Shown here: piece by piece, positions 1 to 64,000 of the stretch | Layout: every line of letters starts with the position of its first letter | Numbering within the stretch: position 1 is the stretch's first letter | Assembly (NCBI GenBank): GCA_964187785.1 | Contig: OZ076410.1 | Location: 61,690,001-61,754,000, forward strand | Length of the DNA stretch: 64,000 nucleotides | Source: Amphiscolops sp. MND2022 | Taxonomy: Eukaryota | Reading direction: 5' to 3' | Program-made: the position numbers and the translations under genes | Notes under the pieces: generated by a model | The model's input: only the letters and a program-made list of their open reading frames with translations | Told to the model about the DNA's origin: nothing | Databases searched by the model: none

Positions 1-1500
1 CTACCTCAAACTTGCAAGCTTTGATCGCCCAAGCAGCAAAGAAACTAGGACCTGTGAGGACCATGGATAATACAAGAAAATACAAAGTGAAGTATACCAT
101 GGTTAGCTCAGGGGCAATCACCGTCCACTCGTACTGCAAGCTACCACCGAGGCTGATCAGCAAGTGTTGCTCGACGGAGAAGAAATCAATCCGGCCAAAC
201 ACACTATAACTTAATTTGTGCATCAATTTGGCAACTGAAAAGTCATCGAATATTGTAGTGCAGTGAATCCCGTGCTTGAAAAATGGGCAGGTATCAATGA
301 GGTTGAGGAATCCTAGGGTGCACCCAGATCAGCATACGAGTTGGTCTTTGCAGGATATCGCAGCGATAACACGGACAGCAGACGAATTTCTGGGGAAGTT
401 TGCCCAATTCGGAGTAGGGACACTCTGCATAATTGGAACTCCTTCCAGAACTTAACGTGTAAATAGAGCAAGACTCCCTGCTGTTCAAAGTCTATTGAGT
501 AGAGTCCGCTGGTCACTATTTGTGTTCCGATACCTTCTACGAGTTGTTGAAATAAGTGGTGGAAGATCACTTGAAATTGCCCAAAAGTGATTGTCATTAG
601 TGACTCAAGATAGGGAATGCTAACAGTACGAGGAATTTTTGCTTCAATAAACTTTAAAATAAATGCTTACTGAAAGACGTTCTTTTCCCCAATCAAATCC
701 AAGGAAAGAGGTCTCATGTCCCATTGCACTTTCTAATTTATCCCAAAATCCACGAAAGGCGGAGATGTTGCTGAACACGAAACACGGAAGGAAAGAACCC
801 AGTAGACAAGTTTGGACCCGAACTTTGTTGTCTGGTGTGGTCGCGACATGTTGTTGCTCGGCCAAAAATTCTTCATAAAGGGGCATCTGATCCCCTATGT
901 CGACTAAGGGGGATTAATGAACTCGGGTAATTCCAGTTCAAACTGGTAAGGCGTCAGCAATTTTTTTCTACCGAAGAAGGGTACGATCAAGACAGTGACA
1001 TTGAGGTGGTGGCATCTTATAGAGAGATACAGCCGTTCGAGCCACAAGCTATAGCAGGGAGATTCATGACAACCGAACTCCCAGGGTCCCAAGATGATTT
1101 GTCTAATCCCGAAACCTTGTATAGCCCTTCGACCTCAGAAGGAAATTGTCCACCTAGTGAACTATTTGACCTGGTGTTGGGTCAGAGCGCCCGCTTGAAA
1201 GTTTGGTACCACTATGTCAACAACTAATTACTCAATGTAGCCAATTGGAACCTATCTCTGACACGCCCCAATCACTGCCAATACATGGGCAAGGCCCAAG
1301 TTTCAATTATAGCAACAACCCATAGTCAGATGATCAGTTCACCTATTGGCCCGATAATGCCCATATAACGGGAATAGCAGTGAGCGCTAGCGGGACTTGT
1401 GGCGAACCTAATTTGGTTCAACATGGGGATGGCTTTGTGTGTGGAAAACCATTCGACACAATAAAAGGGGAACTAACATTCAATTTTTTAGAGCAAACAC
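1..1500 (+). mobile_element. Heavily decayed ORF remnant, probably the 3' part of an LTR retroelement
   Basis: GC-richer than flanks; several short + strand ORF pieces (12-209, 663-878, 1006-1227) broken by stops and frameshifts; sits directly 5' of a TATA/CRE promoter and a gag-like start. No diagnostic motif recognised. Confidence 0.3.
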
Positions 1501-2159
1501 ACACAGACGGTAAGTCCTACAATACGCGTCTGTGAAGAAGGAATGCAAACCAAGCAGGGATGCTGGCGGGCTCCTTCATTCTCGTGCCCCCGGGGAGTGT
1601 CACAGGCTGTCACATTATCACGTAGCCCCTAATGACAGCCATCTGTCTTATTTACCCAAAGTCTTACAACTGAGACCACTTAGACCAAGTGTCTATTTGC
1701 CATAAACTTTTATATTTGAATTCGTACGTTTGTTATGTGAATTCTTTTAGACTACGGTTATTAGACATAACATATACTAGCGTTGATGGAAACCAGAACT
1801 GAATGATTGATGCTTTTTAGATTGATAACTGAAACAGGTACTGTAAAATAATACCTATATGCAGTAAAGGAAACGCGTTCGAAGTGAAATCCACTTTAGT
1901 CAACACGACGCGCAGTCTCTTTTGATTATTAATCACGTGCTGGTATTCTCTAGACGTGCGTACCACCAGTCCGTATGTGCTGTATTTACTAACGTTATCT
2001 AGTTTAGTGGACGGCTAGTCCGCCGCGCTGTATTATTCTCATATAGAGTATTATGTAGATAAGTGCATGTCACTAAATCCGTTTTTTATGTAACTTGAAA
2101 GGTTGACCCCCTTCAAGTCCCCCCATTCTACTTATAGAATCAGATCACAATGGATGCTA

Positions 2160-2480
2160 TTTTAGGGTACGATGATGTAATACCTTATCATGATGTAATA
2201 CTGACGTCAGACCCTAGGGCTATTTTAACCTACACTAAGTACTATTTTTAATAACATGATTGTCATAGCTTTGCGAGTCATTCACTATCTGCTATAAATA
2301 GCTGACCCCTGTAGTCCTTGGGACACAACTTCTGAATACGACGCTACAAATCGGTAAACACAAATTGTTGCTCATTCACGATTCTTTGTAACAATCTCGT
2401 TCTGTTCTGCATTCTTTCAGTTCAATATTGGTTATCTGATGAAAGCTCAAATATAATCTTTCACGAGCAATTTTTTCTTC
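2160..2480 (+). promoter_or_regulatory. LTR-like promoter of the downstream gag-like relic
   Basis: TGACGTCA at 2202-2209 and TATAAATAG at ~2293, ahead of ATG 2483. Confidence 0.4.
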
Positions 2481-2482
2481 AA

Positions 2483-3280
2483 ATGCCTTCGACAAGGAAG
2501 CAAAAGGCTAAGGAGAGAAAGTCTAGACAATCGGACGTGATATCCGAACTATAGAATGTGGATATAATGTTAGGATGTTACTCTAGAAATGACCTAGACA
2601 GTCAGTTAGGAGAGGGAGAAACTCAAGGAGGCCTTGAGTCCAATGGTCTGCAGACGGCTAATCTAATCAGCGAGGATTCCAGATCTTTGAATAATACAAA
2701 TAGCCGCGAAAACAGTGAAATTACAATGGAGACTGCGAGGTTGGATAAAAAAAATGAGATCACCACTCAAGTCACCGGAAAACTCGACGAGGTTAGGGAA
2801 GACTTAAATTCACAGATTTTGGAAGTAATCAACTCGGCAATTTCTGAAAAGATGCTCATTGGAGCGGAGTTCAAATTGCGGGATTAAATGCAAATGAGAA
2901 CCATCAGTCCGGTGGACTAAATAGGAGCCCTGAAGATTACTACAGTCATATTGACCATCAGTCCCGAGGATTTAATAAGGGTCATAGACACCAATCAAGT
3001 TATACAGACCACTGGTCCAAAGGACTAAACAGAGGCCCCAGGGACCACTCTGGTCAAATGGACCATCGTTCCGGTAGACAAGATGAGAATCAAGGAGAAC
3101 CATTTGGACAAGTAGGCGACCGGTCTATGAGACTGGACAAAAGCTCTAAAAATTATCTTGGCATATCGGCCCACAGGTCGACTAGACTAGATAATGGCCC
3201 AAGAGGACCAGCATGATTACACCAAACTAAATTCCAAACTCAGCAGTCAAGGAGGTTTGAACAGGGAGATCTCATTGGAC
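2483..3280 (+). pseudogene. Gag-like 5' ORF relic of an LTR retroelement (basic N-terminus, coiled coil, 18-aa repeats)
   Basis: MPSTRKQKAKERKSRQSDVISEL*NVDIMLG... continues in frame into ORF 2558-2887 (heptad-like LDEVREDLNSQILEVIN). It then frameshifts into six 18-aa HxSxGLN-type repeats (2881-3216) and is truncated by a foldback repeat. Confidence 0.55.
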
Positions 3281-3281
3281 T

Positions 3282-3423
3282 CCCGGGCTACAGACCAAGA
3301 TTGCGACAGTAAGATCTTCATAAGAATCTTGCCATGGGTTCCATGGTCGCCAAGATGTAGTGAAACTTTGGTAACATCTTGCCCAGACAGCAGCCAATAT
3401 GCTAGTAAAAGGGTCAACCCGGG
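3282..3423. mobile_element. Short copy of the CCCGGG-ended, CAAGATCTTG-rich foldback/MITE family
   Basis: taagaatcttgccatgggttccatgg...gggtcaacccggg closely matches 50780-50900. Confidence 0.7.
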
Positions 3424-4899
3424 GTTTTGTTTTCCCGGGGTTTTCTTTTCCCGGGGTTTTCTTTTCTCTCACCCTATTGTCAACACAGCTGGATTTTCTT
3501 ACCAGCTATTTGCTAGCATGTTTTGATAGAACCCAGAAAAGCAATTGTTTTTCCGGTGGCAAATTTTTCAGCATCATACTGCAATTTCTACTATTGGAAC
3601 TACAATAAAATATCTTCTTCTGGTTCAAAGTTTCTTTTACGCTTCGTTAACGACAAGAGGACGCTTTCTAGGCGTAGCGAAGTCTATTCGATTCTCAGAT
3701 GCAAACTTCCTTTTTTTCTGTTGAAAAGTATGACATTAATTAGCTTTTTCAACTTTGAGGCTTTTTTCTTGTTTTCTATTTCTTGTTCCATTTTTTCAAC
3801 ACTTCTCCGGGATACTTTCCAGTTGAAAACATTTTTTCAACGTATTTTCCAACATATACTTTTCCCGACAGAAAACTGGATAATTAGAATCTGAACACCC
3901 TTTTTTAATTAGTTGGCTCCTCTTATCTCCGGAACCATTGTAGCTAATGACATATTGGGTGACTACTTTGTCACGGTGCACTCCCCTTGAGTCTTCTCGT
4001 GGAACAAATTTCATCCCGCTAACATTGCTCCGAAGTGCAATTTTTACAACAAATGTTCCCTTATCGAAGGCGGTGGTTTTCTCAGGCCTCTAACTTCGAG
4101 AACAGTTGTGATGCAGTAAAAGTTCTTGCTCTGAATGATACCCCAGTCAATTGATCATGTTCCAGTGCTCGAGCGTTCAATCAAAGCAGGCTCCATTGTA
4201 GTCGTACTTCGTGAAAAATTCGTTCGCTTGTGTTTGAAATCCTGTTTCCAGCAGGTCGGCTACTTTTATAGGATTTTCTCTGTTTTCCCCACCAGCAATT
4301 TTTAGCAAATATTAGCATAAAAAGACTTGCAATTAAAATGAAAAACCTTCAAAGTTAAATGAATTCGCAGATCAGTAGTTTGGCATCCGGATATGAACGT
4401 CGTCCACTTTTTTCTTCCTGAAGTCACGCATTTTTGATTACCGAATCAACAACTTCCTGTTTTGTGACTCACAAAAAATATTCAATTCGAAATAAACACT
4501 CAGGATGTGTGAAAAAGGTTCTCTTCAAACGAAAAAATCTTCCACTACTTACCTGGTGTAATCACTGCTTCTCAATTAGCACTTTGATTAGTTCATTCGT
4601 GTTTATTACGTCACTGAAATTTATTTGAATACATTTTTCAATAAATTAGACATCTTGATCGCGTTTGAAAATACAACTGTTTCCTTATTAAACTTGAATA
4701 TGTTTTATTATAGTCGTCATGGATTTTTGTCAGTTTCGTTCTCGAACACCTGAACTGTCCGAAATAGTTCTACCAAATGTTCAATTTTGCAAAGTCAGTC
4801 ACTTGTCCTAGTGGTTAACACAGATTCCCTGCGGTCTAAGAAGCAGAAGTACGTGGGACCGAGTCTCGCACTGAACCAAAAAAAATTGTCTGCAAAATT

Positions 4900-6030
4900 A
4901 AGGCGGAGACTAAAGCGCTCCCATTTAGAATTTTTTCGGCACTACGCAAATTTTTTCCAGAGTTTTTCAAACCTAAACTCCCTTCCTCGATTTTCAGCAT
5001 AAAGCACATTTGCGAGCATATATGGTCACTTTTAGTTCTCTCGGCACTATGCATGCGACTTACCGTTTTTTTGATGTTTTTTGCAAAGGAAACATGATTA
5101 CCGTGTCTTGAGGGTGACATTTTTGTTACTTTTTTGGTCTTGTGGAACTAACTGGTGATTGTGGAACATACTACCATTTTTTTGGCTCTGTGCGTCTTTT
5201 TCTCCGAAACTTTCATTTGGTCAAAGGGTACTCCTTTCGCTTTCATAGCTGATTTAGGCTTGTAAAAAAGTAGTTTTGCGTGATGGAACCTTTTTCGGCA
5301 CTATGAAACTCTTCCAAAAAATTTGACGCAAATTTAATTTTCAAAAAATGATTTATTGTGTTTCCAGTTGGGAAAATAGTAGTTTCAGAGTCTTATGCGT
5401 AACCCTTCGGGAATTTTTCGGTAAAACTTTGAAAATAGTGTCCTTTTCATATTTAAGAAACTTGAGCGGGCGCCGGCTTGTTTCTACGGATCGGTTTGAA
5501 CAATCTTGATTTCAACAGTGAAATAACATTATTGTTTCTGTTATTGTGTTGGAAAATTTTATAAGCGTTGTTGACAACTTTCAAAAATATTGTGAAAAAT
5601 TCAATCAGCTTGATGAACGGCAGTTCTAAGCAAGGAACACTTTTAAAAATAGTTCTCATACTGGTATTGTTTTGTTTTTTCATGGTTATCTAAAAATTTG
5701 TGAAAAAAAAAACAAAAAATATATTTTTATAGTTCTAAGCAATGTACGTTTTTTTCCATCAGTCATCTGAAAGTTCGATTTTTTTGTTGTGTTACAGCTT
5801 CATATAATGCCGAGGCATAACTTGGAATTACACAGCTTTCTTATATCCAAAACAATAAAAGGTTTATTTGTTGTAAGCACAAGTTGTCAATGATTGAGAT
5901 TTTCAAAGTCATGAAGACAAACCGGCCAAAGTCGGCCAAAGTCGGCGCTATATCTTTGGCTCAAAAAGCGCAAATTTTTTAAAATTGTAAAAGGGGGACC
6001 CTTTGGGCTTTTTGAAACTCTTCAAAAGCG
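4900..6030. repeat. AT-rich dispersed repeat family copies (GTCGGCGCTATATCT / AAAGGGGGACCCTTT / GCATAGTGCCGAAAA motifs)
   Basis: The same motifs recur at 33110-34100 and 51410-51700. Reverse-oriented tttcggcacta(t/c)g units lie at 4930-5310. Confidence 0.6.
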
Positions 6031-6741
6031 CCGACTAAAAACAGTAGATCATTTTAAAGAAACTTTTTGTGCCGTTTTTTGGCTCACCTAGTAATAGATG
6101 GACCATAAAAATGGGACGCAAAAAATATTGAGCTATCATTTTTTCAACTATATTCGATGAAAACTTTGATGCATTTTTTGTCCGCAGTAAAATAGAATCA
6201 ATCTACATTTCTCTGTGTTCGTTTTTTAGTAATTTTGATAAAATAACTTTTTTGGTCCACCTAACAAAAATTCAAAAAGAAATTATAGCTTTTTATAGAA
6301 TTTTTATAGAATTTATAGATAATTTATAGAAATTATAGCAAGTGCAGTTGTTTTTTTTAAAAAAAACTCAATTTCTCAGTAATATGATTGAGTAGGCCTA
6401 CCACAGTTATATCAACATTTTCTTGCCTTTTCACAATTCAGCGCGAAAATAGAACACAGAAAATGGACACCACTATAGACCGTTTCAAAAAGTTCGCGAC
6501 CGAATCCTCAATACGACATGCAGCCACATATTGTGACTGGTACCTAGTCTCGCGAACTTTTTCGAAACGGTCTATTGATGTAGAAAACTTTTGTTGCACT
6601 GTTTTCGCGCTCCATTTTAATTAGGACTTGCTACAACTTGCATCAAGAATAATACAGCTAGCACGTATCACGTACCGTTTGTGTAATCTTGTTTTTTTGC
6701 ACTGCGTTGCAGCTGTTGTACTGAATGCTCTTTTGATTATA

Positions 6742-7088
6742 CTAGGTGAACCAAAAAAACGGAACGTGCAAAAATTTTTGAGCTCTCAAAGTTCTAAATA
6801 TATTTCAAAAAACGTTTCAAAGCAACGTTCAACGCTCCTGTCAATCATTCAAATTTATTACATTTCTTAGAAGCGAAAATGCTTTCACACATAGAAAGTG
6901 AGAACGAAATGACTGGTAGACACATCCTAGACTATTTTTGATGGTTGAAACCATCTTTGGTTGATGTGATTACATAATATCAGCATGAATCAAAATAATT
7001 GATAGATAAAATTTCAGCACCTTGTTTACAAACATTACGATTTTGAAGACGCAAAAATTTGTGCATTCCGTTTTTTTGGTTCACCTAG
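6742..7088. mobile_element. Tc1/mariner-type MITE or internally deleted element with TA target duplication
   Basis: TA|ctaggtgaaccaaaaaaacggaa...ttccgttttttggttcacctag|TA, with ~35-bp imperfect terminal inverted repeats. A second right end (ggctcacctagta) lies at ~6080-6093. Confidence 0.8.
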
Positions 7089-7271
7089 TAGACAGAACGA
7101 AGACCTTTTCGTAAAATCTGACAAAAGCTCTTTAGTTAAACAATCAAATCGGCAAGATTTCGTTCTTTTCAGACCTCTAGAGTCACGTTCAACTCATCAA
7201 CTATAAAGCTCTGCTCACTCCTGACAGAAACTAGAACCTCAACGAGCTGTTGATTGGAATTGAACCCTCGA

Positions 7272-7644
7272 ATGGCGGAAACGAAAGAGGTTTTCCTAAG
7301 TCACTGTGTGGCCTCGATGGGCGAGAAAGCGTCGCGGTTGAATGACAAAATCCAGGGTGAAGGATGCACCACATTCATCTGCACTAAGATGGACCCTGGA
7401 CAGGAGTTCAGACAGCAGATCACAATCAATGCTGCCAACTGTAAAATCATGGTCATCTTCTTGGACGAAAGATGGGCCAACAGTAAAGAGTGCTTATCGG
7501 AATTTAACTGCGCCTATTCGTGTTATAATAAAGGCGAGACACCCCAAATTATACCTATTATCGTGGGCGGATTTCAGTGGATTGATCCCCGAAAGTACCC
7601 CATCACACACTGCATTACATCCAACTTTCAGTGCCTGGCTCCTA
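7272..7644 (+). CDS. Exon 1 of TIR-RING-SAM-TPR gene: TIR domain
   Basis: MAETKEVFLSH (betaA), TFIC...PGQEFRQQI (BB loop/alphaB), KIMVIFLDERWANSKECLSEF (betaC, alphaC with Glu), QIIPIIV (betaD). Donor A|GTTAGT at 7645, phase 1. Confidence 0.85.
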
Positions 7645-10136
7645 GTTAGTCAAATCTTTCATGTTTTTGGGCATTCAACAAACAAAGATATTTAACCTTA
7701 ATTGCAACAAAATGGAATGTTGGAGCTGCCCTTTCAGATAAAGTTACAATCATCTTCTATAATAGTATGGTCATCTTTCACTGTTACCCAACATGTACGA
7801 GATGGGAGAAAGAAGGATATTTCGTTTTTCCGGAAAATAATTTTGATCGGAATCAATTGAAAGGCACCGATTTTTGTGTTATCGCGTTTTGCTTTTATTG
7901 TCAAAAAACTAGCGGTCAAAAATGCGTGAGTCCGTCTTTGACAATTTTCAAAAGCAATTTTTTCAATATAATTTTTTTCCACAATTTCTCGGGCAATTGT
8001 ATTTTTCATATTTATTTCTATGAATAAAATGTTTTTTTACTATATAGATAACTTTTTCATAATTATTGGAAAAACACATTTTATTCGATAGTTATCTTTC
8101 GATCGACTGACATGGAGCCAATTTTTAAGATCGAAAACGAGCCCAACTTGCTCGACACTCACAACATTACAACAAAGACGAAATCTTGTCACTTCGAATC
8201 CATTACTCCTGAACAGCTATCGCTTGGTTTGCCTAGTGAGCATTTGTCGTTAAATTTGAACTCCTCATGTCTGTTGGAAAAGCTAGCTTTCATCATCAGG
8301 GTAACACGTTTCCCCCAAAGAACATTAGTTACAGCACGGAGTTTTTTAAGTTCCTTGTTGGGCCTCTTTCTCTCTTAGCACTTTCGTATTTTGCTTTTTT
8401 ACCACAAAATGGTGGACCCAAAGTAGCAAAAAAACTCGATGTTCGTTTCAACATTTTTAACGCTTTTCTAAGTGGTCTCAAAAGAAACAATCATGTTGGC
8501 GTGATTCAAGTATAGCCAACTATCGATCTTTTGTTTGGTTTTCAAAAAAAAGGTTCGAAACTGAGATTGATTATCATTTTTATGCAACTTCAAAGAATTT
8601 TCCAGCCGAAAAAGAATTTTCCAGCCTTTTTATGAAAAATGGGCTCAACGATTAAGATTACTAGTTTTTATTTGAATTTTTAAGACTACAGAGCTCGCAC
8701 TGAAATGTTCACCTTTCATTTTACGTTCGAGATCTAAATCATACCCAAAGAGACAAAAGGCTCTTTGACAGGATCTGCGAAACTATATGGGATCAAAAGG
8801 TTTTGCTCCCCTCACCGTTTGTTCCGATATTTTTCTTTTCACCAAAGGGTCCTCTTTCGACTTTTAGTCGGCGAATTTAATAGGCAAATGTGCCCAGCTG
8901 TTCCAGTGATGTTTTTGTGTTTTTTTCGTAAGACTACACACAGATCGGTCCCAAGTTGACATTCAGTAGCCATGAGCGCTTCCAATGCAGTCTAAAATTC
9001 TTCGCTTGCAAACCTTTGACTCTCGAAGCGTCCCCTTTCTTTTGTATTTCAACCAAAAAAGCGTTTTTCAAGGCTGAAGGTTCGTATCTTTGGGTTGTGC
9101 GCACTGCAACTTTTTGCGACGTTTTTAATCAATGTGGATTTTTGTTGATGTTCAAAAAAAAATTTTAAAAAGCGTTCTTCGAAGCCGCAGGTCGCCCCTT
9201 CAGGTCTTTTTGCAACTCTGAAATGGAAATTTCCCAAAGAACCACCCCAAGCATTTTAAGACTTTGAGCTTTGAGTGGGGCGCCGAACTTAGACGTCCCG
9301 TCTTGTTTCAATTGTTATGAAAAGCTGTTTTCATGTCCCAAAGGTCCCCTTTACAATGTTTCCGCACTGCGTGACTTCTCGGCTTTGTCCTAATGAACTC
9401 CATTGCGAGGAATCTTTTGTGCGCTTCAAAACATTTTGTATTTGCTAATTTTTTTGATGATGGATCTTGCGCAAGACACTTTGAAACCGCAGCTTGAAGC
9501 CGACCGGTGCTTGATCACTTGGCTGCAAATATGACGCCATAGAGCAGAGCGCCGACTTAGAAAAGCAGAACTGTTTATTAGGTGTCCAAGCCGCGGAAAT
9601 GGGGAAAAACTTTCTTCTTGTTCAAATGTAAAATAATTACGTTTGTAAATCTTGAGTGGAGCTGATTCTCGAGATTGTTTTCATTTTTGAGAAAAGATGT
9701 TAGGAAGTAGCTCTAATTGCATCCTATTGACAACCGAAAGAATATTCTCAATGGTTCCACTCACTTCCTTTCAAAATAGTTCATTTGGAAGTCAATGACA
9801 TGTAGATTGAGTCAAGTGAACCATATAAAAGTTTTCGGAAAGCTACTTTTTGAGCCAAAATCGTTTCGATTAGCAGTCAAATACCTGTTTGGAAAGGAGT
9901 CATTTGTCATGAAAACAGGTACCTCGGTCTCGTGGAAGAGCACTTCAAGTCCAAGAGATGCAAGTTGCATCCTGTCTCAAAAAATAACGTCTCGGATTAT
10001 TTCTACGGATTGGTCGAAATTTAACGTCCAAGTTTTGGAAATATGATGACCTCAATAGTCCAAATGAACGAGAGAATGGAATTTTACACAGTAATTAAAG
10101 TTTTGAACAAATCAAGACGTAAAAAGAAACTTTCAG

Positions 10137-11313
10137 TTGGAGATTCTGTTTCAGAAGACAGCAACGCTTGGGAAGAATTGAATGCAACCCTTTTGCAACG
10201 AATTAGTGCCAAAATAGCGGAACTGAAAGCTGAAACAACAGATGCTATGAAAAAGTTGGAATCTCAGAATCAAGTCTTCATGGATTTTGTTACTTGCGAA
10301 ATATGCCAAGATATTTTCAGAGACCCCAGAATGCTTCCATGCTGTCATTCCTTCTGTAAAATATGTCTCATCAACTGGAAGAAAGGCAAAAAGGAATTCA
10401 CGTGTCCTAAATGTCGAATAAGTTGTTCCGAGAATATTGACGACTTGAAACCAAATTCGATGGCAAAACAGATTATTGAAGTGATCAATGTGCAAAACGA
10501 AAGCGGGAATTCAGCGGAAACAAGTCAAGAAGCTACTCAAAATGCTAAGGTCGAAGTTTCTGCCGATGAGTTGGAGTGTGAAACTGAACTTGCGGAATTT
10601 TTCAAGACTCACAAAATTCCAACCGCAATTTCCAAACTTCTGGTTGACAACGGATTTGATTGCTTGGACGTTGTTTTGGAAATCTCAGATGAAGAGATCA
10701 AGTCAATAGGCTTGAAACTTGGGCATGAGAAGAAACTCAAGAAATCAATCAACGACCATAAAAATGCGTCTAATGATGAAAACTCAAACAATGCAGAGTC
10801 TTATATCGAGAACTGGAAGTTAGTCAAAGAACTTTATGATGACAGAATCTTGACATCGGGCTCCAAACCAACGGATGCTCTCAAATTTTGGGCTTCTCTA
10901 ACCAAACAACTTCGAGAAAACATTGTTCAGACGCTCAAAAAGTTGACTGTCGAAGTTCGAGATAACTCGAAAATGCCGAACAAAATGAAAGCCGAATGTT
11001 TGGAAAAACTTGCTATGGTACTTTGTGACGGGGGAGAATTTGCAGACGCTGAATCCGCGGCAACTTCCGCCTTGACTCTGGATAGTTCCCCAGATCGTCA
11101 AATGGAAATCAAAGTAGTCCTAATCTATGCTATGAATAATAAATTGAAACAACCAATGTGGATTGATGATACCAAAGACAACGTCGGCTATGAGACACTA
11201 GCTGAGCTTTGCAGAGATGTTATCGAAAATCAAAAGATTTTATCCAAGGCTAAATTGTGCAAGGTGTACCTGCTGAAGGCATTCACATTGTATTCCATCG
11301 TAAATCGTTCCAG
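10137..11313 (+). CDS. Exon 2 of TIR-RING-SAM-TPR gene: end of TIR, RING-HC, SAM, TPR-like helices
   Basis: Acceptor tttcag|10137 is phase 1 (an alternative at 10155 is also phase 1). RING CEICQDIFRDPRMLPCCHSFCKIC-x12-CPKC at 10295-10414. SAM LAEFFKTHKI...LVDNGFDCLDVVLEISDEEIKSIGLKLGHEKKLKKSI at ~10583-10756. Donor AG|GTAAGC is phase 2. Confidence 0.9.
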
Positions 11314-11651
11314 GTAAGCTTTGTCTCTTGAGTTCTATGAAGTTTAACTGTTCCTTTCGCATTTTGAAAACAGTCGTCGAAAGCTGAGAAATCCTGAAAA
11401 TGGCTTGGTTTTGCTTCTTTACACCTTAATTCCATTCATAGATCAGGAACGATAATGCGCAGTTTTCTCTTCAAAATTGTCATGTTTGTTATTAAAAATA
11501 AAATGACTTGCTTCTTCTGAAGTAAAATTCTTTAAGCCTCACAATGCTGATAGTTATAATGGATCAGTCCCAGAAGCTTGAAGTACAGAGTCAAATACAC
11601 TCGATAGTTAATGTCCTTTCTGATATTGACTAGACCTACTTTTTGCTTTAG

Positions 11652-12141
11652 GTCATTGTTTTCTGAATACTTCCCCAAAGCTGAAGTCGATCTCGGAAAA
11701 GCTGTCGAAATTTGCGAGCAAGAAAACTTGAAAGGTCTCAAAGCCGAAGCGCTGATGACGCAATCACTCATGATGGCGGTCAAATCACGTGATGAGCAAA
11801 GCCGTCAAACGATGCTCAGAGCTAGAAAACTATGTCTCGAAGTCTATGGCGAGTTCTGCACTCTTAGTGCTAGAATCTACTACAACTTAGGGATCGACTT
11901 CGAAATGAAAAAAGACAAAAAATCATCTTATGAATGTTTCCGGAGAAGTTGGTTGATTGATAGACAAGTACTTGGAGTTCATCACCCTGAAACGAAGAAA
12001 TCAGGAAGCGTTTTGACCGAAGATTACCAACATGAGGCCCAGAAACTGAAAGATGTTTTGCCCGAGACATTCGAAGAGCCCACTCAGAAAGATCGAGACT
12101 ACACAAAACGCGTCAAGTTCTTGGATAAAATGACCAAGTGA
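11652..12141 (+). CDS. Exon 3 of TIR-RING-SAM-TPR gene: kinesin-light-chain/TPR_12-like repeats, stop TGA
   Basis: Acceptor ttttgctttag|11652 is phase 2 and matches exon 2. Motifs LEVYGEFCTLSARIYYNLG and RQVLGVHHPET. Exon sum 373+1177+490 = 2040 nt = 679 aa + stop. Confidence 0.85.
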
Positions 12142-13886
12142 CGAAATGATCTTAAATAATTGTATCCCAAACTGTTCATGTCAAATTTTGAATTACTTTG
12201 ATTGGTAAAAAATACTTGCTTACTGTAAAATGAGACGCTGCTACTTATCGACAAACTCTTTCCCGGTTAAATTTACGAAAAACATGAATTTTTATAGTTC
12301 AAAGCAGAAGTTCTGAAGTGAATGGAAACTAGCATTGCTCGGGGAAATCATGTTACACCTGGAGTGTCTTGACATTGTGGTTTGAAATGCAAAACTTAGA
12401 CTAGATGATCCTGCATCTGTTTATTATTGATTTTTCAATGTGTGCCATGACTGAATGACGACTCCGAAAGGATTCTCTTTAGGATTCTCCGAAAGTCAAA
12501 GTGTTTAATTGTGTTTTTTGACATTTACGGAAGCAAAAAAATCCAAAGCTGTGGTAGTTACTGCCTTCACGAGTTGTCAAAATCTCAATGTTTTCACGAT
12601 TTATTTTAATAAATTTCAACGATGAGTGGTAACAGTTGGTATAGTGGCTTGATAGAAAGGGGAAGGCGTTTGTTGATCGAAAAAAAGCTGCCTTGTGCAA
12701 AGCATCTCGTTGTCGTTCAGTGAAGGAAAGTTGAGAGATTAAAAGTTTGCATCGCTAACGCTGGACACAGTGCTGAAGAAAATTAGGTCTTTTAATATAC
12801 AACAAACTGTGAAACTACAAAAACCAATTTCCGACAAATCAACTAATCCCAGGGGACTGCTCCCAAACACAAAATCGCAAAGAAGGCGGCATAAGTCATT
12901 GCATTATCAAACACCATTTCGAGTTTTCCAATTTTTGGCCGGAGTTTGTTTCAGCACATGATTCAATATACTTTCGATCAACTAGTTTTGACTGGATTTC
13001 ATATACAGGCTGCCCAGAAAAGCACACACGTTACTTTCCAAGACTTTCTGATGAGCATGTTAATCCAGGCTACAGCGAAGCAGGGTTGAATCGCAGTTTT
13101 TGTCCGATTAGTACACGACACGTGATAGTGACAAACACTAACAACCAGCGATGTGTCTCAAATTTTCCAGGTTTGTGACCTGTCCACGTCGTAATAAATT
13201 CTGAAGTACGTCCAGAAGATCCGCAACAACCTCGGATTCAATCCAACTTTTTTGAAATCTAATAACTAACTTGGTGCAACGCACGCAAAATTTGTTTTCG
13301 CATAAACTTTTCACGGTGAAGGGCAAAACGAAATGGATGTACTGGGAATACCGGGTTTGTCAGTTGGGAAAGTTTGACCTATTGACAAAGTGTTTTCCAT
13401 CTGTAGTCAAGTTCTAGTTTAGAATAAAGTGAGAATAAATAGAAAGCAACACTAGACAAGTACTTGAGAGAGTAAATAAAAATGGTTTCGTCTCTTTTAT
13501 TTGAGAGATGTTTAATTGGTTCTTCTCTTCGTTCACTTCGCTCACTCCTTGTGCATAGACAATGTTCGACCATTTAATTATTACGAAACTTAACTGAACC
13601 TTTGTTTGTGAAAAAAGAAATGGACCAAAACAAGACTAGTTCTGATTTCTGACATCACCCAAGTTGTTTGATAATCAAACGAAAGTGTGTGGGCCACTTA
13701 AAATGTAGGTTTGTAAACAATGAAGAAACCTGTTTTCATTTTTCATTGATTGTATTTGCTACTTGAAATGGCATATGGCATATCATTTTAGACAATTTTG
13801 TAACATTTGCACCTAATTTGTAACGTTTTTTGTTTGGAAGGTATTTCTTCATTTCCTGAAGACATCACAAATATATTCGTGAATGC

Positions 13887-14056
13887 GGGAGGAAAATCAT
13901 AAACTGTGTTGCGTATTTTACATATTTTGCCAAATCTTCACGATTTCCATCAACTTCAGTTAGAACCTAATTTAGTTACTTTGGCTCAGTTGGTAGTGCG
14001 TCTGCCTCGTTTCATTTTTAGCGGAAAATATCCTGGTACTTAGCGGGCGTCTTGTT
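13887..14056 (+). mobile_element. SINE-like dispersed repeat with tRNA A-box-like segment
   Basis: gggaggaaaatcata...tggctcagttggtag...cttagcgggcgtcttgtt; a diverged copy lies at 48689-48879. Confidence 0.55.
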
Positions 14057-15861
14057 TTCTAATATTTCGTTTCATTTACTATCTTAATACGTGAGACACT
14101 TACTGAACACATAAACCACAATCTCTGCAAAGATTGGGGATTGTTTTCGTTCTTAGATTTTTACTAAAAATTTTTATATAGGGAGAATCTGCTTTTTGAG
14201 GCGATTGTAGGTGATGCTGTGTTCTGTTGGTTGGGCAAATGCTGAAGGTTCTTCCAAAAAAACCTTTTACAGTTAACCGTGATTGGTGTTCTCCTTGATT
14301 TCGAATAATTGTCTTTTGTAATCTCCATTGTTGTTTTTCTACGACACTTATCTCTTCGGATTCTATTTGTTGTTTCGTGACTGCAGTGAAGTTGAGCTTT
14401 TTCACGGTGTTTCTTTTGAAGTTAATAGTTAAGTAGGGTTTTCAATATGAAAACTGGGTTTTTGGTAATTACCAGCTTAAGCTCTGGTGAAAGTTACAAA
14501 TAATTGGGTATATATTTCGATGAAAAAATTATCTTTACTATGTGTGAAGAATGTTTGAAAAACATATTAACCATGTTACTGCCAAACTCGCAAGAAACAG
14601 CGGAATCCTTTACAAACTGAGGGCAACGTTGAACAACGGACAACTGATTCAATAGAAACAAAACGTAAAATAGAAGTCTAAATAATTGGAACATCTTTAG
14701 AAATTATGATAGTCTAGATTATCGTACAATAAGGCGAATCGATGTCCTTCGCAAATGGGGGTGTATTACCTTCTAACAAAGTCATATGCGAGATGGACGG
14801 GAAATAATTTCTACCAACAAATTGCCGTTCTTTACATTTTTGGCTATGGTGAATTAATTATCTCTTTTTTGAATATGATAAATTTCGAATCTCTAACACC
14901 ACTAAAAAACCCTATTTAGAGGTTTCTTCTGTAAAAGCCTCAGTGCTTATATGAAGCCTTTTCAGGGGCTGATGTGAACTAATCTTTAAGTTTTTTTGTT
15001 ATTATAGATCGTTATATATAGCATATACTCTGCGAAAACTGTGGAACTGATGTATTCACTTATTATTTTTGTTATAAACCAAAGCAGCGAGTCTCTTGTG
15101 AAAAATCACAAAAAGTCTTAAATAACCTTAAAAACTGTAGGTTTGTTTTCTATGCTCAAGAACAGTTTTTGAAGAATTTCTCGTCTTTCCCACGGTACCA
15201 CAACAGCCAGAGTTCAGTCACCCTTGACACTAAAAAAAAACATTTTTCTCTGACGATGATAACCTTTAAAATATTAAATATTGTGCAATAAAATTTCTCG
15301 AGTGAAATTTTCCAGGGAAAAATTCATCATTAAATCGCAGAGCGTTCAAACACCTTAAGGTCCTTTATGTTCACAAAGCGAGGGATCTTGAGTAGTAAAA
15401 AGTCCAGGAAAAATGTCTTGAAAAAAAACCTCTCGATTCATCATACATTCAGAACTATTTTCAAAAAATGAAAACCGCGTTAACCGCTAGGCCAAGTGGA
15501 AAATACTTACCAGATTCGCAGCGCTTCTAGTAGAAAAGAAATGGATGGAAAAATTTCCGTCTCAAGAGATCAAATATAGTAATCAGGCACGAGAAACCAG
15601 ACGTAGGTTTCCTCTAGCAAAGTTTACAGATACGTTGACAATAAGGGTAACATTATCGGTTAGCATAGACAATGATGAATACTTTTCAGTGAACAATGAA
15701 GTACAAATATGCAATGATGAAGTAACATATAGCGTAAATGAATATGAATACATCTTAATTTATATTCGAACATATTCATATTTATTGCTTCATGTACAAG
15801 CCTATATGCTAGATATCTATAAAATATTCAGCCCAGCTAAAAAACTCGAGACTGTTTTCAC

Positions 15862-17270
15862 TCATCTTTTTCGCCAACATCGCATCCATCTTTTTCTGAA
15901 GTTACACCGGAAAGTATTTGCTCTCATATAAAAAATAAAGTTCATTGACCGATTACAGGACACGATCAATACAGCCATGCTCTCCAGAAGATCGTCCCAT
16001 TCAGGAAATAATACTTTTAATGAGTAGAGCACTATGTAAGCCGGTGTACAAACCAAGCAAATGATACAGAGGAATGTTACTGTCTGTAGAGCCTTATGTT
16101 CTTTCGGTGACAGCAAAGGTATCACAATGTCATTTGCTTTCTTTGGCTTGAGAGTCTCAGATGCAACGTCTTCACATTCATCAGGTCTTGCTTCAGAACC
16201 ACAAATGTTGTCATTGTCTTCTGTCTCAGAATGTGATTGGTCGATTCGCACACAGCATACACTAGATCCAATATCCAACTTGATTGCTTATTCAGACGAA
16301 ATTCCACTTTTTGACCCAGAAACGCTTTCTTTCGTATTTCCTGCTGAAGCCACCGGCAATATTTCCATTGAATCATTTTCTCCTCTGTTCATTTGGTCAG
16401 AATTCGTTTCCACATCGACGTTTTCAGGTTCATTAGCGTCTGCAACTTGTTCAACGTCTACCGTTACAACTGTTTCATGGTTGCCAGAGAAAGCTGTCGA
16501 AACACACTGACCAGGTCCGCCATGGATCTCCTCCGTCAGATGAGAATAATCAGAAGGGCCCGTATTGATGTCCCTGACTTCGAACTTGGTGCAATTGGCC
16601 CCGTGCGATGCATCAACTGGCTTAACATTTGCATTGGTTTTTGAATCCTCCTTCTTCTCATTATTGTTGTCAGCGTCTTTAGCCACTTTGGGCTTGGGCA
16701 TGCGCCTAGCGAGCATTTGGCGAATGAAAGCCACAGTTGCACCCAAAAGTGCACCTGATTGTCCAATGGCTCCGTAGAGCATAGGAACCATGAGTTGATA
16801 CAAGTTCAACAACATTGTGAAGTTGCTTTTCATTTCACAGACTGAATCTTCGAAGTTGTAGAAAAGAAGGTTAGGGATGACGAGAACGAAGTGGAACACG
16901 GTCAGTGCCACCGAGATCCATCTGATTAGTTTAGGCCAGCCGCGGCTGGAGTCGTTATGCCATTCCGTTTACCTGATGGCAAGAACCCGATCTGCAGCAA
17001 GTCCAATGAGATGAGCGCCAGCGTTCATGGAAGTAGCCCAGGACAGATAGGGGTAAAGTTGGCAAAATGGGGGTCCTAAGGATCGGGAGTCAATTCCCCA
17101 AATAGCATTTGCAATTGTATTTGGAAGTATTATGATCGACGTGAAAATGTCCCATACAACAAGGTACCTGAACAAAAAAACAGTTTACCCTTCAACATTT
17201 TAGTAACCCAAGCCAATCTGCTGAAGTAAGAATGACAAATTGGAACCCGACTTTCCTGTGGAATATTTGT
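15862..17270 (-). pseudogene. Rhodopsin-class (family A) GPCR pseudogene, apparently intronless
   Basis: One continuous frame: TVFLFRYLVVWD (TM2), GPPFCQLYPY...GLAADRVLAIR (TM3, DR motif), WISVALTVFHFVLVIPNL (TM4), C in ECL2, TM5, a very long ICL3, TM6 TVTFLCIICLVCTPAYI, TM7 NRSMNFIFY, helix 8 FRCNF. It is broken by in-frame TAA at ~17185, 16969-16971 and 16288-16290, and TM1 is scrambled. Confidence 0.85.
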
Positions 17271-17339
17271 CACACCCAGCTCCCAGCTGTTATTACAGAA
17301 CGCGATTACTTCACTCAAACTTACTGTACTAAACAAATT

Positions 17340-18390
17340 AAAATGATTTTTGTGACGTCATCAGGACAGCTGAGCTAGCAATACTACATCATTTGGAATG
17401 ATTTTGTGACAGCACTAATTAGATAATCACAATGTTTTCTAAAGCTCGTCGTCACGCCTCCGTCACGACTTGGTGGCTAAAGCTAATCCTAATGCGACAC
17501 AACGTTGCAATTGTAAAATAGGCTCCATTAGGACGAAGATTTAAGTACTACATGAAAGCAAAGTCTTTGTAAAAATATGAAATATGTGGGATTCGTAAAA
17601 AAGGGGTTAAATTAACTTTAAACATTGTGTTGTAAGGCAAAATTTAAAATCAACTCCAATCAATTGAGTGCATAGATAATGTAATTTATCTCCTATTTTT
17701 CCATAAAATTTGCAGTACAATTTAGAGGAACCTATTAACAATACGTCGTCTTTATGTCACTCAGATCTTTCAGATTCGAACTTACAACATATCCATTTTG
17801 ACACCTAACATGGGAAGTGCGACGTAAGGTTACCGTTTCCCTGAATTGAATAAGCCACTAAAGTATGTTCATTCAACCGAGGAAGTGTAGAAGTCGCAAG
17901 AGTGAGTTTACACATTTATTTTACGGATTGTAAAAAAATTAAACCCTCATGATGTTTTTAAATTGCGTTTATGTGGTAATCCTCTTAATATTGTTGTTCA
18001 GTTGTATATTTAACTTGCTGTTTAAGTTGTTTTCCAATTTGACGGAAATGGTGCATTGAAATTACTCGGATGATATCACCAATGATGAAAGGTTCGTTAT
18101 TAAACCTGTTACACCTCAGCATCATTTTTCCTCATTTAGTCCTAACTTCGGAAAGTTTTTTCCCGTTTTATTAACGTAGCAATTTTTACGAGTCATACTT
18201 TTGTCTCGATCTGAAACGGCTGCTTGCCCTTATCTCCATCTCCGGGGTTTAGTACTGTGGACCGTTAGTGAACAAATCCTGGTTTTCTGGTTTCAAAGGA
18301 CTGTATCTTTTGACTGGTGGGTCCGATATGACCCGTAGTATCTCCTAGGTTTCAATTTCTAAAGTTGCAAATTGACTAATTGTTCACGCC
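17340..18390 (-). mobile_element. Probable retroelement 3'-end/LTR-like remnant abutting the GPCR 5' end
   Basis: TGACGTCA-containing LTR-like segment at 17351-17500 and a stop-riddled minus-strand ORF remnant at 18180-18390. No diagnostic catalytic motif. Confidence 0.3.
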
Positions 18391-20189
18391 AGCGTACTTT
18401 CATCGATGGATGTTCAAGTAGACTTCTATTTTTCCGCCATATTTTTGTTCGAACACGAAGTAAGAACGGTTGAACAACAATGTTTCGAACAAAGGATGAC
18501 GAAAAGTTGTTGTGACTAGGAAATTACGTACGTGATGTTTAGACAATGCACTGAAATCTTGGTTCAAAAAACAAAAATGAGAAATGGTTGATGTGACTAG
18601 GAATTCACATACCAGCTTTTTACACGCCGCACTGAAAACTGGGTTTCTTGTGATCAAGTTCAATTTTTTCGATACGTAGGACTTTAAAGGTGAGGAACAA
18701 TTGATGGTTAAAGAGTATAAATATGTGTGTTTGTAAATTACGAGTTATCATTTTTGCTGTACTCCTGCCGAACACAGAACGACTTCGTTGAAAACGTCCA
18801 AACCCTCGAAACATTTTGTGTGATGTCAAAAAGGGTAATTCGAAGCCAGAAATGTCTGAAAAGACCTTCCATGCACCTACATCAACTTCCGAAAAACCCA
18901 AACGAGTAAGCAAAATAACACTCCGTTAGGTTTCGTATCGTGGTGACACGAGCTAAAACGATCCAGGATCGAATAAATCGCCATCAGCAGATGCGCAACA
19001 GGAACAGCACAGAAGCAAGCAGGATAGCTAAATTCAATCTAAGCTCGCAACGAGGAGAGATTTTAAACGAAAAACGTAAGTAGTTACTTCAGAATGGAGC
19101 GATTACTGTTATTTTCTGATTTCAAAAAGGAGCAATAGTTAACGGTTTTTCACTCCCAAAAACTGTGCCTTCCTTCAATTTGTTACTGTGGTCTAAAAGT
19201 TCTCATGTAAACTACAACTTTTCCAAAAAAAATGGAACACCGTTCCTCAACTTTTTTTCATTAAATTCGTACGCAACTGGAGACTCCAAGTCAACGACTG
19301 CATGACGTAATAATCCTGATAGTAAAAAATTTCCCTGAACCTACAGTTCAACCTATACTTCACTGCTTGTGCTTGCGAGCTAATGTGTTGAATGTACACT
19401 TGACTAAATTATAGACGAATCTTTAACGACGAGGCATACAAAGAATACAGTGAAAACCTCAGGTAAAAAACGATCGAGAGCAAAACGCTCTCCATTCTGA
19501 GTAGACATTTGCGCTTTGGACTGTGACAACAACATTGCTGTCAAAGTGGGAAACTCTCATTTGTCCCCGCTTTCCTGAACAGGTGTTGAACTCACAAAGG
19601 GGCAACATACAAGCTGCGAAGTATTTTTTCATGAATTTCTTCATCGATGCACTAACGTCAACTAATGACCTGTTGCGTCGTTACTAATATCCAATAAAAT
19701 CGACTTCAATGACCAAACATACAACTGCAATCAATGGTATCAACATGAAAGTGTCTAAATGTGCGTTCTACCTTAATCACGGGTTGAAGACAAAGGTAAT
19801 TGTCGACTGATAAATGTAGGAATGCCTACCCAGCAAACACAAGCAATCTTGTTATCGTGTTTTCTACGTTACACAACTCTCCGAAAACGTTACGTAAGAC
19901 ACCCACAGATCAAGGAGCCAATAGAGAAAAGAAAGATTATGTCTCTGTCAGTTTCATTTCGACCGCTCGAAGGACATGTAGCAAATTTTACCCGGATCAG
20001 TATCACAGTCAGCAACAACAGTGAAGACGTTTTCATGAACGGCAGGCTGACGTTGGGCACCTGGGACAGAAACCCATGACTTAGGACTGTGACCGGATTC
20101 TCATTCGGGGCGACAGCTTCTAAAAGTTGATAAACAGATCGAAAAACCGAAGACCGCTAGACAATTACAAAGCCATCAACGCAGGCAGC

Positions 20190-23100
20190 ACTAGCGGAAC
20201 CGTGCGCATTGGCTCTCAAACGACGGATCACAGGACAACAAAAGGTAATAATGACAGACGCCAGCTTTCGCGCCTCGGGATACGCGCTAATGATTGAAGA
20301 GGGCAACAAAAAGAAACCCTAATTGAAAAATAAAACCTTTGCTCGTGTAGAAATCGGATCGAATGTATTTTCATCAGTGCAATTGAAAATGATCACTTAC
20401 TGAGAAGAAAGTCTGACGATCTATCACGCCTTCCAGAATTAGAGCCATATTTTGTAGGAAGCGACCATACCAAAGCTCGTAATGACCGACAACAGGTCAG
20501 TGACTCGTTTCTTTCGAACAAGACATTACCACCTACACTATGGAATGCGTGTGACTACGTGCTGCTATTCCATTTCCACATGATGCACGTGGCTGGTGCG
20601 CAAATTCTTCAGAAGAGACAGAACAAATGTTCCTGCAACAAGAGGAACAAGCAAGACAAAATGCGCGTGACGAAGAGCCGACAGAATGACAAAAAAGAAA
20701 CAGCGCTGATACTCATCAATAAAGCTGCATACAACTTTGGAGCAATAAAGAAAGACCCCCGAACTAGAGTTGAACAGGAGACGGACCTTCTTCTGCAATG
20801 AATCAAGTGAAAGGTGAGATAAGTGGAATACGACAAACACTTGATGGCAACAGACCCAAAAGCCAGATGTCTATTTATACACGAGGATAGACTAATTGCC
20901 AAAGAGGGTATACTCATGCGTAATAACTACGGGGAATGCAGATAAGAAACGCACCAATAAATACGGATTCAAGAGCACCTAACAAAAAATCATTTTGAGA
21001 CAAACGCGGAGGAAAGGGGAACCACCCAAAAGAGGCATACCAAAAATTATCCAAGTATGCCGCTCAAAAGACTATTCTTCTGGATTAGCAAAAAAATCAG
21101 TGCGTCACGAGATATGAAGACTGTAACAAATACAAAAGAATAGATAAACGTCGGATCAGCAACACAGAACATGATTAGGCCCAGAAGACATCCTGGAAAG
21201 TGACATACTACCAAATTTGCCAAATTCTGCTGGTTATCGAAGTATTGTCACCATGACAGACGTTTTTTCATGTTATCTGTTTGATATCATTTTCAAAACG
21301 TGACAACCAGAGCAATCGAACGGTCCATCGTCGACGTCATGACAAGACATACTTGCCAACACTCATCCTATCGTACAAAGGATTTCAAATCCGTTCAGAA
21401 GTCGTTGCGAAGAGAGCAGAAATATTGAAATAATAAATAAGCCATGCGCCCACTGAACACGCACAAACGATCGGAAAACTGGAACGAAGGCATGCCTCTA
21501 TCAAAATGACACCAAAAGTCTCAACAGGAGAATGACAATCTAAATGCCACAAAAATATCCAAATTGCTGTAATGAATTACAGCAAAACATACCACGAAAC
21601 ACCTGGGCTGCGAACTGTCCACGGTACGTCATGGACGAATACCTCATAATGTACTTGACTTGAAATTAGGCAACATGCCGAAATGGAAAACTACGCTTTA
21701 TTCAGACAGAGCCGAATAATTAGAAAACCGAATTGACGGAAAGCTCGCGACAGCAACAATATACCCCAGTGCTATGTCAAGTAGAAGAAAGACTACGACC
21801 GTTAAGCGTCAGGAGCACCGCTCAAGATAAATGACTATTGCTATATCCTTAACACGAAGGCTGATAACCAGTCGACAAAACGACATTAACGAAAATTGGG
21901 ACAAAATACATGCAAAAGCTACATAGAACACAAATTCAACTCTATTAGCCAGAACAACGTATGAGTGACGTCACAGTACAATCAAATGAACATTTACCAA
22001 AAACGGACGTCAAAACGCCTCACAATGAATGGTATGCTATATCATGGGAAAAAAGTTTTGGGAACCAGGTCGACGAAGCTGCAACGAAAGAAGCAACTGA
22101 TAGCGCCCCACTCCTTGAAAGTCCACATATACGCCCAAGATCACCACCTACAGCTACAGTTGTCGGATACAATCAGCGAAAAGTAGCGAAGTATAATTGG
22201 AGACCTAATTCTAAACCTAACACTAAGCCTGACTGCAAACGACTTGACGCTATATCTTCGACTCAAAAGAAGAAAGGGAAAATTTAAGGAGTCCAGATCG
22301 AACCGACCTGACAATGTTACAATTACAAGTCTTTCTACGACCTTCTCAATTTTATTCTCTTTCTTTTACGACTCCTCCGTCTTTACTATGGACCCTTTTC
22401 TTTACTATGGAGTTTCTACAAACAACTGAACAATAAATAGAAAACAACTCTTAAACTTCAAAAGTCAACAAGAAATTTACACTAGAAAGGCAACAAACAG
22501 CATGTTCATTGATTCCACAAATAGTAATTCTTCTACCTCTTTTTCGAATCGGAAGCAGTATTATCGCTTGTCCACTTCTTTCTTACGAGCCAAACGATAA
22601 CATCGGTATGACTGCCACAACAAACGTCCGCCCAAGGAACAAACGATGTTATCAACATGAATTCTCGCTACTAGCGATGGCATTGCGCGCACTCTCCATC
22701 GTGCCTACTGTGGAGAAGGCTCCCTGCTTCTGATTGACAGACAATACAAAACTCTGCACGCACCTTCACATGCGCGAATATAGTTGCAGCAGGAACTTTG
22801 CAATCGTTCAAATCAATGTCTACAATAGACCATTTTTTTCTGATGACGATCAATAACGAGACAGCACAACTTCAAAACCTGGGTCAAACTCCTTGGCGCA
22901 TAAAACTATAGTCAGCCAAAACGTATGTCACAATGTTGGATATTTCTTCAGTGCTGTGCCCTGATCCACTATGTCGAAAACGAACATCAACGACAGGTGG
23001 TAAATCCACCACACTCGATTGACTGTCGTCGTGTGATAAACAGCCACTCCCTTCAATTACACGAAGCAACTCCGCGTGAACGCGAAACATATGCTGATCG

Positions 23101-25200
23101 TCGCTATCCAATAGCAGCTCAGGCAGTCGATCCACAAACTCGCGGCCACAGTTGTGAATTTCTAGAAGTATTTGCGAAACTCTACAAGATATTGCGAAAC
23201 TTAGTAGTATTTGAACAAATTCAAGCTCCTCCCAAATTCATATTTCAACAGGAAATCGTCAGTAGCACCCTCCCCGAAATGACACAAATTGGAGACATCC
23301 ATAAACATTTTCCAGTACAGGATTCCGGGCATATCAGTCAAGATACGGCTGGGGAAAGGAGACAATATCTGAACTGGCTAACTTCACTGTAAGCATGGAA
23401 TCTGTAGTTCTGACTTCCAGCTTCCTGCTTCGTGGACATGCAGTGATATAAACACAAGATTGGACCAATTTGGCTCAAAACAAACCACTCCCTATAAAAT
23501 GAACACATCCAAGACTCCTATTGCCAAAAACAATTCCTACGAGAACCATCACAACAGTTAACAACAGAATAAAAAAGACTCGCCTATGTCAAGAATGTGG
23601 AGCAGAAGCCCTAAATCCAGCTTGTCTGCTGATTCCAAACTCACGAGGCAGTCAAGCCCTCGAATCTGGAACAACACAGCCAGCAATGAAAACAACAAAC
23701 TAGTACCCACAATGAACTCCATCCCCAAACAAAAATAACAAAAAGAAAAGACAAAGAAGAAACAAAAGGAAAACAATCAATGTGATAATTTACCTCATTG
23801 AACCCGCTCTTTATGTGACGGGGGCCCGTATAGCCCACGTACTCCCGGATGGAGTCGTAGACAGGCACCAGCTCCGCGACGACCCCACGAAGCTCCAGGA
23901 AGGACACGTTGCCTGCTATGACTTTACGTGGCGAGTTCTGAGTGTCTTCCATCCACGGTTTTGGCAAGGCTCCACACAGCTGCGATATCAGGAAGCCGAC
24001 CATGGTGGTCATTTCCAGCATTTTAAAAATTTCCTGGTGGGCCACTCGATAGCAATGCAGGAAGATTTCAGCGGTATATTCGCGAGCATGGACGAATTGG
24101 CGCTCATCGGACACTGAGAACTCGCAGCAGAAACTTCACTCAAGCCGCGAATGCTGAAGTGATGCGTCAGCCATACTCGTCACTATCCGAGACAGCAACT
24201 CAGCGTTCGGTACACGCTGACACTGGAGCTCCAGATTCACGCACACTTCCAACAAACTGTTCCTTTCCCAGGTTCGGACGATACAGTTCTGGCTGTCGGC
24301 TTGTTCTTCAATAGCCACACCATAGGATCCTAAAGCTGTCGCACGAGATGTGACCGAAAGAAGAACTCGAGGAAAGAGCTCGGCTGATCAGCCATTTTAG
24401 GCAAGAAACAATGCAACCGAGTCGTTTTCTTTGAAATGGACGGAAAAGGGGACGAATAAAAGGAAAGAAACAAACAGAGCAACCAAAGACCATTAGTCCA
24501 TTATACTAAGCGAAGTTTCCGATTAACTCCAATGGAGATTGTAAAGAAGATCTTTTGAGCCTAGGGTTGCCGGAAAGCAACCCCAAAGTTTCCGTAAAAG
24601 AGGTAACTACCCCCACATCTACACGATTTGGCGATGCATTTCACCAGTGTCAACCAATATCTCGAGGTATTTGTATCCCATTGTCGCTCTGCTTCTATCA
24701 ACACTCAAATTCGTAAAACTGGCAACACTTTCGGTAACATTTTGCTTGAGAATGTATATCAAGTCGACTTCTGAGTGATAATCATCCAATTCTATTTAAA
24801 TGTTTGATTTCAAGCTCATCGTCCAAGTCTACCCTTCTCGCCAGCTCATTATCTTTTAATTCAGCCAAGCGGATTTTGTCATTCAATGATTCTTGGTCTT
24901 ATTTCTTTTTCACAAATGTTCCTTCGTCTACAATCATCGCTTTCTAGCTTCATTTGGACTTCGGTCGAAAACGAAAAACCCTTGAATAACCCCTTCTATT
25001 ACTCCTTCATTTCTTTTCGTCGTTCAATAGCCAAACTTATCCTTCTTCAGCTTTGACTGATAGCTCTCGAAGATAACCAAAGCTCTAAATTTATACTTTT
25101 TTATTCGAAGCACAGTTCTATTGAGATCTCCCTCTCCAACTAAACTCAATATTTACTGCAGCACTATTCCCTCTGTAATCATGTATGATTCCAGGTCTGG
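20190..25200 (+). mobile_element. Degenerate Ty3/Gypsy LTR retrotransposon (RNase H - integrase - pol end - antisense accessory region)
   Basis: RNase H: VIMTDASFRASGYALMIE...VMTDNRSVTRFF...TLWNACDYVL (20240-20600). Integrase core: LGPEDILESDILPNLPNSAGYRSIVTMTDVFS (21175-21280). Pol C-terminus: WYAISWE...RPNSKPN (21961-22287). Many stops and frameshifts. Confidence 0.85.
23641..24318 (-). pseudogene. Antisense accessory ORF of Gypsy element 1 (AHQ-motif family)
   Basis: ORFs 24136-24318 and 23641-24114 are in the same frame, separated by one TGA; homologous to 57200-57682. Confidence 0.7.
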
Positions 25201-25700
25201 TTGGCGATTTTTAGTTCACTCAAACGACTAGAGTGTGTCCTTCTCAAAGTGCGGAAACTATTTTTACTGCTGGATATACTAGACAACAAAATCTGTTTGA
25301 TCCATCAAACTACATCCAGTTTCAGAATCTGAAGACAACTTTTAGGAGAAAAACAACGAATCCCCTCAAAGTGATTGGAATGTCACACCTTCGAGAAAAA
25401 TCTTTTTTTGTGAGAGCCGTCAATTCTTTCACCTACCTCATAGATACCTAACCTTTTTCACCTTGCATCATAGATTTCCTTTATCCAACAAATAAAATCA
25501 AAGAAAATAAAGGTTTCTGCTTGAAAAACATTCAAACATGGTTTCAAGATGCAGTTATTACATTTGCTGCTACTGTAGTGTCTGCAGACCACTGTTAAGT
25601 CTTTCCTAACTAAACACAGCGTCAGTGTTTCTCTCCATATTCATGTAAAACAAGTGATTGTTTATTTAAAAACGTACTTCATTACTATTCTTGGCTCTGA

Positions 25701-25889
25701 NNNNNNNNNNNNNNNNNNNNNNNNNNNNNNNNNNNNNNNNNNNNNNNNNNNNNNNNNNNNNNNNNNNNNNNNNNNNNNNNNNNNNNNNNNNNNNNNNNNN
25801 NNNNNNNNNNNNNNNNNNNNNNNNNNNNNNNNNNNNNNNNNNNNNNNNNNNNNNNNNNNNNNNNNNNNNNNNNNNNNNNNNNNNNNNNN
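25701..25889. other. Assembly gap (189 N)
   Basis: Run of N. Confidence 1.
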
Positions 25890-25979
25890 TTCTTTTCAGG
25901 TGTCAGTGTAAGTGGATCTATTAACCGGTTAACCGGTTATAAAACGGAAGGTCCTGTTGCACGTGATACGCCACGCCGC

Positions 25980-27950
25980 GGAATCAATGTCTGTCTAAAG
26001 CGAAATGGCAGTTGAGACCTCTGGCACCGCTAGGCTGCATAGAAACATCTCGCCGGTAGATCATGCAATGTAACAATGTAGCTGAAGGAGTGCTGGATCC
26101 ACTGACAAAGATACTGAGCGGCGAGTGGTACCCACAATATATTTGCGCAGCTGATGTCGACTGCTGTACTTCCTGGGTTGCCGTCCTCTTGTCGCAGACT
26201 TCGCCAAACCTGTCTCCATGGGGGACACAAGCTCTTGAATCCCTACAAGAAACTGCAAAAGCCATTAAACTGCTGATGCATGACCTGCAGCATACAAAGG
26301 GTTAACAAACAACCAACCAAACAAACAGAAAAACTCGAAAGTTAGAATTAACAGCACATAGAAGGTAGCAGCTAAAAATAATAAGTAACTGTGAAGGGTC
26401 CAAGAAACTGCTCGGCTCTTGAAGTTCACGTAAGATGGCAGCTTCTTAAGGAGCACAATCTCAAGGGACGTCGCCCGTATCAATTTCGTCACTCACTACA
26501 AATACACAAAGCTAAAATACAACAACCACCTTAACACTCTCGTCCAGAAAACGACATCTATTACTTTTGAATTGAAACTGGCGGGGTTGGCGAGCAGGAG
26601 TAGACCGAAGTGGTCGACGTCGCATCCCTCTCGGAGCTCCCTCCAAAGGCACCTCAGCACTGGCGGCGGCTACTAAACAACAATCGCCATATCATAAAGG
26701 CGCGACAATAATAACTCCGAAAATTGATACCCGATAAGAGAGCCTAAAATTTCCGAATATTTAAAAGCAATCGTCCCGTTTTCCTGGGGACGTTAACAGG
26801 ATTGATGTAAATGGCGACGTCACAGTTTGCACACCAGCCGCAGTAATTGGCGCACTCGTGACGGACACTTGAAGTCTGTTCTACTGGAGGGACAGTCTTC
26901 CTCATCTTCGCTACAAACAGGAACGACATCAACACCACCACCCGGTGGATGCAAAGCAAAGGACGATGAAGCAGCGGGAGAAGTAGCTGCGGGATAAAAA
27001 ACAGGAATTTGAGTACTTCAGGAGGTTGAATGTCAATGACGGTAAAACTCACCAGGGACTTTGCCAAGCGAAGAAGCACGTTCTGGACCAGGCACTGTAA
27101 TCATTCCCAGCGAATTTCCAGAATGTCTAAGACTAAGCTGTGCAGATACTAATGCAGAAGATGCCTTTCTGTAGAAAGGTACAATTCACAAAAACTAAAT
27201 GGATCGGGAAATGGCAAACGTACCAACTACCGGCCGCTTGTCGACATCAGCATCACTGTGAACACAAACGTCTCGTTACTTCTCTGTGCGCCTGATGACC
27301 AGTATGGGGAGTAAAAGTCATTTCGACAACTGTCTGAAAATAAAAAGACACTGCTTAAACAGCCCAACGCTGACCCGACGTCATTATGACGTCAACAGTG
27401 ACTTGAAAACGAAAAAAAACGTCAATAAAAATTGACGTCAGCAAAACGCTCACAAAAAATTGACGTCGGCAAAACGTTGACAATTATGATTAAACGGATT
27501 ACATTATTCCTCCAGCCTATAAGATCGGCGGAGGATGAGTATCTTAACTCCAATCAGAAAGCGCCACTGCAACTCAAGACGACTTAGAGATCATCGCTGA
27601 CAGCCCGGAGAGCCCATTTCGCACCCAGAAACTTTTGTCGTGGAAGGATACTCCGCCCCGAGCAAGACATCAATCACTAGCAGGGAGGTGATCAACTACA
27701 TGGAGAAGGCAGCACTCGAAGATTCTGAGTCGTTCTTTGTCACCCCGCCTGGGCCCGCGTTAGTACCGCGATTGAGAGAAGAGGCAGCGGAAGCGAATGT
27801 ATAGGAGCTGCAGTACCCTTTCCATCAACTTCGTCACCCAGGGAAAGCTTTCCGCCTCATGACAGTGGCTCCGTCACAGTCCGCTCCCAGTCTGGGTTGT
27901 GGATGCACGAGAGTAGGTTTCGGCAGGTGTCACGGCTGTGCATCGAAGCT
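25980..27950. mobile_element. 3' accessory region and LTR-like promoter of a third Gypsy-related element
   Basis: Minus-strand SSRHQLRK motif (26142-26165) is shared with element 2 (58409-58432); TGACGTCA cluster at 27387-27468. Confidence 0.55.
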
Positions 27951-28890
27951 ACCAAGATGCTATTTTAAATCTTAAACCCAAACAATCAACAAATTAACTG
28001 TGACTTAGTAAGAATTGCACACCTATTTTTAGAGAATCTAGAGTGAAAATGACCACCTAAATGAACAATTCAAAATGATTTCACTCAATTTCGCCTATAC
28101 GTTTAAGCTACGCCGGCAATATATCCATTCTCCACCTGAAATATTAATTTAAAAACACATCTGTAGAAAGATCATAGCCAAATCTAAAACGAATACAACA
28201 TCAAAGATTAGACAATAAAGCAAAACGCTTTTCTGAGAAAGGCAGCTTAATTGCACTTTGAAAGACAATCAATGCAGAATAGGACGGTGCTACGTCACTA
28301 AAAAAACATAAATGTAGTCGACAGCGAAAAATTACTTTGTGACATCACGGTCTCGACTTGGCCTAATAGGAAAATTTGAATATTACGATGCCTTTACGTT
28401 ACAGCCTTGGCAGCTACCTAGACTTCATTCCAAATCTACGTCACGCCTAAATCACCGCTATAGCAGCTAGTTGAAAATCAGTTCAAATTCAAGTCCGCTT
28501 TACGTCCACCACTATGGAGAACTAGGCCGAAATTTAGGCAACAAATTTACCTCCCAAATTTATGAAATAAGCGTTTTGACTAGAATTGAAGTACATATCG
28601 AACGCATTTGAAGCTGCTAAAGGAAAAATCGAATGTTGTCGTAGTATTTGTTAGAAGCGAAGAAAGTCGACGAAGAATATAACGATTCGGCACAGAAACA
28701 TAATTTGATTTGAAAACTTGGTACACTCTCAACTTTATATCGTGGGATTTGACATTTGATCTTTCAGTTGCGTTAATATTGTTTTGTTTTGTTCTTTGTA
28801 TAATGAATTTACTATTCAGGTATTTCAATTTGGAAATTGATTTTATACTCTTAATGCAATAATTGCTGTATATTTTAGGAATTGAAGTTG

Positions 28891-31800
28891 AAGGACCTGC
28901 TATCATAACAAAGAATCACTGGAAAAGAAAAGCCTAAATTTACGTCAAGCTCACATCAACAATTAGAGGATTGCAGAAGGGTTGTACTGTTTCATTCACA
29001 ATGAGTTAACTAAGAAGGGAACTAGTTAAAACAGAATTTTGAAAAATTTTGGTAGTAGGTCATCTGCAAAACTAAGGTGTTCTGGTAGTTTGTCTACTAA
29101 GTACAATTTGACTGAACGTCAACGCTGCATCAATTATCAATTGAAATGAAGTCATATTTTTACGTCACACTTACGTCGACTAAGGCAATTACCATGTAAA
29201 CTAAAGTTTTCGCGTTGTTTTCCTTGTAGTGTTCCGCCTACTACAGGGTGAGCTCTGTGGTCTGACAAAAAAACGACAAAACAAACTAGCTCTTGTGAGA
29301 GTCGGGCAAACTTCGCAAGAGAAAAGGACAACTAAAACATGCGACGACCATCAAAAACATGAAACGTCAGTATAAAGACTTTTTTGTCTATGAATTGAGC
29401 ATTTTGCGTCTGTAAAAAACATGATCAATTTTGTCTTCTTGTGAGAATGCTAGAAAAGCAATTATTATGTATTCGAGCGCTGTGGGTATCCAAAATTACC
29501 AAAAAGATCAAAGATGGTACGCAAAAGAAGTTTTTCAAATGAAAAAGAAGCAAGATTTTGTGGGCTGGAGGAAAAGTTTACCTTGATTTTCCAAAATTGT
29601 TCAAGAAATGTATTTTTTCTTGCTTTTCTGTGGTCAAATTACGAATCTTTGTTTCTATCGTAAAATGACGGCACTTACAAACTCATGTCTATTCTGGATT
29701 CTGTAGTAAAACCAAACAAAATTTTCAGAAGTTGGATAAAACTTGCATTGTGAGTTGTGAAGAAATGAAAAAAGAAAGGTATGAGGGTTTTTGTTGCGTG
29801 TGAATGTTTCTTCGAGGAGAAAACTACTGATTTCTCAAATAAAACGTCTCCTACGTTTTAGTGATTTTTTTGAAACTCTGTACTTGTTTATACTCATGAG
29901 AAAGTTCAACAAATGTACAATCGCAAGAAACTGTTCGAAACGTTCCAGAATTGAGAAAAAGAAAAGTTTTTTGAAAGGAATACTTTTTTTCTGAAAAAAA
30001 AAACAATATCCAATTTCTCTTTCAACTGCATGTTGGATAGCCTCATAGGTGGACGTGGAGATCTCTGGATATTTCAAAAGGATCTGCTATCTTAACAAAG
30101 AATTACTGGAAAAGAAATGCTTAAAGGTACGCCATGCTCACGTCAAAAATGAGGGAATTGCAGAAAGGTTGTACTGTTTCATTCTTAATGAGTTAACTAA
30201 GAAGGGAACTAGTTAAAACAGAATTTCGAAAAATTTTGGTAGTAGGTCATTTGCAAAACTAAGGTGTTCTGGTAGTTTGTCTACTAAGTTCAATTTGACT
30301 GAACGTCAACGCTGCGTCAATTATCAATTGAAATGAAGTCATATTTTTACGTCACACTTACGTCGACTAAGGCAATTACCATGTAAACTAAGGTTTTCGC
30401 GTTGCTTTCCTTGTAGTTTTCCGCCTACTACAGGCGAGCTCTGGGTGGTCTGACGAAAATACAACAAAATAAACTAGCCGGGCAAATGAGAGTCGGGCAA
30501 ATATTGCAAGAAAAACGACAACTAAAACATGCGACGACCATCAAAAACATGGAACGTCAGAGTAAAGACATTTTTGGCTAGGAATTGAGCATTTTGTGTC
30601 TTTAAAAACGTGAACAATTTTATCTTTTTGTGAGAATGCTAGAAAAGCAATTATTATGTATTCGAGCGCTGTGGGTATTCAAAATTACCAAAAAGATCAA
30701 AGATGGTACGCAAAAGAAGTTATTCAAATGAAAAAGAAGCAAGTTTTTTGTGGGCTGGAGGAAGTGTTTACCTTGATTTTCCAAAATTGTTCAAGAAGTG
30801 TATTTTTTCTTGGTTTTCTGTTGTCAAATTACGGATCTTTGTTTCTATCGTAAAATGACGGTACTTACAAATTCATGTCTATTCTGGAATCTGTAGTAAA
30901 ACCAACCAAAATTTTCAGAAGTTGGAAAAAACTTGCATCGTGAGTTGTGAAGAAAAGAAAAAAGAAAGCTATGAGGGTTTTTGTTGCTTGTGAATCTTTC
31001 TTCGAGGAAAAAACTACTGATTTCTCAAATAAAACGTCTCCTACATTTTAGTGATTTTTTTCAAACTCTGTACTTGTTTATACTCATGAGAAAGTTCAAC
31101 AAATGTACAATCGCAAGAAACTGTTCGAAACGTTCCAGAATTGAGAAAAAGAATAGTTTTTTGAAAGGAATACTTTTTTTCTGAAAAAAACAATATCCAA
31201 TTTCTCTTTCAACTGCATGTTGGATAGCCTCAGATGTGGACGTGGAGATCTCTGGATACTTCAAAAGGATTTGCTATCTTAACAAAGAAGTACTGGAAAA
31301 GAAATGCTTAAAGGTACGCCATGCTCACGTCAAAAATGAGGGGATTGCAGAAGCGTTGTACTGTTTCAATCATAATGAGTTAACTAAGAAGGGAACTAGT
31401 TAAAACAGAATTTTGAAAAATTTTGGTAGTAGGTCATCTGCAAAACTAAGGTGTTCTGGTAGTTTGTCTACTAAGTACAACTTGACTGAACGTCAACGCT
31501 GCATCAATTATCAATTGAAATGAAGTCATATTTTTACGTCACACTTACGTCGACTAAGGCAATTACCATGTAAACTAAGGTTTTCGCGTTGCTTTCCTTG
31601 TAGTTTTCCGCCTACTACAGGCGAGCTCTGGGTGGTCTGACGAAAATACAACAAAATAAACTAGCCGGGCAAATGAGAGTCGGGCAAATATTGCAAGAAA
31701 AACGACAACTAAAACATGCGACGACCATCAAAAACATGGAACGTCAGAGTAAAGACATTTTTGGCTATGAATTGAGCATTTTGTGTCTTTAAAAACGTGA

Positions 31801-32455
31801 ACAATTTTATCTTTTTGTGAGAATGCTAGAAAGGCATTTATTGTATCCGAGCGCTATGGGTATCTAAAATCACCAAAAAGATCAAAGAAGGTACGCAAAT
31901 GAAGTTATTCAAATAAAAAAGGGGCAAGATTTTTGCGGGCTGTTGGAGGCGTTTTATTGAAGGAAAAATTTAACCTTGATTTTCCAAAATTGTTGAAGAA
32001 ATGTAGTGTTTCTTGGTTTTCTGTGGTCAAATTACGAACCTTGTTTTTATCGTAAAATGACGGCACTTACAAACTCATGTCTGTTCTGAACTCCATCAAA
32101 ACCATCCAAAATATCCAGAAGTTGGCCTAAACTTGCATCGCGGGTTGTGAAGAAATGAAAAAAGAAGGCTATGAGGGTTTTTGTTGCGTGTGAAGGTTTC
32201 TTCGAGGAAAAAACTACTGATTTTTCTAAGAAAACGTTTCCTACTTTTTAGTGATTTTTTTGAAACTCTGTACTTGTTGATACTCATGAAAAAGTTCAAC
32301 AAATGTACAATCGCAAGAAACTGTTCGAAACGTTCCAGAATTGAGAAAAAAATAGTTTTTGAAAGGCATACTTATTTTTTCTGAAAAAAATCCAATTTCT
32401 CTTTCAATTGCATGTTGGATATCCTCCTGTGTGGACGTGGAGATCTCTGGATTTT
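28891..32455. repeat. Tandem array of three ~1187-bp units
   Basis: aagga(c/t)(c/t)tgctatc(a/t)taacaaagaa recurs at 28891, 30078 and 31265 (period 1187). The paralogous ORFs at 29791/30981/32181 confirm it. Confidence 0.95.
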
Positions 32456-33109
32456 CTATCACTTGCTAACATAAAAGAAAACTATCCGAAGAATGCGACC
32501 TAATGGTCAACGATATATGTCTATCATGGTGTCGATTCAAGGCACTAAATTACTCGTCATAAAAGCTTACGATACGAATTTTCTTCGTTTGTGAAATAAG
32601 TGGTTGCTTGAATCTCCCAAAACCTTCAAAACAATACAGCAATTGTCCAAATTAGTTTAAAAATGAACGTTCTGGGGTTTTGGGGTAATTTTGAGTCATT
32701 TTTAACAAAACATATCGAATTCCTCTCCGTAACAGTGTACAGGGTTGCTACTTGATTCGTTGTTGAAGCATATGGCTGTTTTGATGTATCGGAACGTTCA
32801 AAAACTGTTTAAAAGTTGCCCTAAAAGGTCAAAAAATTTTTTTTGGCTTTTGGCTGAGAAACATTCGAACCCACGAAATTTCGGAAAACTGGACAGAAAT
32901 TGCATCAAAAGGTTTTGAAAATGGAAGATTTGCGGTCATTTTGGTCGTAACCGCAAATGTCTAAAGATCTCTACTAATACACCTCACGCCAGAATGAATT
33001 TTATGTCTCTTGATTTTAATGTGAAACCCTTTCGATTTGTGTGTGACATCGAAACATATGGAAAAAGCTCATATAGTAACCTATTTTCGATTACCGAAAT
33101 GTTAGCGGA

Positions 33110-34100
33110 ATATTGAACAAGCCGGAACGGCATAAGTCGGCGTCATATCTAAGGCTAAACAAGACGGGATCGTCTCAAGTCGGTGCCATATCTAAGGCTC
33201 AAAAATATTCAAAGAACAACTATTGGAAACATTTGGAAAAATTATTTTTTTCAAAAAAAAAATTTTTGAAAAATTTTTTTTTCGAAAAAAAGTATTTTTT
33301 TAGAAAGTCGCACAATGCCGAAAAACTCAAAAAGAGGCCATTCAGGCTCATTAAACGTTTTTACAAACCGAAAACTTCAAAAAAATGCAAGGGGTTACCC
33401 TTTGATAGAATCCGAAAATTTTCGAAAAAAAAAGTCGCATAGTGCCGAAAAAAACCCAAAGGGGGGACCCTTTGGTCTCACCTGCTGTACTTTTGGAAGC
33501 ATAAAAATATTATGGTTTAGTGCGAGAATCGAACCCCCACTCTCCGGCTTCAGAAATTTAGTCGAAGATGAACAACAGAACAGATGAACAAATTGTAAAA
33601 AGTGGACCATTCAGAGTGAGATTGTAGGCTGAAAAAGAAAAAAAACTACCCACTGTAATAGTCGGGCTTTTTTCCTTAAGGGAAAAGGCGCCGACTAAAA
33701 ATAGCAAAAGGACATGGAAGTGCCTTAAAATTTGAAGTATCAAACACAAAAAAGAGTATCAAACTCACGAAAAACCGAAAAACCCAAAAGACCGAACTGG
33801 TGGGCACCTGGTGCGTTAAAAGGGGGACCCTTTTGCATTTTTTAACATCCATCGTTGCAAAACATCAAAAAATTGAAGGGACCTTTTGGTGAAAAAAAGT
33901 CTCACAATGCCAAAAAACTGGCATCCTTTAGTCTCTCCCGGTATTGTATGTTACGCGGAAAAAGAGGTTTTGGTTCAGTTCGCTAGGCCAAATGATGCAA
34001 ATTGGGACCATAAAATTGCGTAGAACTTTTAAGAACTATTTTGGTCAGTTCGTGTGGATTGAAAAAAAGTTACTAAAATAGTCGCGTTTCACTTCATAAA
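33110..34100. repeat. AT-rich dispersed repeat family (same as 4900-6030 and 51410-51700)
   Basis: gtcgg(c/t)g(t/c)catatctaaggct twice, gtcgcatagtgccgaaaa, aaaggggggacccttt. Confidence 0.65.
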
Positions 34101-35309
34101 ACGCTGACTACAAATCGGTCGATGCAAAGTGCTGGTCTTGTTTTTTTTCGAAATAGAAATAATTTTTTGTTTTACCAAAACTAACCTCATCCAATGCGAT
34201 CCTGAAGTTTCTCCATTCGTTTTCATGGAGACATCAATCACAATGACGTTGAGCAAAACTCCCACAACATTCACTAGCGCTGAAGCGAAGTTGAAAAGTT
34301 GTGCAACACCCGCATTAGGCCCACTGATTAGAAAAGTTTAGCACTCTTCAAAAATCCTAGCTGAGGACTTGATTAAGTCCTAACTAAGTTGAACTTGCAA
34401 TGGGAGTTATTATTTTTATGAAACGACCAAACTAAATATTTTCAGTAGAGAACAAGAATTTAATGCGAAATTCTGAAAAGTCTCAGGCCTTTTTGATTTT
34501 TTCACGAGGTTTTTCAACGTTTTAGGCATTAAAAATAAATGAAACCCAATAGGCGTTGACGAAAAATCTTATGGTATCTCTTATGTTTTATTTATTTGTT
34601 TTTCAAAAGCAGTCAACAGTACTTCTCCTTTTATTCATACCATGGGAAGAGTTGGGGCGAATACTTTTGAGAGTGCTGGAAAACTTTCTACCCAGTGCTG
34701 TGAGTTTGTACGATAGAATTTCCCACTGTCGAGGGAGCATTCAATGTTGCAGAAAGTATAGATGTGCGATTTCTAGCAGACATTCTTGATCGAAATGAGT
34801 GTTCAGATTTATGATCTGTAAAAAAAACAATTAAATGCTTACTTTAGGGCAACGGATACGAAAAATATCAATCACAGTCTTACGTGGTATAGAAAAAAAA
34901 AGTTTAGAAATGAACCCTCTGGGCTGAGCTGAGGTTTAGTTGATACAATTGAAAAACTGAACTAACTCATGATTATTGCCTCATTATAAGGGAAGAGCAA
35001 CAAACATCAATATGGTCTGACAATATGGTCAACAAACTGACTGATCGTTTTTACTGAAACTTGCCTCTCTTTTTATTTGAAGAGAAAAAACTTGCCTTGT
35101 CACCAATGATTGACGCAACTGCAGGGCGTCGATGTACCTTCCAGTTTTAACGTGGATTGAAACCATCAAGTAAATCAAAAATGCTGACCTAATTCAATAA
35201 GGCGCCAATATTGTTTAGGACGATCCGAGAGAACAAAATCTAATCCGCAAAACTATCAGATCAACGAAAATTTGAAAGAAAATACGTTTTTGTTATTATT
35301 ATATAGCAG

Positions 35310-35382
35310 GGGCGCTTTGGCCGAATGGTTAAAGCAATGGCTTTCTAATCTAAAATCTTTGAGTTCGAGTCTTTCAGACCGT
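35310..35382 (+). mobile_element. Degenerate tRNA-Arg(TCT)-like head (SINE head or pseudo-tRNA)
   Basis: A box TGGCCGAATGG, TTCTAA anticodon-like loop, B box GAGTTCGAGTC. Acceptor and T stems do not pair, so it is not a functional tRNA. Confidence 0.6.
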
Positions 35383-35792
35383 AAATTTTTGGAAATTTGC
35401 ATTTGTTCGCAAAATCACATTGGAAAAATATATTTTGATATTCAAACTTTGCTATCTCGCAACTATAATTTGTTGTCTATATTTCTAAACAACGTTTGTC
35501 ATTTTGATAATTTCATCAAATCGTTTGAACGACAAAATTGTTATTGAGGCCGATAATACATTGAGAAATAGGTGAAGATCCTGGTCCGGACACCATAAAA
35601 GAAATATAACTTTGGCGAAAATTACATCTTGTTTCTTCTATTTGAAAAGTAAGAAAAAGGCAACAGAAAAACGAGTAAGTCGTTGTGAAAATCCTCAAAA
35701 AATTGCTTGGCTAATTGATTTGCTTTTTGACCTGAAAAAAATCAATTGTTTTTGTAATAGCAGCAAGTTCCCTACATCATGCTTCAAAAACT

Positions 35793-36260
35793 TTGACCCC
35801 TGAAGAAAGAAACCATTATAAAGAAAAAATCTATTCAATCCCGGGCCTAAGTTTAAATCCACACACAAAATATTCGCAAAAAATTGTCCAGAATTTGTTT
35901 TCTAAAGATCTGAAAGACAAACATAACGTCGTAATCTGGCATGATGTAATAAATAACAGCATTTCACGTCATGATAGTAACAATATCAATGTTTTATCCG
36001 CGCCGGATTTGATTGATGTTTTGGCAAGCCTTCAGGACAACCTCAGTTTTCTTGTTCACTGCCACCGTTTCCGAACGCCGTATATTTTCGATGCTTTGAA
36101 TGTTTTAGAAACCAATAATAACATCGAAGCATTCAATGTTGTAAAAAAAATTTTTTTTCTTCAGAAAAGCAGAAAAATCCTGAGTTACTGAAAAAATTCA
36201 AAGCATTACACCAGAGTCCTGAGCTTGAACTGAAGATCCTTGACCTTCTTCATTTACGTA
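35793..36260 (+). pseudogene. Element-borne ORF relic, possibly SGNH/GDSL-esterase-like
   Basis: 132-aa ORF with alternating beta/alpha pattern (IYSIPGLSLN, VVIWHDVINNS, LSFLVHCHR), frameshifted at an A/T run near 36150. The fold assignment is inference only. Confidence 0.35.
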
Positions 36261-36847
36261 AAGAAAACGGAAGATCATCTATAAAAAATAAAAGCCGGCC
36301 ATAAAGGCCCAGCAAGCGTGCTCGAAACGCTACCAAAAAGGCTTCTTTAGTCGCCTCGTCTCAGTGAATCCCTTTTCCCCTTCTTCGGTGCCCCTGTGGA
36401 GATGGTGTCCAAACTTTGTTGTTTGGTTGAATTCTTTACATGCAATTCGGAGTCCATACTTTCAGAATAGTGTCCAGACTGAATACTCAGGTTGAAACTC
36501 TGGCAGTATTGTCCTCGTGAGCCCCCTTTCTTCTGAAACCGCGTCTTCAACGCATTTTGAGTTCTTTGTCCGTCGTCCCCGTAGTCTCACACTACTTTTA
36601 ACTCTAAACAAAAACAATAATCACGCTTCAAGCAGAAGCACAGTTATCGGACCGTAACGTAACGTTACGACAAATCAATGTTCTAATCGTTGTCAAACAC
36701 TCTTTCTGGACTGTGTCCAAACTTTATTGTTTGGTTGACGTCCAGTAGAGACAGACTTGGCCTAAATGTCGCGAAATCAACGGAACAGTACCAAATCCGA
36801 ACCCCACAACCCTCTCGTCATTAGACCTATATACCTAACTGTTCTCA

Positions 36848-38417
36848 ATGGCTGATCCTGTTCAAGAGAAGATTCAGAAACTGCTGGACGGCCGTCTAAA
36901 GGCTGAAACAGAATTGAAAAAAAATTCAAAGCGAGATCATTGATGCCGTGAACAACTCCGAACGTCGTGTCCGCGGAGAACGATTGGTAACATACTGTGA
37001 TGAATTAATGAACAAAGCATTCTCGGAGAACGAGCTCCTTTTGGAACTTGCGAAAAAGACCAATGACCCTGCATCAACATCTGCAGACCTGGAGAAGTGG
37101 TTACATGAGACAACTGTGAATAATGACGAAACTCTGAAAAATGCTAGCGATTACATCGACAAACATCTTCAAACGGAAAAACTATCACAGAACTCACGGA
37201 AAATCACCACTGTCAGGGCTAAATCCAACAAAGCTTACAGCTCTAAGTTGTCAAAGACGTCGAGTCAACGTCCATGAACATTGCCCAACAACGTCACAAG
37301 GAAGTTGAAAAACAGAATGGAGCATCTCTACGTTTAGCAAAACAGAAACAAGAGCTGGATTTTGAAAGACAAGAACTAGAGGTAGAAAAAATGAGAGAAG
37401 AACAAGAACGAATCCGAAAACAACAGGAACGACTTCGCAAGGAACAAGAAATGAGGGTACTGGAACGCAAAAAAGAAAACCAAAAACAACTCGCTGAAGC
37501 TACTTTGGCCAAATCGGACCTCCGCGAGGACCTGTCAGACCTCAACATTGACTTTCACGACAATTTGTCGCGATGAAGTGCCACAAGTCACAGGGCCGAG
37601 ACAGAGCGAGTCCACGAGTGGATTATCAATTCATCAAAAGTAGCCGAAAATAACATTCAGTATACCTGCACACCCATTAACGTCAGCTCTAATTGGAACA
37701 TTAAATACCCACACTACAGTTCCTCCTCCGCAAACTGTAGAGAACCAAGCAATCACGGAAGCAGTCATGACAACAACCGAAGTCACAGCTGGCCTGATAC
37801 TAACTGCTAGTGTCCCACGGACGCCTACAAGTACTCTACCTATACCAACTGCCCTTCAAGTCGCAACTCCAACTAATTCTCCGACCGGAGTTCCTGCGGT
37901 ATCGGTACCTTCGCTCACCGTACCCATGACGATTTCAAGTACATCAATCCGAATCATTTAAACTCCGAACCAGGCGGCCTCCCAGCAACCGTCCGTACTA
38001 TTCAATCGAACAGCGTCAGTGCCGGTCATCCACAATCTTCTATTTCCAACAGTGACCACCAGTGCTCCCACTCAACTGAGAACGCCTTTACAAACGAGCA
38101 CCACAGCGACTACATCAGTTGGAAGCACCTCAATAACCACGATGCCCGTAATGCCTATAACTCAGGGAGGGACATATTTTTTGGTACCGCCGTCAGCAGT
38201 TACCGTTCCGACACCAATTCCTACAATTGCTCAGCCGTCGTCATCATTCCCTAGTGCATCTGCAGTACCATTTGTACCATCAAGATCGAGTGCGGTACTG
38301 CTACCAATCCCACACACTTTAGTCTCCAAGATGTTTCGCAGCTACCAGCTTCGACAAAGAAAGACCACTTACCAGAGTGTACATTGTCCCAATACAATGG
38401 AGACCCGATTCAGTGGG
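36848..38417 (+). mobile_element. BEL/Pao LTR retrotransposon gag 5' fragment
   Basis: MADPVQEKIQ..., a long charged coiled coil (37274-37576), a Ser/Thr/Pro-rich linker, then DHLPECTLSQYNGDPIQW (start of the Pao gag DUF1759-type domain), where it is cut off. Confidence 0.75.
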
Positions 38418-40035
38418 GAACCCAAACTGTTCTACAACTCAAAAATTTTCGGCAACTTTAGGGTCAATTTGAGGAACTTTTCTAACATGAAGCTACAGAC
38501 ATCTCTTCCACAAGAAAGCCTACTGGACACCGAGTTTAGTAGTTGCTGATTGTTTCACCATTTTAACCCACGAAGTTGCTCAAAAATTGTACAACAAAAA
38601 TAGTAGAAAACGTCAAAAAATTGTAACATTCCCAGTTTTTCTTCCTACGTTGCGAAACTGCAAAAACATTTTCTTTTGGGAGGTTTACTGCATATCTAAT
38701 GATTTTGCTTGGATCTTACTGGAATTAATTAATTGATAAAAAAGTGAAATTCCACATAATATTTTTGAAAGTTGTGGAAATAAACTTTTCTGATATCTTT
38801 TCGAAACACTACAGGTGGCTACACGTTTCAGTCCGCATACTCGATACCGGGTTTAGTCTCTGCTGAGCTTTTAAAACCATTTCCTGCAAGGAAATATTTC
38901 AGAGATTTTATAAAAAAAACTGCAAAAAAGTAAAAAAAAAACATGAAAAGTGAAAATTCTCAGTTTTTGCAAAATTTGGGTCATTCCTAGAATTTTTTTT
39001 CATAAAATTGCATATTTTTCTTTTAAAAACATGACGTGGACCTAGTTTTGTCATCTGAGAATTTCCAAGTTTTTATGTTACCAAACGTTTATAATCTTAA
39101 GAACAAATCCACTGAAACTGTCAAATCTCGGCAAAAAACTTGACATTTTCAAACTTTCGCGGTAAATTTTGGGCCATTTTCCTACCGAATTCTGCAAAAA
39201 TTTATTCGGAAGCCTACTGGTTTATGAGCTCGATCTTGGTTGACGTTTGCAAGCATTCTAACTCCAAAACGATTCAAAAAGTACACATAAGTTGCCTAAA
39301 AAAGTGAAGAGGTTAACATTTTTCAATATTTTGACTCATTTTGAGTCATTCTGAAGTGTTTTGAGAAATTTTTATTTGAAAAGTGCAATTATGTCTTCTT
39401 AAAAAGCTACTGGACAACAAACTCTTTCCCTGTTGACCCTTTTCAAAATTCCAATCCACGAAAATTGTCGAAGCTTTGACAAAAACTGCATAAAAACTTT
39501 CAAAATTGGAAAATTTTTGGTCTTTTGTCAGTTTCGGTTTCGATATGAGAAATTTTTCATTCAGACGAAAACAGGAATTATCTCTTCGGAAAAGCCCACT
39601 GTACAACGAATGCGTGCCATGTTGAGCGTTTTCAACGTTCTAATCCACGAAGTCTAACGAAAACGTGACAAAAATTGCATGAAAAAGTTAAAAATCGGAA
39701 AATTTTGAGTTTTTATTTTTTTCGTGGTAGTTTTTGGTCATTATGGGGCCATTTTTGTCGGTCCCAAAAAATCCAAAAATCTCTACAAATGCATATCGCA
39801 CGAAGCTTAATTTATGTGAGTTGAATTCAATGGGTAACAACCTATAAAATTGAATAAAAATTTGGTGCTTGGCTTCCTTTCTCCTTTCCCATATGGAATA
39901 TGGACGGAAAATAACAATGGTCCGTTTCTGAAACAATTGTCCTAAACTCTGTGATGATTCTTTGTGAAACACAGTTAAACTAACTAGCTTATTGGAGCTA
40001 ACTAATGACGTTCATGAAATTATTCGCAACCGGGA

Positions 40036-40653
40036 TTCAACACAACCATATGGTTCCATAGGATAAGGTCATGTCGTTTCCATGCATTGATATGCATAGA
40101 ACTATGTAATGACGTTTACGTTTTCGTGATAGTTATAACTATAACATCAACTAATAATTAGTTCCGTACAATCACACCAACTTGCATCCAGCTATGCCTC
40201 GATGTTTATATCAAACTTCAATGTTTTCAGCGAATTTTGTATGAACGTGAAGATGATGTCAGCCAAACGACATTTCACACTTCGTTCAATTTCGTCAAAG
40301 TAAAATCGACTTAATTGTGTCGAAACGACGAGAAAGATGTCAGCTAATTATTACAGTCTCATTTTTTGAGCCGTGAAGTTCCAGCAAAACGCAAACACTA
40401 GAATAGCTTTCACCTCTTTAAAGAGATATTCTTCATTTTAATAGATGCTTCCGCTTCATTTGCTTTCGTACGAAACACCATATGATTTCATAAAAGTTCA
40501 TGCATGTGGTTTTATGTGGTAACAAATGATTCCATGCATGAAAGAGCATAGAAAGCATGGATGTCATGGTCCTATGTATGGAATTTCATGCAGTTGTGTT
40601 GAATATATTGTTCATGTATCGAACTGCATGGAAACTTGAATTTGGATCTGGGT
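40036..40653. mobile_element. CATG-rich foldback/MITE-like element
   Basis: attcaacacaac...ccatgc at 40036 is an imperfect inverted repeat of gcatgg...gttgtgttgaat at ~40555-40610. Confidence 0.55.
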
Positions 40654-40971
40654 TTTTCTGAAGCAAAGTACCAGCTTCTATCCAAATCTCAATCAGCGAA
40701 CACAATCAAAATAGAAAAACAAAATCACAAAATGAAAACCTTTTACTTTAAAATCTATCATTTGTGACTAAAATAGTCAATAATTTCTTGATCGTCAGCG
40801 TTATTTGACTACGTTACGTTTCAAGATTTTTCAGAAATTAGGCGTCAAAATTTCAAAAGGTGAGCACTTTGTCAAACTTACAAGAATGTTTTATTTAGGG
40901 TTTATGGAGAATTTTGGATGTTGGGTGCGAATTTCATTTTTTTTCACACTTCTTCTTTCCGGTCATGATCC

Positions 40972-42019
40972 ATGAGGCTGCAAATTCTCATTTCAAACAG
41001 TGTTACTATTCAATTCACTAAAAACTGGCATAGTTCCCGGAAAATCAATCGCTTTAACAAGAATGGAATTCGATCATCGAGTGAAAAAAGGAGAAAACGT
41101 GGCGGCCCGCCTCTGGATCCTTTGAATCAGCAGCAGGCCATATCATCTTTCCATCAAAATATAAAATTATCATTCAAGGTGGCATCTATGGAGCTTGATG
41201 TTTCCCAGACCACCATATTTCTAACAACCAAGCAAGTTGGACTCAAGATCTACAAATCAATCAGAGGCCACGAACTCGACCGAAGTAGCATGGAAAAACA
41301 AGTCGCATTTCCAGTCTTGCTCAATGCAGATTGCCCGGCATTTGAGAAATACATTTTGTGGACTCATGAGTGGTGATTGCTGACTCAAGCCCAAATGTCC
41401 AGAATGACAGACATTGGTCCGATTGAAGTCCATGCAGTTCAATATCAGGGGAATACACGAGCGAAGAGCTGGTTGGGCCTTCGCATCGTGCTTTTCTGTG
41501 TAAGCGATTCAGGAACGTTCAATATCGGTCAATCAACGGGTGTATCTGCATGGGCTCAAGAATGCGTTTCGCTCAGATGCGTGTACATCCAACAAAACGG
41601 AGCTACTTTTCACTGCACTGGCAAAGTACTGTGATCGTTAAGGCGGCATTATCAGTCGCAGAAGCAGTATCCAGTGGCTACTTCCAAGCTCTTTCGCTTC
41701 TGGACTACTGGCTCTGCAGAAGGATAAAGGGAACTCGAGGACTCCAACTGTTATCAAGTTATCAGTAGAATTGGGTAAAAGAAGTATTTGTACCAGAGAA
41801 ATTATAAGAGCTCTCGGAAACATTTGAAGGCGATTAGAACTGTGAGATCAGAATGGAGGGCATTTCCATCGCCTAATGTAGATGAATAAACTATTAAAGT
41901 ATCATAAACAACAGTTGCATTTATTGTTTAAAATTGGTTAAAAATTTGTTACTTACTGAATAATAGCTATTCAGATATTTCAAAGTAAAGTTGACACATA
42001 TTTCCTGAACAACCCTGTA
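40972..42019 (+). mobile_element. Tc1/mariner DDE/D transposase pseudogene with 3' TIR
   Basis: HTH-like region, ILWTHE (= ILWTDE), YIQQNGATFH (= QQDGAPxH), shifted-frame LLDYWL (= PLDYWLW); ends cctgaacaaccctg|TA at 42019. No matching 5' TIR seen. Confidence 0.8.
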
Positions 42020-43279
42020 GTTTGTTTAGAGTATGCCGAATATCTAAACCTTGTGCTGGTCTTCCATAAAGTAATGTTAGTGTCTTAATATTCCTTCCAG
42101 GGTATGAGAAATATTTTTATATTACAATGGTCATACTACGATTTCTGTATGGATTGTATGATTTTTGTATGGTAATTGCTTGACTGAGTTCATGATTTTT
42201 CATGATTAACATGTGTTTTGTAAGGTGGTCAAACTGATTTGTGATTTTCATTGAATGAATGCTTATTGAGACTTTAGAGTTAGTTTTTTAGGAGTCTACA
42301 GGAAAAACATGGGTTCGTGGTTTTTAGAATTCCACTAGAAGTGGTGAATCTTTCTGCTGAAAAGCAAGGGAACTAATATTTTTGTGGCTTTGAGTACCCA
42401 TGATTCCAAACTTAATGAAGGTTTAACTGTTGGCTTCACTTTTGTAGTGAATAAACTCGTGCAATGCTCGATCTTGCATTAGTTGAAATTGCGGAGAAGC
42501 TGGCTCGATCTTGCCTTCTGAGCTGTTCGTGATGGTTCCATGTATACAAGACTACTTTTTTGACAAACAACAGAAAATTTCGGTAGTTTTTCTGGGAAAA
42601 CATTGCATGATCACAATGCAATTAAAATTGAAACTTTATTTTTTTCGCCGTCCCGATTGCTTTGCTTTCATGGTTTGGTTTCTCTAGTTCTCAACATATA
42701 TAATTCCCGTTAGTCAAATTGTTTGCTGCATCATTGATGTCCTTGATCCAGCAAATGTCGTGCTGCCTTTTTCGTTACGAGTGTTCTCAAAAATGTTCTC
42801 AAAATGTTCTGATGGGTTACCCTCCCAATTATTCGAGTCAGCAAGTGTATGTACAACTTTAATTAATATTTTAATGCATTTTCCAAAAGTTTGGCGTCTT
42901 GCAAATAATGCCACTTGGGCAAAATCATGGGTCGGATTCTGCTGGTAGCTGAAATCTATTTACATTGTCCGAGTGTTCATTTGCTTGCAACCGGGAAAAG
43001 AAGTGCAATCTTCTTGAGAGATGAAAAGTGTCTGAGCTGTTAAAGAAGTTATAATATGCAACGAGCTTCTTTCCAAGGATCACTTTCCAAGGTACAATGT
43101 TTTTCTGCACGCGGTTTCTCGTAGTTTGGACATATTTGGTGTACACGTAAGTACGTACTTCATAGAAATATTGAGAAGAAACTAGAGGAATTCTACTAAA
43201 TTAGATACAAAAGTGATTAAATCATTTTTTATGACTCATAAACTAACGACTGAGTTTATAATCATTCACTCTTGGCTTT

Positions 43280-43485
43280 TTAAGATTTGCCGAAAACGAA
43301 GTCAGTGAGTTTTTCATCCTCGGGAATCCGCATGTCTTCGGGTTCGTGACCTCTTAAGTAGCGACATTTGCGCACATCATCCCACATCTTCTTGATTGAC
43401 AAGGTCTCCGCAGTCTCTTGCACATAACCCATGAACACAACTGCTTCGAAAATGCTGTTGAATTGTCTCGAGTTCGGAGATTTGC
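43280..43485 (-). CDS. Exon 5 (last) of coiled-coil/KCRYLR gene
   Basis: Acceptor tttctag, phase 1. KSPNSRQFNSIFEAVVFMGYVQETAETLSIKKMWDDVRKCRYLRGHEPEDMRIPEDEKLTDFVFGKS*. Confidence 0.75.
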
Positions 43486-44433
43486 CTAGAAATCAATCAT
43501 TACAATCCTAATCATAATTTTATATGTTGAACATGGGTTCAAAAAAACAAACATTTTTCAGCGCCGAGGATGTTTAGAAAATTAGAAAAACTATAACAAA
43601 AACGATTATTGGAGGGTTTTGCCAGCTCTTGCATGAATTGAAAAAAAATTCGGAGCAAAAAGTAGACAAAATTTTAATCCAAAAAAATTCGAATCCAAAA
43701 ATTTCAGTCAAATTTCGGGCCATTTCTGATCATTTCTGGTAGAATAAGGCCTAAATACTTTCTTGGAAAAACGTTTAAAATTACCGTATTTTGGTAGAAT
43801 AACGTCTAAAATCACTATCGTGTAGTCCTAAAATCCATTTTGCACTTTTTGGAAAAAGCTCTTGGATCCATCATTAGTTTTAGACATCGGGAATATGAAA
43901 CTAGAAAACCGGCATAAAAACTTTCATTTTTTAAAATAAATTTTAAAAACAGGGAAGTTTTTCAAGTTTTTAGAATATGCAGGAAAGTTTTTTCACAAAA
44001 TTTTCAATGCAGGGTCCCTGAAATTTCTTGACTTTATCAAAAATGATCCATGCGTGCATGCCTGCGCATGAAAAAATTCCCTGCAATCTCAACCCGGGCG
44101 CACTGGTAAAATATATTACAGTTTAAAACTGTTTAAAATTATTTCAATGTTTCTAGTATTTCTGAAGTATCGGACAACTTAGCCGATAACCTAACTCCAA
44201 GTCGCCCTAGACAAACACACAGAGGCCGTACAATGCAAATCATGCAATGACCATGTATGAAAAAGATGTTAGTCACTCCATGTGATTAAAATGTTTCTCA
44301 TTTTTGGCAACTGGTTCCCGTATGGAAACTTTGAATACCAGGTAAACACGGGTGTTTGGCCTTGAAATTGAAAATGGTGTCCAAAAGGGTCGAAATACCA
44401 CATTTTTCTCTCAGAACAACAGTTGCGAAAAGT

Positions 44434-44516
44434 GAAAAACCAGAGTTGTAAAATACAAATGCTTGCAGTCGGATCATCCGACTGCAAGCATTTGTATTTT
44501 ACAACTCTGGTTTTTC
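44434..44516. repeat. Perfect inverted repeat, 41-bp arms with 1-nt spacer
   Basis: gaaaaaccagagttgtaaaatacaaatgcttgcagtcggat-c-atccgactgcaagcatttgtattttacaactctggtttttc. Confidence 0.97.
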
Positions 44517-44651
44517 TATGGTTTTTACAACTCTGGTATTTTACAACTCTGGTAGTACGGTATTTCATTTTCCACGCGATGTGATGGTTATTTTTCTTAC
44601 TAATGTCCATATATAGACATAAAATCTCTATAGCATCTCTAACATACCCAC

Positions 44652-44947
44652 CGAGAAGTCTGGCCTTGGCAGAGAACTTTTCCTCTGTCTGAATCTCCAT
44701 CTCATGCACCCTCTTCTTGTACATGGTGGCTATAGAGTGCACCACTAGCTTCATGCGAGCCACCAACTTCCTCCGCCTCGCCTTCTTGTTCTTCTCCACC
44801 CTCTCTTCCCACGTCATGTCCTCTTCCTGGTAGATCATGAGCATGTTTTTACGCGTTTGTTCCGCTAGACGGCGTCGCTCCTCTCTCTTGGCTTCCTCCA
44901 TCATGCTGTTTGTTTTCAGACGTTCTATGTTCAGATGCACTCGTTCG
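44652..44947 (-). CDS. Exon 4 of coiled-coil/KCRYLR gene
   Basis: Acceptor tttttccttcag (phase 2 in), donor G|GTGGGT (phase 1 out). ERVHLNIERLKTNSMMEEAKREERRRLAEQ... Confidence 0.75.
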
Positions 44948-46417
44948 CTGAAGGAAAAAACAACTACCATTTCTTGCACTTATTTTTAAGGAAAAGCGCA
45001 TAATTTCTGATCATTCTTTCATCGATTTTCAGGGATGCCGCAAAGAGAAAACGTGTGGGGGCTTAAAGGTTGTAACCTATGAGCTCCTCTGGATTGTAAC
45101 GGGAGCCTCTGGCACAGCTGTTTTTGAAACTGACATATCAGAAATATTCTGAAAATTTCTACATCGACGTGTGACGTGGCACTGAGCATGTGATTGCTCT
45201 TTTCTCTGTTTTCGCCATTTGCAATGCAACAAGGGGACCGAGTATGACGAACAGCGAGAACACCGAGGACAGAGAAGCCTGAGCGCTTAGAGAAAACTCT
45301 GAAATAGTCTCTTTTTCAGGTGCTAACCCTGGTTTTCTTAGACTTGAGCATTATGCTACCTTATGTAGCGGAGACCAGCAAAATGAGTCTTTTGGCTTAA
45401 TTACCCCAATTTGGTGTTTGGAGTCCCTGCGCCCCAGCTTGTAGCTGTGTGGTTTGCCCAATTCGTGCCTGTTTTCATGTATTCTGATTGATTTTGGCTG
45501 TATTTACTAGCGCGCGCTAATTTAGATACTATTCGGCATTTTAGACGTTATTCCGATGTACCCTGGAATTGGAAAATTTACTTTGATCTTGGCGTTGTTT
45601 TTATCTGCTATTTAAGCGGTGGTCTTCAGAGACACAGGAAGATGCCCGTTACTATTGGAAATAAAAGACTAGGACCGGTTGGACGGTATTCGTGAAGCAT
45701 CAACGGCCTCGGGACGTATCTTACCCCTGGAGGCAAAATGGATCTGTGTTGATGGGCGCCTGTCCCGAGCGGTTTACCCATTTCTTCAGGTTCCTCCACC
45801 TCTGTTAACGTGTCAAGTGACCGACAACAGCTTGCCGTTACAGATTGTCATCCCGAGTTTTTCTAGCAGTTTATAATCTTGACGAAAAATGTCTGCAATA
45901 CATCAAATGGAAATTCAAAGCAGCTGAACTACTCGCAAAAAAATACCCGTCGCTTTTAAACAGAAAGACTTTCGAACGAAGTGTTTTTTCTATGATATTT
46001 TGGAGAAAAAAGTTATGATACAATTTTCAGAACGTTTTCAGTGAATAGCTACAGCAAATATTTATAGCTAATAGCAATGGGTAGGATCCATTCAAATTGA
46101 GATGTGATGTGGCAAAAGAAGTAGCTTCATTGATGTGTAGCATTTCTAAACAATTTCCGCTGGTCCTACTAGTTGGCGCTGTTTTTGAAAAGAAAACAAC
46201 AACTCTTACAGTGAGTAGATTTTCCTCTTCAGCTCACCATGAAGAGTCCATGCTTAAAAAAAAACTAGCCAAGGTCAAAAGATCCTCCTTCAGCAGTGTT
46301 CGAAAAACTTAATTTCACCAAAGAGTCCTCTTCGGCTGTTTCATGTTTCCACCTTCCCAATTTTTGAGCTTTAAACGGCGCACCAGCATGATCCGTTGTC
46401 GACTGGTTTATTCTTAC

Positions 46418-46625
46418 CTTAATGCCTTGAGCTTGGCCATGGCCTCGATGGAATCCTCCGAGGTCTGTTCGAGTCCCCCATTGGTGCGTCTCTCTTCCTC
46501 CAATCGCAACTGCTTATATTGCTGGATGACAGCCTCGAAACTCTTCCTGTTTATTTGTTCCCTTTGGTCCTCGTTCAGCTCAATTGGTCGTTCTTTCTTC
46601 TCCCGCATCTTTTTCAACTTCTCAC
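46418..46625 (-). CDS. Exon 3 of coiled-coil/KCRYLR gene
   Basis: Acceptor ttttccag (phase 1), donor AG|GTAAGA (phase 2). EKLKKMREKKERPIELNEDQREQ... Confidence 0.75.
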
Positions 46626-47154
46626 CTGGAAAATATATTGTGAATTATCGCAAGAACCAAACTATACCCCAACTGTCAAAGCTGCCGGATGGACCCGTTC
46701 TGCAACAATCAATCCTATGCCATGACATGTTAATTTTTTTATGCTGCCGGAAATCAAAACTAGTAACCATTATCAAAGATCACGTCGTTGTACATTGTTG
46801 ACAATTATGCTATATAATTATATAATTGATTCAAAAAACTGATTTGAAAAACTACAAACAACATTGATGAAATTCATTCGATTTCAGCTTCGCTTTTCAG
46901 GGTGTATACTCGAAGAGCAACTTCGCTCCTTTTACCTCATATTTGGGTGTTTTTTGAATGCCATTTGCTGTTTTCTTATAGCTACTCAATCTTATCATGA
47001 TTCTTCTTGACTCGCAAACTCATTCGACATTTCATGATAAACCATGGATATTATGGAAGTAATGTGTAGGAAAACCCATAAAGGATAGAGAACGATTTTT
47101 CATTAACAAAATTTGACAGACATCAAAGTATTTGAGATGATGAACATGGCTCAC

Positions 47155-47340
47155 CGGAAATGACTGGCATTGTGAGTTGTCTTTCTATCTGTCTGTTGAG
47201 TTCCTGCTTCCTCAGCCTTTGTTCTCTATTTATCTCCCACACTGACTTCGCCTTCTTCTTCCTCTGTTGACCCCAAACGCCCATCGTCTCTGGTCTCCCG
47301 CCTCCTGCTGTCCCAGGCCCGTGTACATCCCCTATGTCAC
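47155..47340 (-). CDS. Exon 2 of coiled-coil/KCRYLR gene
   Basis: Acceptor cctttaag, donor G|GTGAGC, phase 1/1. DIGDVHGPGTAGG...WEINREQRLRKQELNRQIERQL. Confidence 0.7.
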
Positions 47341-48688
47341 CTTAAAGGATACCTTTCTTTCTTTTTTTCTCATCAAGTTGTTCAAACTTTCTTTAGCCAA
47401 GACATCATTGCCTTGCTTTTAATCATGAAAACTACACTATTGTTTCAAAAGAATGAATCACAAGAGGATTGGGAGACGCTTGATAGTCAATGACATTTCT
47501 TTATTTGCTGTCAATCGGCGGGATCGATCCCCAAAAGGAATAGGAAATTACATCAATTCAATTCTTAACAATGTTCCTAGTTCGCAAACAATTTCCTTGT
47601 TGAAACCTTTGTCTCGAAAAGCATGCCATTGAGAAGAAGAACCACCTTTAGTTTGACTTTTATGTCTGAAAATTGGATGATTTCTTGAATTGTTCTTGCT
47701 GTATTTTCTCCAATTATCCGGCATCGTCTCCAGATTTCTTTTCTCCAGTGAAAACAACTCTTTTCCCATCGATCCTCTGTCTAATGCATTTTTACTCCAT
47801 GGCTTTTGTTTTTCCGTTTGTCTTCTTGTCGTTTATGTAGAAAACCCAAGGCTCTTCAGTGCTCGCAGTATTTTTCTTCTAGCAGCTTCCACTTTACATT
47901 TTTTCTGCATGTGACTTTTTTATGTTGCATCAATCGTGCAACTCCTCGTTCATTCAACTCATCCACTTTGGTAATGACTCTGGGTCGCCTTTGAGGTCCA
48001 TGTTTAACGCCATAAGTGTTTTTTTTGCGCTAAAGAAAACAGTTGATTTACTCAAGCCCAAACCCGTGCTGTTTGTTGTTATAAGATTGTCCGCTGATGG
48101 ATTTTGTTTTACAAGGAGTATCATCTCTTTGCAGTGCATTTTTCAAGCGTTAAACATATAATGAATCTGAATGGGAACTGGAAACGAGCAGTCAATTCCA
48201 ATAAGGCAGTGTTGTGAGATCGTCCAAAAAGTCTTGAAGTGCTTTCCGCTGACAGTTCGAGCACACCTGGTAGGCTGGTCCAAAAAGTATTGACGCGTAG
48301 TGTAAACAAAGTTTCAAAAGAGATTGTGTCGCTTGGAGTGCGAACAGCAAGCAAAGCGAATGTACATAATAATAAAAAGGTTGGCTCTGCAAGTGTTGTG
48401 CATTCTTGAGACTTTTGATCAGCCTCTGACCAAGGTTTATATTACGAATTTCAAAAGGTTTCTCTGTGGCAAGAACAAAGCTTTCAAAACTTGATAATAT
48501 TAAACTAGCCCGCCAAAAAGCTTCGACAAGCAGTTCGAAACAGTTGCAAAGTTCGAATATTGCTGAGTAAAGGGCGTATTTACGCAGGAGCATACTCCAA
48601 CAGAAAAATAACGCTAGTCTCTTGCCCCATGTACTAAAATAAGGCATAGCTTTAAGCTTCCTTTTTATTTTCCGCCGACATAAAATGG

Positions 48689-48879
48689 GGGAGGAAAATC
48701 ATAATCTGTGTTGCGTTTTTTTCCAATTCTGCCAAAACTCCACTTTATTACTCCATTTAGCATTTAGTAAGTAGTAATTTGGATATTTTAGTAACCGTGG
48801 CACAATTCGTAGTGCGTTTGTCTGGTGATGCGTTACATTTTTGGCAAAAAATATCCCGGTGCTTAGCGGGCGTCTTGTT
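48689..48879 (+). mobile_element. Second copy of the SINE-like repeat at 13887
   Basis: Shares the gggaggaaaatcata and cttagcgggcgtcttgtt ends. Confidence 0.55.
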
Positions 48880-48998
48880 ATTAAAATACGTTGATTTGTG
48901 ACAAAAACATCACCGGGAAAGCTTTTAGTTGAAATTGAAACGTATTACGCACGGTAGAATTGAAAAGCAATACGGGTTCCACTAAATGTCATTCTGAC

Positions 48999-49119
48999 CT
49001 GTTGTTTTTGGCCTTGAAGTTTTTCTACTGTTGGGCTTGTGACCACCGGCAGCAGATGTCAGCTCTGTCCTTTCCCGCTGGGCGGGTCCAAATGTAACAG
49101 ATCTTTGTAATTTTTCCAT
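48999..49119 (-). CDS. Exon 1 of coiled-coil/KCRYLR gene
   Basis: MEKLQRSVTFGPAQRERTELTSAAGGHKPNSRKTSRPKTT, donor G|GTCAGA phase 1. The five exons sum to 1017 nt = 338 aa + stop with no internal stop. Confidence 0.6.
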
Positions 49120-49904
49120 TTACAACTCAAGTTTCAAATTACAATTGAATTAGTAAATATTATTTAAGAAATCAATTGTTTCACTCTAACAGTATAAACG
49201 AGAAAACCGGAAATCGAAAATTAATAGAACAACGATAATTTTCAATGAGAGAAATGATTATGAGTTTCTATATCAGTTTAGCCCCTAAACGTTGTTCAAC
49301 ATTTTCAAGTTGTGGTAATTTTGCACCCTTCTCACATGAAAGGAAAATGCAGAACATATAAAGGGACCGCCTGAAATTGTCTGAATCGAGCATGCAGAGA
49401 AGAAACAATATCGATCATAAAATGACTGTAAACACTTTTCAGTTTTATCTCTTTTGACTCTACGTTTCTTACATGGTACGATTTAATCTATAGCTACGCT
49501 ATTGGTATTACATTTCACTGATGATTTTTGTTGATTTTTCAATCAGATGTTCAACTGGCGGCCAAAACGCAGCATGAAAAGTATTCACCTCTTTGACAGA
49601 TATTGAAGACAATGAGCTAACTCGGTGTCCTTACTCCGTGTTTCTGCTCGACACTTTTTGTTGACAAAAGTGCATCTAAAAGATTCTTAGAAAGTCAATA
49701 TAAGAAATAGTCGTTCTATATTTGAAGTAATTTTTTAACATAATTTTTTCGCCCTATTTGAAGTGTATTGAGAAGGAAACTTCTCTAATTTGACCTCCGC
49801 AGTCCATTTCAAGTCAAGAGCTATTCTGAATTAGATCATGAATGGATTGATGCTTTTTTGAAAAATTAATGTTCTAACATACAAACCCAACCTGCATTTA
49901 CGTT

Positions 49905-50900
49905 CCCGGAACGACCCTCCATGGATATCTTAGCAAGATCTCGGCAAGATCTTGCGAAGATCTTGGAAAATCTTAGCTAAGATCTTGCCAAGATATTGGC
50001 AAGAATTGCAAGATGTCATGGTAAGATCTTATCAAGGGAGCCATGTTGCCAGGAAAACTTTTATTGTAAAATCCTATTTGGAAAGAAAAAATCTGAAAGG
50101 AAGCCAACAAAATTCAAAATTTCTACAGATTTGTATTGTTAGACATTAAAACTTCTGTTAGCAATGTATAAAATTTGATTGAAGAGATATTTATTCAGGA
50201 AGACGCTGGTTAAATTGTTCTTTCAATTGCGAAACTGTCGCCAACAACGGCGTCAGAAAAACCTCGAGCTGAATCATTACCCAAATTAGTGCAACGACCG
50301 CCGTTTCTAGCAGTAACAAGGCTGCCGAAACATGCTCTAAGAAAGCTGGAAATATGAATTTTTCAAAAATTTCCGGATTTTAAGGTCTTTCCTTTGTAAC
50401 TTTCCGATAGTGGGTCTGGACGTTTGAGAGCATACTCTGAAGTCGACGGGAATGATAAATTACAAGTTTTAGGAAAGCCCTCGAAATGACTTTTCATTTG
50501 ATACATTCGCATTTTTCAGTCTTAAACAGGTGAGCAGTTATTAGGATTCTCATCAAAATTTCGGAAGCCAGACTACGTTATGGTAATTTTTCACTCACTT
50601 TTGAATGCAAAATTTTTCAGCATGTTTAAGCATTTTGATTATGAAAACGAGTATAAATAGTCGTTGTTGGGTGAAATGAGCCTTTAGATTGAGTCCCGGC
50701 TGCTTTTACCGAAGGTATAGTGTTTTTGACAATCCTAAAAGTTTGTCCATCGCGATAAGATACGATCTTGGAATAAGTATTATCTTAGTAAGAATCTTAA
50801 TAAGAATCTTGCCATGGGATCCATGGTTGCCAAGATGTAGTAAGAATTTGGCAACATCTTGCCAAGACAGCCAAGATGCTAGTAAGTGGGTCAACCCGGG
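49905..50900. mobile_element. ~1-kb foldback/MITE element with subterminal CAAGATCTTG arrays and CCCGG(G) ends
   Basis: Arrays of ~11-bp palindromic units at 49925-50050 and 50750-50880 around a unique core. Confidence 0.7.
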
Positions 50901-51409
50901 TTATAGTCGAGATGCTAGTGGTTCACTAAGCTGACCAAATAAATCCATTCTCAGCGTGTGATTAAATCAATCTGAACGCGCGATTACAGTCATTCTCAAA
51001 TTTGATTGGACAAAAATATATGCGAAAAATCGTACATGCAAAAAAACCAATAGATCATTACGATAAAGTAGTCAGCTATAGTCACATACGTCCAGTGCCC
51101 TAAATACAGAAGCGAAGCGGAGCGACGTGTCATCCGGCCATACCTCAAGGTTGCTACTTGGCGAAGGAAGTGAAGCGACGGGGCCATACGAAAAACACGC
51201 TAACCTCTTCAAAGAAATGAATTCAAATTTAAAAACTTATTTGGTTGGCTTAGAAAACGTCGGCACTGTGCACCGCCCCGTCGTGATAAGTTGAGATTAT
51301 CTAGATAAATCTACTCAAGCTGAAATCATCACCAACAAAACTATAATTCTGCAGTAATGATAATATTGGAAGCAACACAGCACGCGGAATCAGAGCAAAC
51401 ACGATGGGA

Positions 51410-51700
51410 ACGTCTAAAGTCGGCGCTATATCTAGGGCTCAAAAAGCGCAAAATCCTTAAAACTGTAAAAGGGGATCCTTTTGGCTTTTCGAAAATCTAG
51501 TTTGTTGCAAAATAAAATTGAATGGGTCATTTTGAGAAAAAATTGAAAAATTAAGTGTGAAAACTTTCGAAAAAAAAACAAAAAAAAGAGAATCTCGAAA
51601 ATCTCATGGCCGGAAAAAACTCGAAAGGGGAGAAAAACCCCTTGGGCATTTTGAAACTTCAGTTTGCTGCAAAATATCAAAAAAAACTTGAAGAAGGACC
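51410..51700. repeat. AT-rich dispersed repeat, interrupted by the Gypsy LTR at 51701
   Basis: gtcggcgctatatctagggctcaaaaagcgcaaa...aaaggggatccttt matches 5941-6010; it breaks at gaaggacc|tgtcatg. Confidence 0.65.
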
Positions 51701-52479
51701 TGTCATGCAGTACGCATGATTGATATCATCACTGACAATCGACGCTGCTACGTACGTAACATGAGGCAGTATTAAATGCGGGAAAAGCTGAATGAACGAA
51801 GTGATGCAGTTACCTACCCAACGTCACTAATCCGAATCCATGAAATACACAAAAATGAAGAATTGATGCTATCACACACACATCACATGACCAAAAAGAA
51901 GAATGAGCGAATTGAAATGCAAGATGTCGAAGATGACGCAGTTAACCACACCTCATCATAAAAATAAACTCAAACATTTTACATGTAACTTCAGTGAAAT
52001 ATTTCCAATAAACTAAACCAGGTTACCAACGCAGCCATTTTACATACATTCATCATGCAATTACGTAAAATGATCCCTTTCCTTTTCCCAAAAATTCAAT
52101 AGTACCGTACTCATTTTCAATGTAGTCATAATGAGTGGGTTAATCCCATACTATAAGGTATCGATAGTTTCGATTGCAACATTATAGTTTGTCCAATTAT
52201 TCAGTTCATGGAAGACAATCCATTTTAATTAGTCATTCACGTAACAATGGTAACAGAGCATCATCATACCCCTGTAGAAGTTTTGGTGCATTTATTTCAT
52301 TCATGATAACCTTACGTATTAGTTAATGATTCATGTAACGATGGCAACGCACCATCACCGCACTCATGCCATTAGACGCAAATTGCGCTACCAGATACTA
52401 GCTGCTAATTAACACCAACACAACAACGTCACATGATTGGCTGATCCTGTCACGTGACCAGCTTTGGTACACTCAGTAA
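51701..52479 (+). mobile_element. Candidate 5' LTR of Gypsy element 2
   Basis: Starts TG at the break in a host repeat, ends ...gtaaCA, and is followed by PBS-like ggtgacaccgag. No partner LTR found in the window. Confidence 0.4.
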
Positions 52480-52797
52480 CAGGTGACACCGAGCACCCAA
52501 TAACTCTTGTTTCTTCATAACGTACAGTTGCTACCTATATCAGTAGAATATCAATAACCTCATAGTCGAATTTCTTTTCCGTATCCAACTCAACTTAAAC
52601 CCAATTATTCGTCTTTATGGTATTGACTAGATCAATAATCTTCCAGAAATGTTGAACTTGAAACGCTAGATATGGATTACCGAAACGAAAATGAAACGAG
52701 TTTCCCAAAATGTACTTCACGCAGTTTAGGGAGTTTAGGGAGTTAACCTAGATAGTTAAAGCACTGGCAAGTCAAATTAACTCCACTAAGCCGAACA

Positions 52798-55700
52798 ATG
52801 AGCGAACACCCCTCCAAACAGGAAAAAAACACACAAGACGTTGTTAACCGCGACACATTGTGTGATTCTGACATGGTGACAGAAGCCACAACTACTCACC
52901 AGACGAACTCAAACCAACCACCACCCACCACAGATACTCACAATCGTCTATCCATGACATCGACTATATTGTGGCCGAAATTCATCATCTCGACAATGAG
53001 CGACATTCAGTGAGTCAACCGAAGATACTGCAGACACAAGTACCACTCTTTCGCACTCTTTCGGGGTAACAGAGAAAAGTATAACTATTTCGAGCACCTG
53101 CTGTTGAACCACCTCCAAGCCCACCAACACCGACTGACGGAAAACAGAACTTGACAAACTTCTAGAGCTTGCTGCACGACGACGCCATTGAATTCTGGAA
53201 AAGACTCAAGATCAACACACAGACAACCGAGGCACAAGTACTTAGGTATTTCGAAAAAGAGTATGCCAAGGAGGACCTTAAAGAAGTTGCCAAGTATAAA
53301 TTTGACCAAATGCACTTCCTTCCTACAACAGAGACGTTCAACGACTTCCTAAACAAATTCAAAAAAATGGCAAAGCAAACATTCAGTGACAGGTCATCTG
53401 ACATAACAGAGACGTTCTTCTTCGCAAAGCTTCCGGTACAGATGCAAAATGAACTAGCAGTAGTCGGAAAACACGATGCTTCAATCGATGTAATCAAGAC
53501 GTTTGTGCAGAGACGAAACCAGTGTGCGCAATTGATGCCAGCCACATCCAACACACAACCCTTCAACCAAATCGGAGTGCAACAATGCTCGAATCAAACA
53601 ACCTTCAGTACTAACCGTCAGCGCCAGTCAAGTCGAGAAATAAACGCAAGTTCGATGGACAAGGCAATGCGGAATCCATCGACACGAATGGGCTGAGTGC
53701 AGAAAACGTCTCGGAGAGCAGAACACAACAAAACCAACAACCCAAAATCAACAGCAAACAACTGCACCGATCCAAAACCAAGACAACAAACCGAAAAACA
53801 ACAGCAAACTTGTCTGCCAAAGACGTAGCAAGGTAGGACCTTCTGAAAGTGATTGCTACTAGAGGAGCCAAACCAGGTCATTCTACCAAAATGTTCCATA
53901 CACCAAATAATCTACGGATAAAAACAAGCAGTTCCTCTAGGACTTCCGAGAAGCGAACAATAGAGCTTACACAACAAACGAACTGTCCCACCCATACCCC
54001 AAGAGTGCTGAGACAGAAGACGCTGCAGAGATGCAAGACCCAAAAAACTTCTGAAGCCTCGAAAACAAAATATGCGCAAAGAAACAACGCCCAACCTAGT
54101 ACAACTCACCACAACGACTATACTGACAACTTAACGCGGTTGCAGACACGTTCACCTACTTACACTAAAGAGACAACGAACTACGTCATAACTCACTCTA
54201 CTGACAGCTAGCTATACGATTCGGCCCAAAACCAAACTGATCGAAACCAGAAATTTAGAGAATGAAGTGACCCCTGTAAATACTTCCCCAATTGAACCCA
54301 TTCTAGAGGCAACCGAATCGCTCCAACTAAAGGCAAAGAAAACGCCGAAATTAAAACAATACTAAATCCGCCAACTGAGTGCGACTCTTCAACTAAACAA
54401 GAAGGACCGGATGCAGTACGCCTCCCTTCAATTCCGCAGCTACGAAAACATCGGTCTTCTCGACACCGGCGCGATACAGAGTGCCCTCTCAGAAGTCGAA
54501 TTGCGACGAACACTCACAACCCACCCTGCAGCCCTCCTTGAAGAACTACCCGCCCCAGACTTCAAGGTACAAATTGCTAATGGCAGCATATTACAAGTGA
54601 GGAAACAAGTTCTTCGTTTCTTCATTGTGGGCAAAGTGTTTGGAGAAACCTTCATGTTTATACCTAAAATGGGTAACGTCATCATAGGCATGTCATTTTT
54701 CAAGAAATATTCCGTAACTCTGGACCTCGCCAACAACATTGTCAAAATGCTGGATATAACCCTTCATATCCGCCCCATGAACGGGAAGTTCAAAAACAAA
54801 TTGAATGAATTGAAGACGACGCAGAAGACGGTCATACAACCACATCAACAAGTGTTCTTACCAGTTATCACCGAACGAGACATTGGTGACATTACCGGCA
54901 CAGTTGAAGGCCTGCCTGCGTTCGAACGAAAATCTCAGTTTCTGGTGTCACCTGCGCTAATTGAGTTCCCGGAAGGACGAACGCATGTCAACCCACCAAC
55001 CCACTAGATTACCAAATAACAATCAACGTGGGGACAGCGGTAGTTTCTCTCAAAATCTTGACACCCAAACACACTCATGCCAATGACCAACCAGCAGTGA
55101 TCGATCATCTCAAAATACCATGACGACGAAAATGCAGCACTAAACCAACTCTTTCAAGATCCAGCGACCAAATCAACAAGACGATGGTTTCCTACCCCTG
55201 GATCATGTGATGACCCGTCAAAACTCAACAAGATTGAACGACGCATATACGACCAGATCATCAAACTCAGAACAGGAAAACATGGACCCAACCGCTAGTG
55301 AACACCAACGGCAAGGATTCTTAGCAAATTTCCAGTAGAAACAATCAATCTTGAGCATTCAAGAGAAACAAACGATAGAGGCACTGTTGGTTAAGCACCA
55401 TGACAGTTTTGCCAGACATAGACTGGACATCGGTAATAATACGGAATTCAAAATAAAATTGACCCCAAAACACGATGAACCAGTCTACGCACAAAGCTTA
55501 TCCACAACCCAACGAATCTGAAAGACGATTTGTTAGTCGAACTGGCGTTGATGCATGAGTACGGCCTAATCACGACATTGCCTCATAGCAAGTACTCGTC
55601 ATCTATCGTTGCACAACGAATGCCAAATAGGACGCTGAGCGTCCTTGTCGACCTCGGAAGAATCAACAACCATTCACTGAAGAACGACTGCAACCAGCAC

Positions 55701-58700
55701 AACCTATCTAGTCACAACGATGTCAGACGCAGCACAACACATGGCTGGAACACATACAGTACATACGCTACAGATGGCAGCAAATGTAAGCAAATTGCCA
55801 AACAGATAGCAGGAAGAAGCTACAAAAACGGAGTTTGAAGATCACGACGAAACAACATTGCATAATGAACAGGTTAAAACAACCGAAGTCGAAAACCTAG
55901 ATGAGGATAAAACATCCTCTGTCAACAATAGGTCACTAATTTAGACATCAGCGACAACCCTCACATTATGTCGCCTCCGCCTATAGAAACCACCCCCCTA
56001 AAAAACCTGAGCTACTGCCTTTAGTTGTCGGATATAACCTAAGAAAAGATACAACTCACACCCTAATCCAAAACCGAAAGCGAACCGGATTTCAGAATGC
56101 CCGACTCAGTTACGACGAACGACCTACGTCAAGCTCAGAGCTGACAAAAACTAATACAATACCAAATTGAACCGGAGTGGCAACATCAATCTTTCTCTTC
56201 CAATTTATTCTGTAATAGGGCAAAGCAATCTATACAAATTCACAAAGAAAACTGTGAAAAAAACGCGTCAAAAATCAAACGAGATAAAATAAAAACCCAA
56301 ATTCCCACAGAACTCAAATACTCAAACATTCAACTTGTGGTAAACTCCAGGATCCGCATTTTTGGCATTGTTCTTCTTTTTATTCATCTTGACGCATGTA
56401 GTTCCTGTTCCACCTCTCTTTACCGCAGAAGAACTAGCACCAGTACTGCGCAATTAGTCGCCTCCAGATTTTTCTGCCTCACGAAAGCTCTCAGGTTACT
56501 TCCAGCCTTCTTTTTCGTACTCGCAATAGAGCCACTCTCCACCTCCGGCACCGCCGCAACTTGGCCACGCTGCAGACGACGATTTGTCTAGCTACACTCA
56601 GTGTAAAAATCCTCACAACTCTTGCGTCGCCCAGCAACAAGCGAACTAAAGGACTCACAATACAACGCCACAAACGTTTCCCACTCGGCAATGGACAAAT
56701 CAGCCCACATAGAAAAGCCCGGTGTCACATAAAAACATGCTCGCAACGTCGATATCACTCCGTACAAAATCCAGTGTCGGAATTGTGAAGAAATCTTGAT
56801 GACTGTAGCCGGGACTCAACACATACGACTAAACAAACTCAAGACGCTCCTGAAAATCATCAGTTCCCAGTGCACTGTCACCCAAAGCGATAGTACCAAC
56901 GGGAAGATTGGTGCGATTGCCTTGACGCAACTTAGAGAAATTGATATGGACTGAAACAATATGTCATGACGACAGACAACCGCAGCCCGCGCCACCCTTC
57001 CCATTGAAAATACACAAAATACGTACAGGTATCGAGAATGAAATGCATCAGTTCCAAGCGATAGACCAAAATGTTTTCCGCAATAATGTAACAACTCGTT
57101 CCTCGCAGCTAAAACAACAGCGACCAAATGTAAACAAAGCTGATAAACCAAAGCATGGACAATCCGAATAACGTCAACATACGTGATCAACTGTCTTCTT
57201 CACATGCGACAACCTGTGTTGCGAATGTAAGGCCAGATAAAGGTCCACAACTCAATCAAGTCACCAACCGCAGCTCGCAGATCCCTAAACTTGACATATC
57301 CTTGACGAATGCATTGTCTAAGGAGTGTCCTTCCTTCAGACCAATTTTCATTTAAAGAACATTTCATGCGCAAAATAGTGAACTCCACCATTGTTGAAAT
57401 CTCCAGCATCCCGAAGACGTCTTGGTGTGCCTGTCGAAAGTGCTGTAAGAAACTCTCTTCCGTAAAATTCTCCTGTGTGATAATCAGACAACCATCTGTC
57501 ATCTCGTCTTTGACCACTCGAAGTAGTAACGGACTGGCTCCTCTAATCGACAAAGGAAGTCGCAAGGGACGGAGGCAATGAACAACGCAAGCGAGGGGTA
57601 TGTATTCTGGCTTAGACATAGTTTGCTTTGCTTGACACTCTGACTTCCGATACAAATCTTCTTCAAATGGTTCAGCTGCCAATAAACCAAGAAAAAGTGT
57701 TCATATTGTCCTTCTTTCTCATACAGGAGGCTGTATTCCTTCAAACCACTGATGCCATGAATCACCACACGCAAGACACGCGGAGCCAAGCCTTGACACA
57801 GGAAGGACTAATACAGGACTTACATAAAATAAGGAGGAAAAAACAACAACAACTTGCAAATATAAAGGATTATCAAGCAAATCTACAGTTGAGCAAAAAA
57901 AAAACAAAAAGAAAAACAAGAAAATCATAACAAACTCCTATTTAGTTTGAATTCAGGCTCACGCTCAACGACGCCCTGAAATGTCCCCACAGCAGCTTTC
58001 TCAGTAAAATCACCTCCACATCGCAAAACGTCGCACCGAGAAGCCACCAAACTCATGAAGGGCACCTTCGACCCAATTTTTGCATGTTTATGAAGCAAGT
58101 CCTCAGGGAAAGTGTACCCCTTGCTAACATCGACGAGACGAAAGGCCGCGACATGAATTCTTCCTGCTGTCTTTCAGAAAGCGTCATTGGCTCCATGAGT
58201 TTGTTATAAACTAGCAAACCCAGTGCACTCTGTAAACCACATCCTTCTCCTATTGTCCTGTGGAACCAAAGTGCCCAACAAATTCGTTCGAACCCCGCGT
58301 AGCCATCGACACATGACGTTTGCAGACTTTACAATGAAAATATTTGCTACTCCTACATTTCGATCCACAAACAAAGCTGCTGAAAAAAGAATTCAAATCG
58401 AGCATCTGTTTGCGTAGCTGGCGACGACTGCTACACGTCTCAGGCTTCTGGATACTTCTTCAGCTTAGTGAAACCTACAACAAAACCCAGACTAAGCATG
58501 CCGCAATAAAAGGCAACAATCACCACTCGGGCAAACCATACTAAACGGTCAGGATCGTTCGCCCGGAACGGCTGCCAACTTCATGCACGAGCAAGCGATC
58601 TAGCTCCGTCACATTCCGTGGACTTCATCCAACTTGGCCAGCATTTGCACAAAACAAATCTTCCTGACCCCAAAATTATGAATGAATAAAGACGCCCAAA

Positions 58701-58850
58701 ACTCAGTCTTTAAACAATTGGTAAAACACGTACACCAATCGGACACAAACTACTCCAACTTCCCTGCACATCTCCAGGATGAGTGAGTTCACCAACGTTC
58801 ATCTCCCGATCAGGCACTGGCTTGAATGACACAGAATGCTTGCTGAAAGG
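52798..58850 (+). mobile_element. Degenerate, internally deleted Ty3/Gypsy element 2 (gag - protease - RT start - pol end - antisense region)
   Basis: Capsid-like LLHDDAIEFW...FNDFLNKFKKMAKQTF (53169-53696). Aspartic protease LLDTGA (54411-55007). RT N-terminus FKIKLTPKHDEPVY...ELALMHEYGLITTLPHSKYSS...LVDLGRIN (55400-55740), then a jump to the pol C-terminus (PNPKP at ~56060). Confidence 0.9.
57200..57682 (-). pseudogene. Antisense accessory ORF of Gypsy element 2 (AHQ-motif family)
   Basis: 160-aa open frame homologous to 23641-24114. Confidence 0.7.
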
Positions 58851-58857
58851 AAAGATA

Positions 58858-60329
58858 AGTGAACCTAAGAGAAACCAATCCTCATACATCACACAAACCC
58901 GGATTACACCTAAATTGGAGTATATTCCCCTTTTTTTCACACCCAAACTATACACGAACCTTCGTTAATTCCGTAGGGGGATCAGTTTCGCCATCTCGAG
59001 ACTCGGGAACAACAATCGAAGCAACATCGGGAACAGGAGCTGAACTGCAGCCCGGAACACCAAAACCGGAAGAATCTACTGCACTTGACGAGGCCACTTA
59101 CTGAAAATCAAGATCCCGTTAAGACGCGTCAGTAAATCGGGTAAGACCAATAGGGCTGATCACCCAACAATAGTCGAATTACCCATGGAAGTCGGAAACA
59201 TTTTACCGACCTGCCATGGGACAAATCTCTATGTCAGTAAGACGAATATTGTCGTCCGTGCATGCAAAAGTCGTTTCATTACGTCTGACAAAGCCACCGG
59301 TATGGACACGGATTTCTGTTTCATCATCCATATAGGACACAAGAACTTCAATTAAAACTGAAAAAGAAAAAAAGAAGTCACCTCAATTCGAATTCAAGAA
59401 AAAACCATCTCGAACGAAGTGACGTCATAGTGACGCAGCGATAAAAGAAAATTGATGACGTAATAACGACGCTGATGAAGGAGGAAATGAAGATAATAGC
59501 CAATAACAAACCACTGGAAAGTACGAAAGGAAGAAAAGTCAAGCGGTCATTCGCCGTTCAAATTGTCAGAAGAACTAGTTCAAACAACAAGTTCATCAGA
59601 AAATACCTACAAAATGAACAACTTAACGCCCTACCAATATCTTGTCGTCGACATATCGTCGGACGAAGAAGAAGAATATGTGCAAAGCACACCGGTAAAA
59701 ACTCTCCCGCTTAGCATTATAGAAGCACTGAATTTAAGCGCAGATATTATATAACGGGATCAACCTTCGAATCGCAGACGACTCCTCGCAAATTCGGGGT
59801 TGACATTTTCCCTGAAAGAATTGTACCGAACAAAGATGAAGAGGCATTCACAGAAGAAGGTCACATCCGAAGAACCCGAAACAAGCTATTTTGAAGAGTC
59901 GGATCGCCACAACATCATGCCGTTTTTCTTAAGGATATAACAAATCAGTCTCCTACGGATTATGTCCCACCCGAAACGGCTGGAAAGTTAAACTATCTGA
60001 AAGAGTCCTCTGTAAAAGAAATAGAAGAAACTTGGGGCATCCCTCTGGACGACTTTACTGGAAATTATACGTTGACCGCACGAGGAAGCAGTCTGACTTT
60101 AGCAAACTATACAGAGCACGCAAACAGCCCGTGCGCGTCGTAAGAGAATCTCCTCACTGCTCAGCCCAAGTCTCAACAAGAAGCAGAGGTGCCCTGTCAC
60201 GACCCGCCCGGTCGGTGTTTCAGCTGCCACGAGGGAATACATAAGTTTGCCAGATGACTCTGCCGCGGGAGGGTTATTAAAACCTTTTATTCTACTTACA
60301 GTACAGCTAGATAATTAGCGGGAGTTTTT
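58858..60329. repeat. Copy 1 of a ~1.47-kb direct duplication (retroelement 3' region)
   Basis: Matches 62529-64000 at offset 3671; I counted 10 substitutions by eye. Confidence 0.97.
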
Positions 60330-61787
60330 CACATGTAACAAAAATTGACGCAATGACGACGTGACGTTCCGCATGGCAATTTCTGAATTAACGAGTCTTC
60401 CGGTCTACCATTTTTACACATGACCATATTTACTTCCGTTTTTTTTTCTGTAATTAACATACTAATGTAAATGACAAAACAGATAAATATTTCACAAGGG
60501 AAAATAAATTAGTTCTTCGGTATCCACCCTGAAATCAAACATTAAAAAGAGTTTTTAGTTCCGTGATCTTGACGGAGCTCATACGATCTAAAATGAAATG
60601 AACATACAAAATAGTATAGCTGGTGGCTTAACAGCACTTAAGTAGTTGCCAAAAATCACTTAAATTACAGTCAAGTAATGCAAGCAGAAAATCACAACAA
60701 TATGACAGCGTCACTCAACGAGGCTCACAGGCGGTGTTTCTATTTTTACGAGCCAATAACGTAACCTCTCAGCAGAACAAGCATTCTTTACCGCCTATTT
60801 AGCAAGCCAATAACATTGCTAGATGGCTGATATTTTTGCGCTCAGAATAGAGCGGACGATTTAGTGATGCCTCAGCTAAGCATCTCAGAATGAATTGTAC
60901 CAACGAGTGACGTACCTCTTACGTCACACTGCTGGGCAGCTGAAGCTAACTATAAAACACACGTCACGTTCTAAGGTTGTGAATAGGAAATAGGTGGTCC
61001 TATTGAATAGCGACTAAGACAATTTTCGATTTTCCTGCACAAATTAAGCAAAGCTCTACTGTGAGTTAGAAGATAAAGTGATCTTAAATCTTTTTACGTG
61101 TTGAAAATTCTTTTGGATTATAAGAAAATTCAGATGTGATGAAGTGTTTGGAAAGATAGTTTGGAGATTACGTTGACCAAAAGGAACAATAATCCTACTA
61201 GGAAGTATTCAATTCAATGGATCATATCTAACCTTCCTCGATATACCTGTACAGTGTGACGTAAGGTTAACGTGATTCTCTCGTTGACGTTTGAAATTGC
61301 TATTGATTTAATGAAACTACACCCTGTCAAAACTGCCTCTTTTTCACTTTTTTCCACCTATGTTCGTTGCTTTTATGAAATCATGTTATTTTGTATTAGT
61401 GGGAGCCTAATAATTTGGGTGAGCCTAATATTAAAAGTGAGTTAAGTTCACTTTCGTCAAACCATGTATGAATGCTGAGTTCAGAATACGAATATCATTG
61501 TCCCCTCAGCATCCTCTCTTCTTCTGTACTTCTATAATTTCAATTGCGAGATCAATATCTTTTTCGTCTCTGTTGTAAGGCGGGTTTTTTACTGTCACAC
61601 TATTACTCAGCAATTTTCAGTTCCCAAATTTGACTAGTTGAATGATTATTCATGCCGGCTTGCCTTCGTCACCAAAAACTTTACTAGATATTTATTTTGC
61701 CGCAATTTTAGCGTTCAACTGGAAATGCGTATGAATGAACAAATATTGTTTTCAACAACAACAACGTAAGTGTGACGCATCTAGGAC

Positions 61788-62098
61788 TTTAGATACCTGA
61801 TTTGAGAAAGCGAGACTGACATGATATGAATCAAATAGGACTTTATGTGATTAAACCCGATTTCCCGATTTCTATTATACATAGGAATTTTTAGGTGAGG
61901 AGCAAATGATGCTGGAAAGGTATATTAATATAGATTTTTATATATGTAATTCTTTATACATCCCAGCATCATTTGTTCCCATCATCATTTGTTCCTCACC
62001 TGAAAATTCCTATGTATCCTTGAAATCGGGTTTGTTCACAAAAAGTCCTAGTTGATTCATAACATTTCAGTCCCCCGTCCTTAAATCAGGTATCTAAA
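61788..62098. mobile_element. 311-bp foldback element (MITE-like)
   Basis: The left arm tttagatacctgattt...ggagcaaatgatgctgg is the imperfect reverse complement of ccagcatcatttgttcc...aaatcaggtatctaaa, around an AT-rich loop. Confidence 0.85.
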
Positions 62099-62243
62099 TG
62101 TTTTTATATATATGTAGATTCATGTAAAGGTATTCAGTTAATTGTTAGTTTTTCAACCTGAATACTCATCGTTTGTAAAACGACAGAATAAATATATTTT
62201 CTTCGAAGAACTCATTGTTACAGACGATTCTTTCTTGCTGAAA

Positions 62244-62509
62244 ATGACATCTAGAAGCCAGAAAAAGAAGGCAATAATCCTGAGGAAATCCTCTTAGCTG
62301 GTCCTAGTAAGTCGCCTAAGATACATCTCGAAACTCTGGACGAAATACAGACGTCACTTAGAAAAGAGATCATGTCCGACCTCACAAAAATTCTTGCTGA
62401 GAAACAGAAGGAGATGCTAAAACTAATAACACCAACCTTCAAAACTCAAAATTTTCCTCCAAACGTAGAAGATACCGATTCTGAAACTGAAAGTCATTAC
62501 AGTGCATAG
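62244..62509 (+). pseudogene. Gag-like 5' ORF relic of another LTR element, fused to duplication copy 2
   Basis: MTSRSQKKEG... then a 1-nt frameshift near 62280 into AGPSKSPKIHLETLDEIQTSLRKEIMSDLTKILAEKQKEMLKLI (coiled coil). Its organisation parallels the relic at 2483. Confidence 0.5.
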
Positions 62510-62528
62510 GCAAGCTATTTTGCTGCTT

Positions 62529-64000
62529 AGTGAACCTAAGAGAAACCAATCCTCATACATCACACAAACCCGGATTACACCTAAATTGGAGTATATTCCC
62601 CTTTTTTTCACACCCAAACTATACACGAACCTTCGTTAATTCCGTAGGGGGATCAGTTTCGCCATCTCGAGACTCGGGAACAACAATCGAAGCAACATCG
62701 GGAACAGGAGCTGAACTGCAGCCCGGAACACCAAAACCGGAAGAATCTACTGCACTTGACGAGGCCACTTACTGAAAATCAAGATCCCGTTAAGACGCGT
62801 CAGTAAATCGGGTAAGACCAATAGGGCTGATCACCCAACAATAGTCGAATTACCCATGGAAGTCGGAAACATTTTACCGACCTGCCATGGGACAAATCTC
62901 TATGTCAGTAAGACGAATATTGTCGTCCGTGCATGCAAAAGTCGTTTCATTACGTCTGACAAAGCCACCGGTATGGACACGGATTTCTGTTTCATCATTC
63001 ATATAGGACACAAGAACTTCAATTAAACCTGAAAAAGAAAAAAAGAGGTCACCTCAATTCGAATTCAAGAAAAAACCATCTCGAGCGAAGTGACGTCATA
63101 GTGACGCAGCGATAAAAGAAAATTGATGACGTAATAACGACGCTGATGAAGGAGGAAATGAAGATAATAGCCAATAACAAACCACTGGAAAGTACGAAAG
63201 GAAGAAAAGTCAAGCGGTCTTTCGCCGTTCAAATTGTCAGAAGAACTACTTCAAACAACAAGTTCATCAGAAAATACCTACAAAATGAACAACTTAACGC
63301 CCTACTAATATCTTGTCGTCGACATATCGTCGGACGAAGAAGAAGAATATGTGCAAAGCACACCGGTAAAAACTCTCCCGCTTAGCATTATAGAAGCACT
63401 GAATTTAAGCGCAGATATTATATAACGGGATCAACCTTCGAATCGCAGACGACTCCTCGCAAATTCGGGGTTGACATTTTCCCTGAAAGAATTGTACCGA
63501 ACAAAGATGAAGAGGCATTCACAGAAGAAGGTCACATCCGAAGAACCCGAAACAAGCTATTTTGAAGAGTCGGATCGCCACAACATCATGCCGTTTTTCT
63601 TAAGGAAATAACAAATCAGTCTCCTACGGATTATGTCTCACCCGAAACGGCTGGAAAGTTAAACTATCTGAAAGAGTCCTCTGTAAAAGAAATAGAAGAA
63701 ACTTGGGGCATCCCTCTGGACGACTTTACTGGAAATTATACGTTGACCGCACGAGGAAGCAGTCTGACTTTAGCAAACTATACAGAGCACGCAAACAGCC
63801 CGTGCGCGTCGTAAGAGAATCTCCTCACTGCTCAGCCCAAGTCTCAACAAGAAGCAGAGGTGCCCTGTCACGACCCGCCCGGTCGGTGTTTCAGCTGCCA
63901 CGAGGGAATACATAAGTTTGCCAGATGACTCTGCCGCGGGAGGGTTATTAAAACCTTTTATTCTACTTACAGTACAGCTAGATAATTAGCGAGAGTTTTT
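62529..64000. repeat. Copy 2 of the ~1.47-kb direct duplication (runs off the window end)
   Basis: See 58858-60329. Confidence 0.97.

Follow-up and report, generated by a model that had tools for sequence, protein, structure and literature searches.

A spliced three-exon acoel gene predicted to combine TIR, RING, SAM and TPR domains in a single protein

In the stretch of 64,000 nucleotides of Amphiscolops sp. MND2022 that was analysed (hereafter the window; positions are counted from its first letter), three open reading frames raise the question of whether they form one gene, and of what its product would do. The initial annotation had joined them into a TIR-RING-SAM-TPR fusion, and proposed an innate-immune or NADase receptor of undescribed architecture. 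To our knowledge, NADase-type TIR domains are few in animals, and SARM1 was long the sole one. TeTIR/NIR domains of the TEP1 type have been added by 2026 preprints (10.64898/2026.09.21.753143; 10.64898/2026.09.04.749371). Acoels are reported to be without TLR, MyD88 and NF-kB, and their response to Vibrio to consist largely of acoel-specific, uncharacterised genes (PMC12849515; 2026 study). Given this reported lack of Toll/MyD88/NF-kB signalling, a putative sensor with NADase and E3 ligase activities would be notable in acoels.

An ORF check of the window located the three reading frames where they had been described, all on the + strand. Exon 1 (7272..7644) carries the start codon and the TIR core, comprising strands A-D, their helices and the loop after them, in 124 codons plus one base, and ends in phase 1 at the donor CTCCTA|gttagt. 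Intron 1 (7645..10136, or to 10154; GT...AG) contains a very high-copy repeat near 9534-9714, where the word depth was 11,000-30,000 versus 20-86 elsewhere. Exon 2 (10137..11313, with an alternative start at 10155) follows the acceptor ctttcag|TTGGAG, encodes the last TIR helix, the RING, the SAM and the first TPR-like part, and ends in phase 2 at TTCCAG|gtaagc. After intron 2 (11314..11651; GTAAGC ... TTTTTGCTTTAG), exon 3 (11652..12141; acceptor tttgctttag|GTCATT) supplies the C-terminal TPR hairpins and tail, with the stop codon TGA at 12139-12141. The spliced exons amount to 2040 nt, or 679 codons, with this as the sole stop and intron phases of 1 and 2. The sites, frame and stop of the proposed 679-aa GT-AG join were thus as claimed, but the acceptor at 10137 is not unique. 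Several in-phase AGs at the 3' end of intron 1 leave more than one choice, including ttctgtttcag|AAGACAGC at 10154|10155. The pyrimidine tract is stronger at the 10155 acceptor (0.60) than at the 10137 acceptor (0.35), and the former matches the acceptor position of the homologues, 4-5 codons ahead of a conserved Trp. The 10155 acceptor appears to fit the homologues better, with the exact site ambiguous, and the product would therefore have 679 or 673 residues; the frame and domains are the same in both cases. Sequencing depth over the locus was flat across exons and introns, without joints, in the four runs that cover the locus, a DNA-like pattern, and we infer splicing in Amphiscolops sp. 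from the sites, phases and homologues. A Pfam search of the window's 18 other ORFs with a length of 120 aa or more gave no match (0/18), in agreement with the initial description of the surroundings as decayed.

Two proteins of Symsagittifera roscoffensis, both entered in RefSeq as 'uncharacterized protein', proved to be relatives. XP_063714813.1 (LOC134842417, 707 aa), with Pfam TIR_2, RING, SAM and TPR_12, is colinear with the spliced product from end to end at 49.6% identity, and has the same start and end. XP_063728200.1 (LOC134855594, 600 aa), whose model begins mid-TIR, is colinear at 41.6% identity. The junction of XP_063714813.1 (...CLQK|DKNQSWEQ) could be recovered from genomic loci, with the donor AAA G|gtaacc in L007 and the acceptor tttag|AT AAA AAT CAG AGC TGG in L010; it is in phase 1 and homologous to the window junction. 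In relatives, the TIR exon lies upstream of the RING exon on the same contig and strand, at distances of ~5 kb (L002), ~36 kb (ctg22188l) and ~51 kb (ctg183855). The protein start MAETKEVFLSH is kept in homologues, and the donor A|GTTAGT was found at the homologous phase-1 position in 7/7 TIR exons examined. Exon 2 has homologues in L001, L002, L003, L009 and L010, exon 3 matches the downstream exons of L001, L003 and L009 at 64-74% identity, and the C-terminal end KRVKFLDKM is common to the window protein and the homologues P0161 and P0019. Two intron-free JGI contigs of family members (L011 and L012) read straight across the homologous intron 2 junction. The colinear full-length homology and the shared intron positions argue that the window protein belongs to an acoel TIR-RING-SAM-TPR family. 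P0019 comprises only RING and TPR, with stops upstream of its start, and the TIR is therefore not obligatory in the family. Relatives matching beyond the RING or TIR came only from acoel-like assemblies and two unattributed JGI contigs, and the family is a small one, so far seen, apart from those contigs, only in acoel worms. We found no paper describing such a family or domain combination, and no named animal family has this order. On the other hand, RefSeq already models the architecture in S. roscoffensis, so that the family is unstudied rather than undiscovered, and the claim of an undescribed architecture stands only in the former sense.

The state of the gene was examined with a second allele (L008). 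Over the 2040 coding nt it shows 16 substitutions relative to the window, of which 12 are synonymous and 4 non-synonymous, and 0 exon indels (pN/pS 0.085, Fisher P 3e-06); in intron 1 the same two alleles are separated by 60 substitutions plus 44 indel bases. In comparisons across species, dN for the TIR exon is 0.077 with saturated dS, and all three exons are kept with low dN. These are strong indications that the gene is intact and under purifying selection. A pseudogene in decay, or a mere coincidence of neighbouring ORFs, could be imagined in repeat-rich surroundings without recognisable genes, all the more as some paralogues look disrupted (L002, L009), some by transposons; with two intact alleles at this pN/pS and three exons kept across species, we consider it extremely improbable. 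It is also conceivable that the TIR exon is left unjoined in Amphiscolops sp., giving a short TIR-only product, and that RING-SAM-TPR is translated from the ATG at 10043. Read-through after exon 1 stops at 7647-7649, ORF 10043-11317 carries its own ATG, and the family includes the TIR-less P0019. However, 10043-10136 is conserved in no homologue, and conservation begins directly behind the in-phase acceptors. A TIR ending with exon 1 would miss its last helix, the donor position and phase are kept in 7 TIR exons, and the TIR-RING join is present in both RefSeq models, making an unjoined TIR exon very unlikely. Taking into account the canonical sites, matching phases, one stop and a RefSeq homologue colinear throughout, the proposal of one spliced gene is upheld, and we are highly confident in the gene model and architecture. 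On this reading, an acoel-like animal has here a single functional copy of a gene with three exons.

We then consider the individual domains. A TIR profile match for exon 1 had been set beforehand as a test, and was found above the Pfam cut-offs both for TIR_2 (PF13676; 6.8e-12, 46.4 bits against 28) and for TIR (PF01582; 2e-07, 31.4 bits against 21.3). Exon 1 aligns with residues 1-122 of XP_063714813.1 at 66% identity. The last (alpha-E) TIR helix and a helical linker to the RING, AWEELNATLLQRISAKIAELKAE (10166..10237, +), are homologous to P0161 residues 130-154, and a W-E-E/Q motif right behind the acceptor is kept in all paralogues. AlphaFold models residues 130-154 of P0161, the RefSeq homologue, as a single long helix (block pLDDT 73-85) that follows the fourth strand (E92-97), and bacterial TIR domains in ESM-Atlas match the structure over residues 3-155 (TM 0.74-0.80); both agree with the earlier suggestion that exon 2 provides the helix missing from exon 1. 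The AF2 model of P0161:1-165, of moderate confidence (pLDDT 63.7; TM 0.45-0.64 to its matches), contains the elements E6-11, H14-29, E33-37, H44-54, E59-64, H72-83, E92-97 and H130-154, and predicts a flavodoxin-like alternating beta/alpha fold with a C-terminal alpha-E helix. It matched 75 PDB structures at E <= 0.001, the top ranks being almost all TIR domains.

The best fold matches were NADase TIRs, namely SARM1 (the top Foldseek match), RPS4, PdTIR, AbTIR and RUN1. Profile matches to solved TIRs were weak (E 4e-04 to 0.01), with SARM1 the best solved animal TIR (0.004-0.008), as were those to the MyD88 TIR (E 0.4-0.6). By sequence and fold, the nearest TIRs are enzymatic (Cat1, SARM1, RPP1, RPS4, AbTIR, RUN1). 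The candidate catalytic glutamate, Glu77 (codon 7500..7502, +), lies in the motif S-K-E-C-L-S-E-F and is invariant in 7/7 family TIRs. The family profile places S71/E77 on Cat1 S68/E74, residues that line the NADase site and whose alanine mutants are defective (PMC12162218), and the glutamate is of the catalytic type. Across paralogues that are otherwise only 61-88% identical, neither the active-site Ser nor the Glu varies; Cat1 D33 has no conservation in the family in the profile alignment. The TIR is most likely of the enzymatic (SARM1, plant or bacterial NADase) type, and its active-site residues, together with the domain content, suggest NADase activity.

Downstream of the linker, a RING-HC (C3HC4) zinc finger of the TRIM type (10295..10414, +) scored above the Pfam cut-offs for zf-RING_UBOX (1.1e-08) as well as zf-C3HC4 (2e-08). 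Its best solved relatives are TRIM69, TRIM5, TRIM2, TRIM56 and TRIM21 (4.9e-10 and weaker), and the domain content points to E3 ligase activity. At E <= 1, neither the window protein nor P0161 gave a zf-B_box match. The SAM domain (10592..10762, +) was placed by a family profile and by Pfam matches of the homologues, whose SAM domains are above cut-off; the window SAM alone is below it (SAM_1, PF00536, 0.0029, 18.4 bits; SAM_2, PF07647, 0.011, 16.3 bits). With the window sequence as its first row, the family profile matched the SAM domains of Caskin-1, Eph receptors and tankyrase (best 5.5e-15, Caskin-1). The SAM is of polymer-forming type and may oligomerise. The N-terminal part of a TPR-like solenoid (10781..11313, +; family alignment A2) starts near NWKLVKELYDDRIL, and the TPR_12 match of exon 3 is below the Pfam cut-off (2.9e-05, 24.6 bits against 30.1). 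The TPR region of P0161 was modelled by AlphaFold with ~14 paired helices (pLDDT 88, pTM 0.86), and Foldseek matched this model to LGN/Pins, APPBP2, KLC, Rap and designed consensus TPR proteins. The C-terminal 320 aa are predicted to form a seven-hairpin LGN/KLC/APPBP2-like TPR solenoid. NTPase families (NB-ARC, NACHT) were absent from the Pfam matches of the three exon products and P0161, and no ARM repeat was matched by Pfam in the window protein or P0161. Pfam, the family profile and the predicted structures between them support all four domains, in the order first proposed.

As the best overall explanation we favour, with moderate confidence, a functional TIR-RING-SAM-TPR gene whose product is a proximity-activated NADase and E3 sensor; an innate-immune or NADase receptor role is suggested by the domain content. 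The protein would be cytosolic, with 673-679 aa arranged as TIR, helical linker, TRIM-type RING-HC, one SAM and a seven-hairpin TPR solenoid. The TPR groove may capture a peptide or protein ligand, or may hold the protein in an autoinhibited state, and ligand binding would set free SAM-driven self-association. TIR domains could then meet to form composite NAD+-cleaving sites, and RING domains could meet to activate E2~ubiquitin. Since assembly would bring together both TIR and RING, one event would switch on two proximity-activated effectors, and the output, as part of a defence or stress response, would be NAD+ depletion or a nucleotide signal along with ubiquitination. For a ligand-triggered SAM assembly switching on TIR and RING, we judge the case to be evenly balanced. 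A wider proposal, that this is an acoel-specific single-chain 'signalosome' in which ligand capture by the TPR and SAM polymerisation drive the TIR NADase and the TRIM-type ligase, replacing lost Toll/MyD88/NF-kB signalling, is more doubtful.

Animal TIR domains are mostly scaffolds, and the same gene could encode a RING E3 ligase or adaptor with a non-enzymatic, MyD88/TLR-like TIR, which would join a signalling complex by TIR-TIR and SAM-SAM contacts. The RING, second only to the TIR in score and clearly TRIM-like, and the MyD88 profile matches, weak as they are, would suit such a protein. The enzymatic nearest relatives of the TIR and the invariant Ser/Glu equivalents of the Cat1 NADase site argue against it, as does the reported lack in acoels of MyD88 and TLR as partners (PMC12849515), and we consider a scaffold TIR unlikely. 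With the biochemistry left unchanged, the role may still be other than against pathogens, such as SARM1-like destruction of cells or neurites, metabolic NAD+ sensing, or regulation of algal symbiont load. SARM1, the closest solved animal TIR, works mainly in axon degeneration, and the ligands of LGN- and KLC-type TPRs are usually endogenous, either cargo or partners. A search of the PMC12849515 supplements for TIR Pfam accessions and the RefSeq ids also returned none. Against this stands, indirectly, a lineage-restricted family with several paralogues, some transposon-disrupted, a pattern usually seen in defence genes that evolve fast and not in core physiology; a non-pathogen role seems less likely again than a scaffold TIR.

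The gene represents an animal family that is conserved and under selection, retains the catalytic Ser/Glu signature, and has a TIR wired directly to a putative E3 ligase, a polymer-type SAM and a putative repeat sensor. As an acoel family in hosts reported to be without TLR/MyD88/NF-kB, it is a concrete, testable candidate for a lineage-specific defence pathway, and provides a test of whether NAD+ cleavage and ubiquitination are co-activated by a single assembly event. If the signalosome proposal were true, it would represent a self-contained acoel immune or cell-death pathway, and would add another lineage of animal TIR NADases to SARM1 and the TEP1-type TeTIR proteins. Even with an inactive TIR, the protein would be an unusual E3 ligase, of narrower interest.

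We finally compared the protein with known systems. Its TPR superhelix resembles those of LGN/Pins (E 5e-05) and of APPBP2, a CRL2 substrate receptor (TM 0.60), although identity to these and to kinesin light chain is 12-17% and sequence matches to KLC were not significant (E 0.09). An N-terminal TIR_2-type TIR and a C-terminal repeat sensor are features shared with bacterial TIR-TPR and TIR-NB-ARC-TPR proteins and plant TNLs. In ESM-Atlas, both the TIR and the whole protein most resemble bacterial clusters with TIR_2 + TPR_12, with scores that serve as leads only. In contrast to these systems, the window protein has no STAND/NB-ARC match, carries RING and SAM between TIR and TPR, and is encoded by a spliced animal gene; with no P-loop NTPase match in Pfam, a STAND or NLR-type TIR receptor was ruled out. 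TRIM ligases are built from a RING, a helical or oligomerising region and a C-terminal target-binding domain, and are activated through higher-order assembly. The window protein, whose RING is closest to TRIM RINGs (TRIM5, TRIM21, TRIM25, TRIM69), shares this general logic, but has SAM in place of the coiled coil, TPR in place of PRY-SPRY, and an extra TIR. TRIM/RBCC membership was ruled out, as no B-box was matched despite the TRIM-like RING. With SARM1, an ARM-SAM-SAM-TIR NADase, it has in common an enzymatic-type TIR, SAM in the chain and helical repeats as a possible sensor or autoinhibitor. In SARM1, however, the TIR is C-terminal and accompanied by two SAM domains and ARM, whereas the window protein has an N-terminal TIR, one SAM, TPR and an added RING. 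Its SAM best matches Caskin and Eph, not SARM1, and no homology to SARM1 was found beyond the TIR; the N-terminal TIR, single SAM and missing ARM match ruled out membership in the SARM1 family. The two S. roscoffensis models, which are without functional annotation or literature, differ from the window gene in gene or species, at ~50% identity, with an inferred intron 1 of ~36 kb as against 2.5 kb in the window. They nevertheless have the same TIR, RING, SAM and TPR order as the window protein, and the TIR-RING junction of XP_063714813.1 falls at the same phase-1 position.

Reading of the DNA confirmed that three plus-strand ORFs (7254-7649, 10043-11317 and 11611-12141 in the ORF list) can be joined into a single frame, as the initial annotation had claimed. 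Exon 1 begins with an ATG at 7272 and ends at the donor CTCCTA gttagt after 7644, exon 2 extends from the acceptor ctttcag TTGGAG before 10137 to the donor TTCCAG gtaagc after 11313, and exon 3 follows the acceptor tttttgctttag GTCATT before 11652, all on the plus strand. Splicing the three exons in silico gave 2040 nt, corresponding to 679 codons with a sole stop at 12139-12141 and with intron phases 1 and 2, and the spliced frame originally described is therefore correct. The proposed intron-1 acceptor at 10137 proved to be in phase but not unique, as several in-phase AGs precede the conserved coding sequence of exon 2. The pyrimidine tract at 10154/10155 was 0.60, compared to 0.35 for 10137, and 10155 coincides with the position of the acceptors in the homologues, 4-5 codons ahead of a conserved Trp (ttttag GC GAT AGC AAC CAT TGG in the homologous locus L001 and tttcag AA GAC AGC AAC GCT TGG in the window). 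The predicted product is 679 or 673 aa, depending on the intron-1 acceptor. The in-phase acceptors 10137 and 10155 are 18 nt apart, and alternative use of the 3' splice sites is possible. Four sequencing runs containing both introns and exons were mapped on the locus; depth was even over both and no joints were present, and we thus regard these runs as DNA. A second run search, confined to libraries described as RNA, found none.

The gene was the sole recognisable protein-coding gene found within the 64 kb. When 18 other window ORFs (3523-57682), each 120 aa or longer, were examined against Pfam-A, there was no match at E <= 0.001. The segments 7000-7180 and 9534-9714 are very high-copy repeats, where contig word depth sums to 6,000-30,000 versus 20-86 elsewhere in the locus. 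The former falls in the presumed promoter, ~100-270 bp upstream of the ATG, and the latter inside intron 1; a repeat search of the surroundings of the promoter and intron 1 gave no useful result. A run of N, representing an assembly gap or a masked stretch, was present at 25701-25889.

Very probably, the three exons constitute one gene whose splicing we infer from comparison with homologues. XP_063714813.1 from Symsagittifera roscoffensis (707 aa) harbours TIR_2, RING, SAM and TPR_12 (Pfam) and is 49.6% identical to the spliced window product in an alignment spanning the first to the last residue. A second RefSeq model, XP_063728200.1 (600 aa), contains half a TIR followed by RING, SAM and TPR. 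The RefSeq junction ...CLQK/DKNQSWEQ... could be reconstructed exactly from two loci on the same strand of one contig, L007 with the donor AAA G gtaacc and L010 with the acceptor tttag AT AAA AAT CAG AGC TGG, both in phase 1. Donor and acceptor are ~36 kb apart, and the junction position is homologous to that of the window. A phase-1 GT donor terminates all seven of the seven TIR exons examined, 2-4 codons past a conserved C-L, and conservation of exon 2 begins directly 3' of an in-phase acceptor; the ORF portion 10043-10136 is not conserved in homologues. Concerning the exon 2/3 junction, two intron-free JGI contigs with family members read continuously across it. That the TIR exon is unjoined to the remainder of the chain is, in our estimate, highly improbable. 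In L001 and L003, the 10 kb preceding the RING exon contained no TIR exon, even at E 50. The paralogue from the sample with the window's allele (P0003, 55% identical) has its TIR exon, P0010, at a distance of ~51 kb upstream, with both exons on one contig and one strand. The TIR protein P0011 and the RING-TPR protein P0006 were considered as one gene and rejected, because P0011 lies ~130 kb away on the same contig, downstream of P0006.

When 1.84 billion representatives were scanned exhaustively by HMMER using exon 2 as query, 12 reached E <= 1e-30. Some 20 matched past the RING, and the remainder were RING-only. The relatives extending beyond the RING all derived from ENA assemblies, two S. 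roscoffensis RefSeq clusters and JGI contigs, and they suggest that the window, too, is acoel DNA. A search with the TIR exon gave 4 clusters, and the C-terminal domain of P0161, a RefSeq homologue from S. roscoffensis, retrieved family members only when used as a word-seeded query. One homologue, P0019, consists of RING and TPR only.

Two paralogous copies look damaged. In L002 (segments noted at 4712-4906, 9947-11236, 11830-15862 and 15861-16079), only the latter half of the TIR exon remains and an in-frame first half is missing upstream, an LTR retrotransposon (rve, RT and protease; minus strand) directly follows exon 2, and the coding sequence for residues 452-523 is duplicated beyond this element; the copy is probably disrupted. 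In L009 (7564-8199, 10001-10744, 11119-12685 and 13449-14018), exon 2 is split, with RING-SAM and the first TPR portion in two ORFs ~1.8 kb apart, and a hAT transposase-like ORF pair separates exon 2 from the TPR exon. In two samples, ORFs for a B-family DNA polymerase (DNA_pol_B_2; L005:17165-19054 and L006:20017-20390) occur 7-10 kb downstream of orthologous TIR exons and in the reverse orientation to them, which points to an old Maverick/Polinton-like insertion within the long first intron. The contigs L004 and L005 of ERZ25074608 encode an identical 126-aa TIR exon product with synonymous differences only (pS 0.027, pN 0), and we take them as haplotigs or a recent duplication. The 3' tail of a JGI contig with a SAM-TPR member (L012:1384-1579) is G+C-rich, unlike the remainder, and the contig may be chimeric.

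The second allele of the window locus (L008), originating from an ENA sample that also holds a paralogue, is 97.5% identical across 5.7 kb. The coding sequences differ at 16 of 2040 nt (12 synonymous, 4 non-synonymous) with zero indels, versus 60 substitutions plus 44 inserted or deleted bases in the 2492 nt of intron 1. A small value was obtained for pN (0.0025) relative to pS (0.029, close to the intron divergence), with a pN/pS of 0.085 (Fisher P = 3e-06). Between species, dS was saturated and dN was low: 0.077 for the TIR exon (L005 vs L006), 0.15 for exon 2 and 0.16 for exon 3 (both L001 vs L003). Judged by these substitution patterns, the gene is functional, the TIR exon is under the strongest constraint in the gene, and the TIR is no relic.

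Exon 1 matched TIR_2 (6.8e-12, 46.4 bits against a cut-off of 28) and TIR (2e-07), each match exceeding its curated Pfam cut-off, in agreement with the TIR assignment made at the outset. In the alignment of the family TIRs, 27 columns are invariant, including S71, E73, C74 and the candidate catalytic E77 in the motif W-A-x-S-x-E-C-x-x-E-F-N-C-A-Y. Among solved structures, the family profile matched the CRISPR-associated TIR NADase Cat1 best (E 4e-04), then SARM1 (about 0.005), then plant RPP1 and RPPT. In the alignment with Cat1, KSDWCWDEL is opposite KSKECLSEF, with family S71/E77 falling on Cat1 S68/E74. Cat1 S68 and E74 are among the residues lining the NADase site, and replacing them with alanine gives defective mutants (PMC12162218). 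Conservation in the family does not extend to Cat1 D33. An AlphaFold model of P0161:1-165 displayed the TIR order of strands and helices at moderate confidence (pLDDT 63.7), and Foldseek with this model was led by SARM1, RPS4/RRS1, PdTIR, RUN1 and AbTIR. Residues 130-154 of P0161, encoded by the start of exon 2 and homologous to AWEELNATLLQRISAKIAELKAE in the window, form a long helix in the model, and ESM-Atlas structural matches to bacterial TIR domains cover residues 3-155 (TM 0.74-0.80). As this helix is modelled and the matches reach residue 155, the proposal that exon 2 completes the TIR fold gained support.

The RING in exon 2 exceeded the Pfam cut-off (zf-RING_UBOX 1.1e-08, zf-C3HC4 2e-08), and its nearest solved structures were TRIM69, TRIM5, TRIM2, TRIM56 and TRIM21. 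The SAM match in the window protein alone was weak (0.003-0.011, below cut-off); a profile built from eight members of the family, headed by the window sequence, found the SAM domains of Caskin-1, Eph receptors and tankyrase (best 5.5e-15). Exon 3 gave a weak TPR_12 match below cut-off (2.9e-05). A C-terminal profile against PDB sequences matched KLC alone, all non-significantly, and the fold was therefore settled by structure prediction. The model of the C-terminal 323 residues of P0161, built with a 20-row family alignment, consists of paired helices throughout and nothing else (pLDDT 88, pTM 0.86), and Foldseek groups it with the TPR domains of LGN/Pins, APPBP2, KLC and Rap. B-box, NTPase, ARM, death and transmembrane families were absent from the Pfam hits of the window exon products and P0161. 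Identities as SARM1, a TRIM or a STAND receptor were each rejected, because the one defining feature tested for each was not found.

TIR NADase activity requires TIR self-association, as in SARM1 and plant TNLs. TRIM-type RINGs require dimerisation or clustering, and Caskin- and tankyrase-type SAM domains polymerise. The Cat1 filaments are an example of TIR NADase activation through self-association (PMC12162218). Because TIR, RING and SAM of self-associating kinds share a chain with a TPR of the peptide-binding type, the simplest reading, to which we would give an even chance, is that the protein is a ligand-gated assembly device with two proximity-activated outputs. A ligand of the TPR would gate assembly of the chain, and one assembly event would trigger both outputs. 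We consider it unlikely that the TIR is a scaffold, and distinctly improbable that the chemistry is unchanged and the role non-immune. The chance of a pseudogene is next to nil; this reading was rejected because of the allele comparison, with its low pN/pS and lack of coding indels.

The window gene is a member of an unnamed acoel family already modelled in RefSeq as 'uncharacterized protein'. No description of the TIR-RING-SAM-TPR architecture was found by full-text literature searches or in the supplements of PMC12849515. Acoels are reported to be without TLR, MyD88 and NF-kB, and acoel-specific immune mechanisms have been suggested (PMC12849515). In light of this reported lack, the family is a reasonable candidate for a putative acoel-specific immune mechanism. 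In terms of known systems, we rate the TIR-RING-SAM-TPR protein as belonging with the modular TIR effector proteins.

Follow-up and report, generated by a model that had tools for sequence, protein, structure and literature searches.

The antisense open reading frame at 23641-24135 of the window (the whole stretch of DNA analysed here, 64,000 nt) is the decayed relic of one exon of an eight-exon gene that lies antisense in a Gypsy retrotransposon; the gene probably encodes a hAT-derived protein, likely non-catalytic, that likely acts as a nuclear DNA-binding factor and would sustain the promoters of the element. We are highly confident of the position, orientation, exon structure and selection of this gene, of its presence in the sampled elements, and of a predicted hAT fold that has a zinc finger and no shared DDE/RW set; a role of the protein as an activator or anti-silencer of the element is a tentative proposal, made by analogy with other transposase derivatives.

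A first-pass annotation of the window had described a coding frame shared by two divergent Gypsy elements, and its alignment could be reproduced: 16 of 30 residues are identical between the two copies, and 9 of these 16 are encoded by different codons. The blocks exist as described, but they lie one base away from the positions given, at 24081-23992 and 57469-57380 on the minus strand. Over 98 aligned codons the copies share 33 identical residues (21 with different codons), and the two regions match each other in tblastx at E 9e-15. Searches with intact copies (tblastn) also agreed with the annotation that both blocks follow a remnant of the pol end, on the strand opposite to the gag-pol remnants. 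What had to be given up is the ORF as the unit of the gene: 23641-24135 is a stop-to-stop frame that begins at a premature stop in exon 6, passes the GT donor at 23793 and the T-rich intron 6, and continues into exon 7, and its hydrophobic C-terminal third is translated intron 6. Both copies in the window contain stops and frameshifts, plus an insertion or deletions, and are pseudogenes.

In element 1, a decayed Gypsy pol (RNase H, integrase and the C-terminal RPNxKP end) occupies 20185-22290 on the plus strand, as located by tblastn with the pol of intact copies and by Pfam on the intact pol. The antisense gene follows on the minus strand, with a frameshifted remnant of exon 8 (22575-23447; acceptor now non-canonical), the exon for the helical insertion and C-terminal part of the hAT-like fold; exon 7 (23584-23665, 82 nt, from a DNA alignment of six copies; AG acceptor kept, donor non-canonical); intron 6 (23666-23793, with the GT donor at 23793); and exon 6 (23794-24396, the 5′ boundary being approximate), which encodes the RNase H-like core and contains the block at 24081-23992. 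In this copy of exon 6 a stop at 24138-24136 ends the frame early and a short segment is deleted; its identity to exon 6 of copy L033 is 58% over 24378-23806. Exon 5 is split into a 3′ part (24514-24653) and a 5′ part with a decayed BED-type zinc finger (25930-26240), both on the minus strand, by an insertion of about 1.3 kb that contains a stretch of N (24654-25929, delimited as the gap between the exon 5 matches). On the plus strand there are a remnant of a second extra ORF, divergent from the antisense gene (27619-27969), and a remnant of the 3′ LTR (27830-28286, by blastn to the LTRs of L033, L034, L049 and L050). Element 2 retains decayed gag, protease, partial RT and pol end (53145-56141, plus strand); a 3′ remnant of exon 8 (56492-56915), exon 6 with a frameshift near 57625 and the block at 57469-57380 (57200-57807), and a frameshifted exon 5 with the zinc finger (57940-58438), all on the minus strand; and, on the plus strand at 59641-61931, the start of the sense extra ORF (59641-59742) with LTR remnants (60522-61931).

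The ORF had been assigned to an uncharacterised accessory protein family, which is correct in that there is an antisense gene, and which missed both its length of about 1,100 codons over many introns and its predicted hAT transposase fold. Copy L033 contains eight exons and seven GT-AG introns of 76-175 nt, giving 1,104 codons without a stop. At four junctions defined by motifs, GT/AG was found in 74/74, 65/65, 75/78, and 56/56 cases among loci L001-L100 (related and partly overlapping copies), and sequence conservation starts and stops at the GT and AG dinucleotides. The antisense gene is thus predicted, from genomic DNA, to be spliced from eight exons.

The introns form a series: seven are present in one clade, intron 7 is absent in a subfamily (L087, L089, and L095, in which exon 7 is continuous into exon 8), and introns 5-7 are absent in a third lineage (L121-L139). 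We found 28 natural proteins of 526-890 residues (including P0035 and P0312-P0338) that carry exons 5-8, or much of these, in one frame, which together with L087, L089, and L095 lends independent support to the predicted exon joins; one such intron-less relative, P0327, is 100% identical to a locus of this genome. Ten out of ten intron-less copies also lie antisense in Gypsy elements, with the upstream introns kept. The distant relatives P0119 and P0149 end at the position of intron 5 and branch below the intron-less clade in a midpoint-rooted tree, which, on that rooting only, favours loss of introns rather than gain. Since P0312 and P0119 are at most 49% and 46% identical to anything found in this genome, the gene family is probably also present in other genomes; a search for longer proteins with exon 6 returned no match.

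We searched the genome (1.07 Gb) for further copies: the first-look candidates numbered 2,042 and 2,477 for the two window ORFs, each of which had at least 150 scored matches, and most of these matches lay in frames of 220-300 codons. A gene-selected sample was taken as 20 kb around each of 30 copies picked from three subgroups. In all 30, the antisense gene runs opposite to pol (or what remains of it) and is flanked by long direct repeats of 95-99.9% identity. The full elements are 15.5-16.4 kb long with TG..CA ends, and 5-bp target duplications were seen in 11 of the 12 elements checked, the twelfth having one mismatch. Pfam recognised gag, protease, RT, RNase H, and integrase in Gypsy order (L090/L089 and L132). 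By these sequence characters the carrier can be classified as a Ty3/Gypsy LTR retrotransposon, and many of the elements that carry the antisense gene are young. As a control against gene-based choice, we also selected loci by pol, with two pol C-termini as queries and the 30 best matches to each retained (60 of at least 300 listed); these are close relatives of the two queries, two of the 60 being the query elements, and do not amount to a census. Exon 8 lies antisense just downstream of pol in 60 of these 60 loci, and in 52 of them its frame stays open for 330 codons or more. Taken together, 90 of 90 sampled elements (the samples overlap) carry the antisense gene at one site and in one orientation.

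To measure selection, we dereplicated the copies at 95% and kept those with an open gene frame. The dN/dS ratio in the gene frame is 0.05-0.18, which supports the earlier claim of a selected protein-coding antisense gene in Gypsy elements: 0.18, 0.14, and 0.16 for exon 6 (4, 5, and 144 pairs, the 144-pair value being near saturation), 0.16 and 0.05 for exon 5, and 0.12 and 0.09 for exon 8. The accompanying expectation that the ratio falls below 1 solely in the minus gene frame was borne out for four other frames (near or above 1) but not for one frame of the gag-pol strand, which has dN/dS of 0.16-0.43. This frame would speak for the conservation being the shadow of a sense env, and regulation by antisense RNA, in which the RNA rather than the protein would matter, has been discussed (PMC7264820); yet the constraint on the sense frame is always weaker than on the gene frame, the frame contains stops in 16/16, 18/18, and 13/13 sequences, and the splice sites and the fold belong to the minus strand. 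Because every sequence has stops there, we regard the constrained sense frame as a shadow of the antisense gene and not as env, in line with the first-pass view. An env or env-like ORF3 was also considered as such and rejected, since it requires an open sense frame. The env half of this explanation is refuted by the sequence comparison, an additional role of the antisense RNA is conceivable, and the explanation as a whole has almost no likelihood left.

The link of the gene product to hAT transposases is structural and remote. AlphaFold modelling of P0327 (a natural intron-less protein; 141-row alignment) gave pLDDT 87.6 and pTM 0.77. Foldseek with this model returned Hermes at all of ranks 1-10 (best E 2.7e-4, prob 1.0), and VIA-align against 48,161 chains matched Hermes at Z 12.4 (rmsd 5.4 Å, 403 residues, model 150-649 on Hermes 133-609) and the next match at 6.4; six Hermes entries reached Z 12.4-13.6, versus 5.3-5.8 for Tn5, ISCth4, and RAG1. 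The Hermes match has an rmsd above 5 Å and TM of 0.43-0.51, depending on the target. A first model (exon 5, in-frame intron and exon 6) was weak (pLDDT 51), with Hermes still ranked first, and a wide structure search with it returned RNase H-like folds only, at Z below 7. Atlas searches pointed to hAT-derived families (ZBED/ZNF862-like) with scores of at most 0.85, to be read as leads only, and, with exon 6, to unnamed matches of at most 0.85. Pfam scans of exons and full-length relatives gave nothing significant, zf-BED had no match in the gene product, and PDB sequence searches with five alignments found nothing below E 0.5. Canonical hAT transposase ORFs with recognisable catalytic motifs are present elsewhere in the genome (L171-L185); when 21 ORFs from such loci were searched with the family profile A7, none was recovered (best E 0.27), and hhalign against hAT gave a probability of 1.3%, for the zinc finger part only. 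A PF14291 search of the genome had no match, and neither did its control. On the strength of the models, the gene product is predicted to be derived from a hAT transposase.

The BED-type finger (CxxC..H..H) is conserved in both clades, at C24, C27, H44, and H50. The residues essential in Hermes are D180, D248, R318, W319, and E572 (PMC6027215, in part). We placed the corresponding positions by secondary structure and by the motifs of this genome's hATs, rather than by residue-level superposition. At the first place (column 194) one clade has Q/R/H/K and the intron-rich clade has E in 19/28 rows; the second (column 251) is variable, before a kept glycine; the RW motif is replaced by xF; and columns 609-623 contain no acid common to both clades, column 618 being D/E in 23/23 rows of the intron-less clade only. 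The complete Hermes set is thus in neither clade, and no acid is conserved across clades at the three expected places. The protein has likely lost the DDE/RW catalytic set and would be a catalytically dead hAT derivative. The CxxH motif of hAT transposases is absent from it as well. Both termini of the protein are of low complexity with basic stretches, and the upstream exons encode NLS-like basic stretches.

No terminal inverted repeats were found at the gene ends in the five copies examined (5/5). The first-pass annotation had named a separately inserted known gene as what would overturn its reading: the origin does appear to be transposase-derived, but the gene is a fixed part of the element and has no such repeats. 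A still-active hAT transposon nested in the Gypsy element, or a neutral passenger, would also show the predicted fold, and canonical hATs do occur in the genome. The constant site and orientation (90/90 in the overlapping samples), the missing terminal repeats (5/5), the lack of a shared catalytic set, the strong purifying selection, and the match of three gene clades to three pol lineages largely refute this explanation, which we consider very improbable.

The three gene clades match the three pol lineages in the trees, which indicates that the capture of the gene is old. Exon 6 is only 38-59% identical between subfamilies with integrases that are 72-98% identical. Within lineages the gene is uncoupled from its carrier: integrase pS is 0.04, 0.07, and 0.09 in the pairs L033/L039, L093/L097, and L123/L137, versus gene pS of 0.63-0.80, and nucleotide identity drops from 92-99% to about 55-80% in a segment whose limits lie near the start codon and slightly beyond the stop. 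Very different alleles therefore stand behind LTRs and spacers that are 92-99% identical, which argues against tight allele-specific self-recognition, and the presence of old alleles on near-identical backbones suggests that the gene is exchanged as a cassette. With alleles swapped behind near-identical LTRs, any target motif must be common to the alleles; the comparison of LTRs and spacers revealed no shared target motif across alleles. Spacer repeats resembling TGACGTCA were rejected as a general target, since there are 2-3 in one lineage, 1 in a second, and 0 in the third. Similarly, a toxin-antidote pairing with the sense ORF was rejected, since these genes had reassorted independently of each other in all three pairs compared.

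We propose that an ancestral Gypsy element received a hAT element or transposase gene in antisense, whose ends and catalysis were lost and whose gene was kept. The genomic RNA of an LTR element is spliced in sense only; introns antisense to it would for that reason survive retrotransposition. Transcription of the gene would require a dedicated promoter on the minus strand, which probably lies in the spacer of about 500 bp common with the divergent sense ORF. Introns 5-7 may later have disappeared from one clade and intron 7 from another, probably when cDNA copied from the spliced antisense mRNA recombined with the gene, and recombination events flanking the gene may have moved alleles from one backbone to another. 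The protein would be nuclear and DNA-binding and would keep the promoters of the element active against host silencing. A nuclear DNA-binding factor fits the kept finger, the lost catalysis, the basic low-complexity termini and the fact that no sampled element lacks the gene. Sequence-specific activation by transposases is known, DDE-less derivatives exist, and TnpA arose from a transposase (bioRxiv 10.64898/2026.08.24.746577, in part). The known activator function and the origin of TnpA lead us to favour activation or anti-silencing over two other roles for a protein of the same origin.

One of these is a host-facing antagonist or decoy that would disable a host silencing or restriction protein, or saturate host sites, with alleles under frequency-dependent selection. 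The many deep alleles reassorted on the same backbones would suit such a protein, as would its faster change relative to pol; nevertheless, dN/dS is low throughout, no test showed positive selection, the zinc finger is the best-kept part, and no partner is known, so that we consider an antagonist unlikely. The other is a role in integration, in which the DNA-binding and oligomerisation surfaces of the transposase would tether or escort the Gypsy pre-integration complex to chromatin or to chosen targets. A similar function has been suggested for plant antisense ORFs (PMC7264820), and both the DNA-binding fold and the NLS-like stretches of the upstream exons are compatible with it, but the 5-bp target duplications vary in sequence, as with Gypsy integrase, and a protein made from a separate antisense mRNA would have no obvious way into the particle; we rate this role as improbable.

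Most known examples of additional antisense genes in LTR retrotransposons come from plants. ORFs of this kind between pol and the 3′ LTR (aORF-3R) of Ty3/Gypsy elements are reported for plant Retand, maize Grande, rice RIRE2, and fungal Boty; the Retand ORF has the TRP28/Transposase_28 domain (PF04195), the Grande ORF is gene23, and the origin of these ORFs is called unknown in both sources (PMC11963269, PMC7264820). They have been described as without similarity to other TEs (PMC7264820). The gene reported here is like them in position, orientation, occurrence in nearly all copies and a proposed nuclear or DNA-binding regulatory role, and by its sequence it can be counted in the aORF-3R class; a promoter of its own upstream, shown for Grande, is predicted here on the minus strand. 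In contrast to Retand TRP28, exons and full-length relatives had no PF04195 match at E up to 1. It also differs from aORF-3R in its roughly 1,100 codons with 4-7 spliceosomal introns (PMC11963269 makes no mention of introns), in a traceable (predicted) hAT fold, in alleles that are exchanged as cassettes, and in a host that, judging by neighbouring genes, is probably an animal.

With hAT transposases (Hermes, PDB 4D1Q/8EDG; Ac, hobo, and Tam3) the protein shares, by prediction, a BED finger, a DNA-binding region, an RNase H-like core with helical insertion, and a C-terminal region (PMC6027215, in part); unlike them, it has no shared equivalents of D180/D248/E572/R318/W319, no terminal inverted repeats and only 10-11% identity, and the gene moves only within the LTR element. 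DAYSLEEPER/SLEEPER, the trio of FAR1, MUSTANG, and TnpA (bioRxiv 10.64898/2026.08.24.746577, in part), and the ZBED/ZNF862-like proteins similarly combine a transposase fold under purifying selection with absence of catalysis and a likely role as DNA-binding regulator, whereas here the transposase would have been tamed by a retrotransposon of the other class, neither by the host nor by the same DNA transposon, and exists in high copy number with many alleles. VANC of VANDAL is likewise an accessory protein encoded by an element and proposed to counter silencing, but has a different fold and element class, and we found no co-varying target motif (PMC5735166, in part). HTLV-1 HBZ, too, has a regulatory function and lies antisense towards the 3′ end of an LTR element (PMC11963269, in part); the present protein is unrelated to it and much larger, and its start in L033 lies inward of the 3′ LTR. 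Rotifer LTR elements capture other types of ORF3 (PMC5408684, in part).

Our searches of the open literature listed no LTR retrotransposon with an antisense gene that is hAT-derived or has many introns. The predicted fold makes an origin readable, namely a DNA transposase tamed by a retrotransposon, and such an origin leads to a testable function: DNA bound by the zinc finger, and the lifting of silencing. An LTR element can evidently carry a seven-intron gene through reverse transcription, and its copies provide natural material for following how introns are lost and alleles exchanged. The gene family is large (more than 2,000 first-look candidates per exon query) and young, and the factor may thus help to explain the expansion of the family. 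In the boldest reading, to which we give somewhat less than even odds, domestication of a class II transposase by a class I element has produced a spliced, antisense and apparently obligate gene with dozens of ancient swapped alleles, forming a polymorphic counter-silencing system in an animal, with introns lost via the element's own reverse transcriptase.

The second extra ORF of these elements is in sense, has about 210-300 codons, starts about 500 bp from the antisense start and extends into the LTR; examples are 27619-27969 and 59641-59742 in the window, and L033:1587-2423 (minus strand) and its relatives. In two lineages it has a hydrophobic-then-acidic start that we take to resemble a SUMO-interaction motif, and, in the same two lineages, a Cys-rich, RG-rich tail at its end; Pfam gave no match to this ORF. 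Whole elements also occur in head-to-tail arrays with a spacing of about 13.6-14 kb (C10:2574480, 2588119, and 2601758; C13:16516414-16554871).

Elsewhere in the window, we noted a small TIR-domain ORF at 7254-7649 (plus strand; TIR_2, E 8e-12), a gene with RING finger, SAM, and TPR in two long frames at 10025-12141 (plus strand), and frames at 15862-16968 (minus strand) that by eye resemble the C-terminal half of a seven-transmembrane receptor, with no Pfam match at E 0.01. Three tandem copies of a unit of about 1.19 kb, 90-96% alike, occupy 28810-32460. A partial tandem duplication with a spacing of 3,671 covers the element 2 spacer, sense ORF, and LTR region at 58858-64000, and a 77-nt inverted repeat lies within it at 61788-62098.
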